NCBI GenBank assembly: GCA_016203395.1
Contig: JACQMV010000035.1
Location: forward strand, 415 to 64,414
From: Candidatus Woesearchaeota archaeon
GTDB lineage: Archaea; Nanobdellota; Nanobdellia; Woesearchaeales; ARS49
Reading direction: 5' to 3'
DNA length: 64,000 nucleotides
The notes under the pieces are model-generated. The model worked only from the letters and a program-made list of their open reading frames with translations, made no database searches and had not been told where the DNA came from. Positions 1-64,000 of the stretch are shown here, one piece after another; within the stretch, counting starts at the first letter, position 1, and each line of letters opens with the position of its first letter. The translations under genes were made by a program, and so were the position numbers.

Positions 1-328
1 AATCATGCGCGTTTTTGTTAGAAATAACTGCACTTACTCTGTTACGCTTTGCGTTTTTTTTCATCAGCAAAAAAGCATCATGGCTGAAATCATTCATAAA
101 AACATCACAATCAGCAACCTCTTTTGCAATTCTTATCGCTCTAATGCCTGTGCCTGCCAAGGCATCTCCAACCTTAAGATGCCTGCCAATGCATTGCAAA
201 AGACAAATACAGACATCCCTATTGAATTTCATAACAGGATTAAAAAACACCGGCATATCCTTACACACCTTTTCTGCCACAGGAACGAATATTTCTGCAC
301 TACCCTCAACGTGTTTTATCTGTTTCAT
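1..328 (-). CDS. trm1: tRNA (guanine26-N2)-dimethyltransferase Trm1, N-terminal fragment; the gene runs off the window start
   Basis: The minus-strand ORF starts at ATG 328..326. Its translation MKQIKHVEGSAEIFVPVAEKVCKDMPVFFNPVMKFNRDVCICLL...GDALAGTGIRAIRIAKEV resembles the archaeal Trm1 N-terminus (EGKAKI..P...PVFYNP.M..NRD....VLDALSATGIRGIR). It is absent from the ORF track because there is no stop inside the window. Confidence 0.7.
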   Translation of the reverse strand, partial: MKQIKHVEGSAEIFVPVAEKVCKDMPVFFNPVMKFNRDVCICLLQCIGRHLKVGDALAGTGIRAIRIAKEVADCDVFMNDFSHDAFLLMKKNAKRNRVSAVISNKNAHD

Positions 329-339
329 ACCTGCTTAAT

Positions 340-2106
340 TCACTGCTTATTAAAAAACTCTCTTATTTCATCAGCATAATCAGAGCTAATTAACAAATCC
401 CATTCTTTTGGAAGACAGGCACGATAGGAGGGCCAAGCAAACCGCTCATCAAGCAAAACAACAACTGCCTTGTCTTTTTCAGAACGAATACAACGCCCTG
501 CATTCTGCAATACTCTAATAATAGCAGGCAGAGTATAACCATAATCCCAGCCATGAGCAAACTTTTGCTGATAAAGCGCAATAAGCTCGTTTGTTTCAAG
601 ATCTGGCTTTGACAAAGGAAGCCCAACAACAATAACCCCTTTCAAAACACCGGGCATATCAATACCTTCTCCAAAACTCCCTGAGGATAGCCCCAGCAAA
701 ACCCCATTTTTGGAAGAGGACAAGCAATCAAGCATTTCCTTTTTCTCATCAGGAGTCATTCCCTGCTTTTCAATAAAAAGTCCGTCCAAACTTAAATGCT
801 GAAGCACATTATTCCTAATATCATAACTTGGAAAAAATATTGCACAAGGACCGGGGATTAAAGAAACCAAATCACTACAATACTCTGCAATCAGCTTATA
901 CTGTGCCAAAGACCTTTGAGAATACTTTGTCGTAGTTTTAGGAACAATAATAACCTTCTGATTCCCTCTTGGAAAAGGAGAAGAAAATTCTGCTGTTAGT
1001 GTGTTCTTCGGAAGCCCTAGAACATCACAAAACATGGCAGTAGGCAACAAGGTCCCACTCATAACAATAGAAGAATAACACGAATCAAAAACCTGCTTAG
1101 CAATGCTACCCGGATCAAGACAAACCAAACGCAAATAACTACCAAAAGAATCAATACCTGCTATCCTTGTAAAGCCAGCATCACGCAAACTCCACTCCTC
1201 AAGAAAATCAACAACTCCTGAAACCCAACTATGCGATTGTTCATCTTTAACAAGCGCAGCGCAAGGTGCTAATTTAGAAATCGCTTCATTCACATCAAAA
1301 CCGAGAGATTTCCCAATAAGACACTCTTCTTTTTTTGCAACACTATTAAGCGCATCCTGAATACGCACCAACACACTAATAACATTATCCAAGTCATGCT
1401 TTTTTGCCTCTTTAACTGCATTTCTTAGCATTCTGGTACTCAGTCTTGAACTATAAACATCACGCAGACGAGAACCAAGATTATGCGCTTCATCAACAAT
1501 AATAACTGAATTTTCAAGCTTTTTCTTGCACCTGGCAAGAAATGCTGCGCGAATACTATCATGAAAAAGATAAAGATAATCTGTAACAATAAGCGTTGCA
1601 TTAACTGAAGCAGCAATACTAACCTCATAAGGACACAACTGCGCATTTTTTGCATCAGCAATAACCTCAGAAGCATGCTTTGAGTCAGCATCCTGCTTCA
1701 GCAATTCCAGCTTAATACTGCCTTTTAGAAAATTCTCATAATAATGACACTCCTTATTTTCACGCAAATGCTTACAATAGTCAATAAAAGAAACCTCAGG
1801 AGCACCATCCTGAGCACACATGTGCCTTTTTCCAATAACACTCGTGCACACAAAGGAAACCTTGTTAAAATTCTTTATCTCTCTTGCAGTGTCAAGGACA
1901 ATCCTGTGCTGAGTGTGCCTGTCAGTCAAGAAAAATATTGTCAAATTCTTTTCCAAAGCAATCTTCAAAGCAGGAGAAAGAACAGCAGCAGTTTTTCCAA
2001 GACCAGTAGGCGCGTGAGCCAAAAAATGCTTTTTTTCAGCCAAACACTTTTCAACTGCCTCAAGCAATTCTTTTTGCGAAGACCTTATGTGCTCGTAAGG
2101 AAACAT
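340..2106 (-). CDS. xpd: XPD/Rad3-family (DEAD_2) Fe-S DNA helicase
   Basis: Walker A is HAPTGLGKT. The DEAH box is VIIVDEAHNL. There is a 4-Cys cluster (CTSVIGKRHMCAQDG...DYCKHLRENKEC) between the helicase motifs, typical of an XPD FeS domain. The tracked ORF starts with TTG at 2127. An in-frame ATG at 2106 (MFPYEH...) is the more likely start. Confidence 0.75.
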   Translation of the reverse strand: MFPYEHIRSSQKELLEAVEKCLAEKKHFLAHAPTGLGKTAAVLSPALKIALEKNLTIFFLTDRHTQHRIVLDTAREIKNFNKVSFVCTSVIGKRHMCAQDGAPEVSFIDYCKHLRENKECHYYENFLKGSIKLELLKQDADSKHASEVIADAKNAQLCPYEVSIAASVNATLIVTDYLYLFHDSIRAAFLARCKKKLENSVIIVDEAHNLGSRLRDVYSSRLSTRMLRNAVKEAKKHDLDNVISVLVRIQDALNSVAKKEECLIGKSLGFDVNEAISKLAPCAALVKDEQSHSWVSGVVDFLEEWSLRDAGFTRIAGIDSFGSYLRLVCLDPGSIAKQVFDSCYSSIVMSGTLLPTAMFCDVLGLPKNTLTAEFSSPFPRGNQKVIIVPKTTTKYSQRSLAQYKLIAEYCSDLVSLIPGPCAIFFPSYDIRNNVLQHLSLDGLFIEKQGMTPDEKKEMLDCLSSSKNGVLLGLSSGSFGEGIDMPGVLKGVIVVGLPLSKPDLETNELIALYQQKFAHGWDYGYTLPAIIRVLQNAGRCIRSEKDKAVVVLLDERFAWPSYRACLPKEWDLLISSDYADEIREFFNKQ

Positions 2107-2181
2107 GCTGAAGACACAAGAAAGCAATGATTAAAAGCTTTACCTGCAAAGCTTTAAATACTCGCAAGCCAAAAAGTAAGT

Positions 2182-2442
2182 ATGCATAAAAAAACACACA
2201 TGCATAATCATTATATTGCTGCATTCGTGTTTGTTTTCTTCGTTGGAATGGGAGTAATGCTTCTTGGAGCACAACAAACCGGCTTTGCAGTCAAAGATAT
2301 AACTGAAATAGTCAAACCAATGCCAATCGGAACATGTCCTGAAAAAGAAGAATACGTGTGCGGAGAAGACGGAATGACATACAGAAACCCCTGTCAAGCA
2401 TACGTGTCAGGAATGTACGAGTTTAGTGAAGGTGCGTGCTAA
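2182..2442 (+). CDS. Small secreted or membrane-anchored protein with an atypical (4-Cys) Kazal-like protease-inhibitor domain
   Basis: There is an N-terminal hydrophobic segment AAFVFVFFVGMGVMLLGA. The C-terminus reads C-x7-C-G-E-D-G-M-T-Y-R-N-P-C...C. This matches the Kazal core C-x7-C-G-x-D-x-x-T-Y-x-N-x-C. It lacks the C1/C5 cysteine pair. Confidence 0.5.
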   Translation: MHKKTHMHNHYIAAFVFVFFVGMGVMLLGAQQTGFAVKDITEIVKPMPIGTCPEKEEYVCGEDGMTYRNPCQAYVSGMYEFSEGAC

Positions 2443-2489
2443 ACACCTACGCTTTGACAAAACCATTTTTTACAAACAATATTCTTGTT

Positions 2490-2804
2490 CTATACTAAAA
2501 AAACAGGAAGTAAGTTCTTTCGTACAAGAACTGCTTTACTATCCTCACTCAAAAGATTACCACATCTATCAAAAGCAACATTATGAATAACTACCTCAAA
2601 GCCCTGCTGTTCATACTTTCTTCTGTATTCATCAGAACTATCTGCGCGAATATTAGTCGCCCAAGAATATCCTGCTTCAATCAGGTCCATATAAACCGGT
2701 TCCTGATTCATGCGTGTAGTAAGAGCTTCTTCTACACCTTTTAGGTTTTGAAGAGTACGTATTTGTTCTTGAGAATGGGGATTAAGGAAATACGTGCTAG
2801 ACAT
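2490..2804 (-). CDS. Hypothetical protein (104 aa), co-transcribed with the upstream wHTH regulator
   Basis: ORF with a 1-nt gap to the 2806..3102 gene on the same strand. No recognisable motif. Confidence 0.4.
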   Translation of the reverse strand: MSSTYFLNPHSQEQIRTLQNLKGVEEALTTRMNQEPVYMDLIEAGYSWATNIRADSSDEYRRKYEQQGFEVVIHNVAFDRCGNLLSEDSKAVLVRKNLLPVFLV

Positions 2805-2805
2805 A

Positions 2806-3102
2806 TCACAACATTCCTCTTATTGAGTCAATATGAGAAGCAACTTCACTGCCTTTTTTAGTCAAATTAAGCAGCTTCAATCTGCCTTGCTTATCAAAAA
2901 CAACAAGACCTTCTTTCTGCATCTGCTGAAGAATCTTGACAACATGAGAATAAGTGCAGTCAACCTGCTTAGCAAGATTGGAAGCATAAATTTCCCCTTT
3001 AGCGTTCTTCAGCTCAACCAGCATCATTGCCGGCTTTTCCCTGAAAAGCACATTGAAAATCTCCTTATTCTTCATTCTCAAAACCCCCATATGTATATTC
3101 AA
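2806..3102 (-). CDS. Winged-helix (MarR/ArsR-like) transcriptional regulator
   Basis: 98 aa. The HTH-like segment LAKQVDCTYSHVVKILQQMQKEGLVVFDKQGRLKLLNLTKKG is typical of a wHTH recognition helix plus wing. The start could be ATG at 3075 (MKNKEIF). Confidence 0.5.
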   Translation of the reverse strand: MNIHMGVLRMKNKEIFNVLFREKPAMMLVELKNAKGEIYASNLAKQVDCTYSHVVKILQQMQKEGLVVFDKQGRLKLLNLTKKGSEVASHIDSIRGML

Positions 3103-3392
3103 AAAGTTATAATGTAGCTCAATATTTAAACCTATCTATTCTCAGCACTAATAGTAATCAACCTGTTTCGTAGGTCTTTTCCCACGGCTCTTGCTAAAAA
3201 TATTTTGATTATGTTAGCCAGTATTTGCCTTATAACCAAGCCATTACAATGAAATTGTTGTCAAAGCACGTGAGCCGCAGGGCAATACCGATACACACAA
3301 TTAGCATATTTTTAGCAGGGACAAATACCCCATTTTTTAGTCACGCAGAGTTCTGATAACATTTATAAACATGACCTTACTGATGAGTAATT

Positions 3393-4154
3393 GTGAAGCG
3401 TATTGCCTTGTTAGGTTTGTTTGTTTTTCTTTTAATTATTGTTGGGTGTGCAAGACAACCGCCTGAGCAAGTTCCTTTTAATAATTCAACAATTGCTCCT
3501 ACAACAGTTATTAATGTTTCCGAGGTTGTGCAAAAAAATCCGTGCGAAGGCATATCCTGTAATAAGAACGAAATTTGCAAAGAAGGCAAATGTTTTTGCG
3601 CTCCTGATTTCAGACAATGCGGCAATGAATGCATACCTGTTGCTCAATGTTGTGACAACAGCAATTGTAAACCGCAAGAATCCTGCGTTAACGGCAATTG
3701 CGAAAAAACAGACTTTTGCCCGTTCATGATGGAATACAATCCTGAGAAAAAAACCTGCAGTTGTGTTCAAGCCACAAGGTTTTGCTTTGACCAGCAAAGA
3801 TGCATCTCCACTGAAAACTGTTGTGATGTTGCAGATTGTAACCCTTTGGGTGGCGATGAACGAGGTTGCATTTCAACAAAATACAGAGCAGATATTTGCG
3901 TAAAATTCAATGGAGGCAGCCACTGCAAAAAAGCAGTTATGGGCGAACGCACTTCTTTCTCCTTCGGCACTGATTATTATGACATCTTTGTTGATAATTT
4001 ATACGAGAATGGCGTTGCCAATATCCGAGCAGAAAAAGCGGGCTTTCTGAGCAATTTTAGTTACGTTAAAAAAAGCGGAGTAGTTAGTATTGGAAACCTG
4101 AGCATAGAAAACAGGAATGCAGATATGATTGGAGGCAACTGCAAATCCTCATAA
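3393..4154 (+). CDS. Secreted cysteine-rich repeat lipoprotein
   Basis: GTG start. Signal peptide with lipobox-like LLIIVGC. There are more than 30 Cys arranged in repeated CxxxC / CC / CxNGxC modules (CGNECIPVAQCCDNSNCKPQESCVNGNCEK; CFDQQRCISTENCCDVADCNPLGGDERGC). Confidence 0.5.
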   Translation: MKRIALLGLFVFLLIIVGCARQPPEQVPFNNSTIAPTTVINVSEVVQKNPCEGISCNKNEICKEGKCFCAPDFRQCGNECIPVAQCCDNSNCKPQESCVNGNCEKTDFCPFMMEYNPEKKTCSCVQATRFCFDQQRCISTENCCDVADCNPLGGDERGCISTKYRADICVKFNGGSHCKKAVMGERTSFSFGTDYYDIFVDNLYENGVANIRAEKAGFLSNFSYVKKSGVVSIGNLSIENRNADMIGGNCKSS

Positions 4155-4185
4155 GGTTTTTAAAGGGTGCGTCTTAATTAGTATT

Positions 4186-4614
4186 ATGGCAAGAATTTAT
4201 TCAAGAAGAAAAGGGAAACACGGCAGTAAAAGGCCAGTTTCTCAGTCAAAAAACACGTGGCAGCGCTATACCTCTAAAGAGATAGAAATGATTATTGCAA
4301 AACTCGCTAAAGAAGACAAAAAATCAGCAGAAATAGGAACTATTCTTCGTGACACTTATGGCGTCCCTGATGCTCAGCAATTACTGAATAAGAGAATAGG
4401 TGTTGTTTTGAAAGAAAAGGGCATTGTTTCTGCACTACCTGAGGATATGAATGCACTGATTAAGAAATCTGTTCTGATTGAAAAACACCTGCTAACTGGA
4501 AAACAGGATGAATCTGCCAGACGCGGACTGATAATCACAAAAAGCAAACTTCTCCGTCTGGCTAAATACTACAAAAGAATAGGAAGACTTCCTGAAACAT
4601 GGAAGCTCGGATAA
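4186..4614 (+). CDS. rps15: 30S ribosomal protein uS15 (archaeal/eukaryotic S13e type)
   Basis: MARIYSRRKGKHGSKRP... is the conserved S13e/uS15 N-terminus. The tracked ORF has a 19-codon upstream extension that was discarded. Confidence 0.85.
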   Translation: MARIYSRRKGKHGSKRPVSQSKNTWQRYTSKEIEMIIAKLAKEDKKSAEIGTILRDTYGVPDAQQLLNKRIGVVLKEKGIVSALPEDMNALIKKSVLIEKHLLTGKQDESARRGLIITKSKLLRLAKYYKRIGRLPETWKLG

Positions 4615-4752
4615 ACTCGTATTTTTGCAGCTACCAAAACCTGCTCTCAACTGCTATTATTTCTACAAATCATAAAAACGGCATGTTTTTTACGTTTTTG
4701 AGGCAGAATAATGCCAAAAGCTTAAATAATCCGCGCGACTAATCAGGTAATT

Positions 4753-5760
4753 ATGAAATACGTGCAACAAACACCTGCGCCAAAAAAGGTTGAGCTAGAC
4801 AAGACTGACAGAAAAATACTGATACACCTTGCAAGCAATGTGCGTCTTCCTGCTGCTTCAATAGGGAGGAGAATAGGACTGTCAAAAGACACAGTGTCCT
4901 ACAGAATAGCAAACCTGAAGAAAAAAGGCGTTCTACAGGGCTCACGTACAATAGTTGATATCGCTAAATTCGGATATTTCTCAACGCACCTGCTTCTGCA
5001 ACTCAACCAGCCACTGCCTGATGCAGAAAAGAAGCTCATCAAAACATTCCAGAACTATGATTTTGTAAGAGCAATTATAAAATTCAATGGAAAATACGAC
5101 TTTGAGCTCGCAGTAGTCCACAAGACACTCCTAGAACTTGATTCAATAATACAGATAATAATGAGAACATCATCACCATACTTGCAGTCAATGGAAACAT
5201 TATTTATTACCAAACCAATCACAGGAAGAATATTCCCGAAAAACTTCCTGCCAGAAAAAGACATTGTTCTGCAAAAACAAAAACAAACAGAGCTTGAAGC
5301 AGACAACATAGACATGAAGATACTTAAAACAATAGCAAACCATGGAGACATTCCACTGCACGAGCTCGGCATGAAAGTCGGCCTGAGTGCTGACGGCGCG
5401 AAATACCGCTTAAAGAAGCTACAGCAGGCGGGAATAATAAAAGGATTCGTTCCTGTAATAAATTACGACGTAATCGGCTACAATGTCTACGCAATACTTC
5501 TATCAATAAAAGAGTTTGACAGCAAAAGAGAAGCAACGCTTCAGGAATTCCTGAACAGCAACAATGACATCCTCTGGGGAGTAAAAGCAATAGGAAAATA
5601 CAACGTTCTGCTTTACATCTGCACAACAAATCCTGATGACCTTGTCAAAACAACAACTGCGCTAAGAAGCCATTTTGCAGGGCTCATAAGCGAATACGAA
5701 ACACTAATCAATTATGAAGAATACAAATACACCTACTACTTAGATGCTATTGAAAATTAA
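4753..5760 (+). CDS. Tandem-duplicated Lrp/AsnC-family transcriptional regulator (two HTH plus two RAM-like halves)
   Basis: Two HTH_AsnC-like segments: ELDKTDRKILIHLASNVRLPAASIGRRIGLSKDTVSYRIANLKKKGVL and IDMKILKTIANHGDIPLHELGMKVGLSADGAKYRLKKLQQAGIIKGF. Each is followed by an approximately 80-aa regulatory half. Confidence 0.65.
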   Translation: MKYVQQTPAPKKVELDKTDRKILIHLASNVRLPAASIGRRIGLSKDTVSYRIANLKKKGVLQGSRTIVDIAKFGYFSTHLLLQLNQPLPDAEKKLIKTFQNYDFVRAIIKFNGKYDFELAVVHKTLLELDSIIQIIMRTSSPYLQSMETLFITKPITGRIFPKNFLPEKDIVLQKQKQTELEADNIDMKILKTIANHGDIPLHELGMKVGLSADGAKYRLKKLQQAGIIKGFVPVINYDVIGYNVYAILLSIKEFDSKREATLQEFLNSNNDILWGVKAIGKYNVLLYICTTNPDDLVKTTTALRSHFAGLISEYETLINYEEYKYTYYLDAIEN

Positions 5761-7745
5761 TTTCCTCTGATTCTTAGATAATCAAGCTTGCTTCCCTGCC
5801 TTGCCACAACAACACCCACAGAGTCAAACTGAGTGTATGTTTTTTCAGACGGCGGCAAAAACTCCGCAACCTCTGCAGAATCTATAAACAGCTTGTAGCT
5901 GCCATCACCATACCTTGCCAATCCATACGTGTGCCAGTTCTCTAAAACACCAGAGCCAACATGATACCTGTATTGCCTAACATCTTTTCCTTCATCATCA
6001 TAGACATACCAGTCAATATTATAATTTGAGCTCTCGCCATACAGCCGGAATTCATAATGCGCTTTGTTGCCAGCATACAACAGTATAGAAACTGCATTAG
6101 GCCAATCACTCGCACTTACTACACTTGTTTCAATAACCAACCGTTCAGTAGAATTAATCTCCACCTTTTTGAAAACTGTTGCCCATGGCTCAAGCTCAGG
6201 GCTATAACCCTTTCCAATGCCTGAAATAACGCCATTGTCAAGAGCAGGCAACCGATAAGACTGTCCATCAGGACCTTGTATTGACCAGCCATCTAAAGTA
6301 TCAAACCCATCATAAAATACGTTCTTTCTCTTCTGCCCAAAATCAAACGTGCCACTCCTACGTTCTGTCTTGCCATCCCATGAGCCAGATAATTCAACAT
6401 TGTGTTCCCCTGACAAATCACAATCCTCAGCACAAACAATGCCGAAATTCTCATTTGCGCAGGCATTAAACATGCTGCCAATACCTGTTCCTGTATGAGA
6501 TTTTTTAACACCATCAATGAACAATTCCAGCTGTACATCACCTACTGGCACATCATTATTAGTATCAAAACACACAAGATAACCCCTAAAACCAGCAGGA
6601 CCGCCTTCAAAAAATCCCTTCACTCCCTCAAGAGCAAGATTCAGTTTAGTGCCTTTACCATTAATACTACTGAAATCAATCTCTTTCTCTGACTTTATGT
6701 TAGGTGCTACTGCAAGCCCAACAGAAATCTTTTCATTGCCATGCAATTTAGACAATTCACAATCTTTACAATCCAATTCTAAACTTATATCTTCACAAGC
6801 TTCGCGCTTGAGACCCCAAACGCGCTCAATGAACGTCCCATTAGCATAAACGTTAAACAAGTCACGACCTGCTTTTGCAGGATCTGCACTTAAACAAACA
6901 TAATACTTGCCAGTAGCTTCATTCTTTTTAAGTGCAGTAATTGATAGAGACACAGGCGCAATCTCTGTAATTTCCTCAATTTTACCAAAATCAACTAATA
7001 GACCATCATCAATCCTCTTGTCCTCACTAAGCTCAAGCCAGATATGCCATCTGCCATCATATCCCTTAAGAGGACATGCGTTATTACAATAAACAGAAGC
7101 ATCATACTGTGGGCAGTATACGTCTTTCATTCCGAGAGGATTTCCTGCCGGCTTTGCAAAGTTGTTATCCACATAAACATTAAACGACTTGTCCTCTGCA
7201 TTGATTGAAGTGTTAAAACAAAACCGGAATAAGGAATCATCACTACCAACAATCTTTTGCTTCATTACTTTATCCAACCTGAAAAACAATTTAGGAGATT
7301 CTGGAAGTGTTGGCACAGGTTCTGGCTGCGTTATGTTCTCTTTAACTGGAGTATCATTCACAACCACTGGCTTTTCAACAGATGGAGGAAGAACAGGGAG
7401 TTCAACAACAGGTTGCTGTGAGCTTTCAATACGCAAACACACGACTTCTTCAGATGCTTTATCAATAAGCATGACGACTTTTGCACTACCCTCTGCCACG
7501 TGAACAAACCAGTATTCTTTAAAAGGAAGAGAACGACTGCATAATTCATCTACAAAACCGGCTTTTTCTTTAAGTGCCTGCTCATCCCACAATGATGCCT
7601 GAACTGAAGCACCCGGATGCTCTTTCAAAAACTCTTTCACAGGAGCAAAACTCCGAATAAATTCCTCAGGGCTTGCAGAACACCCGATTAAAAACAAAAG
7701 CGCTAAAGCAGAAACACTTAACTTAAACCAAGAGCAAACCCTCAT
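5757..7745 (-). CDS. Large secreted lipoprotein (662 aa), possible C-terminal concanavalin/LamG-like domain
   Basis: Signal peptide with lipobox-like LFLIGCSAS. Pro-rich linker (PVVELPVLPPSVEKPVVVNDTPV). The domain call is tentative. Confidence 0.45.
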   Translation of the reverse strand: MRVCSWFKLSVSALALLFLIGCSASPEEFIRSFAPVKEFLKEHPGASVQASLWDEQALKEKAGFVDELCSRSLPFKEYWFVHVAEGSAKVVMLIDKASEEVVCLRIESSQQPVVELPVLPPSVEKPVVVNDTPVKENITQPEPVPTLPESPKLFFRLDKVMKQKIVGSDDSLFRFCFNTSINAEDKSFNVYVDNNFAKPAGNPLGMKDVYCPQYDASVYCNNACPLKGYDGRWHIWLELSEDKRIDDGLLVDFGKIEEITEIAPVSLSITALKKNEATGKYYVCLSADPAKAGRDLFNVYANGTFIERVWGLKREACEDISLELDCKDCELSKLHGNEKISVGLAVAPNIKSEKEIDFSSINGKGTKLNLALEGVKGFFEGGPAGFRGYLVCFDTNNDVPVGDVQLELFIDGVKKSHTGTGIGSMFNACANENFGIVCAEDCDLSGEHNVELSGSWDGKTERRSGTFDFGQKRKNVFYDGFDTLDGWSIQGPDGQSYRLPALDNGVISGIGKGYSPELEPWATVFKKVEINSTERLVIETSVVSASDWPNAVSILLYAGNKAHYEFRLYGESSNYNIDWYVYDDEGKDVRQYRYHVGSGVLENWHTYGLARYGDGSYKLFIDSAEVAEFLPPSEKTYTQFDSVGVVVARQGSKLDYLRIRGN

Positions 7746-7844
7746 TTATTCTTACGGAAGAAGCCACAATATATACGTGCTTAACATTAAATAAATATCA
7801 ATATATATGCGTCCAAAAAACCCTGCTAAAAAACATAATGGGCT

Positions 7845-8010
7845 GCATTATTTGTCCAGCAGCTCAAGTGCTTTGACTATGAACTTTAACGCAAGCCAGT
7901 GTGTTGCTTGCCATGAACAATGCATTTTGTTTGCATACTGTTGCACAACAGTTGTGCCATTGTTGCAACAGATTGCAAGCACAGGATTTACACTGCAACA
8001 ACCATCCTGG
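7845..8010 (+). repeat. Partial or degenerate copy of the dispersed intergenic repeat family (module 2-like)
   Basis: cagcagctcaagtgctttgactatgaactttaacgcaa and ttgttgcaacagattgcaagcacagg match the conserved cores tgctctgaYtRtgaactttaacgcaatta and ttgttgcaa..ttgcaaacac of the copies at 9030, 26155, 34330, 49320 and 61706. Confidence 0.4.
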
Positions 8011-8920
8011 AAAGAATTTCTTCTTTCATGCCCTGTTTTGCGAACTTTACAGGAATATCCTTGCAAAGCACCTCACTCATGTATCCCTGACAAAGCTGTT
8101 CAAGACCATCTAACTTAATATCATGGCTTTCCGGATCATGGTGCGTAATATACAAACTGCCAACATTTGCCTCTGCAGCAATATCACACACTCTCAAAAT
8201 ATTAGAATGACCCCAACCCTTCTTCGTCATATACTCCTCAGGATCATACTGGCCATCCATAACAAGAGCATCAACACCATTGATTATACCAATAAGCGTC
8301 CTGTCCTTTGGCCCAAAACTTCCAAGACACTCACCATCATGCTCATAATCGCCAGTATAAGCAACCCGGGTTCCATCATTCTGAATAAGATAGCCGAACA
8401 TGCCTTCAGGATGGCAGCTGTGAAAAAACGGCTGAACTGAGGTAAAACCATTTATTATTGGTTCCTCATTAAGATCGGTGAAAGTAATATTCGCACCCAT
8501 CTTATCCAATGCAACAGGAAAAAAGTCACGCCCCTGCTGATAAAGAAAGCCGCTTTTAGTGTAATTAACTTCATTACACTTGTTAGTGCATGGTTCCGTC
8601 TTATCCCACGTCCTTCCAAGAGCAATTCTCCTATGACCGCCATACACCCGCAACACATTACCGGGCTTATAGCACGGCTTGAAAAAAGGAAAACCATTAA
8701 TGTGATCCCAGTGAGTGTGCGAAATAAAAACATCTGCATCTGTCTTTCCCCTGATAAGCTCACTGCCAAGGACTCTCGCTCCAGAACCCATATCAAAAAT
8801 ATACAACCCATCAGAAGTTTCTACTGTAAGACAGGAAGTATCCCCTCCATACTGCACAGTGCCTTCCCCCGGTGTTGGTATGCTCCCTCTTGTTCCATAA
8901 AATGTTATTTTCATTTTCAT
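7988..8920 (-). CDS. Metallo-beta-lactamase-fold hydrolase
   Basis: HxHxDH motif ISHTHWDHINGFPFF. N-terminus MKMKITFYGTRGSIPTPG. The tracked ORF begins at 9058, but an internal ATG preceded by GGAGG is the likely start. Confidence 0.65.
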   Translation of the reverse strand: MKMKITFYGTRGSIPTPGEGTVQYGGDTSCLTVETSDGLYIFDMGSGARVLGSELIRGKTDADVFISHTHWDHINGFPFFKPCYKPGNVLRVYGGHRRIALGRTWDKTEPCTNKCNEVNYTKSGFLYQQGRDFFPVALDKMGANITFTDLNEEPIINGFTSVQPFFHSCHPEGMFGYLIQNDGTRVAYTGDYEHDGECLGSFGPKDRTLIGIINGVDALVMDGQYDPEEYMTKKGWGHSNILRVCDIAAEANVGSLYITHHDPESHDIKLDGLEQLCQGYMSEVLCKDIPVKFAKQGMKEEILSRMVVAV

Positions 8921-9029
8921 CGCCTCCATACAATACCTTAGTTCATGAAGAATAAGATACCTACCATCAGAAATTGCCTCAAACAAGAAAATAAACAAGC
9001 AATAATTATGAAACAGCACCCTATCACCC

Positions 9030-9330
9030 CTGCTAACTCTTATCTTAAATGAGGTCATAACCTATCAGCAGCTATTGTGCTCTGATTATGAACTTTAACG
9101 CAATTAACTCTTTTTAATTGACATGAGCAATACCATTTGTTGCAACCTGTTGCAAACACATTACAAGCAAAAGGTAAGGGCTAAGTATGGCAACAAAACA
9201 AGAAGCGTTCAAATCACGAGCCAAGCCACAAGGGCTGCTAGGAAATAACCATATCTTCTTTGGTAAGTATTGGCAGGTCTGGGAAAAGAATTACGCGCTC
9301 TTTGATAAGTATTAGCAGCCGGGGATTAAG
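9030..9330 (+). repeat. Dispersed modular intergenic repeat, copy A (plus orientation)
   Basis: Modules: gctaactcttatcttaaatgaggtcataacctatcagcagc; tgctctgattatgaactttaacgcaatta...ttgacatgagcaataccatttgttgcaacctgttgcaaacac; aaggtaagggctaagtatggcaacaaaacaag...caagccacaagggctg; tattagca. It matches copies at 26155, 34330 (reverse), 49320 (reverse) and 61706. Confidence 0.7.
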
Positions 9331-9360
9331 TATATATAATAGAACCACGAAATTCAAGCC

Positions 9361-10302
9361 ATGTTTGACATTATTTCAATAGGCAGCGCAACAACGGATT
9401 GCTTTGTAAAAGCGAAACCAGAAGGATTCATCAAAAGACAAAACCATATTGATGTATGTTATGCAGTAGGGCAAAAGGTGCTTATTGAAAGCATGGAACA
9501 CCAAACAGGCGGAGGAGGCACAAACACAGCAGTGGCTTTTGCACGACTAGGGCTTAAAACTGGTTATGCAGGAATAGTAGGAAATGATGCTCATAGTAAG
9601 GAAATACTTGAAGAACTAAAACACGAAGGAATAACCTTTCTTGGCAAACAAAAAAACGGACAGACTGGCTACAGCATAATACTAACAGGGCTGAAGAACG
9701 ACAGAACAATACTAGCATACAAAGGAATAAATGACAGCATGAAACCAGCAGACTTACAAATAAAAGACGCAAAATGGTATTACATATCATCATTCATAGG
9801 AGACAGCTTTGTTTCAGCACAAAAAATCCTACGCAAAATAAAAAAACCATGGACATTCAACCCATCAATGTATCTTGCAAAAAAAGGAATAAACAACCTA
9901 AAAGAATTCGTGCAAGGATGCGGGCTATTAATAATGAACAAGGAAGAAGCAATGGCAGCATTAGGAAAAACTGAAAGCATGAAACAAATGGCACAAGAAC
10001 TCGGAAAAAAAACGTGCAGAACAATAATCACCGACGGAAAAAACGGAGCTTTGGGCTATGACGGAAAATTCTACAAAGTATTTCCAAGAAGAATAAACGT
10101 GATTGAAACAACAGGAGCAGGAGACGCATTCGCAGCAGGATGCACAGCAGCAATCCTAATGGGGATGAAATTTTCCCAAGCACTGAAACTAGGACAAGCA
10201 GAAGCAGAAAGCGTGCTGTGCGCAATAGGAGCAAAAAATAATCTTTTAAGAAAAAACAGAGCAATAGAAGAAATGAAAAACATAACTGTGAGGGAATTAT
10301 AA
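9361..10302 (+). CDS. PfkB-family (ribokinase-like) sugar-phosphate or nucleoside kinase
   Basis: N-terminal GG motif TGGGGTN. C-terminal anion-hole/catalytic motif TTGAGDAFAAG. Substrate cannot be assigned from sequence. Confidence 0.75.
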   Translation: MFDIISIGSATTDCFVKAKPEGFIKRQNHIDVCYAVGQKVLIESMEHQTGGGGTNTAVAFARLGLKTGYAGIVGNDAHSKEILEELKHEGITFLGKQKNGQTGYSIILTGLKNDRTILAYKGINDSMKPADLQIKDAKWYYISSFIGDSFVSAQKILRKIKKPWTFNPSMYLAKKGINNLKEFVQGCGLLIMNKEEAMAALGKTESMKQMAQELGKKTCRTIITDGKNGALGYDGKFYKVFPRRINVIETTGAGDAFAAGCTAAILMGMKFSQALKLGQAEAESVLCAIGAKNNLLRKNRAIEEMKNITVREL

Positions 10303-11219
10303 TGTACAAAAAACTAAGCGAAGTGCTTCTGCCAGCTGCCGAAAACAATTATGCAGTGGGACATTTCAACATAAACAACATGGAAATACTTCAGGCAATA
10401 ATGCAGGCAGCACAAGCACAAAAAAGTCCGGTAATATTAGGAACAAGCGAAGGCGCAATAAAATACGCAGGCATACACTTCCTAAAGAAAATAGTTGATG
10501 CTGCAGTAGAAAACTATCCTGATATCCCTGTTGTCCTCCATCTTGACCACGGAAGAACAATGTCATTAATTCAGGCATGCATAAAAAACGGCTGGACAAG
10601 CATAATGTATGATGGTTCTAACCTTTCTTACGAGCAAAATGCCAAAAACACAAGAGAAATTGCACAACTCGCTCATGAAAAAGGAGTGAGCGTTGAGGGC
10701 GAATTAGGAACAATAGGCGGCGCAGAAGACAATGTCAATGCAAGAGAAATAGTTTATACTGAGCCGGAAATTGCAGCAAAATTCGTCAAGCAAACACAGG
10801 TTGATGCGCTGGCTATAGCAATAGGAACAAGCCACGGAGCATACAAGTTCGCAGGAAAACAACAGCTTGATACTGGACGGCTAAAAGTAATAAACGAGCT
10901 TATTACAACACCATTAGTGCTTCACGGAGCATCAGCAGTCCCAAAAGAAATAATTGAAAAAGCAAAAAAATACGGAGCACAACTAGAAGGTGCAGAAGGT
11001 GTTCCTGAAGAGCAGATAACACGAGCAATAAAAAACGGAATAAACAAGATAAACACTGACACAGACATACGACTAACATTCACTGCGACAATTAGAGAGT
11101 TTCTCTCCAACAACCCAAAAGAATTTGATCCGAGAAAAATACTGGGTGTTGCAAGAGAGCAAATGCAGAAAGTGGCTGAACACAGAATGCAACTCTTCGG
11201 AAGTGCAGGAAAAATATGA
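10302..11219 (+). CDS. fba: Class II (metal-dependent) fructose/tagatose-bisphosphate aldolase
   Basis: HLDHG motif (VVLHLDHGRT) and EGELGTIGG. The start overlaps the stop of the PfkB gene. Confidence 0.75.
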   Translation: MYKKLSEVLLPAAENNYAVGHFNINNMEILQAIMQAAQAQKSPVILGTSEGAIKYAGIHFLKKIVDAAVENYPDIPVVLHLDHGRTMSLIQACIKNGWTSIMYDGSNLSYEQNAKNTREIAQLAHEKGVSVEGELGTIGGAEDNVNAREIVYTEPEIAAKFVKQTQVDALAIAIGTSHGAYKFAGKQQLDTGRLKVINELITTPLVLHGASAVPKEIIEKAKKYGAQLEGAEGVPEEQITRAIKNGINKINTDTDIRLTFTATIREFLSNNPKEFDPRKILGVAREQMQKVAEHRMQLFGSAGKI

Positions 11220-11641
11220 AAACTTACCTGGGAGCAGACCATGCCGGCTTTTGGCTAAAAGAAAAACTGAAAAAATCAATAAAAGGACTTATTGACATGT
11301 CTCCTGAATACGATGAAAAAGACGATTATCCGATAATATCTGCAAAACTCGCAAAAAAAGTAGCAAAAGAAAAAACAAAAGGAATACTCGTTTGCGGCTC
11401 TGGCGCAGGAGTAGCAATAGCTGCAAACAAAATAAAAGGAATAAGAGCAGTGCCTGCATTTGATACATACGAAGCAACAATGAGCAGGCAACACAATGAC
11501 GCAAACATAATCTGCTTAAGAGCAAGAAAATTCCCTGCAAAAAAAGCAATTATGCTGGCAAAACTATGGCTCAAAACACAATTCTCAAAAGAAGAACGAC
11601 ACGTCAGAAGGATAAAGCAGATAAGAGAGCTAGAAAATTAG
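11216..11641 (+). CDS. rpiB: Ribose-5-phosphate isomerase B (RpiB/LacAB family)
   Basis: LGADHAGF...ILVCGSGAGVAIAANKIKGIRA...SRQHNDANIICL matches the RpiB pattern (GxDHAG, CGTGIG.SIAANK, HNDAN). 4-nt overlap with the aldolase gene. Confidence 0.75.
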   Translation: MKTYLGADHAGFWLKEKLKKSIKGLIDMSPEYDEKDDYPIISAKLAKKVAKEKTKGILVCGSGAGVAIAANKIKGIRAVPAFDTYEATMSRQHNDANIICLRARKFPAKKAIMLAKLWLKTQFSKEERHVRRIKQIRELEN

Positions 11642-11840
11642 CAAGTCACCATGAATGCAGCTTAACATAACTAAGCCGCACCTCATCAAGCGTGATATGG
11701 CAGCAACAAAAGAATCCACCAACAGAATACTGTAAGCGTGTGAGATTTTTGCAGCTTCATGAGCAATTATGCAGTCAGCCAGAACTAGCATGATCTTCTC
11801 TGATGCCAAAGCTTAAATACCTTTTTATCAGCAAACAGGT

Positions 11841-12461
11841 ATGGTGACAATAATTCCTACAATATTAACAAAAAGCGTGTGGGAAGCGAAAAAGAAACTC
11901 AGAGAAATAGAAAAATACTGCAAAGAAGTCCACATAGATATTGCTGATAATGAATTTGTCAGCAACAAAACATTTCCTGCATCAACAATACCACTACTCA
12001 AAACAAAGAGCAAAAAAATAGTTCATGCAATGTGCTTCTGTCCTGAAAAACACGTCAAACAATGGAAAAACTGCAAAATCATCTTCCACGCAGAAGCAGT
12101 TGCTGATGTTAAAAAAACTGCAAAAAAACTCGCACTCACAGGAATAAAACCAGCAATCGCAATAACTCCTAATTCACCTGCGAGCATTGCAATTCCTGCA
12201 CTGCCATACGTAAGCGAAGTATTAGTAATGACAGTATATCCGGGATTCGGAGGACAACCACTTATCAAAGAAACCCTAAAAAAAATAAAAGAAATAAAAA
12301 CGCTAAAAAACATCAAAGTCAGTGTAGATGGCGGGATAAACAAGACAACTGCAAAACTTGCTGTTAAAGCAGGAGCAGACATTCTTTACATTGGAAGTGC
12401 GTTATGGAAGGAAGCATTCGGTTTACGCCTGAAAGAAATTAGAAGTTTATTAAGAAAATGA
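11841..12461 (+). CDS. rpe: Ribulose-phosphate 3-epimerase
   Basis: IIPTILT..., HIDIADNEFVSNKTF, VMTVYPGFGGQ, VSVDGGIN. These fit Rpe signatures (PSIL, H.DVMDG.FVPN, M.V.PGFGGQ, VDGG). Confidence 0.7.
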   Translation: MVTIIPTILTKSVWEAKKKLREIEKYCKEVHIDIADNEFVSNKTFPASTIPLLKTKSKKIVHAMCFCPEKHVKQWKNCKIIFHAEAVADVKKTAKKLALTGIKPAIAITPNSPASIAIPALPYVSEVLVMTVYPGFGGQPLIKETLKKIKEIKTLKNIKVSVDGGINKTTAKLAVKAGADILYIGSALWKEAFGLRLKEIRSLLRK

Positions 12462-12599
12462 GGACTGAACAAAAAAGTTCAAATATAAAACGCCTTTTAT
12501 AGGTATACATGGCAAGGCAACACGATAGGAAACAATCAAGATGCAATTAAACTGTTGTATTGTGGTAACATTAAAAAACTCTCTCTTAATACTTGTATT

Positions 12600-13529
12600 A
12601 TGGATTACGACGTATTAATCATAGGTGCAGGAGCAGCAGGACTAAGCGCTGCTATCTACACGTGCAGAAAAAAACTGAAAACAACAGTTGTAAGCATTGA
12701 TACAGGAGGGCAGACAAACCTAACAAGCAACATAGAAAACTATCCCGGAACAGAGCCAATGCACGGACACGAATTAATGAAAAGATTCAAAACTAATGCA
12801 CAAGCCCTCGGATGCGAGTTCATAAATGGAAAAGCAACACTTGTTGAAAAAACACAAGAAGGATTCAAAACAACACTTTCGCATGGAGAAAAAATACTCT
12901 CAAAAACAGTAATAACCTGCTTTGGCAAAGTTCCAAGAAAACTAAGCATTTCCGGAGAAGAAAAATTTGCCGGAAGAGGAGTTTCCCAGTGTTCATCATT
13001 GCAGCCGGAAGAATGCACAAACAAAACAGTTGTAGTAATAGGCGGAGGAAACAGTGCAGTAGAAACTGTAATAAAACTCTCAAAGTACTGCAAAAAAATT
13101 CACTTACTCCATAGACGGGATACTCTGACAGCAGATGAAACGAGTATAGCAAAACTAAAAGAAATAAAAAACATTGAATACCACTTAAATACCACTCCGC
13201 TAGAAATCACAGGAGACAAAAAAGCAGAAACAATAAAAATAAAAAACAACACTGAAAAAGAACTACCTGTTGATGAAATACTAATAGAAATTGGCTACAT
13301 GAACGATCCAGGCCCTGTCCAACACCTTGTTGATATAAATGAAAAAAAAGAAATAATCATAAATGAACGGTGTGAAACAAAAACAAAAGGACTATATGCT
13401 GCAGGAGACTGCACAACAATCCCATTCAAACAAACAATAACGAGTGCAGGAGAAGGAGCGAAAGCAGGTTTAGAAGCACACCGCTACCTCACAGGAGGAA
13501 AAGGTGTCACAATAGACTGGACACATTAG
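12600..13529 (+). CDS. Thioredoxin-reductase-like FAD/NAD(P) oxidoreductase with a non-canonical C-x7-C in place of the CxxC redox centre
   Basis: FAD motif DVLIIGAGAAGLSAA. NAD(P) motif VVVIGGGNSAVE. GRGVSQCSSLQPEEC sits where TrxB has [12 protein letters not shown]. The start was moved to the MDYDV ATG at 12600. Confidence 0.65.
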   Translation: MDYDVLIIGAGAAGLSAAIYTCRKKLKTTVVSIDTGGQTNLTSNIENYPGTEPMHGHELMKRFKTNAQALGCEFINGKATLVEKTQEGFKTTLSHGEKILSKTVITCFGKVPRKLSISGEEKFAGRGVSQCSSLQPEECTNKTVVVIGGGNSAVETVIKLSKYCKKIHLLHRRDTLTADETSIAKLKEIKNIEYHLNTTPLEITGDKKAETIKIKNNTEKELPVDEILIEIGYMNDPGPVQHLVDINEKKEIIINERCETKTKGLYAAGDCTTIPFKQTITSAGEGAKAGLEAHRYLTGGKGVTIDWTH

Positions 13530-13610
13530 TCAAGCCACGAAAACTGCTAAAAAAGAAATACAGCCACAATTCTTACTGAACAACAGATAAATTAACACCT
13601 GACTTATTAT

Positions 13611-14669
13611 TTATATAATTACAGCAGAAGAATCTGATGTTCGTGTAAATATAGTTGATGGCTTATCCTTGAGAAAATCAAATGAGTATAGCCGAACAGT
13701 TTCCTCGCCACTTTTCAGGTCAGAGAGATAAGCATCAAGAAATTCCTGAACTAATTCATCCTGTGTTACTGGTTGCAATAACACAACCTGTTCCTCAAGC
13801 GGCAATTCATTTAGAAGTGATGGCTCTTCTTTCAACAGCGAATACACCAAATGACTTTTAGCCAATACTTTTCTTACTTCAGGAGAATTGACCTTCAAAT
13901 GATACTCAACACCATTCATTTTTGATGCATCAATGTTTAATTCTACAAAAGCAGCACCTTCCATACTTTTCAATCTGTTTTTTACTGCTTCATTGCTTAA
14001 CTTTACGAAATTTGCCGCATACAACTTGCTTAGCACTTTGTTCCTAGGAACTAAAGAGCCCTGAAATTCTGGAATAACCGGCTGGTTATGCGTTGCCATA
14101 AATAAACTATAAAATCCATTAAAGTGAGCTGTTTTACTGCCATTACATGAAATCTGATAAGATTTTGTTTCAAACTCCATCTCTAACAAATCAGGCCTTG
14201 CAAAGCCATCTATACCGCCAATTTGTGAATTAATTGTAGAAGCAGTAGTTAGCACTTCTAACATTAGTTTGTCATCCAAAATCATATACGGATTACGTTC
14301 AATATCCAAAATACGTCCAGACAAGTTCTTTATTTGCTGCACAGTCCCTTTTGAAGAATCCCAATTAATCCTGACACGGTAGCCCTGCTGCAATGGCGTT
14401 GTTTCCAATCTGCCAATCAAACAGTCGTTCTTAAGAACGCGAGCAATAATCCCTTTATTGCGTGAATAAAACTCGCGAAGTATCATCTGAAAATCAATGC
14501 CAGAAAACCTTATTGCGCAATCATAATCTGCATCAAGCTGGGATAGCGTTGCCAGAAGAAAAACCTTATCCTTAGCAACAAAACCACTAAAGTCAAGAGA
14601 TTGCTCACTGAAACCAGGCAATACTTGCGTAAGCATGTCAAATTCCTTTTGATTAATACTTACTTTCAT
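13611..14669 (-). CDS. Hypothetical protein (352 aa), last gene of the GHKL/ClpX-like operon
   Basis: ORF overlapping the 928-aa gene by 17 nt. No recognisable motifs. Confidence 0.45.
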   Translation of the reverse strand: MKVSINQKEFDMLTQVLPGFSEQSLDFSGFVAKDKVFLLATLSQLDADYDCAIRFSGIDFQMILREFYSRNKGIIARVLKNDCLIGRLETTPLQQGYRVRINWDSSKGTVQQIKNLSGRILDIERNPYMILDDKLMLEVLTTASTINSQIGGIDGFARPDLLEMEFETKSYQISCNGSKTAHFNGFYSLFMATHNQPVIPEFQGSLVPRNKVLSKLYAANFVKLSNEAVKNRLKSMEGAAFVELNIDASKMNGVEYHLKVNSPEVRKVLAKSHLVYSLLKEEPSLLNELPLEEQVVLLQPVTQDELVQEFLDAYLSDLKSGEETVRLYSFDFLKDKPSTIFTRTSDSSAVII

Positions 14670-17400
14670 CTGCTACCTCACGTTCATAAAATTCATACTT
14701 ATCAGATTCTTGTATTACCTTTTTAGCAACCACACTCAACGCTCTGCAAAGGTTTCCATGCGCAAGAGCTTTCTCCTCATTAATAAGTTCAAATATCGCA
14801 GGAGCAGAATAACTGCGTATGAGCTTTGCCCTTGTTTTGTAAAACAAGCTCTGAGTAAGTTCAGAATTAAGCTGCAAACCCTTGGCTTTACTGCCAAACA
14901 CTGCATTAAACAAAAACCTGCTTCTTGATGCCTCATCCATTACTTCAAGCCGTCTTACAAAAGCAGCATAATAACAATTTTCTACCAAAAACTCGGCCTG
15001 ATTTAGCGTTGCTGCAAAAGCAACCTCATCAGGATAAGCATTTCCAAGCCAAAAATCCAGTTCATTTCTTCTACCTTTTGATACAATCCTGCAAACAGCA
15101 CGCATTCTTTGAAAATCATCCAAGCCACTCAAGTAATTCTCCAACTTCAATTTGTTATTTTTGGAATAATAAAACAATGCAACAGCAGAAGGAGAGTTAT
15201 CACAAGCAAGCATGGCTCTTTCAAGCATTTCTGCATGCACTTCCAGTGCGTGATCACGTGATACGCAATCAGAAACAACGCCCTTGGCGTGGATTAACGG
15301 AATTAACGCATAAACCAGTTCTGGAATTTTTTTGTCGGCAACCAATACAAACTCAGAAGCATTCCTGCCAATACCAACGTGGAGGCCTTCATAATCCTGC
15401 TGAACTAATGTGTGTTTGTTATTAAAATGCATGCCGCACTCCTGACAATGGTTGAAATCAATCAGATTAAAACCAAAACCATGCATGTCACTCAATGCAA
15501 AACTCATCATTCTAACTAATGACTCCATTCTCGCCTTATTAGCTTCATTAATCGCATGCCTTTCATATACTCTTCTCTCAAAATAATTCCTGAGCATTCT
15601 ACTCACAGCAAAAGAATCTGATTTTTCCTGAGAATCAGCATCCTGCGTATGACGTGTTGCAGCATGCTTTACTGCATTAAATGAAGGCACTAAAACCTTT
15701 GTAGTAATAAAAGAATGACGCGCACTTTCTGACACTTTTTTGCTTGCAGATGCGCAATTATCAATCAAATAAGCTGAACCTTGCTTTATTGCATTACCTG
15801 CTGAACAAGACGCATCAAAAACCAAATTGTATGCACGACTAACTGCGCCTTTTACTCTCCTATAATTTTTCCTTGTAGAATCCTTCATTCTATTAATTGA
15901 TTTCTCATTCTTAGCAATAACTTCATTTCCAAAATCATAAGCAACATTTGTTGCCTTAGCAGCAACATAGCCAGTCAAACAAACACCGCCAATTGCTCCG
16001 CACGCAATTGCTCCTGTAGAAACAACATCAAGAATCACATCACCCACACTATATGCATTAACTGCCAATGCGCCTGCTCCAGCAATGTAAATTCCTGCAG
16101 CAGAAACAGTTTTTATTACCGGATTATTAATCCCTGAAAAAGGAGCGAGCAAAATATTAGCTCCTTTTTTTGCATGCTTTCCTCCAATGCACATGGCACG
16201 AGTGAGTGTGGCTTTTCTCTGCACATTACACAAGTAAGAATCATAATCCTTAATAGGAATATAACGCGATGGAGTGCAAAATATGTCAAAGAATACTCTT
16301 GTAAAGTCTATCTCAGAGAAATCAAGCACAAGCCCATCTCCTTCTTCAGGCAGTGTATTTTCTCTTGAAAAAAACAGTATCTTCGATCTCTGGTTAATAC
16401 TAAGAAAATCTGAGATATCTGCCAAAGAAAGTTTTCTGTTATAAACATCCTTAAAAACATCTGCTGTCACAACTGCGCTTTCAAGATCACCGAGCCGGTT
16501 ATTTCTTGCCCGGAGACCAATTACTTCCAATGGCAAATTAGACATAATGCCCTTTGCTAAAACCCCAAAGGGCTCATGAAACTCCTTATCATCAGGATGC
16601 TCAATAAACTTCTTTACAATCTCCAGATTCAACAAGTAAATGCCCTTTACTGCAGACTGTGTAAGATCCTGAACTGTTTTTTCTGATTCAAGAGCAGCAG
16701 TTGAAGGAACCATTGGAATATCCGGACTGTCAATAATAACATATTTTCCTGAACCAATAGTGCTTGTTGCACTATAAACAAGAACGTTGTTTCTGAGCAA
16801 CAACAGCTTACCTGATACTCCTTTTTGTTCTTCACAAAGCAAGCCAGCAACAGCTCTTGTATTACCTGCACTAAAATCAACTACACACCTTGATTTGATA
16901 TCAATATTAACTTTTTTCTTTCCAAGATATACTGGAACAGAACTGTATTTGCACCGTTCTATAATCTTGGCAACTGCGTTATCGTGAGACCCTTCTCGTT
17001 TCTTAACAACAACATGCATGCCGTTTTTTAAGGATGATTTCTCAAATGTCTGATGACCGAGAGCATCAATACGAAGCTGAACAGCACTGCCATTGTGAGC
17101 ACTATCAAGAATAATTTCCAACGGACTTATTGCAAATGCAGAATACACCAGTCCGGGAATGTTAGAACTGCCTGCTTGTGTGGTAAACGCCTGTTTGAGA
17201 GATTCTTCGCTAATACCCTCGCCATCTGAACGAACAGAAAATTCAGAAGCACTGCAATTAACTCTGACCTCGCCGGGTCTTGTCTGCATCACTAACTCAA
17301 CAAGAGCAGAAGCATACGCGCCCGGTTCCTTATCTGTGCACTGACCCAGCTTACGTGCCCTGCTAATAACATCCACTGTGTAAGGAAAATCTTTATTCAT
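14653..17400 (-). CDS. Large protein (about 915 aa) with a divergent N-terminal GHKL (Hsp90/MutL-like) ATPase-like domain and a Gly/Ala-rich hydrophobic segment; paralog of 17393..20038
   Basis: N-terminus MNKDFPYTVDV. N-box-like ALVELVMQT. G1-like SVRSDGEGISEESL. G2-like GLVYSAFAIS. A Gly/Ala-rich hydrophobic stretch GIYIAGAGALAVNAYSVGDVILDVVSTGAIACGAIGGVCLTGYVAAKA is present. Preferred start is ATG 17400, an 8-nt overlap with the upstream gene. Confidence 0.55.
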   Translation of the reverse strand: MNKDFPYTVDVISRARKLGQCTDKEPGAYASALVELVMQTRPGEVRVNCSASEFSVRSDGEGISEESLKQAFTTQAGSSNIPGLVYSAFAISPLEIILDSAHNGSAVQLRIDALGHQTFEKSSLKNGMHVVVKKREGSHDNAVAKIIERCKYSSVPVYLGKKKVNIDIKSRCVVDFSAGNTRAVAGLLCEEQKGVSGKLLLLRNNVLVYSATSTIGSGKYVIIDSPDIPMVPSTAALESEKTVQDLTQSAVKGIYLLNLEIVKKFIEHPDDKEFHEPFGVLAKGIMSNLPLEVIGLRARNNRLGDLESAVVTADVFKDVYNRKLSLADISDFLSINQRSKILFFSRENTLPEEGDGLVLDFSEIDFTRVFFDIFCTPSRYIPIKDYDSYLCNVQRKATLTRAMCIGGKHAKKGANILLAPFSGINNPVIKTVSAAGIYIAGAGALAVNAYSVGDVILDVVSTGAIACGAIGGVCLTGYVAAKATNVAYDFGNEVIAKNEKSINRMKDSTRKNYRRVKGAVSRAYNLVFDASCSAGNAIKQGSAYLIDNCASASKKVSESARHSFITTKVLVPSFNAVKHAATRHTQDADSQEKSDSFAVSRMLRNYFERRVYERHAINEANKARMESLVRMMSFALSDMHGFGFNLIDFNHCQECGMHFNNKHTLVQQDYEGLHVGIGRNASEFVLVADKKIPELVYALIPLIHAKGVVSDCVSRDHALEVHAEMLERAMLACDNSPSAVALFYYSKNNKLKLENYLSGLDDFQRMRAVCRIVSKGRRNELDFWLGNAYPDEVAFAATLNQAEFLVENCYYAAFVRRLEVMDEASRSRFLFNAVFGSKAKGLQLNSELTQSLFYKTRAKLIRSYSAPAIFELINEEKALAHGNLCRALSVVAKKVIQESDKYEFYEREVADESKY

Positions 17401-20038
17401 CAGAATCCTCCAAATAACTCTCCCATGATAGCGTTTCATGAATCAAAAAACGCGGTTGATCTTTAAGCAATTCCTTAACAACCCTATACTCATTATGTTC
17501 AGCCAATCTCTCGCGGATGAAACGCACTTTTGTTGATACACACGTCCCTTTTTTGTTTTCTGCTATACGCCTAACAACGCGGTCTGTTGCGTTCTCTAAA
17601 TCAATTCCAATAAAATTAACTGAATCGGCAATGTCGCGCATGGACTCTCTTGTCGGTTCATGGCAGAAATACAATTCAAAAGCAAGACCCATTCTTTTGT
17701 CACAATCCAGCAACCCGTATCTTGTCAAAAACGCACTCCTGTGATTTCGTTCAAGAAGCATAGCCATATTATTCGGAGTAATACTTGCGAGACGCTCAAC
17801 TTCTAAAGGAAATGCAGAAGCGAGCCATTCATCAATAACAGGAAAACGTTTACTAACATCATGCAAAAGCGAGTGGATAACTGCATTTTTTCTGGTATAA
17901 TCAAGCCATCTGATTTCTGTTTCTAAGCGAGAAAGGTCTTTCTTCGCATACCATTGCCTAAAGAATTCAGTAGGAGGGTAAACTAATGAATCAATACAAG
18001 TCCAAAGCACCCTTGAATTTATGTTTGTTGCATCTGCATAAGGAGATTTTGCACGTGTTGCTAATGCATGAGCAAGAGGAATTACTGTGTAAGCAAATGC
18101 GTTATCCTCCTTAATAGCGCTGACTAACTGCTGAAGTTCAGGGTTGTTACCATTCAAGCCAAAATGAGGATGCTCCGATCTACCGTCATTAAACATAGCC
18201 ATTAACTTCTTGCTCTTACTCAACACAAGATGAAACGGACATTCATAGCAATCATTTATTCTATCAACCCCTTTAGCGACAGTGTCCAAAACAAGTATTA
18301 AGTCAGCAAATTCTCTGGCTTTTTCTATCCTCTTCTTTTCTTCCTGTGCTTTTTCATCCTCTGCTGTTTTATTCAGCGAGTTTGAAAGCCACTCAAAAGG
18401 AGTTCTAAACATCTTACCAATATCAAACTTAGCTATTTTGACAGCACGATCTGCTGTACTTTCCAACAAAGGGGCGTATTTTTGCAGTTTTGAGCTACAA
18501 CTTTGTTTCAACCTGCGAATCCCCTCTATGTTCCTGTTAACAACGTAGTAAACGCCTGCTCCAGCAGCACCAGCACTTGCGGTAGTTGCTCCTGCAGCTG
18601 CAAGCAGCTTTAGTGCAGGTACAATATTCTGCCCCATATCAAACGTGCTGTATGCAAGCAAGCTAATACCCGAACCATAAGTCACGAGCGCAGTAGCACA
18701 AGCAGCTTTTTCACCAAGCAATTCTTCAACCTTTTTAAAAGGATGCATTAAGAAATTTGCTTGGGCTAAATACCTCACCCGAGTACGCTCCAAATACTCC
18801 TGCCTTCTCTGGCCAAAAGCAGCGTCTGAAATATAGGCATCATAATCCTGCACAGCACACCTCCAACTCGGGCTAGTAGTAGAAAAAATATAAGGATTAT
18901 CGCCTTTTAAAAGCAGGATAACAAATGGTTTTTTAGTGTCCTTTCTATGCGTATAAAAAATAATGCCTTTGTGTTGCTCCATCCTCTGCCTTTCTAAATC
19001 ATATATTGAATACACCCTGCCTTCATTATCGCGAAAAACCCCAGCAAGCAGTACGTGCCTCTTAATATCTGACAAACTGAGAGTGTTAGGATGGTCAAGC
19101 GATATAACACCAGCAACACTACGATACGCTTTGATACTTGATTCTGCCCTATCAAAAAAGAACCTTTTCGTAAATGTTCTTTCATTCACAAAAGGAGAAC
19201 GAATGTGCTCGTCAATAATCCCTTTTTCAAGAGCTTCCATTGCTTTGCCAACAACTGCTTTCAACAGGGTTACCTGCTTATCCTGCTCAAGCGAACGCCC
19301 GATACTAAACAATGGAAGTGTATCACAGTTTGCAATACCCCAAAAATCTTCATAACCCCATTTAAGATTCCCTATACTAATCCCTTTTCTAAGAACTCTA
19401 GTAGTGCCATAACAAGGATGGTCATAATGCGATTCTCTTGATTCACCCGTTCCTACAACACCTGTTATCCCTGAATCAGTAAATTCTTGCACAACACAAC
19501 AAGGAAATTTTAGTGGCTTGCTTAACTGTTTTTTCCCTTGAAATATCGGGGCAGTTGAATACAGACACTTTTTTCTAATACAAGGTGTTTCGTAATCAAA
19601 CAATGAATGAGTATTCTTTTCAACCATTACAAGTATTCCATTATCAAGAGAGCCAGTGCTGAAATTAGGATTGCCATTTTCATCAATTTCCAAACGCGTT
19701 TTTTCACCTCCCACAGAGGATTCAAGAAATATTCTTTTTGGACTGATTGCTAAAGCAGACATAAGCAAAACAAGAAGCCCTTCTGCTTTTCCAGCATCAA
19801 TAGCACTGCTGCCAGATGCGTAAATATCCTCAAGCTCTTTTCTTGTAAAACCGCCGGAAGGTGAGCGCACTCCAAAGGTGCTTGAAGTTCTACACAAGAC
19901 CATTCTTGAAGGATTGGTTTCTGCAACGAACCGAACAAGATTAACCGCATACTGCGCTTTATCATTTGTTTGATACATTGCCAGCTTTCTTACTTTGCTT
20001 GCCAAGTTCACCTTATACGGAAAATCACTGTCTGGCAT
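17393..20038 (-). CDS. Large protein (about 880 aa), paralog of 14653..17400, with a more degenerate GHKL-like N-domain and a Gly/Ala-rich segment
   Basis: It shares MPDSDFPYKVNL with the MNKDFPYTVDV of its neighbour. It has LVRFVAETNPS / RSPSGGFTRKEL / GLLVLLMSALAIS in positions equivalent to the N, G1 and G2 boxes. The Gly/Ala-rich stretch is LKLLAAAGATTASAGAAGAGVYYVV. Start chosen at ATG 20038 by paralogy, a 14-nt overlap. Confidence 0.5.
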   Translation of the reverse strand: MPDSDFPYKVNLASKVRKLAMYQTNDKAQYAVNLVRFVAETNPSRMVLCRTSSTFGVRSPSGGFTRKELEDIYASGSSAIDAGKAEGLLVLLMSALAISPKRIFLESSVGGEKTRLEIDENGNPNFSTGSLDNGILVMVEKNTHSLFDYETPCIRKKCLYSTAPIFQGKKQLSKPLKFPCCVVQEFTDSGITGVVGTGESRESHYDHPCYGTTRVLRKGISIGNLKWGYEDFWGIANCDTLPLFSIGRSLEQDKQVTLLKAVVGKAMEALEKGIIDEHIRSPFVNERTFTKRFFFDRAESSIKAYRSVAGVISLDHPNTLSLSDIKRHVLLAGVFRDNEGRVYSIYDLERQRMEQHKGIIFYTHRKDTKKPFVILLLKGDNPYIFSTTSPSWRCAVQDYDAYISDAAFGQRRQEYLERTRVRYLAQANFLMHPFKKVEELLGEKAACATALVTYGSGISLLAYSTFDMGQNIVPALKLLAAAGATTASAGAAGAGVYYVVNRNIEGIRRLKQSCSSKLQKYAPLLESTADRAVKIAKFDIGKMFRTPFEWLSNSLNKTAEDEKAQEEKKRIEKAREFADLILVLDTVAKGVDRINDCYECPFHLVLSKSKKLMAMFNDGRSEHPHFGLNGNNPELQQLVSAIKEDNAFAYTVIPLAHALATRAKSPYADATNINSRVLWTCIDSLVYPPTEFFRQWYAKKDLSRLETEIRWLDYTRKNAVIHSLLHDVSKRFPVIDEWLASAFPLEVERLASITPNNMAMLLERNHRSAFLTRYGLLDCDKRMGLAFELYFCHEPTRESMRDIADSVNFIGIDLENATDRVVRRIAENKKGTCVSTKVRFIRERLAEHNEYRVVKELLKDQPRFLIHETLSWESYLEDSDE

Positions 20039-22058
20039 TTTCAAGCTCCATAAATTTTTTGAAAAACCTTTTTTGAAACCTATGCGGATTGCCACTCAGG
20101 TAATATCTTGAAACTCCTTCAGTATACAACAAACTAATTGCGAAATAAGCAGCAAAGCATGGCTTTTTTGCATAATCATACTTTTCTGCAATAGCCATAA
20201 GCCGCCTTACTGTCGGACTGTTGAGGTTCACATAAACCTCTGTTTTACCTGACAATCCGAACTCAGACATGCTGATAAGATTCTGACCGCCAGAAGAGCC
20301 ATATCCTGCTTGCAGAAAACTGAAAGGAAAATCTTTTGTTTCGTTCAACACCTTTTCAGCCATAACCTCAACAATCTTTTTTCCAAGGTCATACTCCCTT
20401 ATTGCCCCTCTAATCAAATCACAGAACCTTTTTTCTTCAGCACTCAAATTCTGTGCTGTAACCTTTGACATAAACCTATACTGTTCTTCAACTTTCTTAA
20501 CCGTAACAATCTGGCTAAGAAATTCTTCAGGAAATGTCGAAGCAGAATCATACAATTTTGTTCTTATTATCGTTTTTCCTGCCTTCTGAAGCGCACTTGT
20601 AAGATCATTATGAGAAGCAGCAACATACACTACTTTGTTCTCCTTTGCCAGTCTCAAGACATCAGTAATAGACAAACACTCTCCCTGAGTTGTTTGAAAA
20701 ATACGGCGCTGAAGACAATCAGCAGGCAGGAATTGCCATACTTTCTTTTTCCGCACAATCTGAAAACTTCCTTTCTGAGTAAGCTTGCCTACCTGAATAT
20801 CGTAATTTTCCTCATACACTGTTGCAGTGCATTCCCGCAAAGGCAGAAAAGAACGAGCATGCTCACTCTGTGCTACTGCTTTAAGCTTGAGTTTTTTCAA
20901 ATGATTTGAAAGTGTTTCCAACAAAATGGAATACTCCTGAGACAATTCACCAATTTCTTTGTAAAAATCGTAATCTGTTGAATGCCTCTGACGTAGTTGT
21001 TGCACATTCATTGTTGTTATTTCCTCTAAACGCCTGTAAATCTGCTTTACAAGAAGCGGCTCCTGAGCACGAACAATTGCTAACGCATGCTCAAAATAAG
21101 AATCCCTCATTGCCTGCGTTCTGTCAATAGTGTGTTTAAACCTCGGAGATTCCAATAGCACAGACCACGAGTCGTTGGTTAAATTCCTGCCTTGTTCAAT
21201 AGAAATACCGTGCTCCTCAATCTGATAATCTGCAACAGCACGTTCATTATTACGCTGTTTTCTCAGTGCAATAACTCCTTTCAAATCACCGCTTGAAAAC
21301 TTAATCTTTGCAACAGCATCCTCAATATCAAAGGGCCGGTTGATTGTCATTTTATTGATGTACATAGGAATTTCAATATGATGTGCCCGTGAAGTAACCT
21401 CAGACATCATTCTGCTGATGAAATCAACTGCATGATGCTGCGCATCAAAATGCCTAACAAAGATTTCTCTTGTTCCACGATCTTTTGGCTTTGTTTTTGA
21501 CAAAGCCGGATCAGTAATAAGGTCATAAACATAATTCAGCGATTTAATTGAAAATATCTGCTGATTGAACTGGTCTTCACGCCCGGTAACATTCGTAAAC
21601 CGCGCCTGCCACCACTCAGCGTCTTTTGTTGATTCAATAGCATACACGTCAGGAAGCAGTTTGAAAACTGATTTCCCTCCAATACCAAATTTGCCTGCTT
21701 TTGTTACATCAAACTCCTTGGCTGAAAAATACATGTTAAAAAACCTACTGTCACGGTCCTCATGAGTCATGCCTATACCATAGTCCTCAGATACTATCAT
21801 AACTGTGAAAAGAGAATTGCCACAATTTGCTTTAAACTCATCAAGCATACCCAATCCGGCAAGCCGTGAGTCTCTTTCAGCATCTGGCTTTTGCTCATCT
21901 AAAAAATACCACCAGTCTATCTGAGGCGTTTCTGAATCACGATGATTCTGAACAAGCTCTACCCACGCCATTTCAGCCCTTGGAAACTGGTCAACAACCT
22001 GCTCAAGATTTCTTCTGGCATCCTCAAGAACAGGATCATCAAGAACAAACTGCGTCAT
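20025..22058 (-). CDS. GHKL-superfamily (Hsp90/MORC/MutL-like Bergerat fold) ATPase, 677 aa
   Basis: N-box ELVQNHRDS. G1 box EDYGIGMTHED. G2 box GKFGIGGKSVFK. The roughly 500-aa C-terminal region is unassigned. Confidence 0.65.
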   Translation of the reverse strand: MTQFVLDDPVLEDARRNLEQVVDQFPRAEMAWVELVQNHRDSETPQIDWWYFLDEQKPDAERDSRLAGLGMLDEFKANCGNSLFTVMIVSEDYGIGMTHEDRDSRFFNMYFSAKEFDVTKAGKFGIGGKSVFKLLPDVYAIESTKDAEWWQARFTNVTGREDQFNQQIFSIKSLNYVYDLITDPALSKTKPKDRGTREIFVRHFDAQHHAVDFISRMMSEVTSRAHHIEIPMYINKMTINRPFDIEDAVAKIKFSSGDLKGVIALRKQRNNERAVADYQIEEHGISIEQGRNLTNDSWSVLLESPRFKHTIDRTQAMRDSYFEHALAIVRAQEPLLVKQIYRRLEEITTMNVQQLRQRHSTDYDFYKEIGELSQEYSILLETLSNHLKKLKLKAVAQSEHARSFLPLRECTATVYEENYDIQVGKLTQKGSFQIVRKKKVWQFLPADCLQRRIFQTTQGECLSITDVLRLAKENKVVYVAASHNDLTSALQKAGKTIIRTKLYDSASTFPEEFLSQIVTVKKVEEQYRFMSKVTAQNLSAEEKRFCDLIRGAIREYDLGKKIVEVMAEKVLNETKDFPFSFLQAGYGSSGGQNLISMSEFGLSGKTEVYVNLNSPTVRRLMAIAEKYDYAKKPCFAAYFAISLLYTEGVSRYYLSGNPHRFQKRFFKKFMELENARQ

Positions 22059-23037
22059 CTTTCACCCCGGGAATTACAAAAACACGCTCACCAACAAGAA
22101 TGTTTTTTGTTGAAACATAATAACGAGACAACAGTTCCCTAAATTCTGTTGAATCCCTGCTTGAATGATTCGCAGAAACCTCTTTTGACATGACTGCTAA
22201 AGCACAACCATCACCAATTGAGGAAAATACTTTGAAAGCAAGATCATCTGCCTGAATAGTTCTTTGAGTGACGCTCGTTGCAGGAAAATAAAAAGGGCCT
22301 ATTGTTGACATCGTAACCCTCAAAGGGCGTAAGTTTTTGTAATGCTGTATTATCTTAAAAAGTTCTGAGGGCTCAACATGATAAGCGCGCTCAAAAACAG
22401 AACGCAAAAAACTGCACAATTCAACACCATCAGGAGAAAACCTTATTTTGGCTTTTGAAAACAGCTTTTCAACATAAGCCATTTCTGCTGTATACTTCAC
22501 AAACAAGTTTTTTGTCACATCAAAACCATCAATAACAACATCAATTCCGTGCTCATTCTGCGTCCTGCCACTGTAACTAGCAGCAATGGAAATTAAAGCA
22601 ATGAAAGGAAAGTCTTTGACACGCTCATAATACTTTCTCATCTTCAAACTCTTTCTTGGAGCGTCTAATACGCTGAGAGATGGAACAGTAATTTCGGACA
22701 ATGTCTGCTTTACAAGCCCAACAACCTTTTCAGTATTATGAGTTCGCGCAAGACTATCACTGGCAATTCTTTTATCAACCTCTAATGCCATATAACTTCC
22801 TCTTGTCGGAAAACCAGATTCTAAATCAACCTCCAAACCATCATGAATTTTACAGGCAATCGCCGAAGTCATTAATGATAAGGAATCAATAATGTATTCT
22901 GTATCAGGATACCTTGGAGTAAGAATGCCCACTCTCTGCGAATGCCTTAAAGCAGAGAATAATAAAGAAAGATAATCTAGCGATTCCTGACTGGAAAATC
23001 TTTTGACAGGGGTTTCCAAAACAGGGTGTTGTAGCAT
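22039..23037 (-). CDS. Hypothetical protein (332 aa)
   Basis: ORF in operon context, overlapping the next gene by 20 nt. No motif recognised. Confidence 0.45.
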   Translation of the reverse strand: MLQHPVLETPVKRFSSQESLDYLSLLFSALRHSQRVGILTPRYPDTEYIIDSLSLMTSAIACKIHDGLEVDLESGFPTRGSYMALEVDKRIASDSLARTHNTEKVVGLVKQTLSEITVPSLSVLDAPRKSLKMRKYYERVKDFPFIALISIAASYSGRTQNEHGIDVVIDGFDVTKNLFVKYTAEMAYVEKLFSKAKIRFSPDGVELCSFLRSVFERAYHVEPSELFKIIQHYKNLRPLRVTMSTIGPFYFPATSVTQRTIQADDLAFKVFSSIGDGCALAVMSKEVSANHSSRDSTEFRELLSRYYVSTKNILVGERVFVIPGVKDDAVCS

Positions 23038-23054
23038 AGCATCATTTTTTTTTC

Positions 23055-24251
23055 TTATGGTGTATCTTCTTCTTTCGGTGAAGGGAGCTTTTTTACGTAT
23101 TCACTAAGCCCGGTTCCTTGCGAGTCAGCGGCAGCAAGATATCTCTGCACTGCAGAAGGATTGCCTTCTCTTAGTGACTGAAGTGTTGCAATAAGCGCCT
23201 GTTTCGCGCCTCCCTCATCAGCTACTAGTGCCTGGAGCGCGCTTTCAGCTGCCTGGTTGCTTGCATCAATAATGTCAGGAAGGAATACCTGAGAACTAAC
23301 TAATCCTTCATGATTCTTTGCAAGAAGTTCAAGTGACTGTCCGGATGCCTTCATTGTTGCATTCAAAACTTTATTTAGGTCAGTATACATTCCCGCAGTC
23401 TTCTCATATAGTTCTGCAACCTTTGCTAACTGAGTCATCTGTTTAAGCATTGGACCTTTTTTATCCAGTGTGCTTCCAACTTTAGCAACTTGATCAATAA
23501 GCATGGCTGCATAAAGCGCTAACTGTTGAGCTATTGCCCTGCTGCTTTCTATATCCTCAACAAGTTCATAAGTTCTTGATTTAGCAACAGAATTATTTAT
23601 TCTTGCTTCTTCAATGCTCTGCTCAAGCAAACTAATGGCTCTATGTAATTCTATGCCTTCTGTAGGCAATTCAGCAGCAGGAATGTTTTTATATTTTTTG
23701 AATTGCTCAGTTGCTAGCGCATATTGTCCATCAAGCTCTCTCCCATACTTTTCTATACGCTCTCTTGTTTTTGCAAGACCAACAAGTTCATCTTCTGCCT
23801 GGCTGATACTTGTTCTTAATTGTTTAAGCGTACTTAATATTCCTTCATCATTCTCAACATAGGTTCGTATAGTTGCAATGCGCTCTCTCGTTTTTGCAAT
23901 AAAACTTTCAAGAAATTCATTAACTTCCTGTCTTGCAAGATAACTGCCTAGCCAAGGAACTTTATGAACCAGAGCGTTGCCTGCTTCTTTTGCACTTTCC
24001 CATCTTTTTCCCTCTGAAAATATCCCTTTAACTGCAGGCAGAAACTCTTCGTGTTTCTTGACTGTAGCTGCGACCATGGTTCTGACCTCTTCCCATATCT
24101 TACCTGTTTCGCCCATAACTTTTTCTGCTTTTTTCCTTTTCTCAGCCCTTTCCAGTGACGCTTGTTTTGATTCTGCAATTAAATTAGTAAGTTCAGGTAG
24201 AGCAGCATTTGGCTCGGAAGTCATAAGTGATAATTTTCCTGAATTATTCAT
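23055..24251 (-). CDS. Alpha-helical, coiled-coil-rich hypothetical protein (398 aa)
   Basis: Highly charged heptad-like sequence with E/K/L/A-rich runs. The start overlaps the ClpX-like gene by 8 nt. Confidence 0.45.
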   Translation of the reverse strand: MNNSGKLSLMTSEPNAALPELTNLIAESKQASLERAEKRKKAEKVMGETGKIWEEVRTMVAATVKKHEEFLPAVKGIFSEGKRWESAKEAGNALVHKVPWLGSYLARQEVNEFLESFIAKTRERIATIRTYVENDEGILSTLKQLRTSISQAEDELVGLAKTRERIEKYGRELDGQYALATEQFKKYKNIPAAELPTEGIELHRAISLLEQSIEEARINNSVAKSRTYELVEDIESSRAIAQQLALYAAMLIDQVAKVGSTLDKKGPMLKQMTQLAKVAELYEKTAGMYTDLNKVLNATMKASGQSLELLAKNHEGLVSSQVFLPDIIDASNQAAESALQALVADEGGAKQALIATLQSLREGNPSAVQRYLAAADSQGTGLSEYVKKLPSPKEEDTP

Positions 24252-26043
24252 TTTTATTGCCTGCCTTTTGCTTTAGCTTTCGCTTAACATAGCTATTTAA
24301 ATAAGCATCAGGATTGTTTAAGAAATCTTTAGTAACTGTAAACGTATCTTGTTTTATAAGCTTTAAAGCATACGGAAGAGTGGCTGTTGCGCTTTCAAGC
24401 GCACTAATAAATGCCTGCGGCCTCAAAGCATCAAATTCTATTCCTTTAACATTAATCCTCAAAGCAATGTCTTCTTTAGTAAGATACTTTCTTGCAAATC
24501 CTCTAAAATAGTGCTGTATGAAAAAGCAATCACTCTCTGCTTTCGGCTCCTGCACAAAAGAAGGCGAGATTCTCACATTATTAACTCCTGTTAATCCAGG
24601 AAGACCGGTTCTTAAATGACAAAGAACGTCCTCAGTAACAGTCATTATTGACCTTGCACCAAGCCCAAGAGAGTGCGCTTTTTTGGCCATTGCTCTTAAG
24701 GCATCATCATCAAATTCTACACTAACACCTGTTGCAGAACGTATCAGATTCTGCTGTTGCTTCAAAAGAGAAATATCTGACTCAGTCATTATGCGCAAAA
24801 TGTCATTTTCTGTAAGATCATGAAATGGAGCAATATATGGAAGACGACCAACTAACTGGTGAAGGAAGCCATACTCGGTAAGGTCCTGTGAACTAACTTT
24901 TGTTAAAAGCCCATACTTTCTTGCACTAGCAACATCGTTTGTTTCTCTCTTAAACCCTACTGTCTGTTCTCCTAAACGTTTTTCAACAATGTCTTCAATA
25001 CCTTCAAAAGCACCACCTAAAACAAAAAGAATGTATTTTGTGGATATTTTTCTCTGATTGCCGAACATTGTTGTCAGTGGGTTATGATCAGGTAAAGCAT
25101 CAATCAAGCAGTTTTCAAGCATTCTCAAAAATGTTCCCTGAGTTTCTTTTGAAAACCAACCACCCACTCCTTCAGTGCCTTTTACAAGTTTGTCTGCCTC
25201 ATCAATAAAAATAACGCCATAAGGCACAAGAGAATGATCCTTTGACTGCTTGTATAATTCCCTTACTGCATCAGTAGCATCTTTGCCGTAAATTCCTGTT
25301 GGAGTAAACTGGGTTGCATCAACTGCAAGAAAAGGAAGACCTACTACTTTTGCAAGAGCACTGACAAGCGAAGTCTTACCAACACCAGTTGAGCCGATGC
25401 ACAAAACACCACCTTTGCGATAATCTGGAATTTCAGCTCCTTTAATTGCTTGCTGAACAGCACTTGCATGATAAAAGAATGCATTAGCCAATACCTGTTT
25501 AGCCCCATCCTGACCAATAATAGTTTTGTCAAGGGCGGCAATCATTTCCAAAGGCAAAGGGCAGTGTGTGAGAGATTTTGGCTGAGCAGATACTTTATGT
25601 TCGGCTTCAGAAACAGGAGATTCTGGCTGAAAAAAAGGAGAGTTCTCAAATATCTCTCTGAACAGGTCCTTAGGAAATAAGTCCTCAGGAGAACCACTTA
25701 ACTTTCTCATGTTTTTCAACACCTCTTTGAGCATTTGTTCCCTTTTACCTTCTAAAATCGGCCGCACCTTATCTGGAGGAGGTAATTTATTATCTACAAC
25801 AAGCTGATGAAGTTTAGAATACATTGTTGAACCGTCATCTTTTTTTGAAGGAGCATAGCCAAACCTTTGGTCATATCCGTCAACAAACGCGGTTATTCTT
25901 CCTTTCACAAATGGCTTTGCTGCCCTAGTTAAGAAATTTGTTGGCATGCTATCAATTTCATTCATAATTGCTTTTGCATACGCCCTTACTTTTTCCGTCT
26001 CTGATAACTTATCCCACGCAGGGTCCTTTTCACGGTCAGCCAT
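24244..26043 (-). CDS. ClpX/HslU-like AAA+ unfoldase ATPase (orphan: no Zn-binding N-domain, no adjacent peptidase)
   Basis: IIGQDGAKQVLANAFFYH resembles ClpX VIGQEQAKKVLAVAVYNH. Walker A GSTGVGKTSL. Pore-loop-like TGIYGKDA (ClpX GYVGEDV). Walker B VIFIDEADKL. There is an approximately 160-aa N-terminus and an approximately 100-aa C-terminal extension, both novel. Confidence 0.65.
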   Translation of the reverse strand: MADREKDPAWDKLSETEKVRAYAKAIMNEIDSMPTNFLTRAAKPFVKGRITAFVDGYDQRFGYAPSKKDDGSTMYSKLHQLVVDNKLPPPDKVRPILEGKREQMLKEVLKNMRKLSGSPEDLFPKDLFREIFENSPFFQPESPVSEAEHKVSAQPKSLTHCPLPLEMIAALDKTIIGQDGAKQVLANAFFYHASAVQQAIKGAEIPDYRKGGVLCIGSTGVGKTSLVSALAKVVGLPFLAVDATQFTPTGIYGKDATDAVRELYKQSKDHSLVPYGVIFIDEADKLVKGTEGVGGWFSKETQGTFLRMLENCLIDALPDHNPLTTMFGNQRKISTKYILFVLGGAFEGIEDIVEKRLGEQTVGFKRETNDVASARKYGLLTKVSSQDLTEYGFLHQLVGRLPYIAPFHDLTENDILRIMTESDISLLKQQQNLIRSATGVSVEFDDDALRAMAKKAHSLGLGARSIMTVTEDVLCHLRTGLPGLTGVNNVRISPSFVQEPKAESDCFFIQHYFRGFARKYLTKEDIALRINVKGIEFDALRPQAFISALESATATLPYALKLIKQDTFTVTKDFLNNPDAYLNSYVKRKLKQKAGNKNE

Positions 26044-26154
26044 TCAAAAGTTATATCTGGATAGTTTATAAACCTATCTTAAAAAACTCACTACCGAGTG
26101 AGCACACTCCTGCTAAAAATCATCTGAGCAAATAACATATCTGCCTTGCAGCCC

Positions 26155-26450
26155 GTGCTAATTCTTGTCTTAAATGATGTTATAGGTTATCAGCAGCCAT
26201 TGCTAATTCTTATCTTAAGAGGTTATAACTTATCAGCAATCTTTGTGCTATGATTGTGAACTTTAACGCAATTAGCCGTTTTATTGACAAGAGCAATACC
26301 ATTTGTTGCAAATGATTGCAAACACGGTGCAAGCACATGGTAAGAGCTAAGTATAGCAACAAAACAAGATACCTTCAAACTACTCATCAAGCCACAAGAG
26401 CTGCGAGCCAGATACTAATTTATACACCCGGAGTATTTTTAGCAGATTTT
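26155..26450 (+). repeat. Dispersed modular intergenic repeat, copy B (plus orientation; 5' module tandemly duplicated)
   Basis: ctaattcttgtcttaaatgatgttataggttatcagcagcc and ctaattcttatcttaagaggttataacttatcagcaatc are a tandem pair. Then tgctatgattgtgaactttaacgcaattagcc...ttgacaagagcaataccatttgttgcaaatgattgcaaacac...ggtaagagctaagtatagcaacaaaacaag...caagccacaagagctg...agtatttttagca. Confidence 0.7.
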
Positions 26451-26455
26451 AGTAA

Positions 26456-27364
26456 TCAATTATTGTGAATGGCTACGATATTAATATTATGCCAGTATTC
26501 GTAGCCGTTTTTGTTATCATACTTAAGCCCGAGCTTGCGTAAGTATGCCATCCATCTTTGATTGTTTAGAATATTATTAACTTTCAAAGGAACATTCTTA
26601 GAACAGAGCGAAACATGCGCATTTGCTTTTTCAAACAACTTAGGACATAATGAAGAAGCATTCACAGCCAAAACGCCCTTTTTGTTTAAATACTTCCGTC
26701 CTTCACTCAGCAGGTGCTCAAGCAAGCCAATTCCCTCATAAGCGTTATCATCAATGCTGTTAGGCCTTGGAACATAAGGAGGATTACATATCAACAAATC
26801 AAATTTCTGCCTGGAAATTATTTGCAAACCATCCCCAACAAGGAATTTTGCACGTTCGTCCTGTATATTATCCTGCGCGCAACGAATTGCATACACATTA
26901 AGATCATTTACGAGAAGTTCATTCATTTCTGGAAGCTTGTGAAGAACATATTTGCTTAAAAATCCAGAGCCGCAACCAATTTCACAAGCAACCCTGAAAT
27001 CCTGCCTATCACAAAATAACTGTCTAAGAGCATTTGCAAAAACCAGGGTATCAATAGAAGGAGACCATACTCCTCTATATGGGGCGCTCGTGTGAACGCT
27101 TATTCCGTCATATTCCATCCATTTTTTTGGAGAACTGAATAGCGAAAATAATGTATCGCGAATCCTTGGAGCCAATTGCGAAATCCGCCAGTTGTCTGTT
27201 ACAAGAACAGGATCATCAAACTCATACACCCATTCTCTCATACTATCAGGATAAGCATGCACTCTTTTGCCGTCTTCCCTGTCCTTGCCCATTATTGATG
27301 CGAGCTCATCGCCATTTGCAAGAATTGCCTGTCTGGTGATAGCGGTATTGAATTGGGTAATCAT
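26456..27364 (-). CDS. NPPY-motif amino-group methyltransferase (HemK/PrmC-like or N6-adenine-like), last gene of the NAD operon
   Basis: Motif I ACEIGCGSGFLS. Motif IV DLLICNPPYVP. The roughly 130-aa N-terminal region is unassigned. 4-nt overlap with the NadK-like gene. Confidence 0.6.
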   Translation of the reverse strand: MITQFNTAITRQAILANGDELASIMGKDREDGKRVHAYPDSMREWVYEFDDPVLVTDNWRISQLAPRIRDTLFSLFSSPKKWMEYDGISVHTSAPYRGVWSPSIDTLVFANALRQLFCDRQDFRVACEIGCGSGFLSKYVLHKLPEMNELLVNDLNVYAIRCAQDNIQDERAKFLVGDGLQIISRQKFDLLICNPPYVPRPNSIDDNAYEGIGLLEHLLSEGRKYLNKKGVLAVNASSLCPKLFEKANAHVSLCSKNVPLKVNNILNNQRWMAYLRKLGLKYDNKNGYEYWHNINIVAIHNN

Positions 27365-28251
27365 GATGACTCCGGCACAATCACATTGAGCGGTTGATTG
27401 CTTACTCTTATTATCGCAGTGCTACCCCTATGAAATTCATAGTTTTCCCAACAGTCAGAGGTTGCAATGCCCTCTGAATCATTCAAAGACTGAAGCTCAA
27501 CAACATCTCCTGGAAAAAGCTCCCCTTCAAAAATGTTTACACCTCTCTTGAACCTATATGGCTCTGTAGCAATAAAAACTGCTTTCTGCTCTGTCGGTGC
27601 AAAAACTCTCCCTTCATTATGCAAGTATCGTACTGTAGAATCATACCATCCGGTGCTCCCTGCACCAGTTGCAAAAATAAACCCTGAATTTTTTTGCTCA
27701 TACTTCATTTCGCCGAGCCTCCCGCGATAAACCAAAACGTGCCTTGACATAAACTCTCTTAGTCTTTCTCCAAAAAAGTATTCGCTCGTACCAAGAGCCA
27801 TTGGCTTATTATCAACAAATCCCTCAAGCCGCGTCCACTTATTTATACGATACTGCTTATTATGAATCCTTTCAATTACCTGTTCAGGAGTTTCAGAACC
27901 CCAACCGCACAACGCGCCTATACTTCTTGAAGGGTCAGAATTAACACCCATAATAGGAATACTATCAAGAAAATGAGTTACGTAAGTAAAACTATTGTCG
28001 CCTCCCAAAGAAACAACTAAGTCCTGCTCTTTAACTGGTTCTTTAAGCCCGGACATTGCAATCATGCGCGCGTCAGGAAGCAATTCAGCAAAACGTTTGC
28101 GCACAAAAAGCTGGTGTTCATGACTGTCAATAATTACTTTCAGGTTTGCACCCTCACTGCTATATTTCTTAACAAGTTCTTCATGCGAAATCCCGAACTT
28201 TTTTCTATCCCACTCATACTTTGATTCCTTTGCAACAATAAGAATCCTCAT
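27361..28251 (-). CDS. nadK: NAD kinase-like (ATP-NAD kinase family)
   Basis: DLVVSLGGDNSF resembles the GGDG(T) motif. IMGVNSDPSRSIGAL resembles NxGxLGFL. FATGAGSTGWYDS resembles TPTGSTAYS. It is flanked by NAD-pathway genes. Confidence 0.55.
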   Translation of the reverse strand: MRILIVAKESKYEWDRKKFGISHEELVKKYSSEGANLKVIIDSHEHQLFVRKRFAELLPDARMIAMSGLKEPVKEQDLVVSLGGDNSFTYVTHFLDSIPIMGVNSDPSRSIGALCGWGSETPEQVIERIHNKQYRINKWTRLEGFVDNKPMALGTSEYFFGERLREFMSRHVLVYRGRLGEMKYEQKNSGFIFATGAGSTGWYDSTVRYLHNEGRVFAPTEQKAVFIATEPYRFKRGVNIFEGELFPGDVVELQSLNDSEGIATSDCWENYEFHRGSTAIIRVSNQPLNVIVPESS

Positions 28252-29231
28252 TTATCCCTCCCAAGAGAGAGCATTTTCTGAATTGCATTAAGCGCTTTCA
28301 TCCTTACCTCTTCAGAAACGGTTATTTTAAAAACATCATCCTCCAGTGAACGTCTTACCTTCCCAAGAGTGATAGCTTTCATGTACGGGCATACACAGGA
28401 CTCGTCACAACTTTTGTGATTGTAAACTGCAAAAAACTGTTTAAGAGGGTGAGCGCGCTGAAGCATCTGAACAAGTCCGAGCTCTGTGCCAATAATAAAT
28501 TCTTTTTCTGAGGAAGCTCTTACAAAATCCACCATGCCTGTGGTTGATAACACTTCATCAGCCAGCTCGGTAACATCAGGAGAACATTCAGGATGCGCCA
28601 AAACAACAGCACAAGGATGTTGCGCAATCACACTCTCAATAAGCTCTTTCGTAATTGCCTTATGAACAGGACAATAACCTTCCCATGGAATTATTGTCTT
28701 ACTGGTTTTCGGCTGGAAGGAATAATAAAGATTTTTATCAGGAGCAAGAAGCACTTTATCACTATCAACTGCTTCAATCGCTTTTAACGTATTTGCTGAA
28801 GTGCAGATTATGTCTGCATGCGCCTTAACTGCTGCTGATGAATTAATATACAAAACCAACGGCAGCCCGGGATATCTTGCTTTCCATTCAACAACCTTTT
28901 GTTCATCAATAGTATCTGCAAGAGCACACCCTGCTTCACGCGAAGGCAGGAGAACTGTTTTTTCCGGATTAAGAATTTTGGCAGTTTCAGCCATGAAGTG
29001 AACACCACAAAAAACAATTCTATCATGTCTTGTTTTTGTCGCTTGCATACTTAATCCATATGAGTCTCCAACAAAGTCAGCTATCTCGTGCACTTCAGGA
29101 CGCTGGTAGGTGTGACACAACACCAAACAGTTTTTCTCTGCTTTCAAAGAACGTATTGCTAAAACATTCTCCTGCACACTAAGAGAGTCATACGCGTCCT
29201 TATTATTAATTATTTTGAAAGGACTTTCCAT
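28248..29231 (-). CDS. nadA: Quinolinate synthase NadA
   Basis: [27 protein letters not shown] resembles [36 protein letters not shown] is present. Conserved cysteines are [13 protein letters not shown]. Confidence 0.85.
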
Positions 29232-29638
29232 TCTTCATACTCCCTCACTCTTTTGTTGTGGTCAAACGCCAACTTAGGAATCTGCGAAAGTGGAAACACT
29301 CCTGCTTTCTTTGCATCATCCTTTCCTATGGGAATTCCTGTTGCACGACCAACAAAGCCAACACTGTTAACATGGGCTCTTGGATCACGATCTGGCTCAG
29401 AATACGCCCTTAGCTGGCAGTCATACAATTCAACATCAAGAGTTGTTTCTTCTTTTGATTCTCTGACTGCTGCTTCCTCAAGAGTTTCTCCCACTTCCTG
29501 AAAACCACCTGGCAAAGCCAACATTCCCTGAAAAGGCGGGTTTTTTCTTGTCACCAAAACAATGCCTGTCATTTTATTATCCTCATAATGCTCTATAATC
29601 ACATCAACTGCTGTTGGAGGATTATTATTATGACTCAT
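29210..29638 (-). CDS. Nudix hydrolase
   Basis: Nudix box [24 protein letters not shown] (G-x5-E-x7-REUxEExGU). Start at ATG 29638, an ATGA overlap with the upstream gene. The 3' end overlaps the nadA start by 22 nt. Confidence 0.7.
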
Positions 29639-30321
29639 ACCAACGCCTCCAGTTTTCCTTGCATAATATCTTCTGTTTTGACTAACAAAACCCCTTCTTT
29701 TTCCCAACTATCAAGAAGAGCGAGCTCTGACTTGTCAAATTCTTTCACAGCATCAGAAACAACTGCAATCTTGTAACCAAGTTCTACAAAATAGTCCTTA
29801 GCTTCTTTCACGCAATAACCAAGCACGAGCCCTGCCAAAACAATAACTCTCGGCTCAATCATTGCAAGCGCAGGAGCAACATTATAATTCACTCTGGGAG
29901 AAAGCGAAGCATCAGCACCAACATCAGTACTTCTTTCTGCCTTTTCAAAATACACTGGCTCGTTAAAATTCACTATTGACTCTAGTTTTTCTTTTGAAAC
30001 GCACTCAATAGGAACATATACTGCATCTGGAAGCTTTGTTTCTTCAATCTGCATCTGCCCGGGAGTGCCTTTCACACCATGCTTTGGCCATTTTGAAAAA
30101 TGTTTCACATCAGTAGTGTGAGCATCCACCCCTCCAAGAATCTTCCAGTTAGGATTAGTCCATGCGTAGGTAACTAATTGCTTAAGATTCGGACGAATAA
30201 CTGAAGAGCCAGCCACTGGCAAGCCAGGAACATACACTTTCCCATTATGGCTGAACCTTGTATCAAAAAAATCATTTATTGTATCAGTCAACCAAAGAAT
30301 ACTTGTTTTCTGAGCCCTCAT
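29635..30321 (-). CDS. Isochorismatase-family hydrolase, probable nicotinamidase (PncA-like)
   Basis: [10 protein letters not shown] (D..NDF). [34 protein letters not shown] resembles the PncA catalytic Cys region VCGVATDICV...LGY.V.VV.DA. Context with pncB supports the call. Confidence 0.55.
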
Positions 30322-31670
30322 TTTCTTTCCTCCAAATATTTTTTTGAAACACTTTCAGAAAGTGCTTTAAGCCCCGGACTAATCTCAACACTGTATGCTG
30401 AAGGATTCGTTATTCTAATTATATCACAAGGAAGCAATGAAAGATCGTACTTTGCATACTTCTGAATTTCATCTAAAGATCTTATTCTGTCAGTGCGCTC
30501 TCCTTTTTGTATTACCGGAAAAAGCAACGGGCATCCGGGCACAGCTCCTTCATCTTCAAGCGCAACTGTATCATAATCCATTCCGAGCCGGTTTTCAACC
30601 CTGAACACCTGCTTTCTTCCTGGACGCGTTTGCTTGCCATCGCTGGTCTTCATTTTAGGAACAAAACTGCCATTTTCATATATTTCTACCAGCTTGTAAA
30701 CTCCGCCAATAGCAGGACAATCACGGCTTGTAATCATCTCAGTGCCAACACCATAAGCATCAATCCTTGCTCCTTTACTTTTCATATCTGCAATTTTGTG
30801 TTCATTCAAGTCATTGCTTGCAACTACCATTACATAACCAACGTTATTAGCATCAAACAATGAACGAACTGCCTTGCTTTTCTCAACAAGATCTCTTGAA
30901 TCAAGCCGCACACCACATAACTTGTTACCCTGCATTTCAAGCTCTTTTGCCACAACTATTGCATTTTTAGCACCCTGCATTACATCATAAGTGTCAATAA
31001 GCAGAACAGGATCTGTTGGAAATGTTTTCACGTATTTCCTAAATGCTTCAAGCTCTGAACAGCATGACATTACAAAACTGTGCGCATGAGTCCCTTTCAC
31101 AGGAATCCCAAATAACCTGCCTGCTTCAACATTAGAAGTAGCTGTGCACCCGCCAATATAGCATGCTCTTGCACCATTAATTGCTGCACTTTCATCATGA
31201 GCACGACGAAGCCCAAAATCTATAACTGGAGAAGGATTTGCAGAATGAACAACCCTGCTTGCTTTTGTAGCAATCATTGTCTGAAAATTAAGCTTGTTCA
31301 AAACATAGGTTTCTATGAACTGAGCTTCTTGAAGCGGAGCAGTCACCCTTAACAACGGCTCATTAGGAAAAACAACACTGCCTTCTGGAACTGCCCAAAC
31401 ATCACCAGTAAACCTGAAGCTGCTCAAATAAGAAAGAAAATCTGCTTTAAACTTATTAAGAGAGCCAAGATAGCGAATATCTTCTTCTTCAAAATGCAAG
31501 TCCTTAACATAATTAATCACGTCTTCAAGTCCTGCTGCCAAAAAATAACCCCAGTTTTGAGGCAGTTTTCTGAAAAACATTTCAAAAGTTGCAGTATTAT
31601 TCATCCCATGCTCAAAATAAGAAGCAAGCATGGTAAGCTGATACAAATCAGTAATAAGCGCTTTGCTCAT
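30318..31670 (-). CDS. pncB: Nicotinate phosphoribosyltransferase
   Basis: The N-terminus LITDLYQLTMLASYFEHGM is the NAPRTase signature (TDLYQLTM). 450 aa. Confidence 0.8.
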   Translation of the reverse strand: MSKALITDLYQLTMLASYFEHGMNNTATFEMFFRKLPQNWGYFLAAGLEDVINYVKDLHFEEEDIRYLGSLNKFKADFLSYLSSFRFTGDVWAVPEGSVVFPNEPLLRVTAPLQEAQFIETYVLNKLNFQTMIATKASRVVHSANPSPVIDFGLRRAHDESAAINGARACYIGGCTATSNVEAGRLFGIPVKGTHAHSFVMSCCSELEAFRKYVKTFPTDPVLLIDTYDVMQGAKNAIVVAKELEMQGNKLCGVRLDSRDLVEKSKAVRSLFDANNVGYVMVVASNDLNEHKIADMKSKGARIDAYGVGTEMITSRDCPAIGGVYKLVEIYENGSFVPKMKTSDGKQTRPGRKQVFRVENRLGMDYDTVALEDEGAVPGCPLLFPVIQKGERTDRIRSLDEIQKYAKYDLSLLPCDIIRITNPSAYSVEISPGLKALSESVSKKYLEERK

Positions 31671-32578
31671 GGCTTCTCCGCCACAAGAATCATTGTACTA
31701 TCAGGGAAAGGTTGTGGCACGAGCTTCCCGCCACTTTCTTTGAACAAAACAAAGTTTTTTTCATAATGTGTCATTCTAAGCCAGTCAATAAGGTAAGATT
31801 GCTTATAAACCACGCGGAAACCGAGCTTTTCAAGCTCATTAGCATATTCATTCATACTCCAAAAACCAAAGTGTTCTTTAACCTCAATATCCCAGTTCAC
31901 GTCATAAATGTATTTTGTAAGAAACTCCATGCAATCTGCCCTGCGCAATTTTACAATGTCGCCTTCTTTTTTGTACGGAATCTGATAAGGACCAAAGTCC
32001 TTTGCAAACCTATAAAACTTCTGCAAAACCTCTTCATTCTTGAACGAAAGCCCAACTAAATCATTTTTTGGCTTTACACCATCTCTTATAATCAATCGTC
32101 CGCCCGGCTTTAGCGAATCATACGCATTTTTCAAGCCAGCCCTAACAGCACTTCGGTCATAACCACTGTAAGAATACACCTCATGCAGAACAGAACAAAA
32201 AACAGCAGTGTTTAGCGTGTTCTCAGGAAATTTAGCTTTGATAATATCTGCTTTTTTGAGAATAACTTTTCCAGCATACTTGCGCTGTTCAGCCATGTCA
32301 AGAAGAGTATCAGACAAGTCAACACCAACAACTGTGCTTTCAGGAAAATGAGCAGACAAAAGCTCAAGCACAGCACCATTACCACAACCAAACTCTACAA
32401 TATTCCCCGGAAGAACAAACGCAAGAATTTTTGACTTCTCCTGCATGCTTGCATTCATGTTCTTTGCATACACCTTAAAACCCTGCTCGCCACGATCATA
32501 AATTTCCTGTTCCAATGTCGTTTCCAGTTCCATAACGCGAATAATGATGCCAAACATAAGAGACTTATGTATATACAA
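31667..32578 (-). CDS. Class I SAM-dependent methyltransferase, first gene of the NAD operon
   Basis: Motif I VEFGCGNGAVLELL. Acidic residue after beta-2 (GVDLSD). 4-nt overlap with pncB. Confidence 0.55.
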   Translation of the reverse strand: MYIHKSLMFGIIIRVMELETTLEQEIYDRGEQGFKVYAKNMNASMQEKSKILAFVLPGNIVEFGCGNGAVLELLSAHFPESTVVGVDLSDTLLDMAEQRKYAGKVILKKADIIKAKFPENTLNTAVFCSVLHEVYSYSGYDRSAVRAGLKNAYDSLKPGGRLIIRDGVKPKNDLVGLSFKNEEVLQKFYRFAKDFGPYQIPYKKEGDIVKLRRADCMEFLTKYIYDVNWDIEVKEHFGFWSMNEYANELEKLGFRVVYKQSYLIDWLRMTHYEKNFVLFKESGGKLVPQPFPDSTMILVAEKP

Positions 32579-32639
32579 CTAAAAAAATGTACATAATGTA
32601 TTGAAAAGATACATATTATAAGCACATAATACTGGTGAC

Positions 32640-34322
32640 ATGAACAAATACCCAAGAATAGCAATAGCCCAGATAAATCCGATAGTAGGCGACCTTACAG
32701 GAAATGCGACTAAAATAATACAGTATATAGAAAGAGCAAAAGCAGAAGGTGCAAAAGTGGTCATATTCCCTGAACAGGTAGTGACTGGCTATCCTGCACA
32801 AGACCTTCTCCTGCATGAAGACTTCATCAGAGACACAATGTATGTTACTGAACAAATCGTCAAAAACACGCAAGGGATAACTGCAATAATCGGAACAGTA
32901 AGAGCAACTGCCCGTGGTCCCGGAGGAAAATCCGCGTATAACACTGCAATTGTTGCAAAAGATGGAGAGATAATTGCAGAACAGCAAAAAACATTACTAC
33001 CAACATACGATGTATTCCACGAACTAAGATACTTTACTCCTGCAAAAAAAGTAAAGCCAATAGAAATTGACGGAATAAAATATGGCATACAATTATGCGA
33101 GGACATGTGGGATGAGGATTATGACAGAAAAATAACCAAGGAACTTGCAAACCAGGGCGCTGAGCTGATGATAAATCTGTCTGCTTCTCCATACTATGTG
33201 CACAAGAAAAAGGTAAGAACCAAAATAGTGCAAAGTCACGCCAAAAATAATGAACTGCCTTTTCTGTATATCAACATGGTCGGAGCACAAGATGAATTAA
33301 TATTTGATGGAGGAAGTATTGTTGCAAATGCAGACGGAACACTGGCATACCAGCTACCGCAATTCAGAGAATGCCTGCAAATCATTGAGCTGGACAAAAA
33401 ACCAATAACTGAACTGGAAATAAAAATAAAGGAAGAGGAAATCTTTGAAGCACTAAAACTCGGAGTGAGAGATTACTTCCAAAAAAATGGGCTCAGAAAA
33501 GCAGTATTAGGATTATCTGGAGGCATTGACTCAACACTCACCGCAGTAATAGCAAAAGAAGCACTTGGTGCAGAAAACGTAATAGGAATAGCAATGCCTT
33601 CCAAATTCAGCACAGACCATTCAATAACTGATGCAGAAGCACTTGCAAAAAATCTTGGAATACGACTGGATTATGTGCCTATAAAAGAAATGTATGATTC
33701 TGCTGTGAAAGCCATGCAAGCTTCATTTGAAGGAAAATCGTTTGATGTCACTGAAGAAAATATACAAGCAAGATTAAGAATGATGATACTAATGGCATAC
33801 ACGAACAAACACGGGTACACTCTGCTAAGCACTTCTGACAAGAGCGAAACTGCTATAGGATACACAACACTTTACGGAGACATGAGCGGGGCGCTCTCAG
33901 TAATAAGCGACCTCACAAAACCCGAAGCATATAAAGTCGCAAGATGGTACAATGAAAAAAACGGAGAAATTATACCTGAACACATTCTTACAAAGCCACC
34001 AAGCCCTGAACTCAAACCAGGACAAGTAGCTCCATTTGATTACGAAAGATTAAGCCCTATAATGGAACTAATAACCAACAGAGTCCCACTAAGAAAAATA
34101 CACGCACTTGGTTACAAGTGGGATGAAATAAGAATAGTGTACCAGAAATGGAAAAATGCTGAATTCAAAAGATTCCAGTCACCAATTGCACTGAAATGCA
34201 AACCAACAAGCTTTGGCAAAGGAAGGATATACCCTGTAACAAACAGATACATTCCATCTGCATTGTTTGAAAATGATGAAGAAAAGATTGAGTGCGAAGA
34301 AACAGTGTGCGTTTTGAAATAA
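32640..34322 (+). CDS. nadE: Glutamine-dependent NAD+ synthetase (N-terminal nitrilase/CN-hydrolase domain plus NadE domain)
   Basis: CN-hydrolase N-terminus (RIAIAQINPIVGDL...VVIFPE, catalytic C in LCEDMW). PP-loop LGLSGGIDSTL. 560 aa. Confidence 0.85.
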   Translation: MNKYPRIAIAQINPIVGDLTGNATKIIQYIERAKAEGAKVVIFPEQVVTGYPAQDLLLHEDFIRDTMYVTEQIVKNTQGITAIIGTVRATARGPGGKSAYNTAIVAKDGEIIAEQQKTLLPTYDVFHELRYFTPAKKVKPIEIDGIKYGIQLCEDMWDEDYDRKITKELANQGAELMINLSASPYYVHKKKVRTKIVQSHAKNNELPFLYINMVGAQDELIFDGGSIVANADGTLAYQLPQFRECLQIIELDKKPITELEIKIKEEEIFEALKLGVRDYFQKNGLRKAVLGLSGGIDSTLTAVIAKEALGAENVIGIAMPSKFSTDHSITDAEALAKNLGIRLDYVPIKEMYDSAVKAMQASFEGKSFDVTEENIQARLRMMILMAYTNKHGYTLLSTSDKSETAIGYTTLYGDMSGALSVISDLTKPEAYKVARWYNEKNGEIIPEHILTKPPSPELKPGQVAPFDYERLSPIMELITNRVPLRKIHALGYKWDEIRIVYQKWKNAEFKRFQSPIALKCKPTSFGKGRIYPVTNRYIPSALFENDEEKIECEETVCVLK

Positions 34323-34329
34323 AGAAAAT

Positions 34330-34880
34330 CCACTACTGGTTTGTGCAAATATTCTCCTGAGACTGCCAATACTTGTCAAAAAAGGTGTTGTTATTTTTCC
34401 ACAGCCCTTGTGGCTTGATGAGTAGTTTGAAGGTATTTGGTTTTGTTGCTATACTTAGCCCTTACCATGTGCTTGCGACTGCCAATACTTATTAAAGAAT
34501 GTGTTGTTATTTCCTAGCAGCCCTTGTGGCTTGGCTCATGATTTGAACGCTTTTTGTTTTGTTGTCATACTCCGCCCTTACATTTTGTTTGCGTTGTGTT
34601 TGCAACCGGCTGCAACAAATGGTATTGCTCTTGTCAATAAAACTGCTAATTGCGTTAAAGTTCACAGTCAGAGCACAAGGACTGTAGGGCAAATATGCCA
34701 TTTGTTTAGCGTATTCTTAGCAAGGGCTGTGGGATTAATACATTACCAAATCAGGTTATTTTTAGGGAAGCAACAACTGGTATTGCTTATGACGATGAGC
34801 GTGTCTGATTGCAGTAAGAATTAATACTGGAGCACAAGAGCAGCATTGCAGATATTTTGTTCAGAGTATTTTTAGCAACT
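34330..34880 (-). repeat. Dispersed modular intergenic repeat, copy C (reverse orientation; module 3 tandemly duplicated)
   Basis: Two consecutive units gactgccaatacttgtcaaaaaaggtgttgttatttttccacagcccttgtggcttgatgag...cccttaccatgtgcttgc and gactgccaatacttattaaagaatgtgttgttatttcctagcagcccttgtggcttggctcatgatttgaacgc...cccttacattttgtttgc. These are followed by gtgtttgcaaccggctgcaacaaatggtattgctcttgtcaa...aattgcgttaaagttcacagtcagagcaca, which is the reverse complement of modules 3 and 2 of copy A. Confidence 0.7.
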
Positions 34881-34917
34881 GCAGAAAACATCAAAAATTC
34901 CTTGCGCTTGTTATAGG

Positions 34918-35829
34918 TTACTCTTCAACCTGAGGTAACAGAAGAATCTCTGCTAACTGAATAACCTTCTCAATAATACTTCTAAGATAGAATGTTTTAC
35001 TGGTTTCTTTTGCAAAAAACTCATAAACAGGAGCAGCAACCTTTTTTGTTCCGGGCCAGTACAGGTAATACTGGCTGAAAAACTCCTGAATGCCCCTGTT
35101 TTTCTGAAAGTGTGATTCGTATAGCAATCTGAGCAAGGAAGAGCAATGCTCAACACCCTTTTTCAATTTGGCGCTTTCAGAATAGTTCTGGAGCTCAATA
35201 GTAAACCTTGTAATGTCATCGCCACATTCCTCAAGAACGAGAAGTGCATGAAAAAAATGAAGTTCAGCAAATCTGTCATTAACATAGCCCTGAGCAATCA
35301 TGCGAATGGAAAGATTAACTAACGCATTAAGGTCAGCATCACGATGAAAAAATGTTTTTAATGCGTTTTTGTCACCAAGTATTTCTTTCAAGTCATCTAG
35401 CTGCTGAAGCAGAATAAGAAAAACCCGCCTGAATAAACCGTTGAAGTCCTGTTCAAGCTCTGTTGGCAGAGAGCGGATAAGGCATCTGCCACGCTTGTTT
35501 TCCATAATCGCAAAGCCGAGAAGATTTCGGACAACTGTTGCAATGTTTTGATATTCTTCAGACGTTTCATACAAAACAACAACTTCTGAATACCCCCTTC
35601 TGTACACCGTTGTGAGAACACTCACAGTAGAGGGCCAGTCGTGTGATTTAAGATTAATTGTCAACGATTTCTTCCTCTCAGAATGGCTGGAAGTTATTCT
35701 CAATCCTTGTTCATCTTCATCTATGTTAAGCGTGTCGCCTTTCTGCAGCTCATGTTTTTTAATCCATTTGTGAGGCAGGGCTATTGTCAAAGAAGAAGGC
35801 CCGTGCGCAATAAGCTTTCTCACCTGCAT
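34918..35829 (-). CDS. AbrB/SpoVT-PhoU fusion regulator (archaeal PhoU-like phosphate uptake regulator family), paralog 1 of 5
   Basis: N-terminal swapped-hairpin AbrB motif MQVRKLIAHGPSSLTIALPHKWIKKHELQKGDTLNI. The helical PhoU-like remainder resembles the ORFs at 43473, 45273, 60794 and 61979. Confidence 0.6.
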   Translation of the reverse strand: MQVRKLIAHGPSSLTIALPHKWIKKHELQKGDTLNIDEDEQGLRITSSHSERKKSLTINLKSHDWPSTVSVLTTVYRRGYSEVVVLYETSEEYQNIATVVRNLLGFAIMENKRGRCLIRSLPTELEQDFNGLFRRVFLILLQQLDDLKEILGDKNALKTFFHRDADLNALVNLSIRMIAQGYVNDRFAELHFFHALLVLEECGDDITRFTIELQNYSESAKLKKGVEHCSSLLRLLYESHFQKNRGIQEFFSQYYLYWPGTKKVAAPVYEFFAKETSKTFYLRSIIEKVIQLAEILLLPQVEE

Positions 35830-35924
35830 AATGCGTGAATAATTACTTGCTATATATACTTTTCGGTTTTATGTACATTATTGACCGAAAAGATACATAA
35901 CAACAACAAAGATACATCTGGGCT

Positions 35925-36473
35925 ATGAAAGACCTCGGAGTTGTGGGGACTGTGGCAAGATTCAAGCCAGTGCATAAGGGCCATGCGGCAGTGCTTGAGG
36001 CGATATGCGAGAGAGCGGACAGAGCAATAATTGGGCTGGGAAGCACTAATAAATATGATGTGAACAACCCATTCACTGCGCAAGAAAGCAGAGAAATGAT
36101 AGGGATTGTGCTGAAACGATTCAATAATTATACGATTATAGAAATCCCTGATTTGGATCATGGGCCAAGATGGAGAGAACAGGTTTTGAAAGCGTTTGGA
36201 AAACTAGATAATTTTGTGACAGCAAATGATTATGTTGCAAGATTACTGAAACATGATTATAATATACTACACACACTCACGATTATTCCCGGAGAGAAGA
36301 GATTCCCTGTAACCGGCACAATAGTGCGGTATACAATGGCCTGCTTCTCTCCATGGGAACGCCTTGTTCCTGAGCAAGTTGCTGATTACATAAAAACAAG
36401 AAAGCTTGATGAGCGCTTCAGAAGAGAGTTCGGCCAGACAGCTATCCGCGAATATGCAGGGGTGGCTGTATGA
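35925..36473 (+). CDS. nadM: Nicotinamide-nucleotide adenylyltransferase (archaeal NadM type)
   Basis: GVVGTVARFKPVHKGHAAVLEAI matches archaeal NMNAT G.FIGRFQPFHKGHL.VI, the (H/T)xGH nucleotidyltransferase motif. 182 aa. Confidence 0.75.
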   Translation: MKDLGVVGTVARFKPVHKGHAAVLEAICERADRAIIGLGSTNKYDVNNPFTAQESREMIGIVLKRFNNYTIIEIPDLDHGPRWREQVLKAFGKLDNFVTANDYVARLLKHDYNILHTLTIIPGEKRFPVTGTIVRYTMACFSPWERLVPEQVADYIKTRKLDERFRREFGQTAIREYAGVAV

Positions 36474-37231
36474 GAATAGGAAATTATGAAATAATCAGAC
36501 AAATAGGCGAAGGCGGATTTGGAAGAACGTACGAAGCAAGACATGTCTGCCTTGATGAACGTGCTTGCCTGAAACAAAACATAAACCTGACAGATAAAGA
36601 TGCTGAATTATTAAAACAGGAAGCGAAACTGTTGTGGCAGATACATCATCATTCGCTGCCGGCAGTGAGAGATTTTTTCAAAGCAGCTGACGGAAGCTAC
36701 ATCCTTGCAATGAGCTTTATAGAAGGAAAATCTCTTGATAAGATAATAGAAAAGCACAAAGCACTCCACCCTGAAGAAGTTTGTTGGATATCACAGCGCT
36801 TGCTTAATGCATTGTATTATTTGCACAGCAAAGGCGTTGTGCATTGCGATGTCAAACCACCGAACATTATTGTAAAAGGCAAAGAACATGAGGCCTGGCT
36901 GATAGATTATGGGCTAGCATGCCTTCGCCCCACAAGAACATCAAAAGCAGTTGGCTACACTGCAATATTTGCAGCACCTGAAGTAATTGACGGAAAACCG
37001 CCAATACCTGAAAGCGACATATATGGACTGGGCTTAACAATGATATATGCCTTAGGTGGCGATCCAATATCAAAAATAATGCCGGACTTTGTGCCAGCAC
37101 AACTCCAGGAATTTTTCACAGAAATGGTAAGATATGACCCTGCACAACGCTTGTCGTGGGAAAAAGGGGATTTGGTATCACGGTTGTCCACAATACGCAA
37201 AGAGGTGTTTGGAAGGACAATAACAAAATAA
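36470..37231 (+). CDS. Minimal Hanks-type Ser/Thr protein kinase (253 aa)
   Basis: Gly-loop IGEGGFGRTYEA. Catalytic loop VHCDVKPPNIIV (HRD variant). DYGLA (DFG variant). AAPEV (APE). ATGA overlap with nadM. Confidence 0.75.
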   Translation: MRIGNYEIIRQIGEGGFGRTYEARHVCLDERACLKQNINLTDKDAELLKQEAKLLWQIHHHSLPAVRDFFKAADGSYILAMSFIEGKSLDKIIEKHKALHPEEVCWISQRLLNALYYLHSKGVVHCDVKPPNIIVKGKEHEAWLIDYGLACLRPTRTSKAVGYTAIFAAPEVIDGKPPIPESDIYGLGLTMIYALGGDPISKIMPDFVPAQLQEFFTEMVRYDPAQRLSWEKGDLVSRLSTIRKEVFGRTITK

Positions 37232-37247
37232 CGGAGGACTGAGAAAA

Positions 37248-38216
37248 ATGTACAGCTGGGGAGATGACAGAAGCGCATGGAAAAATCCAAAGGCATACGA
37301 CTTTGGAAGCGCAAAAAAGGCATATGTTGATAAAGTTGGAAAAAGCGCAGGAAGCGCTCCAAGAACATACCTTGAGAAGACAAAACCGAAACTTGAGCTC
37401 GTTGATCCGCTCAATAGGGAAGTAGCAACAGATAGCGAAGAGCCAGTGATAATTGCAGTGGATGGGACAGGAAGCATGCAGTCATGGCCTGCAGAAATAT
37501 TTGACAGACTGCCATTATTATGCCAGACAGTGGGCGGCTGGAAGCAAAACGCAGAAATCAGTTTTGCAGTGCTCGGAGACGCATTCATTGACAACTGGCC
37601 ATTGCAAGTCACTGATTTTGGAAAAGGACCATCTTTGGATAAATTACTCGACGCGCTCAAACCAGAAGGCGGAGGAGGCGGAGGAGCAAGAGAAAGTTAT
37701 GAATTATTCGCATACTTCGTGAGCGAACATGTCAAAACACCAAAAGCAACCTCTCCATTTTTGTTCATAATGGGAGATGAGGGCTTTTACGACCTAATCC
37801 GCAAGGACCAAGCAAAAACTTACATAGGCGACACACTGGACGAGGATGTAAACGCTAAGAAAACAATTGATGCATTATGCCAGAGATTTGACGTGTATCT
37901 GCTGCGAAAGCAATATTCAAATGTAGAAAAAGACAAACAAATACGCGCACAATGGGCTGATGCAATCGGAGACCAAAGAATCATACCTGTAACAGACCCT
38001 CAAAGAATTGTAGATGTAACAATGGGATTGATTGCCAAAAAATGGGGACAGTATGATGATTTCAAAGCAAATCTGAGTGCAAGACAAGACAGTGGGAGCA
38101 TAAAAACAGTGATGGACTCACTGAGAGCAGCTCCTGAGATTGACAAAACCATGAAATCAAAGGTTACAGGGGCAATACTGTCAAAAAAGAGCAAAGCACT
38201 GGAGGTGACAGAATGA
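37248..38216 (+). CDS. von Willebrand factor A (vWA) domain protein
   Basis: The MIDAS-like start VIIAVDGTGSM is the DxSxS motif. There is a poly-Gly linker EGGGGGGA. 322 aa. Confidence 0.65.
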   Translation: MYSWGDDRSAWKNPKAYDFGSAKKAYVDKVGKSAGSAPRTYLEKTKPKLELVDPLNREVATDSEEPVIIAVDGTGSMQSWPAEIFDRLPLLCQTVGGWKQNAEISFAVLGDAFIDNWPLQVTDFGKGPSLDKLLDALKPEGGGGGGARESYELFAYFVSEHVKTPKATSPFLFIMGDEGFYDLIRKDQAKTYIGDTLDEDVNAKKTIDALCQRFDVYLLRKQYSNVEKDKQIRAQWADAIGDQRIIPVTDPQRIVDVTMGLIAKKWGQYDDFKANLSARQDSGSIKTVMDSLRAAPEIDKTMKSKVTGAILSKKSKALEVTE

Positions 38217-39076
38217 AAAGCGCATACGCAACATCAGGAAAAATCTTTGAGCAGGTGAGCATGTACAATTCACCTGCACTGCTGGATCAATTAAGAGCCA
38301 TACCACAGGGGGACATAGTTGTTGTTCAGGGGACATACGACCACATAGAACAACTGCTTCCGACAATTAAAGTGCCTTTTGAGCTGATACAACCAGACGA
38401 AATCAAAAAGCACAATGGAGGCAGAGTAATGTTTGTAAACTGCAGAACGTATGGAGATGGAAATGCAGTTGAAGGCGCTGCAAGATTTGTGGAAGAGGGC
38501 GGGCGATTAGTCACAACTGATTGGGCAGTATCTTTGGCAACAAGAGCGTTTCCCGGAAAACTCTCAAAAGTAAATGAAACAACTGATGATGTTGTGGAAA
38601 TACAATGCCACACTGATATTGCCAGACGGTTCGTAGGACTGAACTATGCACAATGCCATCCGAAATGGTGGTTGGAATCAAGCAGCCATATTTACACAAT
38701 AAAAAACGGAGTAACACCGTTAATAACAAGCGAGGAAATGAAAGAAAAATATGGGCAGCCATACGTTCTCGTCGGTTTCGGAGCAGGCAAAGGAGAAGTA
38801 TTCCACTTCATCAGCCATCTGGAACTTCAAAGAACACAACTGAGAAACAAACAAGACAAAGCTGGCTTAGAAGCATTCCTTGAAAAAATGGGTGCATCAA
38901 AAACAGCAGAAATGGATGATGCAACAGTGGCAGAACTTGAAGCAGCGTATTCAACACTGAATACACTTGCGCACTTGTGCTCTCCCACACCAATATTAAA
39001 TGCAGGAATGAAAAGCGCAACAACGCTCCCAACAACAGGTGCAACAGCAAGCGCAAAAAGCAAGAGATTAGTATGA
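38213..39076 (+). CDS. Hypothetical protein (287 aa) in the kinase-vWA operon
   Basis: ATGA overlap with the vWA gene. No confident motif. Confidence 0.45.
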   Translation: MKSAYATSGKIFEQVSMYNSPALLDQLRAIPQGDIVVVQGTYDHIEQLLPTIKVPFELIQPDEIKKHNGGRVMFVNCRTYGDGNAVEGAARFVEEGGRLVTTDWAVSLATRAFPGKLSKVNETTDDVVEIQCHTDIARRFVGLNYAQCHPKWWLESSSHIYTIKNGVTPLITSEEMKEKYGQPYVLVGFGAGKGEVFHFISHLELQRTQLRNKQDKAGLEAFLEKMGASKTAEMDDATVAELEAAYSTLNTLAHLCSPTPILNAGMKSATTLPTTGATASAKSKRLV

Positions 39077-39972
39077 ATGCAATAGTAACCGTACCGCCAT
39101 ATGCGCCATTTATCAAAGAAGTAGCAAAACACCCTGTTGTAAGCGGACTGCGACTGAACACAGTAATGCCTGTGAAAGAGCCATTAGAAGAACTGCTCAA
39201 GCGACTGCAGGATCATGGAAAAACAGTATGGCTAGACCTAAAAGCACGACAGCTCCGCACAAAAGGGTATTCTGTTGCTCCGTTTACTGAAGTTCACATA
39301 AGCCACAAAATAAGTGTGAAAACTCCAGTAACTGCATATTTTGGCAATGGCAGAGAACACGCAACAGTAGTAGGTGTTGAAGGAAGCAGGTTGTTGTTTC
39401 TTGAAGGACCACAACGAGTAATAGGACCCGGGGAGTCAATAAACATTCCTGAGCCCTCTCTTGTCATATACGGTGGGCTCACAAGAAGAGACCTGCAATA
39501 TATTGAAGCAGCAGCAAAAACAGGAATACACGAATACATGCTTTCGTATGTTGAAAACCAAGATGATATTGACGGACTAAAAAAGCTTGACGATAAAGCA
39601 TGCATTGCTGCAAAAATAGAATCAATCAAAGGAATGGATTACGTTAGAAATTCCTACAAGAATGACGCGAGATTAATGACTGCGAGAGGAGATTTGTTTG
39701 TGGAAGTAAAAAGACCCCATAACATACTTGAAGCAATAGAAACAATAATCCAAAATGATCCAGAAGCAATAGCTGCCTCAAGAATCTTATCCTCGCTAGC
39801 AACATCCCTTGAGCCAGAATGCAATGACATAACTGATGTTGGCTACTTAATAAGCAAAGGATACAAAACCTTTATGCTGGGAGACGAAGTCTGCCTGAGA
39901 AGGGAAAGCGTGATAAGTGCACTAAACCTTTTAGAAGCAATATTTGACAGGTATGAAAAGAAAAGCATTTAG
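39073..39972 (+). CDS. Pyruvate-kinase-like / HpcH-HpaI-type TIM-barrel protein (300 aa, lacks PK regulatory domains)
   Basis: IAAKIESIKGM resembles PK IISKIEN.EG. LMTARGDLFVEV resembles PK VMVARGDLGVEI. Start at ATG 39073 (MNAIV), an ATGA overlap with the upstream gene. Confidence 0.5.
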   Translation: MNAIVTVPPYAPFIKEVAKHPVVSGLRLNTVMPVKEPLEELLKRLQDHGKTVWLDLKARQLRTKGYSVAPFTEVHISHKISVKTPVTAYFGNGREHATVVGVEGSRLLFLEGPQRVIGPGESINIPEPSLVIYGGLTRRDLQYIEAAAKTGIHEYMLSYVENQDDIDGLKKLDDKACIAAKIESIKGMDYVRNSYKNDARLMTARGDLFVEVKRPHNILEAIETIIQNDPEAIAASRILSSLATSLEPECNDITDVGYLISKGYKTFMLGDEVCLRRESVISALNLLEAIFDRYEKKSI

Positions 39973-39978
39973 TGACTT

Positions 39979-40899
39979 TTACAACACCATCTCTGGTTTC
40001 ATACAAGGATAATGAGCCATCATTTTCTGCATCACAGAATCATCGCCAAGAACAATCACAGCACCGCCAGAACCGGCAACTTTTGCACCGATAGCCCCAT
40101 ACTCCAATGCCTGTTTTATAATTTTCAAATCAACAGAAAGATGCGGACTGAGTGCTTCCCTTAACAGTGTATTTTGATTCATAAGCTCACCTGTCTTTTT
40201 CCAGTCTCCTGCTTCCAAAGGAGCAACACCCTGTTCTGCCAAAGCCGCAATCTCATCCATCCTTTCTTTAATCTGGTATTCGCCACGAAGAAATCTTGAA
40301 CGCAAAGGATTATGCACAGCAGCACTTGTTTTAGGATAAGTGCTTAAACAGAGAAAAAACGGAAAGTTGTTTACATTAAGACGTTTCCACTTTCCAGCAG
40401 GATCAGTCATTCGCAGATACTCCTTACCTGTAAAATCCATAAATACCATGCCTCCTAGAGAGATAACGTACCTATCCTGAGGACCTGCAGCCCATTTCAG
40501 CTCATCAACTTCAGCATGCAATGCAAGCTCAGCAATCTGTACAGGATCAAGCCCGAGAGAATAATGCTCATTCAATGCCTTCATTGTTGCAATAATTATT
40601 GCAGAACTACCTGCAAGACCTGCACCAACAGGAATGTTTGAAGAATATGACACCCGCATACTCTTGTTTTGGATACCGAGCATTTTTATCGCTGCTTTAA
40701 TAAGATCATTCTTTCCATTGTATTCCAAAGTTTTTTCTACATGTCCATTTCCTGAAATACAAAACTCATCAGTATTCTCAACACAGGCGCATGCGTGATT
40801 ACTGAACGTGAAGCTGATAACCTTGCCGCCATAAATATCTGAAGGATTACCTAATAAGCCAATCCGCCCATTTGCCTTAGCAGTAGTCTTATCTGCCAT
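39979..40899 (-). CDS. GHMP-family kinase (substrate unknown)
   Basis: GHMP ATP-binding motif PVGAGLAGSSA. N-terminal GRIGLLGNPSDIYGG. Start chosen at MADKTT, ATG 40899. Confidence 0.65.
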   Translation of the reverse strand: MADKTTAKANGRIGLLGNPSDIYGGKVISFTFSNHACACVENTDEFCISGNGHVEKTLEYNGKNDLIKAAIKMLGIQNKSMRVSYSSNIPVGAGLAGSSAIIIATMKALNEHYSLGLDPVQIAELALHAEVDELKWAAGPQDRYVISLGGMVFMDFTGKEYLRMTDPAGKWKRLNVNNFPFFLCLSTYPKTSAAVHNPLRSRFLRGEYQIKERMDEIAALAEQGVAPLEAGDWKKTGELMNQNTLLREALSPHLSVDLKIIKQALEYGAIGAKVAGSGGAVIVLGDDSVMQKMMAHYPCMKPEMVL

Positions 40900-40924
40900 T
40901 ATAATACCTTCAAGCATATTGCAT

Positions 40925-42262
40925 TTAAACCTTATTATATATTGAAAGCTTTTTCTCAACAAGATGCCATGTCACCCTTGAAAGAGGCAACCCAGTGCAA
41001 AGAAAATCCCTATTCGGGCCATGAATGTCCACAATGCTTCCTACGTAATCATTCATGACTTTTGCATTTACCATAAGCCCATCACTACTAAGAACATTCT
41101 TCAAACAACTAAGATTCTTTACCATTCTTTTACTTCCTGCACCGAGGTTTGCAACACTTTCCAGCGCAGTATAACTCGTATTCCCAACACCAGAAACAAG
41201 AATAATCATAACCCCGCCAATGCCTGAAAACGCAACATCTGCTGCAGTCCTCCCAACAGCCACAGCATCCTGAAAGTCATACTGAGAAAGAATCAAAGGA
41301 TGATTCCTCTCAGAATAACACGGTCCGGATTCTCTGACTTTAAAATCCTTAAAAATATTTGCAGGAATCCTGAGCTTGTTTTCCAAAAGCAGCTTTAAGT
41401 AAAGCCCCAAACGACTATCAGTCACACTATTATTCTTATGAGCATCTTTATGATACTTCCATCTCAACCCATTTTTTAAGTAAACCTCAAGATTATTTGC
41501 AAGATACTCTTCATCTTTCACACCTTCTGAAGCCACAACAAATAATGTTTTCTGCATGTCAAATGCATTCTGGCATTTGTCAAGAAATGCCTGCTCACAA
41601 AAACCGCCTTCAGGAGTAAGCACAACATGCGGACCAAGGCACTCGTCATTCACGAGAACACTTGCAGCAGCACCCCAACCGCAATCCCGCCCCATGCTTA
41701 CTAAAATCTGGGCAACACCTCCTTCTTTAACAGAGCAATTTGTTGTATTTGTTCTGAATGAATAAAGATCCTGCTGCATACCAATAACCTTCAATGCCAA
41801 ATATTTTGCAAACGTAGCATAACCCGGACACCTGTGAGTAACAAGCAAATCATTGTCAATTGTTTTTGGAATACCTACAATATAAAGAGGAATCCCTTTT
41901 TCCTGCGAAAATTGCCTCAGAATAATTGCCTTTTCCATAGTATCATTGCCACCATTCAAAAAAACATACTGAATATTGTGAGCAACAAACACATCAATAA
42001 GCCGGGAACAATCCTGCGCATCAGGAACATGTCTTGAAGTGCCAAAAGCAGGAGCAGAGTACTGCTTAATGTGGTTGAAATCATGCGAAAACACATCAGT
42101 AATATCTTCATTCAAAGCACCACGCATTCCACCCACAGCAGCAAAAAAAGAAGAGATACAACTGCGATACTCTTTCAAAGCATGATCAAACAATCCAGAA
42201 GCACTGCCATTAATAACCGCAGTTCCTCCTCCGCCACAAATATAAATCGCATTCGGTTTCAT
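40925..42262 (-). CDS. PFK-A family 6-phosphofructokinase-like (ATP- or PPi-dependent)
   Basis: YICGGGGTAVINGS. FLNGGNDTMEKA resembles GGDGS. IVGIPKTIDNDL resembles the PFK signature GIPGTIDND. Start at ATG 42262, an ATGA overlap with the upstream gene. Confidence 0.65.
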   Translation of the reverse strand: MKPNAIYICGGGGTAVINGSASGLFDHALKEYRSCISSFFAAVGGMRGALNEDITDVFSHDFNHIKQYSAPAFGTSRHVPDAQDCSRLIDVFVAHNIQYVFLNGGNDTMEKAIILRQFSQEKGIPLYIVGIPKTIDNDLLVTHRCPGYATFAKYLALKVIGMQQDLYSFRTNTTNCSVKEGGVAQILVSMGRDCGWGAAASVLVNDECLGPHVVLTPEGGFCEQAFLDKCQNAFDMQKTLFVVASEGVKDEEYLANNLEVYLKNGLRWKYHKDAHKNNSVTDSRLGLYLKLLLENKLRIPANIFKDFKVRESGPCYSERNHPLILSQYDFQDAVAVGRTAADVAFSGIGGVMIILVSGVGNTSYTALESVANLGAGSKRMVKNLSCLKNVLSSDGLMVNAKVMNDYVGSIVDIHGPNRDFLCTGLPLSRVTWHLVEKKLSIYNKV

Positions 42263-43347
42263 GGAAGATAGTTTCTCACAGGGACGCTCTTTGCATGATG
42301 CAGCATAACCTGCCACTCTTTTGCACTGCCGATAAATTCGTCAAAACCCGCATACATCTTACTGGCAATATCAGAAACTGGCTTAAACGTGCCTTTTGGC
42401 AAATCTATACATTGAGAAAATTGTGACACAAAACAATTAACAAACCGCTCATAATCCCTTTGCATCCTGCTAACATCAGCAAGAAACATTTCTTTACCAT
42501 TTATCATTTCAGGAGTAATCTGCTGAAACAAACTATAAAGACATACGGTTGCCCCTACTTTCTCAAGAACATACTCCTGAACAAATTTTCGGGATCTGCG
42601 AGCATTACTTCTTTTCTGTATAACAAGTTCGTTGCTCTTTAAAACAGTTCTTCCATCCATAACATTCAAAAGTCCATAAAACGCATCATCAGATGCCCAT
42701 GATAAAACCCTACTGCTGTATTCTCTACCGGGAAGAAATGTTGGGGTTGGCAAAGGAACCTTTGTGCTTAAGCAGGCACCTGCAATAAGCTGCGTTCTGG
42801 AGTCAACTCCAGTATGATCATAAACAAAATCATACCATTCTTTGCGTTTTTCCTCAGCAATGAATTCATCAGTAAGCGCAAGACGACCTTCATAGCCGCC
42901 TGAAACAACATTACATCCAGCATCAAGAAGAGCGCCATGAGCGCTAATGATCTGCTTAAGAGAATGTTCTGGGTGCGGACAGCAATCCCTATCCAAACGC
43001 AAAAACCAGTCAGCACCAACCTTTTTTGAGAGAAGAGCGAGCTGATTGTTATTGCCCCCATAAGGAACAAACAAGACACCTCTATCCCTACAATAGTTCT
43101 TAAGCGCTTCACGGCTTTCAACATCCCACACAGTCACAGGAAGCTGAAGTTTAGTGCTCAACAACTGAGCACCATTGTGCTCTGCATCACTCATCGGAAA
43201 CTCATCAAGCTTTACAATACCTATCTCGCAACCAGCATCGTTACTTACACTCTGACAGAATCTTTCAAGAGAACTCAAAGCACCACCCCACTCACTTTGC
43301 TCCTCAAGAAGATGCCATGTAGCCATCCCAATAAGTATCTTTCCCAT
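42259..43347 (-). CDS. Hypothetical protein (362 aa)
   Basis: ORF translationally coupled to the PFK-like gene. No recognised motif. Confidence 0.4.
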   Translation of the reverse strand: MGKILIGMATWHLLEEQSEWGGALSSLERFCQSVSNDAGCEIGIVKLDEFPMSDAEHNGAQLLSTKLQLPVTVWDVESREALKNYCRDRGVLFVPYGGNNNQLALLSKKVGADWFLRLDRDCCPHPEHSLKQIISAHGALLDAGCNVVSGGYEGRLALTDEFIAEEKRKEWYDFVYDHTGVDSRTQLIAGACLSTKVPLPTPTFLPGREYSSRVLSWASDDAFYGLLNVMDGRTVLKSNELVIQKRSNARRSRKFVQEYVLEKVGATVCLYSLFQQITPEMINGKEMFLADVSRMQRDYERFVNCFVSQFSQCIDLPKGTFKPVSDIASKMYAGFDEFIGSAKEWQVMLHHAKSVPVRNYLP

Positions 43348-43472
43348 TTAAAATATCCACAACACAACATCCGCTTAAAGAACTAACGGATAAACAATAT
43401 ATTATCGGATATTCTAAATATATATTATAGTGAAAAAACATTTATATATTGAGCCGGATTTATGCATTTTTA

Positions 43473-44474
43473 GTGATACGCAGAATAATAAAACAAGGAC
43501 ACAACACTTTGACAATAACCCTGCCTAGCAAGTGGGTTAAAAATTACAATGTAAAACCCGGAGGAGAAATAAGTATAAGCGAAACAGGCAGCGCTTTATT
43601 AATAAGTGCGGAAAAGAAGGATGATTTATTAAAAACAGAGATTGACATTAAAGAACTAGACCTGCCAAACATATGGAAATACATGATGGCAGTTTACAGA
43701 GAGGGCTATGACGAGATAACTATAAAATTTAACAACACACAATTATATGAAAACCCGTACAAATACTTTACACCGTTTACTGTTGATGAAAAATACTACA
43801 AATCAAAACCGGATTTAACCCCTCTGGAATTTCTCCAACTGATGGCGCAAAGATTCGTCGGCTACGAAGTCATTGAACACCACGACAATTATGCAATTAT
43901 AAAAGATATGGCCGAGGTATCAAGCAAACAATTTGATTCCTCGCTGAGAAGAGTGTTTTTGCTTCTGCTACAGATGGGAAATGAGCTCACAGAAGCAATC
44001 AAGCTAAACAATCCTACAATGGTAAGAAGAACTCACGACCTTGACAATAATGTGGATAAATTCCACGATTATTGCGTCCGTGTATTGAACAAAACCGGAT
44101 TCCAAAGCGCAAAAAAATCTCACCTAATATTTTCCACACTGTTCCTTCTTGAATTGTTAGGAGACGAATTCAAGCACGTCGCATACCACATAATGCACAG
44201 CACAAAAGAAACAAAACTCATCGGAATAAAAACAATATCTCAAGCAACACTGCAACACCTACAAGATTTCTATCAACTATACTACCAATTTGACAGGGAA
44301 AAACTACTCAATATGTCAAGACAAGATCTTGATCAACTGTTCTCGCTTCCAGGAATGACAAAAAAACTAAACACAAAGCCAAATCCACGAGAGATAGAGA
44401 TATTCAATCACTTCAGAAGAATAAGCAGATACATAACCTCATTAATAGAGCTACGCATAGAAATGGAAGTATGA
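43473..44474 (+). CDS. AbrB/SpoVT-PhoU fusion regulator, paralog 2
   Basis: The tracked ORF starts with TTG at 43449. The in-frame GTG at 43473 gives VIRRIIKQGHNTLTITLPSKWVKNYNVKPGGEISI, aligning with the MRRKVTLHGPATLSVSLP of its paralogs. Confidence 0.55.
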   Translation: MIRRIIKQGHNTLTITLPSKWVKNYNVKPGGEISISETGSALLISAEKKDDLLKTEIDIKELDLPNIWKYMMAVYREGYDEITIKFNNTQLYENPYKYFTPFTVDEKYYKSKPDLTPLEFLQLMAQRFVGYEVIEHHDNYAIIKDMAEVSSKQFDSSLRRVFLLLLQMGNELTEAIKLNNPTMVRRTHDLDNNVDKFHDYCVRVLNKTGFQSAKKSHLIFSTLFLLELLGDEFKHVAYHIMHSTKETKLIGIKTISQATLQHLQDFYQLYYQFDREKLLNMSRQDLDQLFSLPGMTKKLNTKPNPREIEIFNHFRRISRYITSLIELRIEMEV

Positions 44475-44519
44475 ACCTACGCAAACACCTGCCAATGCCT
44501 ATCAAAGAATGCGTAATTC

Positions 44520-44650
44520 TTTCCCGCAGCTTGCTGCGTGCCATTTTTCTAAGTAAAAACTACATTTATTTTCCCACGGCTCTTGCGGCTTTGTTAATAG
44601 TTTGAATGTGGCTATCGTGGGATAAGTATTTCATTTGTTCAGAGTGTGGA
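44520..44650 (-). repeat. Partial copy of the dispersed repeat (module 3 only, reverse orientation)
   Basis: ttttcccacggctcttgcggctttgttaatagtttgaatgtgg...gggataagtatttcatttgtt matches ttttccacagcccttgtggcttgatgagtagtttgaaggtatttgg of copy C. A weaker relative lies at about 3175-3330. Confidence 0.4.
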
Positions 44651-44666
44651 TTTTTCACTCACTGAA

Positions 44667-45140
44667 TTATTTCCTTTTCAGCTCAAGCGTTTCGCGCTTT
44701 ATGTCTGAGCCAATGCAATATGTTGCCGTAATCACCGCACTATATTGTGCTCTTAGCACTGAGATAAATGCATGAAAATCGCTTTCTTTGTGGAAAACAG
44801 TCTCTGCAAGAAAGTCATAATTTGATGCGGCAAGAAGCAGGTTATTGACGTTGGCATGATTCTCAAGAAAGTCCTGCACAATTCCTTTATTATCCCTTGC
44901 AGTTGCAATCGCCACAACATGCCTTGCATTATATCCCGCACGTTTGAAATCCAGAAGACAAGTATTACGTATTACTCTGCCTTTTACATATTTACTCATT
45001 CTATCGCACACAGTGGATACTGGCAGTTTCATTCTGACTGCCATTCTTTTGAGAGAGGTTCTTGCATTTCTTCTAAGTTCATTGATTACTGAAATATCTT
45101 CATCTCTCAATTGTAGTGCTTTGTCCTGACTTGTAATCAT
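44667..45140 (-). CDS. Lrp/AsnC-family transcriptional regulator
   Basis: DEDISVINELRRNARTSLKRMAVRMKLPVSTVCDRMSKYVKGRVI is an HTH_AsnC segment. The C-terminal RAM-like domain is also present. It is divergent from the AbrB-PhoU gene at 45273. Confidence 0.65.
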   Translation of the reverse strand: MITSQDKALQLRDEDISVINELRRNARTSLKRMAVRMKLPVSTVCDRMSKYVKGRVIRNTCLLDFKRAGYNARHVVAIATARDNKGIVQDFLENHANVNNLLLAASNYDFLAETVFHKESDFHAFISVLRAQYSAVITATYCIGSDIKRETLELKRK

Positions 45141-45272
45141 TCCAACGTTTTCAAACCCCTGTTAACCTGAGTGGAGTGTTTAAATATATACTTTTGGCAA
45201 ATATAATGCTTATTTGTAATTATGTATTTATCAATGGAAAAGTATTTATAGAGTATGACTGTAATCCTTCCA

Positions 45273-46217
45273 ATGAAACGTAAGGTCAATCTGGTTGGAA
45301 TAAATACACTCACTGTCTCTCTTCCTGCAGATTTTGCCAAAAAAAACAGAATTAAGAAAGGGGATGAGCTATTTGTTAAAGCAGAGGGTAATGATGTTAT
45401 TTATTCTGTTTCTGAAAAAGCGATGGACAAAAAGGAAATAACACTAAATATTGATAATTTTTCATACTTTACGCTGTCAAGATACCTAACTGTATTTTAC
45501 CGCATGAATTACTCGCGTATCATATTATTATATAGTAAGCAGGAGTTGTTTAATGACAAAGAGGGCAAATATTTCCAGACAAAATCAACAATCAAACGAA
45601 TTGTTGACAGGTTGATTGGTGCTGAAATACTATCGCAGACCTGCTCAAGAACAGAAATAGAATTTTTTATTGCTGATGAAAAGCAAGAACTTGATAAGAT
45701 TGAAAGGCGCGTTTATTTCCTGATTAGAGAAACTCTTGATGAAATACTTGAAGCGATTAAAGGCAATTATGAAGAGTTTCACCGAACAATTTATGACCAT
45801 CATGATAATATTGTTAAGTTCATAAATTATTATCTACGAGAACTTAATTGTGCTGGCTGGAGCTCAAACAAGAAATCTATGGCTTACTCAGTATATGTTC
45901 TGCTTGATAAAATCATTGATAACCTGCGGCATCTGAGCGAAAGCATTAACGAATTCGGCTGCTCTGAAAAGACAGGTAAGTATGTTGCGAACATATTTGA
46001 CCTTTTTTCAGAGACATTTGCCATTTTGTTCAAAAAAGAGGATTACCAGTCAATCATTCGCAAAAATTATTCGATACGAAACAAAATGCTAAATGAATCC
46101 TTCAACCTCAAAGAATTCAATGTCATTTCAAAACTGTATCTTTTAACTCATTCACTTTCAGCGTTTGTGGAACTGGCTATCGTGAAGGAAATAGAAGACA
46201 AAAAGCAACCACTATAA
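45273..46217 (+). CDS. AbrB/SpoVT-PhoU fusion regulator, paralog 3
   Basis: MKRKVNLVGINTLTVSLPADFAKKNRIKKGDELFV. Internal ATG of the tracked ORF. Confidence 0.6.
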   Translation: MKRKVNLVGINTLTVSLPADFAKKNRIKKGDELFVKAEGNDVIYSVSEKAMDKKEITLNIDNFSYFTLSRYLTVFYRMNYSRIILLYSKQELFNDKEGKYFQTKSTIKRIVDRLIGAEILSQTCSRTEIEFFIADEKQELDKIERRVYFLIRETLDEILEAIKGNYEEFHRTIYDHHDNIVKFINYYLRELNCAGWSSNKKSMAYSVYVLLDKIIDNLRHLSESINEFGCSEKTGKYVANIFDLFSETFAILFKKEDYQSIIRKNYSIRNKMLNESFNLKEFNVISKLYLLTHSLSAFVELAIVKEIEDKKQPL

Positions 46218-47396
46218 TCCGGGATCAACTGATAACTGTTTGCGAAAGCTAAGCCAAGAGTCCTTTGCTGAGACCCTGTCAGTTCCACCAACCATTGCAA
46301 AGAACTTATACGTGCTTATCCCGCTCTGATGAGACATTGATAATAATACTGCTCCTGCTGATTCAAGCTTGCCTATAACCTCCTTTGAGCTTTTTGCACG
46401 AATTTCTCCAGAACCAAGATAAACATACCTGCCAAGCACAGGAATGATATAGTCCGCAAGTATGTATGCAGGAGATGCGGCTGTAAGCCGAACATTAGCG
46501 TCAATAATATAATACTCGCCGTCATTACCATGAAGCACATCAAACCCTACAAAACCAACATAACCATGATTCGCAACTGACTTTGCTGCTGAAAAACCAA
46601 TACTTAACAGGTCTTTGTTTGGCATGTCTTTGAGATGACAAAGAACGCCTTCAAATTCTCCTTTTGAGGAGGTGTCTTGCTCTGAATACCCAACATAATG
46701 AATGCTGCTATCTGAATTAATAAAAAACTGAATACCGAAATTTGCTTTTGCTGAAATATATTGCTCCACCAGATAGCATGCTTTTTCCTTGACAAAGCCA
46801 TCTATCATACTCAAATCATGCACGATAAGCACACCATCCCCGGAAGAGCCAGTATCTTTCTTTATAACAAACGGAGGGCTCCACGCGCCGCTTCCACTAC
46901 ACAAACCACATAGTTCATCAAGAGAAAAAACCTGACGAGCAGGGATATTACCTGAAATCTTATGCAACAGCGCTTTGTTGTTCAAAGCAAATAAGGTCTC
47001 CGGAGCCACAACATACTGCGATGGATTGATAGCTCCGTAAGGATAAAGCACAAACAATGATGAAGAAGGAAGAGCATGAATGACATTCAAATACGCGCCA
47101 GGATCTGAATTATCATATAAAAGCAATTTACCGCTAAACTCCAACTTGAAAATAGAACGCAGATAATCCAGCTGAATAGGTGGTGCTTGCAAGGGCATTA
47201 AAAAACCCGCCCCGATAGACAAGACAGCAGCTGCAAAACGCATTGTCTCTGCAACAATAGTCTGATCACTATAGTTATTCTCAACAAAGGCATAAGTGTT
47301 ATTGTCCTTTCCGCTTTTTAGTTCAGGGTATTTTGTAAAAAAATGCTTGTTCCTGACACAGTCAATTATACCTGCTTTTGTACTTTGCGAAACCAT
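46212..47396 (-). CDS. ATP-grasp domain protein (substrate unknown)
   Basis: PFVIKKDTGSSGDGV is a Gly-rich ATP-grasp loop. LVEQYI. YYIIDANVRL. 394 aa. Confidence 0.55.
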   Translation of the reverse strand: MVSQSTKAGIIDCVRNKHFFTKYPELKSGKDNNTYAFVENNYSDQTIVAETMRFAAAVLSIGAGFLMPLQAPPIQLDYLRSIFKLEFSGKLLLYDNSDPGAYLNVIHALPSSSLFVLYPYGAINPSQYVVAPETLFALNNKALLHKISGNIPARQVFSLDELCGLCSGSGAWSPPFVIKKDTGSSGDGVLIVHDLSMIDGFVKEKACYLVEQYISAKANFGIQFFINSDSSIHYVGYSEQDTSSKGEFEGVLCHLKDMPNKDLLSIGFSAAKSVANHGYVGFVGFDVLHGNDGEYYIIDANVRLTAASPAYILADYIIPVLGRYVYLGSGEIRAKSSKEVIGKLESAGAVLLSMSHQSGISTYKFFAMVGGTDRVSAKDSWLSFRKQLSVDPGL

Positions 47397-47505
47397 GCTT
47401 GTTTATTATGTTTGCAACTTTAATAGATGATGACCAGAATAAAACAAAATAACACAAATATGTCTGAAATAGAACATTTACGTAATATTTATAAACCTGC
47501 CTTAT

Positions 47506-48156
47506 TTGGAAGGCATTATGAACGCATCCACCGCAGAACTGACTACTGAATACATAAATGAGCACCCTGATCTAAAACGATGCCTGAAAAAAGGCGTGAT
47601 AAACTATTCTGCATTAGCAAGACGGATATCTATTGAATTAGCCATGACTAAAAAAACGTCTAAAGAAGCAATACTGATTGCCACCAGAAGATTTTATGAA
47701 AAACTAAAAAATGAAGCAAGCCATGAAGAACTGATTAAAAAAATAATTCATAACTCCGAACTTGAAATTAAGAACAAGACTGCAGTAGTAATACTTGAAA
47801 AAAACGCGAAAACTGAAGAACTTATTGAAATTCATAAACTTGTTAGAAAGGACTCAGGCACATTTATCCTTCTTGAAGGATCTGCGAGCGTAACAATAAT
47901 AATTCCAGAGAAACACTTAAAACTTTTGACAGAAAAATATCGCGATGCAATCTTAAAATGCCATTCAAATCTCGCTTTGATAAACATAAAGTCATCCGCG
48001 ACAATAGAACGCACTGTCGGAGTGATTTCATACCTCACAGATCTTTTTGCAGAACACGGAATAAATATTGTTGAGTTACTTTCCTGCTGGAAAGACAATA
48101 TATTTGTGATAGCAACAACAGACGTTGAAAAGACAATGAAGTTTCTAAGATTCTAG
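47506..48156 (+). CDS. Putative regulatory protein with C-terminal ACT-like domain; paralog of 53947..54618
   Basis: The C-terminus RTVGVISYLTDLFAEHGINIVELLSCWKDNIFVIATTD resembles aspartate-kinase ACT repeats. It aligns with HVPGLTYSILKQLAIMNISLIEIVSAFYEVMLVISKKD of the other copy. Confidence 0.4.
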   Translation: MEGIMNASTAELTTEYINEHPDLKRCLKKGVINYSALARRISIELAMTKKTSKEAILIATRRFYEKLKNEASHEELIKKIIHNSELEIKNKTAVVILEKNAKTEELIEIHKLVRKDSGTFILLEGSASVTIIIPEKHLKLLTEKYRDAILKCHSNLALINIKSSATIERTVGVISYLTDLFAEHGINIVELLSCWKDNIFVIATTDVEKTMKFLRF

Positions 48157-48759
48157 CAACTTCATAAACTTCTTTTTATCTCTGCCTTTTACTTCCTTAC
48201 CCCAAAGAACGAACAATCTGTTAATCCTGCTCCAACACTCTTTGGGCGCGATTTTCATCAAAGCAAGCTCAGTCTGATGTGGAGTATTTGTATTGACAAA
48301 GCCGAGAACATTGCTTATACGATGAACATGCGTATCCACAGTGATTCCGGGCTTTTTATAAACTTCTGCCAAAACAAGATTGGCTGTTTTTCTTCCAACA
48401 CCGGGAATTTGGGTTAATTGCCCAATATTATCAGGAATCTTTTCCCTGAACTCGTTCACTAGCTTTTTTGCTGCAGCTATTACATTTTTTGTCTTAGTTT
48501 TATTATAGTTTATACTCTTCAGAATACGAAAAACCTTGGCGTAAGATGCATTTGCCAAAGCACTTAGTGTGCGAAACTCCCTAAACAAAGATTCTGCAAC
48601 AGGAATTGTTGTTTCATCCCTGCTCTGCGCAGAAAGAATTGTTGTTATAAGTGTCTGCCATCCATGAGCCCATGAATCTCCTGCCAAACGCTTAGTGCTT
48701 TTACCATACCTTTTTTCTGCCAAACCTAAAATTTTGAGAAAGTATTTACGCTTGTTCAT
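48145..48759 (-). CDS. HhH-GPD DNA glycosylase (endonuclease III-like) lacking the C-terminal 4Fe-4S cysteine cluster
   Basis: LITTILSAQSRDETT. HhH IPGVGRKTANLVL. VDTHVHRIS. No C-x6-C-x2-C-x5-C at the C-terminus. Start chosen at MNKRKYF, ATG 48759. Confidence 0.65.
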   Translation of the reverse strand: MNKRKYFLKILGLAEKRYGKSTKRLAGDSWAHGWQTLITTILSAQSRDETTIPVAESLFREFRTLSALANASYAKVFRILKSINYNKTKTKNVIAAAKKLVNEFREKIPDNIGQLTQIPGVGRKTANLVLAEVYKKPGITVDTHVHRISNVLGFVNTNTPHQTELALMKIAPKECWSRINRLFVLWGKEVKGRDKKKFMKLLES

Positions 48760-48766
48760 TTGAAAA

Positions 48767-49285
48767 TCATTTCCTAAACGAAGAGCTCCCAAAAAATTCA
48801 TACACAAAAATCCAGAAACCAATTGTGAAAACCGAGAGCGCAATAGTATACCCGCCGAATGCGCTAATTACTTGTCCTGTAATTAGTTCCCGCACGTTTT
48901 CTACAATCAGCAAAAGTTCGTGAAGAACAGAAAAAAGAATACTATAATGAAGGTACAACAAAGCACCTGACGAACGTTTTAAAGTAAGAGTCTTCAATGA
49001 AAAATCAAGAAGAGCAATAGATGCAATAACGCCTGAAATTACAATAAACCAATCAAACAAAGAAGCTTTAGCAGATACAAAAAATGCATCATACATGCCT
49101 TCCTGTGGAGCTAATTTTTCAAAAACAAAACCGATAAACTCCGCGAAGTTTACAATAAACATTATAGATGCCAAAACAACAAAAACAATAGCAAAAGCAA
49201 CAACCCCTTTTGATATCTTCATGAAATCAGTGCTGAAAAACCAATATAAGAAACATTGCAAGAACTGGACAGTAATAATAATCAA
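48767..49285 (-). CDS. Multi-pass membrane protein, hypothetical
   Basis: Four or five hydrophobic helices (VVAFAIVFVVLASIMFIVNF; FIVISGVIASIALLDF; ALSVFTIGFWIFVYEFF). Confidence 0.45.
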   Translation of the reverse strand: MIIITVQFLQCFLYWFFSTDFMKISKGVVAFAIVFVVLASIMFIVNFAEFIGFVFEKLAPQEGMYDAFFVSAKASLFDWFIVISGVIASIALLDFSLKTLTLKRSSGALLYLHYSILFSVLHELLLIVENVRELITGQVISAFGGYTIALSVFTIGFWIFVYEFFGSSSFRK

Positions 49286-49319
49286 ATGTGCCCGTTATCA
49301 AAGAGTGTGTAATCCTTTC

Positions 49320-49620
49320 CCAGACCTGCTAATACTTATAAAAGAAGTTGTTGTTTTTCTACAGCCATTGTGGCTTGACTGGTAGTTTAAATGTGTCTTT
49401 TCTTGTTGTCACACCAAGCCCTTACCTTTTGTTTGCAACAGTAGCGCAACAGGGCACGAACTGATGTGTTGCTCATGACAATAAAAAAGGTTAATTGCAT
49501 TAAAGTTCCAGTCAGAGCACAATAGCTGCATGGCAAATACTTTATTTGCCAAGAGGATTTTTAGCAAGAGCCACAGGACAAAAACCAAGCAGCATGCTCA
49601 AAATAGTGCATGGCAATCGC
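49320..49620 (-). repeat. Dispersed modular intergenic repeat, copy D (reverse orientation)
   Basis: ctacagccattgtggcttgactgg...caagcccttaccttttgtttgcaacagtagcgcaacaggg...ttgtcatgagcaac...aattgcattaaagttccagtcagagcacaat is the reverse complement of modules 3 and 2. It is followed by gaggatttttagcaagagccacagg. Confidence 0.65.
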
Positions 49621-49654
49621 CATGTTTAAATAGGAGAATATCGGAACCAGTGAC

Positions 49655-50488
49655 ATGGCTGCAAGTATTAAACAACTACATCTAATTGCTAATACAATCA
49701 GGCAGGACATAATAAAAATGCTTGCTAACGCTGGTTCAGGACACAGTGCAGGACCATTAGGAATGGCAGATGTGTTCACTGCACTGTATTTTTCAGTGCT
49801 AAAACATCAGCCGAAACACCCTAACTGGGAGAATAGAGACATTCTTGTGCTGAGCAACGGTCACATATGCCCTGTATTGTATGCGACCTTATCACATGCA
49901 GGTTACTTTCCGAAAGAAATGCTGATGACACTAAGAAAACTCGGTTCATCACTCCAAGGACACCCACACAGAGGAACATTGCCAGGAATAGAAACAACAT
50001 CCGGACCTTTAGGAAGCGGTCTATCACAAGGAATAGGAATGGCTCTCGCACTAAAAATAGACAAAAGAAAAAACAGAGTGTTTGTGCTGACAAGCGATGG
50101 AGAACATGAGGAAGGAAATACGTGGGAAGCAATCATGCTTGCACCAAAATACAAACTAACAAATCTAACAGTGCTTGTTGACAGAAACTACATACAAATA
50201 GATGGAAACACAGAAGACATATGCCCTCTGGAATCACTAAAAAAGAAATACGAAGCATTCAACTGGCTGGCTGAAGAAATAAACGGAAATGACCCCGGTG
50301 CAATTATAAAAGCATGCAACAAAAAGAACACAAAGCCAACAGCAATAATCTGCAAAACCACTCCTGGAAAAGGCGTAAGCTTCATGGAAGGAAAATACGA
50401 ATGGCATGGAAAACCACCAAAACCAGAAGAAGCACAAAAAGCCCTGAAAGAACTCCAGATGCAAAGGAGGAAGCTAGAGAATGACTGA
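49655..50488 (+). CDS. tktA: Transketolase, N-terminal (TPP pyrophosphate-binding) subunit
   Basis: GHSAGPLGMADVF. GHPHRG. SGPLGSGLSQGIGMALA. TSDGEHEEGNTWEA. These match split archaeal TktN. Confidence 0.8.
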   Translation: MAASIKQLHLIANTIRQDIIKMLANAGSGHSAGPLGMADVFTALYFSVLKHQPKHPNWENRDILVLSNGHICPVLYATLSHAGYFPKEMLMTLRKLGSSLQGHPHRGTLPGIETTSGPLGSGLSQGIGMALALKIDKRKNRVFVLTSDGEHEEGNTWEAIMLAPKYKLTNLTVLVDRNYIQIDGNTEDICPLESLKKKYEAFNWLAEEINGNDPGAIIKACNKKNTKPTAIICKTTPGKGVSFMEGKYEWHGKPPKPEEAQKALKELQMQRRKLEND

Positions 50489-51719
50489 ACTCCCGACAAG
50501 AGACGGATATGGCAAAGGACTGCTAAAATTAGGAGCAAAAAACAAAAACATAGTAGTCCTGACAGCAGACCTAGCAGAATCAACAAGAGCCCACTGGTTT
50601 CAAGAAAAATATCCTGAAAGATTCTTTGACGTTGGTGTAGCAGAACAAAACATGATAACAATCGCAGCAGGAATGGCAGCAATGGGAAAAATACCCTACG
50701 CATCAAGCTATGCTACATTCTCACCGGGAAGAAACTGGGAACAAATAAGAACAACAATATGCTACAATAACGTTCCTGTAAAAATCGCAGGATGCCACGC
50801 AGGTGTATCAGTAGGACCAGATGGCGCAACACACCAAGCAACAGAAGACATCGCAATGATGCGAGCACTGCCAAACATGACAGTAATAGTGCCGTGCGAT
50901 GCGATAGAAGCAGAAAAAGCAACAATAGCAGCAGAAAAAACAGGACCAACATATCTACGTTTTGGAAGAGAAAAAACACCTTTGATAACAAACAACAAAA
51001 CACCCTTTACAATAGGAAAATCACTCACAATGAAGGAGGGCAATGATGTAGCAATAATAGCATGCGGTATAGTAGTGTGCGAGGCAATAAAAGCAGCTGA
51101 AGCACTACAAAAAAGCAATATTAATGCGATGGTAATCAACAGCCCGAGCATAAAACCATTAGATAAAAAAACAATACTTAAAGCTGCAAAAAACGCAGGA
51201 GCAATAGTGACTGTAGAAGAACACCAAATCATCGGCGGCTTAGGCAGTGCAGTTGCTGAATTCCTGTCAGAAAACTATACAGTTCCAATAATACGAGTAG
51301 GAATAAATGACAGGTTTGGAGAATCAGGAAAGCCAGAAGAACTAATGGCAAAATACGGACTCAATGCAATACACATTGAAAAAGCAGCAGCAAAAGCAAT
51401 AATGACAAAAGCCAGAACACAAGAACTAAGCACAGAATACAGAAACATACTCTCACAAGTACAACCAGAACATGCATTCCACTTCAAAACAGGACAAGTT
51501 GCAAGAAGCATACCTGAAATGGCAGAAACACTTGAAAAAATCCCTCAGGAAGAATTCAGCCACCATGTGAACGAACACAAAAATGACATCTGCCAATGGG
51601 TAAAAGACATATACGACGACGAAATACTTACGCATTTATTAACTGTGCACACAACAAAAGAGGAAATGACCGAAATCCTTAAAATGCGAGTAGCATTTTT
51701 ACAGAGAAAAGTATGGTAA
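50481..51719 (+). CDS. tktB: Transketolase, C-terminal (pyrimidine-binding) subunit with an approximately 100-aa C-terminal extension
   Basis: TRDGYGKGLLKLG. FFDVGVAEQNMITIAAGMA. AGCHAGVSVGPDGATHQATEDIAMMRALPNMTV. The tail (...HFKTGQVARSIPEMAETLEKIPQEEFSHHVNEHKNDICQWVKDIYDDEILTHLL...) is unassigned. 8-nt overlap with the N-subunit gene. Confidence 0.75.
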   Translation: MTELPTRDGYGKGLLKLGAKNKNIVVLTADLAESTRAHWFQEKYPERFFDVGVAEQNMITIAAGMAAMGKIPYASSYATFSPGRNWEQIRTTICYNNVPVKIAGCHAGVSVGPDGATHQATEDIAMMRALPNMTVIVPCDAIEAEKATIAAEKTGPTYLRFGREKTPLITNNKTPFTIGKSLTMKEGNDVAIIACGIVVCEAIKAAEALQKSNINAMVINSPSIKPLDKKTILKAAKNAGAIVTVEEHQIIGGLGSAVAEFLSENYTVPIIRVGINDRFGESGKPEELMAKYGLNAIHIEKAAAKAIMTKARTQELSTEYRNILSQVQPEHAFHFKTGQVARSIPEMAETLEKIPQEEFSHHVNEHKNDICQWVKDIYDDEILTHLLTVHTTKEEMTEILKMRVAFLQRKVW

Positions 51720-52699
51720 ACATAATATTTACAGAAGTAGAGGACTGGGCAAAAGAATACATAAAAAACAAGCTAGCCACTCACACAATAGAATTTATTG
51801 ACGGAATACTAACAGAAAAGAACGCAACAAAAGCAAAAAATGCAGAAATCCTCGCCCCATTCGTGGGAAGCACAATAAACGAGAAAGTAATAACTGCTAT
51901 ACCTCAACTAAGACTAATTGCAACACAAAGCACTGGCTTTGACCACATAGATGTAAAAGAAGCACAAAGAAAAGGAATAACAGTAAGCAACGTTCCTGCA
52001 TACGGCGACAACACAGTAGCACAGCACGCATGGGCACTTGTGCTATGCATAAGCAAAAAAATAATTGAAGGAGTGCAAAGCACGAAAAAAGGCAACTTCA
52101 ATCCAGTGCCTTACAGAGGTTTTGACCTTAAGAACAAAACAATAGGCGTGATAGGAACAGGCAGAATAGGCATTTCACTCATAAGACAAGCAAAGGGCTT
52201 TGACATGAATGTGCTCGCTTATGACGTGTTCAAAAACGAAAAAGCAAGCCAGGAACTCGGATTTCCATATGTAGAACTTGACGAACTCTTTACAAAATCA
52301 GACATAATAAGCATTCATGTGCCATTACTGCCAACAACAAAACACCTGATAAACAAAGAAACACTGAAAAAACTAAAACAAGGAGTAGTCATAATAAACA
52401 CTTCCAGAGGAGGAATAATACAAACAAGCGCACTGATAGAAGGAATAAAACAAGGAATAATCGGAGCAGCAGGACTTGATGTACTTGAAATAGAACACGA
52501 AATCAAAAACCACAAAATACCAAAAACCGGAAGCGAATTAATAAACGAAATAAACGAACTACTAACATTACCAAATGTGTATGTAACCCCACACAATGCA
52601 TACAACACAAAAGAAGCAATACTCAGAATAATAGACACAACAATAGACAACATAAACGCATTTCTAGCAGGAAAAACACAAAACAGTGTGAAAGGATAG
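51713..52699 (+). CDS. D-isomer-specific 2-hydroxyacid dehydrogenase family (for example phosphoglycerate DH or glyoxylate reductase-like)
   Basis: NAD-binding IGVIGTGRIGISLIRQAKGFDMNVLAYD. Catalytic region LHVPLLPTTKHLIN...TSRGGII. Confidence 0.65.
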   Translation: MVNIIFTEVEDWAKEYIKNKLATHTIEFIDGILTEKNATKAKNAEILAPFVGSTINEKVITAIPQLRLIATQSTGFDHIDVKEAQRKGITVSNVPAYGDNTVAQHAWALVLCISKKIIEGVQSTKKGNFNPVPYRGFDLKNKTIGVIGTGRIGISLIRQAKGFDMNVLAYDVFKNEKASQELGFPYVELDELFTKSDIISIHVPLLPTTKHLINKETLKKLKQGVVIINTSRGGIIQTSALIEGIKQGIIGAAGLDVLEIEHEIKNHKIPKTGSELINEINELLTLPNVYVTPHNAYNTKEAILRIIDTTIDNINAFLAGKTQNSVKG

Positions 52700-52728
52700 C
52701 TAAGCTTTCAACTCAAACATTTTGAATT

Positions 52729-53889
52729 CTAAAACAAGCGTCGCCTAATGAACAGAACGAAAGCCCCGAGAACCAGAACAATCCCTGCAAAGATACCAAA
52801 TAAAGAACTCCTCGGAAACGTATTAACAAGCCATCCCATAAGCCAAGGATTGAAAACAAACAAGATACTAAGCACCGTCTGCCTTCCTGACAATACAGAT
52901 GCGCGTAATCTGGAAGGAATATGCTTGTGTATCGCATCCCCATCAACATACACCCAAAGCTGATGAATTAACAAGAGAACATAAGAAAAAATAATAACAA
53001 AAAACAAAGAATCAGAGCCCAAAAACAGCCATGAGGATGCTTCAAGAATAACAATGAATGCAAACAAAGAAAAATGAGAAAACCGCTTTAACAACAAAGG
53101 CAAAAACAAGCCGCCAATGGCTGAAAAAAGAATCTTAAACGAACTATACAATCCGAGCATGACAACTGGCAGAGAAAGACCTACAAGAATCGGCTGACTG
53201 GCATTATACCATGCTTCTTCAAAAAAGAATAAAGGAACATACAGCAAGAGCAATGATTTAATCACCGGAGTGGAAAAAACAAGCAAAACCCCCTCTTTGA
53301 AATGACTGAAAAGCCCTGCTCTTCCTGACGAATATTTTGGTTCTTTAAGAAACAACAAAGACAAAAAACCCAGAACAGCCGAGATTATAGTTAGCCAGTA
53401 TGGAAGAACCGCGCTTGTTTTATAAAAAACAGAACCAAGAGCAACAGAAACAACACTGCCAATAGCACCAACAGCATCAAGACGACCAAGAATCACAGAA
53501 TTCAACTTATGAGACTTAACAGATTTCAGCAAATCAAAAATCAGCGCTTCTCTTGCGCCGGAAGTAAATGCCCATGATGCGCCATTAAGCAGCGCAGACA
53601 CAAAAAAACCAGTGACAGAAAAAGAATAAATCTCAACAAGAAAAGACAAAACAGAAAAGGCAATTGCTATCAGCAGACTATTCTTTCTTCCATACCTGTC
53701 AGCAAAAATGCCAGAAGGATACTCTAAAAGCACAGAAGCAATATACGTTCCAGTAGAAACAAACCCTATGTCTACAAGAGTGAGCCCTCTTGACTGAAAA
53801 AATAAAATCCAGATAGGCAGAACAAACATAGAACGCATAAAAAACTCAGTGAGATACAAAGGAAGAAGTGTTTTCCAAAGCATAACCAA
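52729..53889 (-). CDS. MFS-type transporter
   Basis: About 12 predicted hydrophobic helices. The MFS-like motif GIFADRYGRKNSLLIAI resembles G-x3-D-R-x-G-R-R. Confidence 0.6.
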   Translation of the reverse strand: MVMLWKTLLPLYLTEFFMRSMFVLPIWILFFQSRGLTLVDIGFVSTGTYIASVLLEYPSGIFADRYGRKNSLLIAIAFSVLSFLVEIYSFSVTGFFVSALLNGASWAFTSGAREALIFDLLKSVKSHKLNSVILGRLDAVGAIGSVVSVALGSVFYKTSAVLPYWLTIISAVLGFLSLLFLKEPKYSSGRAGLFSHFKEGVLLVFSTPVIKSLLLLYVPLFFFEEAWYNASQPILVGLSLPVVMLGLYSSFKILFSAIGGLFLPLLLKRFSHFSLFAFIVILEASSWLFLGSDSLFFVIIFSYVLLLIHQLWVYVDGDAIHKHIPSRLRASVLSGRQTVLSILFVFNPWLMGWLVNTFPRSSLFGIFAGIVLVLGAFVLFIRRRLF

Positions 53890-53946
53890 ATACTCGCATG
53901 CTATTATAAGAATGTTTCACTTTCTTTCTGCTACGGGCTTACATTT

Positions 53947-54618
53947 TTAAGAACTTTCAATGAAGCTCTGCAGGGCCTGATAGCCCTTTGTAGCATCCTT
54001 CTTACTTATAACCAACATTACCTCGTAGAATGCAGACACTATCTCAATCAGAGAAATATTCATTATTGCAAGCTGCTTAAGAATTGAGTAAGTCAACCCG
54101 GGAACATGCTGATAGTCTCTCATAAACCTAACAACAATTGCAACAAGCCCTCTTTCAAAATTAAGAAGTTTTTCATCATGCAAAATCTCAAGAACCTGCT
54201 TCTCATACCTCTCATTAATCAGAATCCTGATTTCATTGTTAGCATGCATTATGTTTAAAGTATCCCCGCTATTAATATCCACCAAAGATTCTATCCTGCT
54301 AAGCTTTGGCAGAATTTCTGTATTTTTTCTCACGATAATATTGCATAACCCATTCTTCATAACAAGCTCTGAATCATGCAAAGAAGGAATACTAACACTG
54401 CCAAGCTTTTGCTGCTCCATTCTGCGCAAAGCCATAGCAATAGTTGTTGACTTAATCTTCCTTCCTAATTCCTTCTCAACTTCAGACTGCAGTGCCTCGC
54501 TAAGATTTCCATAATGAATAAACCCTTTGTTTAGATACTCCCCTAATAAAAGCCGCTCTTCAACCAAATGCCTCACAGAGTCAGCAATTGAAACCATTCT
54601 AAATCTCCAATAACCCAT
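53947..54618 (-). CDS. Putative regulatory protein with C-terminal ACT-like domain; paralog of 47506..48156
   Basis: See 47506..48156. Same length class, 223 vs 216 aa. Confidence 0.35.
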   Translation of the reverse strand: MGYWRFRMVSIADSVRHLVEERLLLGEYLNKGFIHYGNLSEALQSEVEKELGRKIKSTTIAMALRRMEQQKLGSVSIPSLHDSELVMKNGLCNIIVRKNTEILPKLSRIESLVDINSGDTLNIMHANNEIRILINERYEKQVLEILHDEKLLNFERGLVAIVVRFMRDYQHVPGLTYSILKQLAIMNISLIEIVSAFYEVMLVISKKDATKGYQALQSFIESS

Positions 54619-54655
54619 TAAATACTACCTCCTTTATAAGCATTAGTGTAACGAT

Positions 54656-55372
54656 TCATTGCGAGACTCTCCCGCAAAAGCTTAGCTTCATCTGAACATC
54701 TGCATTCTGAATAGCATTAATCGCCTTGCTTTTGTCCTTTGCCATAGTAAATTCCCATGCAGCAAAAAATGCAGGAGCAGCAATTATTGCAGCAAAAGGA
54801 CCCAACACAAGATATTCTACAGTAGTTGCAATTCCAGTTCCTGCAAGCTGGAACGCTCTATGGACTTTTTCACCCCCAAGCTGACACGCCTTCAAAATCT
54901 CCTCGTAGTTCTTAATGATTAAATCATCAATAGTAATAACCACTGAATCAAGCTGTAAACTGCTGTTTGAAACAGGAATTACTGTCCCAGTATCATCTGT
55001 TACCCGCGCATAAGAATCACTTTGGAAGCTAAACCTTGCTTGTTCACACACAACATAAAACGGCGGCCTTAATGAATGATTGTTGATGCTGACACACCGG
55101 GAGTTCTCCTGAATAAGACGCTTTGTATTATCCATGCTTTCAGACAATTGCTTCAAGCTCAAGCTATTTATCCATGGAATTATTCCTGAAACACCACGAA
55201 TTTGCTGAACATCATCCTCGCAAGTGCCGTAAAACCCATTCTGAACTTCTATACTCTTTGAATTAGCACTGGCATCCACAATAATGAATCCCTGTCGGGG
55301 AGGAGAAGTATATGTTTCTGAAATCCTTGATTTCACTTGAGCATAATCAGGAAAGTAAACCATGCTATTCAA
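54656..55372 (-). CDS. Hypothetical protein with C-terminal transmembrane helix, last gene of the E1/JAB cluster
   Basis: C-terminal hydrophobic helix VLGPFAAIIAAPAFFAAWEF. 4-nt overlap with the upstream coiled-coil gene. Confidence 0.4.
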   Translation of the reverse strand: MNSMVYFPDYAQVKSRISETYTSPPRQGFIIVDASANSKSIEVQNGFYGTCEDDVQQIRGVSGIIPWINSLSLKQLSESMDNTKRLIQENSRCVSINNHSLRPPFYVVCEQARFSFQSDSYARVTDDTGTVIPVSNSSLQLDSVVITIDDLIIKNYEEILKACQLGGEKVHRAFQLAGTGIATTVEYLVLGPFAAIIAAPAFFAAWEFTMAKDKSKAINAIQNADVQMKLSFCGRVSQ

Positions 55373-56733
55373 CCATCCTCTTTAATCCCTTCAAATGGCG
55401 ATACCGCATCATACAACGATTTAGATACTTTTGAAAGCACTACAAATTCATCCCTGAGCTGATTTCTTCTAAAAAACTGCAAAGGATTTTTTAACTTTCT
55501 CCTTGTTTTTTCTTTTTCACTATCAACCTGAGTGTAAAGACCTCGCAGACTTTTCAATACAGAATACCACATGCAATTAACAACAACTGCGTTTATTTTT
55601 AACGTTTTCTCTGAAAAATTACGAAACTCCGATCCAATAATTGCAGCTTCTGACTCGTCACAAAACGCATCACCGCAATACTTGGCTATTCTCATGCCAA
55701 TAGAATGAAATTGCATTGCTGCATCATCAATATCCTGCAACCGGTTCTTATTATGGACAGTTTGCTCTTTTATAATCCCCTGCAAGTTCTGAATCTCAAT
55801 TTCTTTCTGCCTCATTGGCTGATGAAATGAAGTTTCAAGATCGCTTCGCATTCCAGACAATTCATCGTGTGCTTTAGCAAGGTGTCTTTTAGTAATAGCA
55901 TATTCTTCTTTTGCATCTGAAAGAGCAGCTTTCGTTGTAGACAATTCCCTGGCTGTTGATCCCAATTGAGCAAGTGTTTGAGCCAGCTCTTTTTCAGTGG
56001 CTAATTTCTTTTTTTCTTTTTTATCCAGTTCTGAAACAACAGCCAACAGCACTGCATCTCTTTCATTATACTCATTTTCTATTCTTTTTAACTCATGAAA
56101 ACGAGCATGATGTTCATTACGTATTCTTTCAAGATCAGATAAGGTTGTTGCTATTTCTTTTCTTGTTCCTTGTAAAATTAATGATGTTTCATCATACTCT
56201 TTTTTTGCAAGAGATGCCTTCACCAGTTCTGAGCGAGTGTTTTCTTCTATTGCCTTATCATACATTCTACCCTGAAGACGCCCATTCAGATACGGTATGT
56301 ACATCTCCATCCATTGTTGCAACAGCTGAGGATTTTCGTACGGTTCTTTCGGAGAAGGCGTGTTTCCATTATAACGATATGCGACTTCAGCAGCAACCAT
56401 TAGTGCACCAACATCAATAACCTGCTGCGCACTTATTTCAGGATCCTGAAACAACGTTCTAATCTTCATTATTGATTCTGCATCTGTCAAACAATTCAAA
56501 TACCCGTCTATAATGAATAACTTATTCAAATCTATCCAGCCGTTAAAATATGCATGAGCAAGAATCTCAGTATTTGTCAAGAGTTTTCTCAAAGCAACTA
56601 TAAGCATTTCCTGAGCAGGCGAAATAGTGCCGAAATAATCCTCATTTAAGCCAAGCACAGCCTCTTTAGGCGCAAACCTTTCTGCAAACTCCTCTAAAGA
56701 TGGGGATTTGACTTTTTCATTCTTACCCCCCAT
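55369..56733 (-). CDS. Coiled-coil hypothetical protein (454 aa) in the E1/JAB cluster
   Basis: Long charged heptad-like central region (KEYDETSLILQGTRKEIATTLSDLERIRNEHHARFHELKRIENEY...). 1-nt gap to the E1-like gene. Confidence 0.4.
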   Translation of the reverse strand: MGGKNEKVKSPSLEEFAERFAPKEAVLGLNEDYFGTISPAQEMLIVALRKLLTNTEILAHAYFNGWIDLNKLFIIDGYLNCLTDAESIMKIRTLFQDPEISAQQVIDVGALMVAAEVAYRYNGNTPSPKEPYENPQLLQQWMEMYIPYLNGRLQGRMYDKAIEENTRSELVKASLAKKEYDETSLILQGTRKEIATTLSDLERIRNEHHARFHELKRIENEYNERDAVLLAVVSELDKKEKKKLATEKELAQTLAQLGSTARELSTTKAALSDAKEEYAITKRHLAKAHDELSGMRSDLETSFHQPMRQKEIEIQNLQGIIKEQTVHNKNRLQDIDDAAMQFHSIGMRIAKYCGDAFCDESEAAIIGSEFRNFSEKTLKINAVVVNCMWYSVLKSLRGLYTQVDSEKEKTRRKLKNPLQFFRRNQLRDEFVVLSKVSKSLYDAVSPFEGIKEDG

Positions 56734-56734
56734 T

Positions 56735-58030
56735 TTAGTATTCTCCTTCTACAATTCCTCTTGCAGAATAATACAGCTGCATTATTTTCACTCTATGCGG
56801 CTCAGCGCTTAAAAGCCCTTTCAGCCGGTTGACAATAAGCACAGCAGCAATTCTGTTAGGGATTGTCAATGAGGGCCCAAAACAATTATCTTCATTTTTA
56901 GGAGGTGCTGGCTCTTTAGTAGAGAGATCCTGCTCATCAATGCGCGGAGTATCTGAAGGAAGATAGTTATTAACAATACAAGAACTCCCATCAGAAGATG
57001 AGCCACCATTAATCAAAGGAATTGCATGCTTTTCAGCAAGATCCTGCATTATTAAACGCGTAGGATTGTTATCCACACAGCTGAGCAAAACATCTACTTT
57101 GTGCCCATGAAGATAGCTATCCCAAGACAAATCAAACCGTGAATTATGCGAAACATACCTTCCTTTTCTATTCACCCTCTTCATCTTATCAGCCAACGTT
57201 TGCGCCTTGTACGTCTTGGGCGAATTATAATACCATATCTGGTTCCCTAAATTTCCTAGTTCTACCAAATCAAAGTCAACAATAGCCAAGTTCTGAACTC
57301 CAGTGCATGCGCAAAGCCGCCCAACATTACTGCCAATGGCTCCTGCACCTACCATCAAAACAGGAATATCTATTGTTTCACTGTTTTCACGAATCCCTCC
57401 ATAATAAAACCTGCGCAACTGTGCATCATACTTTAACGGCATAACCATCTTACGAATCTCTTCCATTATCAAAGAAGAAACAAGAGAAGCATTCAGAAAA
57501 CCAGATGGTTTTCTAGCATAATCCTTTGCATGAAAACCAAGAACGTCATCCAGATTATCCTCCTCAAATGCAAAATTCGTTACAACCAAACAATTATTTG
57601 TAGAAGCCCCAGAGATGACACGAACGGCTTTGCTTTTCGCATACTGCACGCATGCAGTTTTACTTCTCAAATCATTCGTCATATCCACAATCAAGTCCAC
57701 CTTATCAGAAAAAAACGAACCAGTATCTGCGTCTGACATGACCTTTTTGCCAATCGGCTCTATGACAACATCAGAATTCATTTGAGCACATAGCCAACTA
57801 AGATGCTCAACCCGTTTACTGCTTTTATTGCAGTTCTCAACAAACCATTCAGAACCATCCATCTCTTCTTCTCCAATCATTACAATTCGGGTATAACCCA
57901 TTTCTGCTAAACCAATCGCGAGCTCGCACCCGGCATTATTTGCTCCTACAATTACAATGCCAGCATCAGCTATTTTTCCCTGATCCCAACCTCGCAATTT
58001 TGCCTGCCGCGAATACCTCTCCTGCACCAT
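56735..58030 (-). CDS. E1-like (ThiF/MoeB/UBA-type) activating enzyme with tandem adenylation-fold domains: degenerate N-terminal, canonical C-terminal
   Basis: Domain 1: RYSRQAKLRGWDQGKIADAGIVIVGANNAGCELAIGLAEMG...DLIVDMTNDLRSKTACVQYAKSKAVRVISGAS. It has ThiF-like spacing but lacks the NLxRQ and DxD motifs. Domain 2: VLMVGAGAIGSNVGRLCACTGVQNLAIVDFDLVELGNLGNQ...VDVLLSCVDNNPTRLIMQDLAEKHAIPLINGG. This is canonical. A Cys-containing loop SSDGSSCIV follows. Confidence 0.65.
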   Translation of the reverse strand: MVQERYSRQAKLRGWDQGKIADAGIVIVGANNAGCELAIGLAEMGYTRIVMIGEEEMDGSEWFVENCNKSSKRVEHLSWLCAQMNSDVVIEPIGKKVMSDADTGSFFSDKVDLIVDMTNDLRSKTACVQYAKSKAVRVISGASTNNCLVVTNFAFEEDNLDDVLGFHAKDYARKPSGFLNASLVSSLIMEEIRKMVMPLKYDAQLRRFYYGGIRENSETIDIPVLMVGAGAIGSNVGRLCACTGVQNLAIVDFDLVELGNLGNQIWYYNSPKTYKAQTLADKMKRVNRKGRYVSHNSRFDLSWDSYLHGHKVDVLLSCVDNNPTRLIMQDLAEKHAIPLINGGSSSDGSSCIVNNYLPSDTPRIDEQDLSTKEPAPPKNEDNCFGPSLTIPNRIAAVLIVNRLKGLLSAEPHRVKIMQLYYSARGIVEGEY

Positions 58031-58032
58031 GT

Positions 58033-58950
58033 TCAGACCCCCCCGTTCAGACGAACTCTTTCAGAGATTTCCCTCTCAATAAGCGCAGTCATTTCCTTTT
58101 GATTAATATCTGAACCACTATCATCTTTAATCAGGTCCATACCTACTTTACCTGTTGCTTTGATTGGCCTAGCTAAGCCAGGATACCATAAAAAATACGT
58201 TGCCTCAACATAATTCTCGCCTTTAGAATTTACAACAAGGGAATGCGCAATACCCTCTGAATACAGAACCTCCTCCTCAAGCCGCCCAACACTAACACCG
58301 CAATGCTCTAAATCAGTTTTAACAAAAACTATCGCTCCATCCACAGGAACCTTCCAATATGACTTTTCAAAAGGAAAAGCCAGCTGCCCTACAAATGCCT
58401 GTGCTTTTTTGTTCGGCACTATTGTTACAATGCCGCTTTTGGATCTAACCTGATAACCTATCTTATGAGATGTATCAATAACTATTGTGTAATCTTCACT
58501 TTTAGGATTGTATTCCACAGAAACAGAATAAGGCCGGTTTGAAACAGTATACCCATCATGCATTGTTACGCATACATCTCTTTTTGTGTTTGAAGCAAGA
58601 TAAACTGCTGATTTTTCAAGCTCGCCATCATCAATTGGAGAATGATGCGCTTCAATAGCAGAACCATGACTGTGCCACAAGCCAACGCACTTAAGCTTTT
58701 TATTGTCTATTTCATCCATTGTTCGCGCCAAACCATCAGCAGTTATGTGCGCATGATCTGCAGTAACTATTTGTTCGTAAGCAAGCATAACCTCTTTTGC
58801 AATGCCATCATTGTTGTTTTCAGGAGCTGTCAAAAGACCAATGCACTCGGTAGATGACTTAAAACGCTCGCAAACCTTAAACGCGTATAATACCGCTTTA
58901 CGATACGCGTGTTCTGTTATCCTGAGTGATTTTGGTTTGTTCATTTTCAT
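58033..58950 (-). CDS. JAB/MPN (JAMM) metalloprotease fused to a C-terminal domain ending ...VRLNGG-V (candidate ubiquitin-like module with a one-residue cap)
   Basis: JAMM motif: E in ECIGLL, then HSHGSAIEAHHSPIDD (H-x-H-x8-S-x2-D). The last residues are EREISERVRLNGGV, which resemble the ubiquitin tail LVLRLRGG. The stop is 2 nt from the E1 start. Confidence 0.6.
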   Translation of the reverse strand: MKMNKPKSLRITEHAYRKAVLYAFKVCERFKSSTECIGLLTAPENNNDGIAKEVMLAYEQIVTADHAHITADGLARTMDEIDNKKLKCVGLWHSHGSAIEAHHSPIDDGELEKSAVYLASNTKRDVCVTMHDGYTVSNRPYSVSVEYNPKSEDYTIVIDTSHKIGYQVRSKSGIVTIVPNKKAQAFVGQLAFPFEKSYWKVPVDGAIVFVKTDLEHCGVSVGRLEEEVLYSEGIAHSLVVNSKGENYVEATYFLWYPGLARPIKATGKVGMDLIKDDSGSDINQKEMTALIEREISERVRLNGGV

Positions 58951-60011
58951 CAGCCCCTAATCTTGTTATAAGTTAAAATACTTGCAGCCAAACCATCCAT
59001 ATGAAGAAGAATCTTATGCATGCGTTGAATCATGCTGTCATTTACTGACTTATCATAATCTCTATGAACGCAAATATCGCTCGTTTCGGCAGGAACATAC
59101 CTGCTATTTGCCCACACTACAAAAGTAGCATTATTACTATATTGCAAACGCTCTCTTATGTCAACATTTTTGTTATCTTTCTTAAGCCAAACTGCTACGC
59201 CTGCCTCTCTGTCTTTAAACGTTCTTTTGTTTATCATGTCAGTAAACGAAGGCATTTGACGCACAAGAAACTTTTCTGAACGAAGATAGAAAAAATCATT
59301 ATACAAAATATAGCCGTCTTTTTCATAAACATTACCTTCAGCCAGTCCTTCATACTGTTTCATTAGCATGCTTAATTTTGCAGCAGGAGAGTCATCAAGA
59401 AATTCCTTTGCTTCCTGCGCGAGCTTTAATTCAAACAAAACCTGATGAGATATTTCACAATGCTCAATACGCTGCTTTGCAGGACGCTGAAGATATCTTT
59501 TGCCTTTATACATGACTACACACCAGCCGGGCTCTTCATTACTACTCAATTCCAAAGGATAAATCCTGTGATTAAGCAGCATCAAATTCTGTCCATCAAA
59601 AACCTTATCAAGCACGCCTGTAAAGGAGTCAGGACTTGCTTCAACACATACCTTATTCTCAGGTCTGCTTTCTTTCTTTGTATAAAATTCATTCGCACCC
59701 TCAAGAAAAGCAATACTGGTCTCAAGATCTTCTATTGATTTCTTAATTTCATCATTATTAAGATTTACGTGAGGATTTTGCTGACTTGCAAGAACTTTTA
59801 TTCTTGCATCAATTGCCTCTTTGTTCCTTTTTCTGTAACGTTTTTCGCAAGCAGGCAAAGGTTCGCCAGAATCAAGTGGAAATTTATAACCCTCAAACCC
59901 AACATAGTTTTTTGGCTTTCTTGCTGCGAGATCTATAGAAAAAAGCATGCCGTCTATTATTACAAGAGCAGAGGTTGTTGCTCTTTCAAAAACCTCACTA
60001 AACGGCAGCAT
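58950..60011 (-). CDS. Hypothetical protein (353 aa), upstream partner of the JAB gene; a possible E2-like role is unproven
   Basis: 1-nt overlap with the JAB start. Five Cys, including YPLELSSNEEPGWCVVMY, which loosely resembles the HPN-x-G-x-I-C-L spacing of E2. No confident fold assignment. Confidence 0.4.
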   Translation of the reverse strand: MLPFSEVFERATTSALVIIDGMLFSIDLAARKPKNYVGFEGYKFPLDSGEPLPACEKRYRKRNKEAIDARIKVLASQQNPHVNLNNDEIKKSIEDLETSIAFLEGANEFYTKKESRPENKVCVEASPDSFTGVLDKVFDGQNLMLLNHRIYPLELSSNEEPGWCVVMYKGKRYLQRPAKQRIEHCEISHQVLFELKLAQEAKEFLDDSPAAKLSMLMKQYEGLAEGNVYEKDGYILYNDFFYLRSEKFLVRQMPSFTDMINKRTFKDREAGVAVWLKKDNKNVDIRERLQYSNNATFVVWANSRYVPAETSDICVHRDYDKSVNDSMIQRMHKILLHMDGLAASILTYNKIRG

Positions 60012-60378
60012 TTTGATACCCTACATCCTTTGGCTGAATAACTCTAACCTGGATTGAAGGAACTTCTGCGCGCGTATACAAAGCCGGAAGCCCAATAGTG
60101 TCAAGCGCTTGCGCAACTGCTGCTTTAGGGTCTGTTCTAACACTCATCATGTTAGAACCCGGTGTGGAAGATGTTACATACACTCTTGTTTTTGGATCAT
60201 TCAAGCTGGCTGCCATTTGAGTACGCAAGCCATCATTCTTACCTGCTTTATCAGCCAACACTTTTTGTATAATCTCCTGCCAATTTCCTGCGCTTGTAAT
60301 CTCCCTCTCTTCAAATGTTTTTTCAATCCTGTCAGCACTAACGTCTCCTTTCACTATAACACCTAATTGTCTTCCCAT
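59998..60378 (-). CDS. Small Cys-free hypothetical protein (about 126 aa), first gene of the E1/JAB cluster
   Basis: The internal ATG at 60378 is preceded by GGAGG, 7 nt upstream. The tracked ORF start at 60411 was discarded. 14-nt overlap with the next gene. Confidence 0.4.
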   Translation of the reverse strand: MGRQLGVIVKGDVSADRIEKTFEEREITSAGNWQEIIQKVLADKAGKNDGLRTQMAASLNDPKTRVYVTSSTPGSNMMSVRTDPKAAVAQALDTIGLPALYTRAEVPSIQVRVIQPKDVGYQNAAV

Positions 60379-60431
60379 CTTTGTTCCTCCATTGCAGAAC
60401 TCTGACTGCAATAATCTTACCTGACTAACTC

Positions 60432-60458
60432 ACAGCCGAACTAGAATTGTTCGGCTGT
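60432..60458. promoter_or_regulatory. Perfect 10-bp inverted repeat (acagccgaac-N7-gttcggctgt) upstream of the E1/JAB cluster
   Basis: Seen directly in the sequence, about 55 nt upstream of the 60378 start, on the divergent side of the AbrB-PhoU gene at 60794. Confidence 0.4.
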
Positions 60459-60517
60459 AATCAAGCCAACATTTTTATACAAAAGTGTAATGATTGATAG
60501 CGGAACTTTTTGATAAT

Positions 60518-60559
60518 GTGATTTTTGATGGGCATTTCGTGCTTTTTGAAAAAAATCAC
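60518..60559. promoter_or_regulatory. Inverted repeat gtgattttt-N24-aaaaatcac in the same divergent intergenic region
   Basis: Seen directly. Candidate operator or terminator-like hairpin between the E1/JAB cluster and the AbrB-PhoU paralog. Confidence 0.3.
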
Positions 60560-60793
60560 GTTGTTTTACAAAAAGACATGCGCGCTTTAGCATTTTATTA
60601 TCCCTTAACCATTCTGGCAACAACAAAGCCACGGATAGCACCATCTCGTCGGTAGTTATAGTTGTTTCTTTGTTCATGCAGACAGATAAAGATGCAAAAT
60701 ATAAGTAGCTTCTTAACACATAATCCCTATGAATATGTATATAGTTATTTTTACAATAGGTATTTATACTGCGCGTAAATGTATGTTTTTTTA

Positions 60794-61705
60794 ATGAGAC
60801 GAAAAGTAACCCTTCACGGACCTGCAACATTAAGCGTGAGCTTACCTTTACAATGGGCTAGAAAAAGAGGCGTAAAAAAAGGAGACGAGCTTGATGTTGT
60901 TGAACAAAAAGGAGGACTTGTAATCTCTGCAAATGAGCCGATAACGCCTGAAAAAAAGATGGAGATACATGTCAAAGACGTAGACAACTTTCTTAAACGA
61001 ATGTTCTTTGTGCCATACGCTCACGGATGCACTGAGATAAAAGTAACATTTGACGACAAAAAAGTGATTAACAAAGTAGAAAACGTTCTTGAAATGATGA
61101 TGGGATTTGAGATGACAGAACAGGGAAAAAACTATTGTATTGTAAAGCAAGTGGCAAATGCAAACGGAGAAGAATTTGAGCCAGTATTAAACCGTATTTT
61201 CATCTCAAACAAGGCAGTAATGACAGAACTTCTTGAACTCATAAACTCAGATGATTATGAAAAACTGAGAGCACTGTCATTATCAGAACTCACTAACAAC
61301 CGCCTGGTTTATTTCTGCCTGCGACTTCTCACTCTCCAGGGCTATAAAGACCCATATTACACCGGCTGCCTTTATTATGTAATACTAACACTTGAAGAAA
61401 TAGCTGATGACTTAAGAGACATCTGCACGTGGATTGCAGATAATAAACTAAAATTGCACAAAAGCGTAGCTGAATTACTCTACAGAGTAACTGTTTTTTA
61501 CGATGAAATCTACAAACTCCATAACTCATACAATCAAGAACGGCTCGTATCTCTAAGAAAACAAATAATTGATTTTTACACTGATGTAAAAGAACAAATA
61601 CGACACGGAGGCAAGGAAGCAATCGTGCTGGGCTACATAATGAAAATCGCAGATGATATCAGCAATATCTCAAAAGAACTAAAATACGAAACATCAATAA
61701 AATAA
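60794..61705 (+). CDS. AbrB/SpoVT-PhoU fusion regulator, paralog 4
   Basis: MRRKVTLHGPATLSVSLPLQWARKRGVKKGDELDVV. Internal ATG of the tracked ORF, which starts at 60779. Confidence 0.6.
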   Translation: MRRKVTLHGPATLSVSLPLQWARKRGVKKGDELDVVEQKGGLVISANEPITPEKKMEIHVKDVDNFLKRMFFVPYAHGCTEIKVTFDDKKVINKVENVLEMMMGFEMTEQGKNYCIVKQVANANGEEFEPVLNRIFISNKAVMTELLELINSDDYEKLRALSLSELTNNRLVYFCLRLLTLQGYKDPYYTGCLYYVILTLEEIADDLRDICTWIADNKLKLHKSVAELLYRVTVFYDEIYKLHNSYNQERLVSLRKQIIDFYTDVKEQIRHGGKEAIVLGYIMKIADDISNISKELKYETSIK

Positions 61706-61935
61706 GCATTCCACAGCCCATGTGCTCTGACTGCGGGCTTAACGCAATCAGGAGTATTAATTCTAATGAGCAATACAATTTGTTGCACTATGTTGCAAAC
61801 ACGATGCAAGCAAAAGGTAAGGGCTAAGTGTAAAGCCAAGACGAAATAATTTCAAATCAAGAGTAAAGCCACAAGAGCAGTAAGAAAATAACAACACCTT
61901 CTTTGATGCGTATTAGCAAACACGGAATAAATATT
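61706..61935 (+). repeat. Dispersed modular intergenic repeat, copy E (plus orientation), between two tandem AbrB-PhoU genes
   Basis: tgctctgactgcgggcttaacgcaatcagg...aatgagcaatacaatttgttgcactatgttgcaaacacgatgcaagcaaaaggtaagggctaagtgtaaagccaagacg...taaagccacaagagcag...gcgtattagca. Confidence 0.65.
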
Positions 61936-61978
61936 TATCACACGATACCTATATATATCGCGCACTAATTATGTGTAT

Positions 61979-62923
61979 ATGAAACGCAAAGTCACACTTC
62001 ACGGCCCATCAACACTAAGCGTAAGCCTGCCTCTGGAATGGGCAAAAAAACACAACATAAAAAAAGGCGAAGAACTAGAAGTCATTGAAGAACGGGACGC
62101 AATACGAATTCTGGCTGAAAACAATGACGGCCAAAAGAAAGAATGCACTATAAAACTTCCTGAACTTGAAGCAAGACCAATACTGTTCCTTTTAAGAACA
62201 CTATACATTGCCGGCTATGACAAGATAATACTAGAATACGAACAAACAACAGCATGGCACTCAAGAAAAAACCTTGTTATGACTATGCCATCACTGATAG
62301 CGTATGAGATAAAACGTTTACGCGGCTTTGAAATAATGTCAATAACAAAAAACAGTTGTACAATAAAAAGCTTAATCAGAGAAAGCACAGAAGAATTTGA
62401 CGACAGCATGAAAAGAGTATTCCTCCTGCTCAAAGAAACAACAAATGATTTACCAACAATAATAATAAAAGGACAGCCGCAACTAAGACAATACGCACAA
62501 GACTTCCACGACCATATTACAGTATTACTGGCTTACAACCTGAGAACACTAAATAAAATTGGCTACAACAACAGACGCACAACCTTGTGCTTACATTCTT
62601 TTCTTTACAAGCTTGATGACATTATAGATCTTATAAAATACATGCTGGTAGAAATGGATGGAAAACTACCTCTCAAAAACAAAGAAATATTGCATATAAC
62701 AACCGAATTTGCCAGCTTGTTTGAAAAAATAAGCAAACTATACAACAAGTTTAGTCTGGAAAATGCACAGGACTTTTTTGCATACAAGTATAAATTACTT
62801 ACAAGAATAAATACCTTGTTTGGATCAACATCAAAAAACGAAAGAAGATACTTACACTATCTTGAGGACGTATTAGAGGAAATGCTAAAGTTGTGCATTG
62901 CCAGAATGGCTATGGAATACTAA
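61979..62923 (+). CDS. AbrB/SpoVT-PhoU fusion regulator, paralog 5
   Basis: MKRKVTLHGPSTLSVSLPLEWAKKHNIKKGEELEVI. It is very close to paralog 4 at the N-terminus. Confidence 0.6.
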   Translation: MKRKVTLHGPSTLSVSLPLEWAKKHNIKKGEELEVIEERDAIRILAENNDGQKKECTIKLPELEARPILFLLRTLYIAGYDKIILEYEQTTAWHSRKNLVMTMPSLIAYEIKRLRGFEIMSITKNSCTIKSLIRESTEEFDDSMKRVFLLLKETTNDLPTIIIKGQPQLRQYAQDFHDHITVLLAYNLRTLNKIGYNNRRTTLCLHSFLYKLDDIIDLIKYMLVEMDGKLPLKNKEILHITTEFASLFEKISKLYNKFSLENAQDFFAYKYKLLTRINTLFGSTSKNERRYLHYLEDVLEEMLKLCIARMAMEY

Positions 62924-62925
62924 CT

Positions 62926-63342
62926 TTACTGGCCTAAAATATTATCAAGACCATCATGTTGCCCGCGAAGCTGCCTAATGTCTTCTTGTGTAAGCGGATG
63001 ATTTTGTTCAGGAAGCCGGGCAGGTTCCTCTGGTTTTCTCGGAGTATTTGTAACCCGAGAAACATGCGCTCCAAAATTCTCATTTAAACGATAGGATGCT
63101 GCAACAATGTCGTCTCCAAGCAGATTCCAGGCATTCATAATCAAGACGTGAGTAACTGCACCTCTTACAGCGCCGCCAATAACACTATACTCCTTTGATT
63201 CCCTTCTTTGATTCCAATTATCTCCATGCGAATCAAAAGTAACCTTTGGAGGATCAATCAATGCAGCAAAATTTCTATATGCTGCCCCTAAACAAGCACT
63301 GCCTAAAGATCTCTTAACTGCATCACCAAAACCCATGAACAA
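62926..63342 (-). CDS. Hypothetical protein (138 aa)
   Basis: ORF only. Gly/Ala-rich N-terminus. No motif recognised. Confidence 0.3.
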   Translation of the reverse strand: MFMGFGDAVKRSLGSACLGAAYRNFAALIDPPKVTFDSHGDNWNQRRESKEYSVIGGAVRGAVTHVLIMNAWNLLGDDIVAASYRLNENFGAHVSRVTNTPRKPEEPARLPEQNHPLTQEDIRQLRGQHDGLDNILGQ

Positions 63343-63397
63343 CTAATGTTATGCCAGCATTAATATTTAATTATCATTAAATACATATCATAAGTAT

Positions 63398-64000
63398 TCA
63401 ATGACTCAAGATTTCAAGTTTTATCCCATTTCTAACAGTTAGTTTTGCCCTTCCTCCTACTGGAAATGTTATCATCGGACTTGTATGACCAAAATCAACA
63501 TCAGCGATAACAGGAATATGCTTAAGCGCAGGATTACTCTTAATAATTTTAGTCAGCTTTTCCTTTGTCATCTCACTGGCTTTCTGAAACCTGCCTATCA
63601 CGATGGCTTTAACCTGCCTGAACTCCGGATGCTGAGATAAGCCAGTTATACTCCTATCTATATGCTGCGACTTGTCTTCTTCATCATCCTCAATAAAAAG
63701 TATGGAATCCCTAAGAGACGGCATGTACGGAGTGCCTTGCAACAACCTCAACGTGCCCATGTTACCACCTATTATCGTGCCTTCTGCTTCACCCTCCTGA
63801 ATTACATACATCCCAGAATTTCTTACGAAAACACGATTTTCCTGATCTTTATACCATGAATCATCACTCCATTCAAGCCCTGGAATTATTTTTATCAGAG
63901 CATCTGAAAAAAGGCACTTCATAAAGTAAGTCATTGTGTAATCAAAGCCCTTCTGCATCCCAAACGTAGAGAACGCAGGAGAAGAATAAGTAACAAGACC
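63398..64000 (-). CDS. LD-carboxypeptidase-like (peptidase S66 / MccF-like) C-terminal part; the gene continues beyond the window end
   Basis: GTIIGGNMGTLRLLQGTPYMPSLRDSILFIEDDEE fits the S66 C-terminal domain (GGN...L..L.GT.Y.P...G.ILF.ED.E). The reading frame stays open upstream of the tracked ATG to position 64000 (...GLVTYSSPAFSTFG). Confidence 0.5.
   Translation of the reverse strand, partial: GLVTYSSPAFSTFGMQKGFDYTMTYFMKCLFSDALIKIIPGLEWSDDSWYKDQENRVFVRNSGMYVIQEGEAEGTIIGGNMGTLRLLQGTPYMPSLRDSILFIEDDEEDKSQHIDRSITGLSQHPEFRQVKAIVIGRFQKASEMTKEKLTKIIKSNPALKHIPVIADVDFGHTSPMITFPVGGRAKLTVRNGIKLEILSH

Follow-up and report, generated by a model that had tools for sequence, protein, structure and literature searches.

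A dispersed family of modular, palindromic intergenic repeats in a compact Woesearchaeal genome, probably derived from a non-autonomous mobile element

Introduction

DDE elements such as Mu, Tn7, Tn552 and those of the IS3/IS481 type carry several transposase-binding sites at each end and have 5'-TG...CA-3' termini, a pattern that is typical of rve-type DDE transposons. Miniature inverted-repeat elements (MITEs) occur in archaea too, the Sulfolobus SM elements being an example. The BOX elements of Streptococcus pneumoniae and S. suis (boxA-boxB(n)-boxC) are dispersed, non-coding, intergenic repeats found in both orientations. Their size ranges from 67 to 637 bp, and they have been reported with target-site duplications and with terminal inverted repeats (TIRs) common to an insertion sequence (IS) (PMC3049150). 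BIMEs and REPINs are mosaics of a short unit, direct and inverted, combined with other motifs. Of all transposase KOs, RAYT (K07491) alone gave strict matches in 256 Nanobdellota proteomes (10.64898/2026.05.13.725050).

Here we describe a repeat family in a 64-kb stretch of Woesearchaeal DNA (hereafter the window, meaning the whole stretch that was analysed). Like BOX, it is intergenic, non-coding, dispersed and present in both orientations; it has a module of ~45–50 nt in variable tandem number, and hence a wide size range (about 140 to 524 bp); its end modules are complementary and would form a long stem–loop; and spurious open reading frames (ORFs) within it are sometimes annotated. In architecture, it is therefore of the BOX type, with distinct modules, variable tandem number and complementary arms; the analogy is one of architecture only, and no sequence similarity is claimed. 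The Woesearchaeal family differs from BOX in its archaeal host and in its variable module, which is the terminal unit, or the right module plus unit, rather than the internal boxB. Neither the target duplication nor the IS-shared TIRs of BOX were found for it.

Results

One repeat family occupies the long intergenic gaps of the window

The gene content of the window is that of housekeeping DNA (ribosomal protein S15, FBP aldolase, transketolase, an NAD salvage/synthesis cluster and kinases), and we therefore take it to be chromosomal DNA of a DPANN archaeon, represented by a Woesearchaeota metagenome-assembled genome (MAG). Its NAD synthase gene (32640–34322) encodes a protein that matches MBI4144101.1, from a 65,283-bp contig of a Candidatus Woesearchaeota archaeon, at 100% identity. 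Coding sequence makes up 93% of the window, and intergenic gaps have a median length of 75 bp. An AbrB-domain family is expanded, with five paralogues of 23–32% mutual identity among the 62 genes. A Pfam scan of about 57 of the 62 mapped genes detected no transposase, integrase, reverse transcriptase or cas gene, in keeping with the initial annotation, in which no transposase had been seen to flank the repeats; nor did it detect a RAYT or IS200-type Y1 transposase gene. There is no orc1/cdc6 or tRNA gene in the 64 kb. The lack of orc1/cdc6, reverse transcriptase and tRNA led us to reject a replication origin, the template/variable repeats of a DGR and a tRNA-derived element as identities for the repeats.

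Inspection of the sequence, a repeat search and an nhmmer profile built from the five full copies together recovered one family at eight intergenic loci (Table 1). With the profile, the full copies score E-values of 1e-65 to 1e-90; c7 and c44, which are partial, and an additional degenerate piece inside c34 score 1e-10 to 1e-18. This bears out the dispersed family of five full and three partial copies proposed in the initial annotation, with refined coordinates, and the copies prove strictly intergenic, as proposed, against the ORF map. The description of the blocks as near-identical has to be revised: pairwise identity between copies is 72–93%, which makes them fairly old. Short motifs of the family are strongly enriched, as the matches to CTTTGATAAGTATTAGCAG at up to three mismatches (7, against 0.01 expected from shuffles) and to TTGCA-N4-5-TTGCAA (8, against 0.6 expected from shuffles, and in repeats only) illustrate. 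The conserved cores given in the initial annotation occur without mismatch in no more than two or three copies.

The eight loci add up to 2,173 bp, equal to 3.4% of the window. They account for 51% of the intergenic DNA in it, and the gaps that hold them are the seven longest and the ninth longest. Their GC content (39.4%) is that of the genome (39.5%). The density, 8 copies per 64 kb or 125 per Mb for the window only, is similar to the value of 105 MITEs per Mb assigned to a Woesearchaeal genome in an automated census (PMC11602168). Three of the occupied gaps are divergent, two convergent and three tandem, and two of the tandem-gap copies are antisense to their flanking genes; no orientation is fixed relative to the adjacent genes. 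The copies are located at the borders of transcription units.

Table 1. Position and composition of the repeat copies in the window (c34 parts are listed in minus-strand reading)
Copy	Feature	Position	Strand	Remarks
c3	minimal element	3186–3323		divergent gap; ends TTGCTAAAAATAT ... ATATTTTTAGCAGG
c3	forward unit	3186–3237		A-type, ~50 nt, facing the next
c3	inverted unit	3274–3323		A-type, ~50 nt
c7	partial copy	7819–7985	+	left unit, M1 and four GTTGCA-type boxes (expanded run, 10–11-nt spacing), without right half; minus-strand gene on either side, antisense to both
c9	full copy	9025–9322	+	3' end 12 nt upstream of the TATA box of a PfkB kinase gene (9361–10302)
c9	left unit	9025–9079	+	
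c9	core M1+M2	9075–9159	+	GTGCTCTGATTATGAACTTTAACGCAATTA, T-rich box, GAGCAATACCATTT, then GTTGCAACCTGTTGCAAACAC
c9	M3	9160–9226	+	subtype a
c9	inverted unit	9227–9280	+	
c9	inverted unit	9272–9322	+	
c26	full copy	26106–26449	+	flanked by two minus-strand genes of one gene string, antisense to both
c26	left unit	26106–26159	+	first of three in tandem
c26	left unit	26152–26204	+	
c26	left unit	26197–26247	+	
c26	core and M3		+	M3 subtype b
c26	inverted right unit	26393–26449	+	single, A-type
c34	composite copy	34359–34882	-	occupies a convergent gap; degenerate partial copy, then full copy
c34	unit	34833–34882	-	degenerate part
c34	M1/M2	34766–34837	-	degenerate
c34	unit	34719–34770	-	
c34	unit	34674–34726	-	
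c34	core	34595–34677	-	
c34	M3a and inverted unit	34479–34594	-	
c34	M3b and inverted unit	34363–34478	-	
c44	partial copy, right part only	44485–44625	-	convergent gap
c44	degenerate M3 end and inverted right unit	44485–44535	-	coordinates are those of the unit
c49	full copy, diverged	49295–49570	-	divergent gap
c49	left unit	49518–49570	-	hairpin GGCAAATAaagTATTTGCC
c49	core and M3		-	three GTTGCR boxes
c49	inverted unit	49322–49372	-	
c49	truncated second unit	49295–49326	-	
c61	copy without left unit	61706–61923	+	begins right after the stop codon of the gene at 60779–61705; between same-strand AbrB-domain paralogues
c61	core and M3		+	
c61	inverted unit	61870–61923	+	

The copies share a modular, palindromic architecture

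Because module M1 starts with sequence complementary to the end of M3 and the flanking units are inverted, the whole element is a ~300-nt imperfect palindrome, in which a ~125-nt core lies between ~50-nt units on the left and inverted units of the same kind on the right. The family profile accordingly matches the element's own reverse strand (E 3e-11 to 1e-4). Sub-repeat alignment gave the unit consensus CYTGCTAAwwnTnnnn...GCAGCynTTGTG, of which there is an A (TGCTAAAAAT...) and a B (TGCYAATWCTTAYC...) version, and a unit profile found 21 units in the window, all 21 inside the eight loci, forward in the left arm and inverted in the right. There are zero to three units on the left of a copy and one or two on the right, the second right unit being present in c9, c49 and c44. 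TIRs are present and exact in c3 and c26 (CYTGCTAAAAAT / ATTTTTAGCAGG), and otherwise imperfect; the outer boundaries of the element are fuzzy. In the core, M1 is GTGCTCTGAYTRTGAACTTTAACGCAATTA, and M2 consists of a T-rich box with ATTGACA, then GAGCAATACCATTT, then two to four GTTGCA(A) boxes at 10–11-nt spacing. M3 reads GCAAGCAAAAGGTAAGGGCTAAGT ... CAACAAAACAAG ... CAAGCCACAAGRGCTG and exists as subtype a (gcgttcaaatcaYgagc) and subtype b (accttcaaactactcat).

The modules do not share one pattern of relatedness. M1/M2 of c9, c26 and c34 are 90–93% identical, and M3 pairs differently, that of c9 with the first c34 module (89%) and that of c26 with the second (89% overall, 95% over the first 75 nt). 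A further copy outside the window, described below, is an a/b hybrid in M3. The differing groupings and this hybrid suggest recombination or gene conversion among copies. They also modify the view that module 3 of c34 had been duplicated in tandem: a right module of 116 nt is indeed present twice in tandem, yet the pair is a junction of the a and b subtypes rather than a recent duplication.

The mosaic of short units, direct and inverted, recalls BIMEs and REPINs, and c3, a simple inverted doublet, is REPIN-like. The Woesearchaeal units differ in their length of ~50 nt and in forming no stable hairpin: when ten were folded as DNA, only the left unit of c49 was strong (z -3.1, the one of ten below -1), the other nine having z-scores of -0.9 to +1.3. 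REP-like units were ruled out on this ground. A CRISPR array, already dismissed in the initial annotation, would show direct repeats of 24–40 nt separated by unique spacers of similar length; it is likewise rejected, since here long, inverted repeats lie dispersed and the window contains no cas genes. Integron attC sites do not fit either, since the arm ends (...TGAAC / GTTCAAA...) do not conform to RYYYAAC / GTTRRRY, and the copies lie in both orientations with housekeeping operons between them.

The repeats are non-coding

M3 contains a reading frame that might belong to small-protein genes, encoding a peptide of 41–47 amino acids (MATKQEAFKSRAKPQGL...) and decayed in several copies. In c9, a 42-codon ORF is intact and preceded by AAGGTAAGGG; a second copy carries an annotation as a 47-aa protein; and the frame is free of indels across 19 codons in six copies. 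Against this, there is no conserved ORF: of the six M3 copies that the window contains, four have no start codon or have the frame interrupted by stops, and the ORF is intact only in c9 and in the annotated copy. Variation by codon position is 25/24/18, with no concentration at the third position. When 1.84 billion representative proteins were searched with a profile, only the second copy and a translated CRISPR array matched. The latter (P0123, on L088, beside cas1/cas2 in an unrelated MAG) does not point to a CRISPR origin, as the match is a 9-residue FKSLIKPQ similarity counted four times. The antisense-strand translation of the repeat, searched for miscalled proteins, found nothing. These observations largely refute a small-protein function, which we consider very improbable.

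Structured RNAs and regulatory leaders

The initial annotation had also offered small structured RNAs or regulatory leaders as an interpretation, and neither fared well. The TATA boxes of operon-first genes (TTTAAATA, TATATATA or TTTATAAA, canonical for archaea) lie 22–32 nt upstream of the ATG, a spacing from which the mRNAs look leaderless, and repeat copies upstream of genes would therefore fall outside the transcripts. As the copies are also inconsistently oriented, a role as leader or cis-regulator of the downstream gene is not supported.

The arms of the palindrome are 90.5% complementary over five sequences, against 31–46% when slid by 1–3 columns, because the inverted sequence is invariant. 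Covariation did not rise above that of shuffles, 85 of 500 of which reached the observed score (five sequences). The long helix has 7 G.U pairs in the sense and 6 in the antisense strand, as expected of a DNA palindrome, and single-sequence and alignment folds of both strands gave one and the same long stem, equally good. No Rfam 15 family matched at its gathering score. Relaxing the threshold to E<=10 gave five matches, all of them outside the repeats.

We considered whether each copy might instead be an independently transcribed gene for a small structured RNA of about 120–130 nt, covering the GTTGCA boxes and M3, with a weak internal A/T-rich box (TTTTATTGACA) as promoter and a CTTCTTT(T) run as terminator. 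Conserved local hairpins are predicted (GCAAUA...UGUUGC and UUGCA...UGCAA), the G.U pairs of the first favouring the sense strand; T-runs follow M3 in most copies; and whole elements fold somewhat better than shuffles (z -1.9 to -2.3). However, the local hairpins are trivial, TTGCAA itself being a palindrome, and the internal A/T-rich box is unlike the TATA boxes of the genome. Taken with the Rfam result, the covariation within the shuffle range, the similar G.U counts of the two strands and the absence of the family from relatives (see below), this makes RNA genes of this kind unlikely.

The conserved core

Core identity is 80–93% and exceeds that of the end units. An element constrained purely by its transposase would be predicted to show the reverse, and the finding keeps alive the idea that the core serves the host. 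In that case the core might be a host protein-binding platform on repeated DNA, BIME- or Correia-like, which insulates neighbouring transcription units or terminates transcription between them. Its candidate sites would be the palindromic TTGCAA boxes, paired at one helical turn and numbering two to four per copy, and the invariant GAACTTTAACGCAATTA. The binder would be a regulator or chromatin protein, a member of the AbrB-domain family being one candidate.

Besides the conservation of the core, the excess of paired boxes and their restriction to the repeats favour such a platform, as do the runs of three or four boxes at 10–11-nt spacing in c7 and c49, the position of the copies between transcription units, and the fact that three of them adjoin the 3' ends of AbrB-domain paralogues. 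The last of these could be chance, because the paralogues are frequent (5 of 62 genes). The boxes were not found at ordinary promoters in the window, and the family is missing from about 60 kb of related Woesearchaeota, the syntenic junction included; any platform role would therefore be recent and dispensable. On balance we regard a host platform as rather unlikely.

The family is lineage-specific and extends beyond the window

In related sequence L063/L064, NAD synthase is 66% identical, gene order is kept from NAPRTase to a pyruvate-kinase-like gene, and the stop codons of NAD synthase and of a convergent 304-aa AbrB-domain gene are adjacent, with a gap of 0 bp. The same two genes are separated in the window by 595 bp, almost entirely c34. 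Different genes are inserted at that junction in L060 and L065, with gaps of only 1–53 bp, and the junctions equivalent to that of c34 thus measure 0–53 bp in the three relatives. For this one junction, and with relatives as distant as about 66% amino-acid identity, the comparison weakly suggests a presence/absence difference at the c34 site. Element and unit profiles gave no match in about 60 kb of related Woesearchaeota sequence; the family is lineage-specific.

A search with the sense-frame translation identified a copy on another contig, of 2,258 nt, where it is annotated as the 47-aa hypothetical protein HY486_01715 (MBI4143942.1, P0121). This contig very probably belongs to the same MAG, because the accession of the protein is about 140–160 below those of proteins of the window (MBI4144082.1, MBI4144101.1). 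Confinement of the copies to the window, which the initial annotation would have read as a sign of local segmental duplication, is therefore not what is seen. Such a duplication, or an assembly artefact confined to the contig, is hardly credible: a single copy is documented outside the window, but the flanks of the copies are unrelated, both orientations occur, and the copies are scattered among housekeeping genes. The junctions of the copies were reproduced in independent Logan assemblies from three runs, which argues against an artefact. Contigs of Logan assemblies from this organism stop within c26 and c34, because the repeats interrupt de Bruijn graph assemblies.

A scan with TGAACTTTAACGCAATTA of genome and metagenome contigs gave only chance single matches; the GTDB representative set that was searched does not include the source species. 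A 33/35-nt match in L039/L040/L024 was treated as chance: it lies in unrelated, eukaryote-like coding DNA of 30% GC, and the 2.9-kb ORF that spans it contains no stop codons other than TGA (ciliate-type code 6). Four scans of viral contigs and a blastn search against phage records found no real copy.

Discussion

We consider it probable, at roughly 60%, that the repeats are a lineage-specific, non-autonomous interspersed family of the MITE/BOX kind, spread by transposition and then reshuffled. That the copies transposed, that their units bind a transposase and that they are neutral to the host are inferences. A transposase acting in trans, encoded elsewhere in the genome or now lost, would have put the copies into intergenic DNA, the multi-unit inverted ends being its putative binding sites. 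After insertion, unit slippage and recombination or gene conversion may have produced the mosaic of A and B units and of a and b right modules, and the tandem module of c34. For the host, the copies would be mostly neutral spacer DNA; read-through would produce long hairpins, and the T-runs may incidentally stop transcription.

The MITE-like character first proposed for the repeats stands in several respects. The copies are small (140–524 bp, below about 600 bp) and without coding capacity, as MITEs are, and share with them inverted ends, multiple intergenic copies in the window and lineage specificity; the compact junction in three relatives and the copy outside the window also speak for it. 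In other respects the family departs from MITEs. No parent IS is known for it, each end is built from repeated ~50-nt units instead of a single short TIR, and the interior is more conserved than the termini. No target-site duplication of at least 3 nt within 6 nt of either end was consistent in c3, c9, c26, c34 and c49, the five in which both ends are present. Decay of old copies could mask short target duplications. No autonomous partner was found in the window, where the ~57 genes scanned encode no transposase, integrase or reverse transcriptase. The fuzzy boundaries, the fairly advanced age of the copies and a GC content equal to that of the genome also weigh against the mobile-element interpretation.

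With one to three inverted units per side, a TGCTAA start and a TTAGCA end (the units read 5'-TGCTAA...TTAGCA-3'), the ends of the element resemble, in architecture only, those of Mu, Tn7, Tn552 and the IS3/IS481-type elements; they differ in that no 3–7-bp target duplication was found and no transposase is linked to the element. A fragment of an rve-type transposase is present in the related Woesearchaeon L060. Two further possibilities, together quite unlikely, would make the family more unusual than the mobile repeat that we favour. The core might be a domesticated module on a mobile scaffold, either a new archaeal small RNA or a TTGCAA array through which an AbrB-domain regulator insulates or terminates transcription between packed leaderless units; or multi-unit ends without target duplication might reflect a transposition mechanism undescribed in archaea.

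As a non-autonomous mobile repeat, the element is of an ordinary type in an unusual host, a very small symbiotic archaeon. What sets it apart is chiefly how densely it occurs in a streamlined DPANN genome. The repeats account for short-read assembly breaks in the organism and give rise to spurious 'hypothetical proteins' such as HY486_01715; they are substrates for recombination between distant loci and could act as strain markers. If the core does have a host function, it would offer an uncommon way into the study of gene regulation in a lineage that has not been cultivated. Among cellular genomes, those of DPANN archaea rank with the smallest and most compact, and here half of the intergenic DNA and nearly every long gap in a compact stretch belong to one selfish-looking family. 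Streamlining therefore does not exclude a load of active or recently active mobile repeats.

Genes adjoining the repeat copies

Three copies of the intergenic repeat family (c34, c44 and c61) adjoin the 3′ ends of genes for AbrB-domain paralogues. The five such paralogues in the window are ∼300 aa each, carry the AbrB/SpoVT DNA-binding domain at the N terminus, and share a pairwise identity of just 23–32%. The adjacency may reflect a real link or chance.

Copy c26 lies immediately upstream of a seven-gene block that ends with a ClpB-like ATPase gene. The six large proteins of the block (352, 928, 900, 677, 332 and 398 aa) had no Pfam match at E ≤ 1e-5, and NCBIfam gave no convincing match. Elsewhere, a single gene, for a beta-lactamase-fold protein (7988–8921), separates c7, a partial copy, from c9, a full copy in equal orientation (7819–9322), a layout that resembles a composite arrangement.

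Coordinates of features in the window and, for the CRISPR array, in contig L088
Feature	Position	Strand	Remarks
Seven-gene co-directional block	13611–26043	−	ClpB-like AAA+ ATPase at its end
ClpB-like AAA+ ATPase	24244–26043	−	Gene with which the block ends
AbrB-domain paralogue	34918–35829	−	PF04014
AbrB-domain paralogue	43449–44474	+	PF04014
AbrB-domain paralogue	45255–46217	+	PF04014
AbrB-domain paralogue	60779–61705	+	PF04014
AbrB-domain paralogue	61973–62923	+	PF04014
D12 palindrome region 1	32578–32640		Methyltransferase/NAD synthase intergenic
D12 palindrome region 2	35829–35925		AbrB paralogue/cytidylyltransferase gene intergenic
Operon	53947–60411	−	ThiF/E1-like, JAB/JAMM and four other proteins
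ThiF/E1-like protein	56735–58030	−	PF00899; PADLOC E1-E2 models, E about 1e-13
JAB/JAMM protein	58033–58950	−	Same operon
CRISPR array	L088 1947–3364		About 21 repeats (AATATCGTGTTTTCAAATCTTTAATCAAACCACAAC); GCA_020047355.1, JAHZTM010044388.1

Repeat-like sequences outside the window

Repeat module M1 plus the T-rich box matched 33 of 35 nt in metagenome contigs L039 (Ga0102832_1006089; 2402–2436), L040 (VFQO010032790.1) and L024 (JGI24216J29974_1055505). These contigs have a GC content of 30% and a 2.9-kb ORF, interrupted solely by TGA as in a ciliate-type code, whose product is a coiled-coil-like protein; we judged the match to be chance. P0123, a protein matched in the profile search with the translated repeat, exemplifies a miscalled gene: its annotated 119 aa are a single reading frame of the CRISPR array that adjoins cas1/cas2 and ParE-like toxin genes in contig L088.

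Promoters and translation signals

Window-wide, a canonical archaeal TATA box (TTTAAATA, TATATATA or TTTATAAA) precedes most starts of operon first genes by 22–32 nt, implying that the mRNAs are mostly leaderless. GGAGG-type Shine-Dalgarno sites occur at a few internal genes, for example ahead of the probable start (8921) of the beta-lactamase-fold gene. Two divergent promoter regions have in common a near-identical palindromic motif (ATGTACATAATGTATTGAAAAGATACATA/ATGTACATTATTGACCGAAAAGATACATA; pair D12 of the window repeat search), which may be a shared operator of NAD-related genes.

An operon encoding ThiF/E1-like and JAB/JAMM proteins

The four other proteins of this operon (454, 353, 137 and 238 aa) were without a family match at the thresholds used. 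The operon may be a ubiquitin-like conjugation cassette or a Bil/CBASS-type cassette in a DPANN archaeon.

Follow-up and report, generated by a model that had tools for sequence, protein, structure and literature searches.

Seven minus-strand ORFs, which span positions 13611-26043 (12.4 kb) of the window (the whole 64,000-nucleotide stretch analysed), appear to form an operon centred on a very divergent HSP90 homolog. This protein, which we call H, is predicted to have N, middle and C domains and, by its residues, an intact ATP site. Encoded beside it are two HSP90-derived paralogs, P1 and P2, with ATP sites that are, by their residues, dead or crippled; proteins of three families, A, B and C, which comparison of loci indicates are conserved partners of H and P; and a AAA+ protein of the ClpX clade. 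The A-B-C-H-P cassette, in whole or in part, is widespread and unannotated in several DPANN lineages and several bacterial phyla.

HSP90 is a central chaperone in bacteria and eukaryotes, whereas most archaea are, to our knowledge, considered to lack it. A DPANN host is expected to have a very small genome, and here a deeply divergent HSP90 branch, unseen at Pfam/NCBIfam thresholds, occupies 12.4 kb when its inactive copies and partners are included. If its products form a protein-remodelling system of the kind proposed below, the operon would represent the first HSP90-type system described in DPANN archaea. The eukaryotic sacsin architecture and phage RIIA would then have a plausible prokaryotic relative in it, and the origin of sacsin and the long-unexplained RIIA would gain a prokaryotic context.

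The ORFs (Table 1) are chained via overlaps of 8-20 nt or a single gap; going from the AAA+ gene to C, the first two genes overlap by 8 nt, a 17 nt gap follows, and the last four junctions are overlaps of 20, 14, 8 and 17 nt. Among these four, the figures of 14 and 8 nt presuppose the internal ATG starts of P2 (20038) and P1 (17400). Gene calls made independently on three Logan contigs use the same starts, and they give P1 and P2 an identical N-terminus pattern, M..DFPY(K/T)V. A sequence-only reading of this DNA had proposed the seven-ORF minus-strand chain, quoted motifs from its products and placed a dispersed repeat in the promoter-side intergenic region. All seven ORFs are present with close junctions when these are recomputed, the motifs were all located and are not attributable to chance, given the homolog and profile matches, and the repeat lies at 26219-26441. 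Positions 26065-26103 hold a putative operon control region, and a leaderless or short-leader transcript is predicted because the TATA-like box lies only 22-29 nt before the first ATG.

Table 1. Features of the operon, in window positions
Feature	Positions	Strand	Remarks
Terminator-like hairpin with T-run	26081-26103	-	sequence reading, hairpin listing
Archaeal TATA-like box TTTATAAA	26065-26072	-	22-29 nt 5' of first ATG; sequence reading
ClpX-clade AAA+	24244-26043	-	599 aa
AAA+ Walker A (GSTGVGKT)	25372-25395	-	
AAA+ pore-1 loop GIYG	25279-25299	-	
AAA+ Walker B (VIFIDEADKL)	25186-25215	-	
AAA+ IGF-like loop VGF	24949-24963	-	
AAA+ Arg finger GRLP	24835-24852	-	
AAA+ sensor-2 GARS	24646-24660	-	
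Family A, coiled coil	23055-24251	-	398 aa (g398)
Family B	22039-23037	-	332 aa
H, predicted divergent full-length HSP90-like ATPase	20025-22058	-	677 aa
H N-box VELVQNHRDS	21933-21962	-	
H G1 EDYGIGMT	21765-21788	-	
H G2 GKFGIGGKSVF	21663-21695	-	
H GT motif	21465-21482	-	
H catalytic-loop Arg313	within 21114-21137	-	
H C-domain LNSPTV motif	20199-20231	-	
P2, predicted HSP90-derived pseudo-ATPase	17393-20038	-	881 aa from ATG 20038; ORF 17393-20095 is 900 aa, open to GTG 20095
P2 degenerate N-box VRFVAETNPS	19907-19936	-	
P2 degenerate G1 SPSGGFT	19844-19864	-	
P2 uncharged Gly/Ala-rich hairpin	18536-18706	-	
P1, predicted HSP90-derived pseudo-ATPase	14653-17400	-	915 aa from ATG 17400; ORF 14653-17439 is 928 aa
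P1 N-box ALVELVMQT	17281-17307	-	Glu kept, Asn replaced by Gln
P1 G1 SDGEGIS	17209-17229	-	
P1 TM-like hairpin	15958-16110	-	two 23-aa uncharged segments
Family C	13611-14669	-	352 aa (g352)

The Bergerat signature that had been noticed in H is borne out, since every family-invariant residue (E34, N38, D41, D92, G94, G96, G122, G125, G127, T196 and R313) is kept. H shows the hallmarks of HSP90: a Bergerat-fold N domain (N-box Glu/Asn, G1 DxGxG, Gly-rich G2 lid), a middle domain with the catalytic-loop Arg (the equivalent of yeast R380 and of HtpG 'NVSRE') and a predicted C-terminal dimerisation domain of HSP90 type. In Hsp90, R380 closes the clamp onto the ATP gamma-phosphate (PMC12280139). 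There are 325 homologs of H at E<=1e-3, and Pfam HATPase_c_3 is found in 35 of the 36 best. The H family profile matches E. coli HtpG (E 9.6e-23) across all three domains, covering the N-terminal domain (residues 4-213) and residues 294-605. In these profile alignments, the catalytic loop 'TLSRD' falls on 'NVSRE'/'NISRE' of HSP90, and 'LN.DHP' of the C domain falls on 'LNPDHV'/'INPDHP'. An AF2 model of H (pLDDT 80) matches full-length Hsp90/TRAP1 (Foldseek E 1e-20), and its best 50 matches are, without exception, full-length chains of the Hsp90 family (E 1e-20 to 1e-17).

Profile searches and the structural model of H, both of which had been suggested as checks, thus point to the HSP90 family, and we sharpen the earlier 'GHKL' label, as a refinement, to a deeply divergent HSP90/sacsin-like family. 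The divergence is deep enough to escape routine annotation: H has no match to Pfam HSP90, its relatives score 43-47 bits on HtpG/HSP90 models with cutoffs of 371-455, and a word-index homolog search with H returned only H itself. Like HtpG, TRAP1, Grp94 and cytosolic Hsp90, H has a Bergerat N domain, the middle-domain Arg and a C-domain motif of the 'NP.HP' type. However, identity is only ~12-16% over structural alignments, far under Pfam/NCBIfam thresholds, the MEEVD tail is lacking, and the gene for H has as neighbours those for one or two sizeable inactive paralogs and for A, B and C proteins of its own. We know of no comparable partner set for HtpG.

Two further systems resemble the cassette. 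H matches the SACS model at E 0.025 and NF047352 at E 7e-4, both under cutoff, and SACS is matched by 29 of 36 H relatives. In sacsin, Hsp90-like modules are joined to a J domain, through which Hsp70 is recruited (PMC3710099). Whereas sacsin holds its Hsp90-like SRR repeats, J and HEPN in one protein, the modules of the cassette are separate polypeptides of an operon; the J domain is on the coiled-coil A protein of relatives and missing in this window, and HEPN and ubiquitin-like domains are absent from the cassette. Phage T4 RIIA shares the GHKL N-domain motifs of H (hhalign 95.9%, E 6.5e-9), and structural alignments of predicted RIIA models with H span 500-870 columns (Foldseek E 1e-13 to 1e-10), although sequence similarity is confined to the N domain. 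RIIA and, by prediction, the H-P cassette are both membrane-linked. PHROGs gave a weak RIIA hint and nothing further. We rejected B as a homolog of RIIB (hhalign probability 0.1% for the B family against T4 RIIB).

P1 and P2 match each other at E 5e-39, which makes them paralogs. The GHKL kinship previously suggested for these large proteins is supported by comparison of P with the H family profile (hhalign 98.1%, E 8e-14, 340 columns) and by an independent P profile that matches TRAP1/Grp94 N domains at E ~1e-3, with the HSP90 assignment covering the N-terminal ~360 residues of P. Both P1 and P2 lack the Mg-binding Asn and the Gly-rich ATP lid, and in P2 the catalytic Glu and the adenine-binding Asp are gone as well. 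None of the P proteins examined, archaeal or bacterial, keeps the Mg-binding Asn. With a complete site in H and degraded sites in P1 and P2, the proposal of one active and two inactive GHKL modules stands. P1 and P2 each carry a helical hairpin that is uncharged and rich in Gly/Ala. Uncharged stretches of 20-46 aa occur in 9 of 9 archaeal P proteins and 0 of 4 bacterial P proteins examined. The hairpins, which were called from hydropathy and charge alone, suggest that P1 and P2 are membrane-anchored in archaea. Downstream of the hairpin, each has a helical C-terminal region containing a module that is also present in family C. An AF2 model of P1, built from an alignment of just the two paralogs, reached pLDDT 33, too low for a fold search.

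The remaining small proteins had been described as a coiled-coil protein and two proteins without motifs. A is indeed a coiled coil, B matches no known domain, and searches with B and C yielded no clue to function, but all three represent recurrent families. A matches a 361-aa protein at another locus (L006; BLASTP 2e-6) and a J-like 410-aa protein (L009; 4e-4), and archaeal A matches a bacterial coiled-coil family, c4 (hhalign 84%, E 7.5e-6). An HPD J domain ends two A relatives (L007_424 and L089_473), and three other A proteins have degenerate J-like ends. There is no J domain on A here or on that of L006, which also has no AAA+; in Pfam, NCBIfam and J-domain checks, all seven proteins proved devoid of J and HEPN domains. 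B has the conserved motifs 'SG(L/F)P' and 'GPFYF' and adjoins an HSP90-like gene in 18 archaeal and bacterial loci (phmmer/hmmsearch); it has no Pfam, NCBIfam or PDB sequence match, and a word-index search with the B alignment gave just two hypothetical proteins. C matches a 443-aa protein of L006 (BLASTP 2.5e-11), and these two compared with other C members give hhalign 97.3% (E 2.5e-11, 294 columns). C usually lies between B and H in relatives and has no PDB sequence match. A bacterial AAA+ family (c5) was rejected as a relative of C. DUF6638 was also set aside: three C-family members match it weakly (E of at least 1e-3, far under cutoff), and the genes upstream of myxobacterial H-P pairs encode unrelated housekeeping enzymes, not DUF6638.

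The best family match of the AAA+ protein is NCBIfam ClpX NF003745 (228 bits against a cutoff of 359, over residues 149-502), followed by 205 bits on TIGR00382 (cutoff 371) and 124 bits on the HslU model; its Pfam matches are AAA, AAA_2 and ClpB_D2-small. It is 26-31% identical to bacterial ClpX, with which Walker A/B, the Arg finger and sensor-2 all align, and shares with it the large and small AAA+ domains, an aromatic pore-1 loop (GIYG, versus GYVG in ClpX) and an IGF-like loop. In ClpX, the zinc-finger N-domain and the RKH loop serve substrates and adaptors, and the IGF loop docks ClpP. The C4 zinc-binding domain (PF06689) is present in the closest matches (P0003-P0007 and P0009) but absent here, replaced by an unrelated region that makes up the private ~165 aa N-terminal part; a private C-terminal extension adds ~100 aa. 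The RKH loop is also missing, with 'DHNPLTT' where ClpX has 'GRKHP'. The host is archaeal, and tblastn with E. coli queries found no significant match to ClpP, HslV or DnaK in the 64 kb window. The earlier description of a ClpX/HslU-like protein with neither zinc-binding domain nor ClpP/HslV partner therefore stands, the partner's absence applying to the window. Since the tripeptide 'VGF' occupies the IGF position, the protein could serve a ClpP encoded outside it. No close relative was found in the homolog search, and the ClpX-like gene was not found in any other cassette located, i.e., it is unique to this locus. P0010 (804 aa) and P0072 (586 aa), which are likewise atypical and ClpX-like, lie in unrelated neighbourhoods and were set aside.

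A-B-C-H-P recurs at six other DPANN loci, where homologs of six of the seven genes cluster. Among bacteria, Myxococcota, Eremiobacterota/Vulcanimicrobiota and other MAGs carry H-P pairs and A-B-AAA+-H cassettes, and a classic AAA+ gene lies between B and H at 9 bacterial loci. H-P pair proteins across Myxococcota and other phyla are annotated as hypothetical or 'ATP-binding protein'. Two loci each are found in Nannocystis punicea, Enhygromyxa salina DSM 15201 and E. salina SWB007, and a Woesearchaeota locus (L007) has three tandem, diverged H-P pairs. This patchy distribution and tandem amplification would suit a conflict system too. Viral carriage was rejected, since searches of IMG/VR viral contigs and GenBank phages yielded no relatives. 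The synteny search proposed earlier thus yielded co-localised homologs of six genes in archaea and of part of the set in bacteria. As to the claim of an undescribed seven-gene system, we found no description of the cassette in literature on GHKL, Hsp90, sacsin, DnaJ, ClpX, RIIA and archaeal conflict systems; however, the system extends well beyond this genome, and the ClpX-like AAA+ is a candidate member seen at this locus alone.

Our preferred reading, which we hold at a little short of an even chance, is that the operon encodes a membrane-tethered, ATP-driven clamp of HSP90 type that has its own accessory proteins and is fed by an unfoldase. H would pair with P1 or P2 into an asymmetric clamp with one active site, in the manner of GHL ATPases, which dimerise via the N and C domains. 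There is a precedent for an asymmetric clamp in GHL heterodimers of which one subunit is weakened, e.g., eukaryotic MutL-alpha (Mlh1-Pms1): MutL-alpha likewise joins an active ATPase with a diverged paralog, although it acts in DNA repair and belongs to another GHL branch. The P hairpins would hold the clamp at the cytoplasmic face of the membrane, with A, B and C as co-chaperones or adaptors. Clients would be delivered by an unfolding or holding machine, which in relatives may be Hsp70, recruited by the J domain of A, or the classic AAA+. Here, where A would have lost its J domain, that part would be played by a ClpX-clade unfoldase, gained by horizontal transfer and coupled to A at translation. 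We place the AAA+ in the system on the basis of its 8 nt overlap with A and by analogy to the J domains and other AAA+ proteins in the same niche of relatives. Clients might be proteins of the episymbiont's membrane or cell surface, a reasonable guess that could bear on the episymbiotic lifestyle.

More broadly, A-B-C-H-P might represent an unrecognised, ancient class of prokaryotic protein-remodelling system, with an HSP90-derived active/inactive pair, a membrane anchor in DPANN and an interchangeable feeder (J domain/Hsp70, classic AAA+ or captured ClpX). We put this forward tentatively, and think it somewhat doubtful. If it is true, one HSP90 clamp can be fed by any of these three machines. 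Should this mechanism prove wrong, the cassette would still offer a well-defined and widespread target for functional study.

It is important to consider that the system might consist of six genes, with the ClpX-like gene encoding a divergent ClpXP-type subunit co-transcribed through an accident of genome compaction. We regard this as unlikely, though worth serious consideration. In its favour, the gene is missing from all other cassette loci and its product keeps the ClpP-docking-type loop and all catalytic motifs; moreover, DPANN genomes are compact, and unrelated genes in them often overlap. However, the AAA+ stop overlaps the start of A, the gene sits behind the sole promoter-like element of the block, and the protein has exchanged the zinc-finger N-domain and RKH loop for private terminal regions, with ClpP not in the window. 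A is also without a J domain here (as in L006, which has no AAA+), and a different AAA+ fills the cassette at the 9 bacterial loci. Improbable to a slightly greater degree is an immunity or conflict system, in which an HSP90-like NTPase switch would sense an invader or membrane damage, P, inserting into the membrane, would act as the effector (e.g., by disturbing the membrane, as in abortive infection) and the AAA+/J parts would set the threshold. PADLOC models (PADLOC-DB v2) do not match H, P1, P2, B or C and give just weak generic coiled-coil/AAA matches for A and the AAA+ (E of at least 5e-4), and nuclease, protease, TIR, SIR2 and other effector domains were not found. The GC content of the operon equals that of its surroundings, the flanking genes in the window are housekeeping genes, and neighbours of bacterial H-P pairs are of the same kind (catalase, sugar transferase, GH114, aminotransferase). 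The phage and IMG/VR searches were negative, as noted above, and bacterial P proteins lack the hairpins. The presence of several copies per genome across distant phyla, and the tandem diverged pairs, would nevertheless fit immunity. So would glycine-zipper-like hairpins, from which pores are possible, and the fact that phage RIIA, a 'membrane integrity protector', comes next after a giant-virus Hsp90 among the viral structural relatives (Foldseek E 1e-13; hhalign 95.9% to T4 RIIA).

We consider it very improbable that H and P are GHL ATPases acting on DNA or chromatin, of the MORC, MutL or topoisomerase VI-B type. Profiles rank HSP90 first and extend through its specific middle and C domains, and the full-length Foldseek matches are all of the Hsp90 family. 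In keeping with this similarity of the H family over all three domains, the block is not a fragment of a housekeeping complex such as topo VI or MutL-MutS, an outcome that the earlier reading had named as one that would refute it. DNA-binding, nuclease, Toprim and CW/S5-only architectures were not found, and the partners are coiled-coil/J-domain and AAA+ proteins.

Retained ATP-site residues, a three-domain HSP90 profile match and a structure match identify H, the 677-aa protein of the operon, as a three-domain HSP90 homolog with its catalytic residues intact. Direct family scans of H gave weak matches (Pfam HATPase_c_3, E 0.002; NCBIfam sacsin N-terminal model, E 7e-4). When 1.84 billion cluster representatives were searched exhaustively with HMMER, 325 homologs passed E<=1e-3, of which 51 also passed E<=1e-10; among the best 36 of the 325, HATPase_c_3 is matched by 35 and the SACS domain by 29. 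The family-invariant residues are, in H numbering, E34, N38, D41, D92, G94, G96, G122, G125, G127, G195, T196 and R313, and the residues of the ATP site are all present in H, in agreement with the GHKL signature reported for this protein by the sequence-only reading. A profile built from the same 36 homologs matched E. coli HtpG (E 9.6e-23) in two stretches, one in the N domain and one at residues 294-605. HMMER aligned the family's HTLSRD to NVSRE of HtpG and NISRE of Hsp90-beta, i.e., the catalytic loop, whose arginine (R380 in yeast) closes on the ATP gamma-phosphate (PMC12280139), and aligned the C-terminal LN.DHPyi to LNPDHVLV/INPDHPIV. With an AF2 model of H made from the family alignment (pLDDT 79.7, pTM 0.77), the top 50 Foldseek matches in the PDB were solely full-length Hsp90, TRAP1, Grp94 and Hsc82 chains (E 1e-20 to 1e-17). 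The profile and structure searches proposed by the earlier reading thus return the HSP90 family. H has the structure and motifs that define HSP90, but because of its extreme divergence it falls below every curated HSP90/HtpG sequence threshold.

The two largest proteins, P1 and P2, match each other end to end (E 5e-39, 24% identity). Independent gene calls in three Logan contigs from related samples, which we used for start sites, place both starts at internal ATGs, yielding 915 and 881 aa, respectively. From these starts both proteins begin alike, with M..DFPY(K/T)V. This shared N-terminus had been claimed before, as had a relationship to GHKL proteins with degenerate boxes, and both claims hold. 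Specifically, a two-sequence profile of P1 and P2 aligned with the H family over 340 columns of the N and middle domains (hhalign 98.1%, E 7.9e-14), and a separate profile, built independently from nine archaeal P proteins, had TRAP1 and Grp94 N domains as its top eleven PDB matches (E ~1e-3). A 1000-aa P relative in a Pacearchaeota MAG (L006) exceeds the Pfam HATPase_c cutoff. Within the ATP site, P1 keeps the N-box Glu, has Gln in place of the Mg-binding Asn and has a shortened G1 (SDGEG), while P2 has lost all three of N-box Glu, Mg-binding Asn and G1 Asp; neither protein has the Gly-rich lid. Loss of the Asn is common to archaeal and bacterial P proteins. In mid-protein, P1 and P2 each have a pair of uncharged segments, 22-24 residues long and rich in Gly and Ala, with a short polar loop between them. 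Each of the nine archaeal P proteins examined has uncharged runs of this kind, 20-46 aa long; the four bacterial ones have none. From hydropathy, we infer a membrane hairpin that would leave both halves of the protein cytoplasmic. Separately, P C-termini and family C proteins have a common module of 55-120 aa ending in a motif like (W)L.ENY..LVEEVG, which was found in two pairs of proteins (E 1e-7 and 2e-4; see table) and may be a common docking element.

The seven minus-strand ORFs of the earlier reading were all recovered, and its junctions were reproduced using the internal ATGs (overlaps of 8, 20, 14, 8 and 17 nt and one gap of 17 nt). From this layout, it is reasonable to predict a single transcript. 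Much of the operon recurs in other DPANN archaea, which is the outcome of the synteny check that the same reading proposed. The nearest H homolog, P0073, lies in L006 inside a co-directional block, and the order A-B-C-H-P is also found in L007/L010 (Woesearchaeota), L009, L051, L089 and L090. The 352-aa protein belongs to family C, since it and L006_443, a 443-aa protein of the Pacearchaeota block, align with the remaining C members (hhalign 97.3%, E 2.5e-11). L007 has a tandem array of three diverged H-P pairs, after which come three small proteins (171, 167 and 122 aa) that are paralogs of one another. Just upstream of the L006 cassette, where the window has the AAA+ protein, lie two small proteins (268 and 102 aa) containing hydrophobic stretches rich in Gly and Ala; no homology between them and the AAA+ protein was detected.

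Scanning GTDB species genomes with a degenerate pattern gave 384 relatives. These come mostly from Myxococcota (Nannocystis, Enhygromyxa, Plesiocystis, Bradymonadales), Vulcanimicrobiota/Eremiobacterota and Burkholderiales-labelled MAGs. In 30 of 76 loci analysed, the gene directly after H encodes a paralog of at least 900 aa. B adjoins H in 18 loci, and in nine loci a coiled-coil gene is followed by B, a classic AAA+ (cluster c5) and H. Homology between the archaeal A proteins and the bacterial coiled-coil family is probable, judging by their profile alignment (hhalign 84%, E 7.5e-6) and a PW(L/V).S motif in both. The bacterial cassette AAA+ protein is ~558 aa long, is of the classic clade with Walker A G(T/R)PG(C/S)GKT, and matched no curated family.

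The closest families to these proteins are HSP90/HtpG/TRAP1, sacsin (which combines Hsp90-like modules with a J domain; PMC3710099), phage RIIA and ClpX. We found no description of B, C, P or the cassette in the literature or in Pfam, NCBIfam or PADLOC models, in keeping with the earlier failure to match the operon to any named system. We regard the cassette as an HSP90-type machine whose partners are without precedent and whose phyletic range is new.

The 599-aa AAA+ protein had been described as ClpX/HslU-like, without a zinc-binding domain and without a ClpP/HslV partner, and this description stands. It scores 228 bits against NCBIfam ClpX over residues 149-502 (cutoff 359) and 124 bits against HslU, and its nearest database relatives are bacterial ClpX proteins (31-36% identity, AAA+ module only). 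In alignment with ClpX, Walker A and B, the Arg finger (GRLP) and sensor-2 (GARS) are intact. However, the pore-1 loop is GIYG instead of GYVG, though still aromatic, the IGF-loop position reads VGF, the RKH loop and zinc-finger N-domain are absent, and the N-terminal ~165 aa and C-terminal ~100 aa are private to this protein. The protein falls short of three ClpX-defining features. ClpP, HslV and DnaK are not encoded within the 64-kb window.

Because HSP90s are dimers that are held by the C domain and close via ATP-dependent N-domain association, H might, by analogy with GHL/HSP90 proteins, pair with P in an asymmetric clamp in which a single ATP site works. The membrane tether of this clamp in DPANN archaea would be the P hairpins. 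The partners suggest that A, B and C could be adaptors, and that Hsp70, via the J domain, or else an AAA+ unfoldase could deliver clients. While the anatomy of the cassette (the identity and homology of its parts, the state of the ATP sites and the conserved linkage) is solid and surprising, we propose this function as a plausible but tentative reading. That H and P are instead DNA-acting GHL proteins is highly improbable, given that the structural matches of H are to HSP90 chains. A conflict or abortive-infection system would fit three observations: the distribution is patchy, H-P pairs are amplified, and there is a resemblance to RIIA. However, no defence-model matches (PADLOC), effector domains, viral carriage (IMG/VR and GenBank phages) or defence neighbours were found, and myxobacterial H-P pairs have housekeeping enzymes of various kinds next to them; we regard this explanation as unlikely.

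The case for counting the ClpX-like protein as part of the system is circumstantial, and comes mainly from an apparently interchangeable niche. A canonical HPD J domain ends the A proteins of L007 (L007_424; Pfam DnaJ, E 1e-10) and L089 (L089_473), those of L009, L090 and L051 have degenerate J-like ends, and no J-like sequence was found on g398, the A protein of the window, or on L006_361. The stop of the ClpX-like gene overlaps the start of this J-less A gene. These varied A ends and AAA+ placements suggest that a J domain, a classic AAA+ protein and, only here, a ClpX-clade AAA+ protein occupy one niche. The alternative, that the ClpX-like gene is an unrelated neighbour, is somewhat unlikely. 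Of the cassettes found, only this operon has a ClpX-clade AAA+ protein. Other zinc-finger-less ClpX-like proteins from the database search sit in unrelated gene contexts.

Coordinates of features in the window and in related loci
Feature	Position	Details
Seven long ORFs	13611-26043 (-)	599, 398, 332, 677, 900, 928, 352 aa
TATA-like TTTATAAA	22-29 nt before first ATG	nearest of three upstream elements
Hairpin + T-run	26081-26103	between repeat and TATA-like element
Dispersed repeat, promoter side	26219-26441	outermost upstream element
Other repeat copies	7842-7905, 9051-9276, 34358-34695 (tandem/inverted), 49313-49438, 61713-61918	both orientations
L001/L002 ends	~26217; ~13370	
NAD-metabolism cluster	27361-34322	NAD kinase-like, NadA, NAPRT, NadE
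Ser/Thr kinase	36470-37231	Pkinase, E 9e-38
XPD/Rad3-type helicase	340-2127	DEAD_2, HBB, Helicase_C_2
L006 block, in order		361 aa, like g398 (2e-6); 378 aa, like g332 (2e-7); 369 aa; H homolog 602 aa (3e-34); 1000 aa, like P1/P2 (2e-10); 443 aa, like g352 (2.5e-11)
L006 small proteins	5512-6623	
C/P module, E 1e-7	L006 8890-9999; 11853-14855	369 aa; 1000 aa
C/P module, E 2e-4	L089 8457-10004; L051 10963-14130	
L007 (= L010) H-P pairs	4529-21081	708/1115, 680/935, 704/905 aa; MAG CALDOJ010000007
L089 NAD genes	1079-4294	NadA, NUDIX/NrtR-like regulator
AAA+ between B and HSP90-like gene	L041 8294-9970	also L064, L065, L061, L069, L037, L043, L066, L074

The operon has the GC content of its flanks, is bounded downstream by a convergent thioredoxin-reductase gene, and has housekeeping flanks (aldolase, ribulose-phosphate epimerase, HemK-like methyltransferase, NAD kinase/NadA/NAPRT/NadE). 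The dispersed repeat noted earlier in the promoter-side intergenic region is present there; its intergenic copies (~160-230 nt, 68-95% identical) matched nothing in Rfam, and it may be a MITE-like, regulatory or RNA element. Two independent Logan assemblies of the same organism (L001 and L002, 12.6-12.8 kb) both break at the repeat edge, 174 nt upstream of the operon, because of this repeat, which does not account for their downstream ends, at most ~240 nt past the last gene; L002 stops essentially at that gene and L001 extends into the thioredoxin-reductase gene at its 3' end. NAD genes adjoin the operon and also lie near the related cassette in L089, which may reflect a conserved neighbourhood or coincidence. 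The window also encodes a eukaryotic-type Ser/Thr protein kinase and, farther from the operon, an XPD/Rad3-type helicase.

Follow-up and report, generated by a model that had tools for sequence, protein, structure and literature searches.

HtpG has been reported to be absent from archaea (PMC1525184), and archaea are generally described as being without Hsp90, so that an Hsp90-like locus hosted by an archaeon matters. Long 'HSP90-like' proteins were described from both Archaea and Bacteria by Chen et al. (2006), an example being the 982 aa NP_634445.1 of Methanosarcina mazei, and these can be aligned with HtpG, are without its conserved marker residues and are much longer than it (PMC1525184). 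The modules of sacsin are also Hsp90-like ATPase modules (PMC3710099).

In the window (the whole stretch of 64,000 nucleotides that was analysed, positions being counted from its first letter) a seven-gene operon lies on the minus strand, with starts and stops overlapping by 8-20 bases along its length. The host is a tiny groundwater archaeon, Candidatus Woesearchaeota. From first to last the genes are:

24244..26043, minus strand: ClpX homolog (AAA+ unfoldase), 599 aa, the first operon gene, its stop overlapping the next start
23055..24251, minus strand: coiled-coil-like protein, 398 aa, with weak coiled-coil family matches only
22039..23037, minus strand: conserved accessory protein, 332 aa, with no known domain
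20025..22058, minus strand: short Hsp90-like protein, 677 aa, directly upstream of B and, from its sequence, likely the catalytic partner
17393..20038, minus strand: paralog B, 881 aa, start MPDSDFPY (gene call), with the architecture of A and ATP-binding boxes degenerate to an equal degree
14653..17400, minus strand: paralog A, 915 aa, start MNKDFPY (ORF and gene call), with dead Hsp90-like N and M domains, then a helical insert with two Gly/Ala-rich hydrophobic helices, then a helical C-terminal region
13611..14669, minus strand: conserved accessory protein, 352 aa, the last operon gene

A preliminary description had noted two adjacent genes of similar length at 14653-20038, and two adjoining minus-strand ORFs do make up this span, with 20038 the true start of B, the upstream member of the pair, and with independent gene calls of 915 and 881 aa from two other assemblies. 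At NCBI, A is the hypothetical protein HY486_02485 (Ca. Woesearchaeota) and B is HY486_02490. The shared N-termini first remarked upon are part of a much longer likeness, since pairwise BLASTP gives 24% identity over ~900 columns (E=5e-39) and so A and B are full-length paralogs. An assembly artefact as the source of the operon was rejected because two independent assemblies reproduce it, SRR12113385 with 2 mismatches in 12,433 bases and SRR12113383 with 10 mismatches, eight of which fall within the terminal 12 bases of the contig.

The first part of each long protein is related to Hsp90:

16366..17400, minus strand: A residues 1-345, Hsp90-like N-terminal (Bergerat) and middle-domain region, motifs lost
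18944..20038, minus strand: B residues 1-365, Hsp90-like N and M region, motifs lost

Comparison of the long-family profile with that of the intact family to which the 677-aa protein belongs gives an hhalign probability of 99.8% (E=6.7e-28, 353 columns), and against known structures the long-family profile finds TRAP1 in the N-domain (E=1.3e-10) and Grp94 in the middle domain (E=7e-8), and also matches Hsp82 and HtpG, the middle-domain matches at profile positions 219-340 being to Grp94, TRAP1, HtpG and Hsp82. Here the long-family motif D-s-D-x-l-n-L-S-R-n-e aligns with TRAP1 DSEDIPLNLSRE. AF2 modelled A with pLDDT mostly 72-94 across residues 20-340, and the best 50 Foldseek matches of this model are all of the Hsp90 family (top 5tvw_A, E=8.3e-14) over 420-546 aligned columns. 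The alpha/beta sandwich of a Bergerat N-domain is thus confidently predicted within residues 20-340 of A, where Foldseek aligns it with Hsp90 N-domains, and by profile and Foldseek alike an N-domain is followed by an Hsp90-type middle domain in the A/B family. Searches of Pfam (E<=1) and NCBIfam (E<=0.01) returned zero matches for A and B, and neither the Pfam HSP90 nor the NCBIfam HtpG model matched A, B or the 677-aa protein; one relative, P0004, does exceed the Pfam HATPase_c cut-off (29.8 bits vs 26.4). A generic GHKL identity for A and B was considered and rejected, the profiles and the AF2/Foldseek comparisons matching Hsp90-family structures only, across N and M. Taken together, the best reading of the profiles and models is that A and B belong to a branch of Hsp90 that is very divergent and has as yet no name.

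The preliminary description was right to call the N-domains degenerate GHKL domains, by profile as by structure, and wrong in placing the degeneration of the nucleotide-binding boxes in one copy, because both have lost them. At the N-box the ELVQNHRD of the 677-aa protein is aligned with ALVELVMQ in A and NLVRFVAE in B, so that E-x-x-x-N-x-x-D is lost, and the N-box Asn is missing from the remaining long homologs of the alignment too. At the G1 box DYGIG of the intact family stands against SDGEG in A and SPSGG in B, with loss of D-x-G-x-G, and at the G2 box GKFGIG stands against GSSNIP in A while B has no GxxGxG. The equivalent of the catalytic loop is DSPDIPMVPSTAAL in A, against DSEDIPLNLSRELL in TRAP1, and CDTLPLFSIGRSL in B. 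As to the catalytic Arg of the middle domain, A has VPSTAAL with no Arg and B has FSIGRSL with an Arg, perhaps the equivalent one, shifted by one residue, whereas an Arg-bearing loop NLSRN[D/E], which aligns to NLSRE of TRAP1, is kept in P0005, P0007, P0008 and the 602 aa and 609 aa proteins of L003 and L005. It is for the loss of N-box, G1 and G2 in each, and in A of the catalytic Arg besides, that both are called dead.

The intact boxes are found in the third gene. The 677-aa protein has ELVQNHRD, EDYGIGMT, GKFGIGG and RGT, with an Arg in the catalytic loop, and from these motifs is apparently an active Hsp90-like ATPase. Its family profile matches the Hsp90 N-domain (E=4.2e-14), its AF2 model has pLDDT 68.8 and pTM 0.66, and the best 50 Foldseek matches with that model are all Hsp90-family chains, mostly full-length (top E=1.5e-14, ~780 columns). 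In Pfam and NCBIfam it has sub-threshold HATPase_c_3 and sacsin matches only, those to sacsin-like PF25794 and NF047352 reaching 14.8 bits against a cut-off of 32.8 and 19.9 against 50. The partnership of a pseudo-ATPase with an active ATPase that had been suggested between A and B is still the best reading, with the active member supplied by the 677-aa gene and not by either of the two.

Such pairing recurs. An intact gene stands directly before a dead one in six independent loci, four of them AT-rich (DPANN-type) and two bacterial: the window, L003 of a Pacearchaeota, L005/L007, L010, and the bacterial L011 (GC 72%) and L012 (GC 51%). The accessory genes recur in the same clusters, the 332-aa protein having homologs in L003 (378 aa, E=5e-7), L007 (451 aa) and L010 (367 aa) and nothing in Pfam, NCBIfam or PADLOC, and the 352-aa protein in L003 (443 aa, E=7e-11) and L005/L007 (459 aa) with nothing in PDB or Pfam. 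The 398-aa coiled-coil-like protein has weak similarity to a 361 aa protein of L003, and in the L007 cluster a 372-aa protein matches a coiled-coil family weakly, under the threshold. The ClpX homolog matches PDB 9ndj_F over residues 152-497 (E=2e-49) and the NCBIfam ClpX model at E=1.4e-67, under its cut-off, and has a pore loop GIYG and VGF at the position of the IGF loop. The L007 cluster also has an AAA+ ATPase, which is of the classical AAA type and not a ClpX ortholog, and none was seen in the L003 or L010 clusters, and so the link of the AAA+ to the pair may be loose.

Between the middle domain and the helical C-terminal region, A and B carry an insert of ~200-300 aa, predicted to be helical at low confidence (AF2 confidence is <50 throughout the insert of A), within which lie the two Gly/Ala-rich strings quoted in the preliminary description, both found verbatim:

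15952..16119, minus strand: residues 428-483 of A, a pair of hydrophobic helices, Gly/Ala-rich and uncharged, with an acidic loop NAYSVGDVILD between
18539..18706, minus strand: residues 445-500 of B, a pair of hydrophobic helices, Gly/Ala-rich and uncharged, with a loop DMGQNIVPALK between

In the best 50-aa windows G+A reaches 0.44 in A and 0.42 in B, compared with 0.16 and 0.14 for the whole proteins, and 0 of 500 shuffles were as high, as was the case in 7 of the 8 long homologs tested. The most hydrophobic uncharged run sits at a relative position of ~0.5-0.7 in all nine AT-rich (DPANN-type) long homologs, with a length of 14-28 residues (19-28 in eight of the nine), and is missing from the short and the bacterial forms compared. 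Since the segments keep position and character in homologs of <20% identity they are not throw-away linkers. A glycine zipper, as first proposed, is not borne out, small residues at i, i+4 being no commoner than composition predicts (z=-1.9 in A, -0.5 in B; pooled over 8 homologs, 83 observed vs 82.6 expected, z=+0.1). Nor is the combination of GHKL fold and membrane segments unusual in itself, for histidine kinases have both; the unusual feature is a hydrophobic insert in the middle of a protein built on an Hsp90-type N-M module.

Whether the insert enters a membrane is the question on which the first alternative turns. Membrane insertion, also raised at the outset, is plausible, with no more than marginal support from hydropathy: Hessa 19-residue sums are +2.8 and +4.7 for the A segments (KD 1.5-1.9) and +3.4 and +4.4 for those of B, whose KD of 1.3 is below 1.5. 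The segments might instead lie within a long helical stalk of soluble proteins, either buried as surfaces for helix packing, oligomerisation or client binding or as flexible hydrophobic linkers, as would be suggested by a hydrophobicity that in B is under the customary transmembrane thresholds and in A is marginal, together with an Eisenberg mean of 0.54-0.65 for the A/B segments. Small residues favour tight helix-helix packing, which again suits a soluble stalk, and so does the helix number, two in A and B and one in several homologs, from which a uniform transmembrane topology is not obvious. Against this, uncharged runs of 19-28 residues are kept at <20% identity, while Lys, Arg and Glu abound in the rest of these proteins. 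The Hessa sums of eight homologs lie between +0.4 and +4.7, with +6.8 for a ninth, and L5_876 (+0.4, KD 2.37) and P0008 (+1.8, KD 2.11) reach clear transmembrane values. The upstream flank is net basic in 8 of 8 checked and the downstream flank in 6 of 8 (about neutral in the other two), between the helices the homologs checked have a loop of acidic or neutral character, and in A and B the flanks have 4-6 Lys/Arg and the loop 0-1, a pattern that fits the positive-inside rule. A wholly soluble role is unlikely, albeit the strongest of the rivals.

Beyond the insert, one block of the C-terminal half of A was confidently modelled:

15001..15192, minus strand: A residues 737-800, small helical module, pLDDT 70-87, the sole such block in the C-terminal half

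It lies in register (alignment A2) with a C-terminal module common to long paralogs and to stand-alone proteins in sister loci; an HMM of the sister-locus module gave no detection within the window, and its profile against PDB found no Hsp90 chain and so no sequence likeness to the dimerisation domain. By eye a shared L-N-x-x-x-P motif resembles the Hsp90 'E-I-N-P-x-H', at a place where AF2 confidence is low.

Overall, A and B are on balance probably very divergent, non-catalytic (pseudo-ATPase) Hsp90 relatives that, at the membrane, form the partner subunits in an ATPase machine of Hsp90-like type, a function which we infer from the features above. In such a machine the dead long paralogs would pair with the active short protein as Hsp90 protomers do and supply a scaffold and an anchor, with the hydrophobic hairpin dipping into or crossing the cytoplasmic membrane and both flanks remaining on the cytoplasmic side. 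As the active subunit clamps with the energy of ATP, clients at the membrane would be acted upon in the manner of a chaperone, and the AAA+ unfoldase might feed or extract substrates.

Somewhat less likely than the soluble proposal is that the operon is a conflict or signalling system, for example in anti-virus defence, where the active GHKL protein and its dead paralog would form a sensor or switch, the insert a membrane-disrupting or -sensing effector and the AAA+ a regulator. The best (sub-threshold) matches of the 677-aa protein, to HATPase_c_3 and sacsin-type GHKL, speak for it, as do the extreme rarity and fast evolution of the family (16 relatives among 1.84 billion representatives) and a bacterial relative whose active GHKL is fused to a transglutaminase-like domain and has a Ser/Thr kinase and a D12 methyltransferase as neighbours. 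Such an arrangement is more reminiscent of signalling or conflict than of a chaperone with a housekeeping role, and counts against a chaperone reading. A methyltransferase adjoining the operon matches PADLOC mad2 (E=1.2e-15), but the match falls within an MTS-type methyltransferase domain of generic kind. PADLOC has no match to A, to B or to the proteins of 677, 352 and 332 aa, and the coiled-coil protein (not significantly) and the ClpX homolog give weak generic matches only, the latter to AAA+. Pfam and NCBIfam disclose no nuclease, protease or other effector domain in the window operon, housekeeping genes flank it (for thioredoxin reductase, ribulose-phosphate epimerase and NAD biosynthesis), GC content agrees with that of the surroundings, and no relatives were found in IMG/VR, phage or plasmid collections.

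That A and B are copies of the 677-aa gene in decay, themselves without function, as loss of all ATP-binding motifs and very high divergence might suggest, is highly improbable and refuted by the conservation observed. The frames stay open over 915 and 881 codons, and their stops and starts overlap those of the adjoining genes, to which they are thereby coupled; six loci, ranging from high-GC bacteria to DPANN archaea, have kept a dead paralog beside the active gene; the N-M fold is predicted with confidence; and the insert is conserved.

A bolder form of the membrane-associated Hsp90-like machine, which we think improbable, would have the operon encode a previously unrecognised mechanochemical device on an Hsp90 clamp, akin in design to dynamin-like or atlastin-type proteins, for the remodelling, tethering or fusion of membranes. 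When ATP drives the active short subunit to close on the dead long ones, the movement would pass via helical stalks to membrane-inserted Gly/Ala tips, possibly at the contact between an ultra-small DPANN cell and its host, and the ClpX-like unfoldase would recycle the assembly. More broadly, Hsp90 may have a sister family, so far unnamed, that is defined by the intact/dead pair conserved in bacteria and archaea and that bears on the origin of Hsp90 and sacsin.

Among known systems, the 'HSP90-like' proteins of Chen et al., compared by description only, fit long dead paralogs such as these, although the paper describes for them neither a partner in an operon nor a pseudo-ATPase status nor a hydrophobic insert (PMC1525184). 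Sacsin (PF25794, NF047352) and MORC-type HATPase_c_3 are the best Pfam/NCBIfam matches of the 677-aa protein and its sister-locus orthologs, but all fall under curated cut-offs (18.5 bits vs 25; 19.9 vs 50), A and B have none, and HEPN, DnaJ or S5-type extensions were not found here. The conserved gene pair suggests by analogy the active/inactive clamps of asymmetric TRAP1 hydrolysis and MutL-alpha heterodimers, in which one protomer is catalytic and the other structural or regulatory; the putative partners here differ by 200-300 residues in length. From the Hsp90 family proper (HtpG, TRAP1, Grp94, cytosolic Hsp90), A and B differ in being without the catalytic Glu, the Mg-binding Asn, the adenine-binding Asp, the Gly-rich lid boxes and a MEEVD-type tail, and in carrying the insert of 200-300 aa with its Gly/Ala-rich hydrophobic helices. 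What is in common is the N-terminal Bergerat ATPase fold joined to a middle domain, the catalytic-loop signature D-S-x-D-l-p-L-N-L-S-R-E and the end-of-N-domain strand Y-s-x-x-P-l-y-L-N-G, both kept in the A/B family, and beside them a 677-aa neighbour with all the ATP-binding residues, the model of which aligns to full-length Hsp90.

A and B, the two long paralogs, are Hsp90-fold proteins whose evolution is tied to that of an intact Hsp90-like ATPase, with which they are predicted to be co-transcribed. NCBI annotates A and B as hypothetical proteins in a genome bin of a Candidatus Woesearchaeota (DPANN archaea), and they lie in an operon of seven minus-strand genes running from 26043 to 13611, in which stops and starts overlap or nearly abut. 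The gene calls for A and B were made on two assemblies of this organism that are independent of each other. In operon order the genes are:

Gene 1, 24244-26043, minus strand: ClpX homolog, 599 aa
Gene 2, minus strand: coiled-coil-like protein, 398 aa
Gene 3, minus strand: unknown protein, 332 aa
Gene 4, 20025-22058, minus strand: Hsp90-like protein, 677 aa, directly upstream of B
Gene 5, 17393-20038, minus strand: B, 881 aa, start MPDSDFPY, upstream gene of the pair
Gene 6, 14653-17400, minus strand: A, 915 aa, start MNKDFPY, downstream gene of the pair
Gene 7, minus strand: unknown protein, 352 aa

Other sequencing runs carry the operon near-exactly: one has 2 mismatches in 12,433 bases, the other 10 (eight of these ten falling in the final 12 bases of that run's contig), and so an assembly artefact as its source is ruled out. 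The 412-bp intergenic region 5' of the ClpX-like gene holds two interleaved imperfect direct repeats at 26148-26245 (period about 44-45 nt, units of 26-27 nt, 78-88% identical), 105-200 nt 5' of the start codon, which may be regulator-binding sites; Rfam gave no family match anywhere in the window.

The preliminary description took A and B to be paralogs with common N-termini, and the similarity is not confined to a few residues there: nearly the entire length aligns, with 24% identity over about 900 columns (BLASTP, E=5e-39). Neither has a match in Pfam, NCBIfam or PADLOC, and word-indexed homolog searches with a single protein, a two-sequence profile or a seven-sequence profile returned the query itself alone. 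When 1.84 billion cluster representatives were searched exhaustively with an HMM, only 16 relatives came up at E<=0.001, with the full A/B architecture in five (P0003, P0004 from a Ca. Pacearchaeota genome, P0005, P0007 and P0008). Against solved structures the profile of the long family matches the TRAP1 N-domain (E=1.3e-10) and the Grp94 middle domain (E=7e-8), and with weaker scores Hsp82 and HtpG. In the profile alignment the family's '…DsDklnlvLSRneiv…' stands opposite TRAP1 'DSEDIPLNLSRELL', the middle-domain catalytic loop that is a hallmark of Hsp90, and 'YssvPlyLNkkkvN' opposite TRAP1 'FVSFPLYLNGRRMN'. An AlphaFold2 model of A, built from an input alignment of 19 sequences, is confident over residues 20-340 (means over 10-residue blocks of mostly 72-94, with two of 61) and poor elsewhere, block 731-800 excepted. 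With this model Foldseek returned Hsp90-family chains of the PDB (TRAP1, Hsc82, Hsp90, Grp94, HtpG) as all 50 of its top 50 matches, aligning 420-546 columns with a best E of 8.3e-14. Profile matches and modelled fold together lead us to assign the N-terminal third of A, and of B by homology, to a predicted Hsp90-type N plus M module, so that the degenerate GHKL fold first proposed stands in this narrower form.

The 677-aa protein keeps all of its ATPase motifs, namely ELVQNHRD (catalytic Glu, Mg-binding Asn and Asp), EDYGIGMT (DxGxG), GKFGIGG (GxxGxG), RGT and the catalytic-loop Arg. The profile of its family matches the Hsp90 N-domain (E=4.2e-14), and its AlphaFold model (pLDDT 68.8, pTM 0.66) aligns with full-length Hsp90s over some 780 columns (best E=1.5e-14), Hsp90s again filling the top matches (50/50). 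Profile-profile comparison joins the long to this short family with 99.8% probability (E=6.7e-28, 353 columns), and the motifs can be read in the register of that alignment.

ATPase motifs of the 677-aa protein and their counterparts in A and B
N-box: ELVQNHRD in the 677-aa protein; ALVELVMQ in A; NLVRFVAE in B
G1: DYGIG in the 677-aa protein; SDGEG in A; SPSGG in B
G2: GKFGIG in the 677-aa protein; GSSNIP in A; without a Gly-rich box in B
GT: RGT in the 677-aa protein; GM in A; GI in B
Catalytic loop: Arg present in the 677-aa protein; VPSTAAL without Arg in A; FSIGRSL with Arg shifted by one residue in B

Given these lost motifs, A and B are both predicted to be pseudo-ATPases in which canonical ATP binding has gone. 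The loss is an old and stable state and not recent decay, because the Mg-binding Asn and the G2 box are missing from every long homolog. An arrangement of one degenerate copy beside an active one had been suggested for the pair; the degeneration holds, the other copy is also dead by its motifs, and the pairing of pseudo-ATPase with active partner survives as a reading in which the active gene is the third, that for the 677-aa protein.

The main argument for a dead paralog that works together with an active one is the recurrence of the gene pair. Three AT-rich loci beyond the window (Pacearchaeota L003, L005/L007 from ENA and L010 from JGI) have the same core, a short intact GHKL gene followed directly by one or two long dead paralogs, and also homologs of the 332-aa and 352-aa proteins. 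The L007 locus has in addition a 372-aa protein with a weak, sub-threshold match to a coiled-coil family, and an AAA+ ATPase of the classical AAA type that is not a ClpX ortholog. Two distant bacterial loci show the same order:

L011, GC 72%: 532-aa intact GHKL protein, then the 1445-aa P0014
L012, GC 51%: 961-aa GHKL protein fused to a transglutaminase-like domain, then the 527-aa P0017

Intact-then-dead adjacency thus has six independent occurrences, four AT-rich (the window included) and two bacterial. Alignment searches with the short GHKL protein led in GTDB genomes to the known Pacearchaeota contig only, in metagenomes to one new locus and in IMG/VR to nothing; on the tblastn results, a plasmid or phage was rejected as the source. 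Several features lie around these genes. At L012 (4533-8998, GCA_024231495.1), where the intact GHKL is fused to the transglutaminase-core domain, the pair's neighbours are a Ser/Thr kinase, two unknown genes and a D12-class DNA methyltransferase, a context suggestive of signalling or conflict. P0006 (590 aa, Logan contig) has fully intact GHKL motifs and ends in 'VGHELAHDPEGHH', which resembles an HExxH zinc-metallopeptidase motif; the protein would then join an Hsp90-like ATPase to a putative protease. In L003 an HSP20 small heat-shock gene (1704-2111, minus strand) is found on the strand opposite to the Hsp90-like cluster, a few genes upstream.

The long Gly/Ala-rich hydrophobic stretch described for each protein is found verbatim at 15952-16119 in A and 18539-18706 in B. 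Across the AT-rich long homologs the most hydrophobic stretch sits at relative position 0.5-0.7 in nine of nine, as a run free of charged residues, 14-28 residues long (19-28 in all but one), within surroundings rich in Lys, Arg and Glu. When the best 50-aa window was compared with 500 shuffles in eight of these nine, seven had a G+A fraction of 0.42-0.50 that no shuffle reached, and the eighth had 0.30 (23/500). The segment is absent from the short intact proteins and from the bacterial dead paralogs. Its position and character being kept in the AT-rich long homologs, it is not an unconserved low-complexity linker, and is a conserved, lineage-specific acquisition. The proposed glycine zipper is not borne out: pooled small-residue i,i+4 pairs number 83 against 82.6 expected from composition (z=+0.1), with A alone at z=-1.9.

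Whether the segments enter a membrane, as also proposed, finds evidence on both sides. In A and B the Hessa 19-residue sums (+2.8/+4.7 and +3.4/+4.4) and Kyte-Doolittle values of 1.3-1.9 suggest a hydrophobicity marginal for transmembrane insertion; some homologs have clear transmembrane values (L5_876, +0.4 and KD 2.37; P0008, +1.8 and KD 2.11). Two hydrophobic helices around an acidic or neutral loop occur in A, B and L10_1018, and a single run of 21-28 residues in the other homologs. All of the eight long proteins checked have a net basic upstream flank; six have a basic flank downstream as well, and in two the downstream flank is roughly neutral. Such a pattern fits a possible hairpin, or monotopic insertion, that enters from the cytoplasmic side and would leave the N-M and C-terminal parts inside the cell. 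AlphaFold gives the insert long helices (386-421, 437-460, 467-483, 488-537 and 592-641) at pLDDT <50.

The C-terminal half of the long family has in common an 'L-N-x-x-x-P' motif, then '(I/M)-P' and, over about 75 aa, a helical module (…WL..NY..L[V/I]EE[V/I]G). The equivalent in A, residues 737-800, is the sole well-modelled C-terminal block; an HMM of the module found no copy in a six-frame translation of the window, A and B included. A profile around the L-N-x-x-x-P motif had no match to an Hsp90 C-terminal domain in the PDB, which leaves homology to the Hsp90 dimerisation domain no more than possible. PDB profile searches with the 352-aa family and with the sister-locus family sharing the module returned nothing. 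In sister loci a module of some 55-75 aa (…WL..NY..LVEEVG…) ends the long dead paralogs and also several stand-alone proteins (59-417 aa) encoded in the same cluster, which would suit a docking module common to them:

L003, 7038-8147: module-bearing
L005, 390-2836, 4250-4429 and 8960-10000: module-bearing

The ClpX assignment of the 599-aa protein is solid (PDB ClpX match at E=2e-49, aromatic pore loop GIYG), and it is a genuine ClpX homolog in a genome labelled archaeal by NCBI. It has 'VGF' at the position of the IGF loop, which in ClpX docks ClpP, and no ClpP gene is visible within the 64-kb window; in place of the zinc-binding N-domain there is another N-terminal region of about 150 aa, and the C-terminal extension is about 100 aa. 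Other genes of the window deserve a record. Directly upstream of the operon (26456-34322) an MTS-type methyltransferase (PADLOC mad2-like, E=1.2e-15) is followed by a compact NAD-biosynthesis block of a weak NAD kinase-like gene, quinolinate synthase NadA, nicotinate phosphoribosyltransferase and glutamine-dependent NAD synthase. A 253-aa Ser/Thr protein kinase domain protein (36470-37231, plus strand; MADS6 defence kinase match at E=6e-30, far below cut-off) belongs to a plus-strand run (neighbours 35925-39972) whose GC of 0.42-0.43 is slightly above the rest of the window, and two of the genes downstream, 37248-38216 and 38213-39076, had no NCBIfam match. At 55369-60011 (minus strand) an E1-like ThiF/MoeB adenylyltransferase (431 aa, domain in the C-terminal half) with co-oriented flanking genes, a 454-aa one without Pfam match, may form a ubiquitin-like or sulfur-carrier conjugation cluster.

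As to what A and B do, we lean somewhat towards a reading in which these dead, operon-tied paralogs would pair with the active 677-aa protein in the manner of Hsp90 protomers, serve at the membrane as scaffold or anchor subunits without catalysis of their own, and form a complex that remodels proteins, possibly with the ClpX-type unfoldase. Its identity part we hold with high confidence, and the membrane-chaperone function is tentative. That the proteins are soluble, their Gly/Ala helices being packing or client-binding surfaces, is a minority possibility. A conflict or signalling module seems rather improbable: the family is rare, its affinities are sacsin/MORC-like and a transglutaminase fusion occurs in L012, yet matches to PADLOC defence models and effector domains are lacking, the operon is flanked by housekeeping genes with GC uniform with its surroundings, and the viral, phage and plasmid collections searched do not contain it. 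Functionless decay is contradicted by conservation and hardly to be entertained.

A literature search found no paper on the operon, on the pairing of an active with a dead gene or on the hydrophobic insert, and nothing relevant on HtpG or Hsp90-like proteins in Woesearchaeota or DPANN, or on such proteins with transmembrane segments. HtpG was described as absent from Archaea by Chen et al. 2006 (PMC1525184), who mentioned long 'HSP90-like' proteins without the marker residues in Archaea and Bacteria (M. mazei, 982 aa, for example), and these, compared by description alone, may be related to A and B. Rebeaud et al. 2021 (PMC8166112) inferred Hsp90 to be a late bacterial invention transferred horizontally, including to archaea, and sacsin is an assembly of Hsp90-like ATPase modules (PMC3710099). 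Here a DPANN archaeon has three Hsp90-fold genes, one active and two dead with a hydrophobic insert, in one operon with a ClpX homolog, and for some 4.5 kb annotated as 'hypothetical protein' in these genomes there is now a fold to assign and partners to test. The intact/dead pair is kept from high-GC bacteria to DPANN archaea and, if confirmed, would mark an unannotated Hsp90/sacsin branch, give a naturally occurring Hsp90-type pair in which active ATPase and pseudo-ATPase are obligate partners, and might be the first Hsp90-like machine tethered to a membrane. We rate the genes as a divergent, unannotated Hsp90-like branch that has a presumably obligate pseudo-ATPase partner and a lineage-specific hydrophobic insert. 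Hsp90/HtpG/TRAP1 is the closest family, from whose strict membership A and B depart in their ATP-binding motifs, in curated models and, so far, in the C-terminal domain, and the best functional analogy would be a protein that works like an Hsp90 clamp partner.
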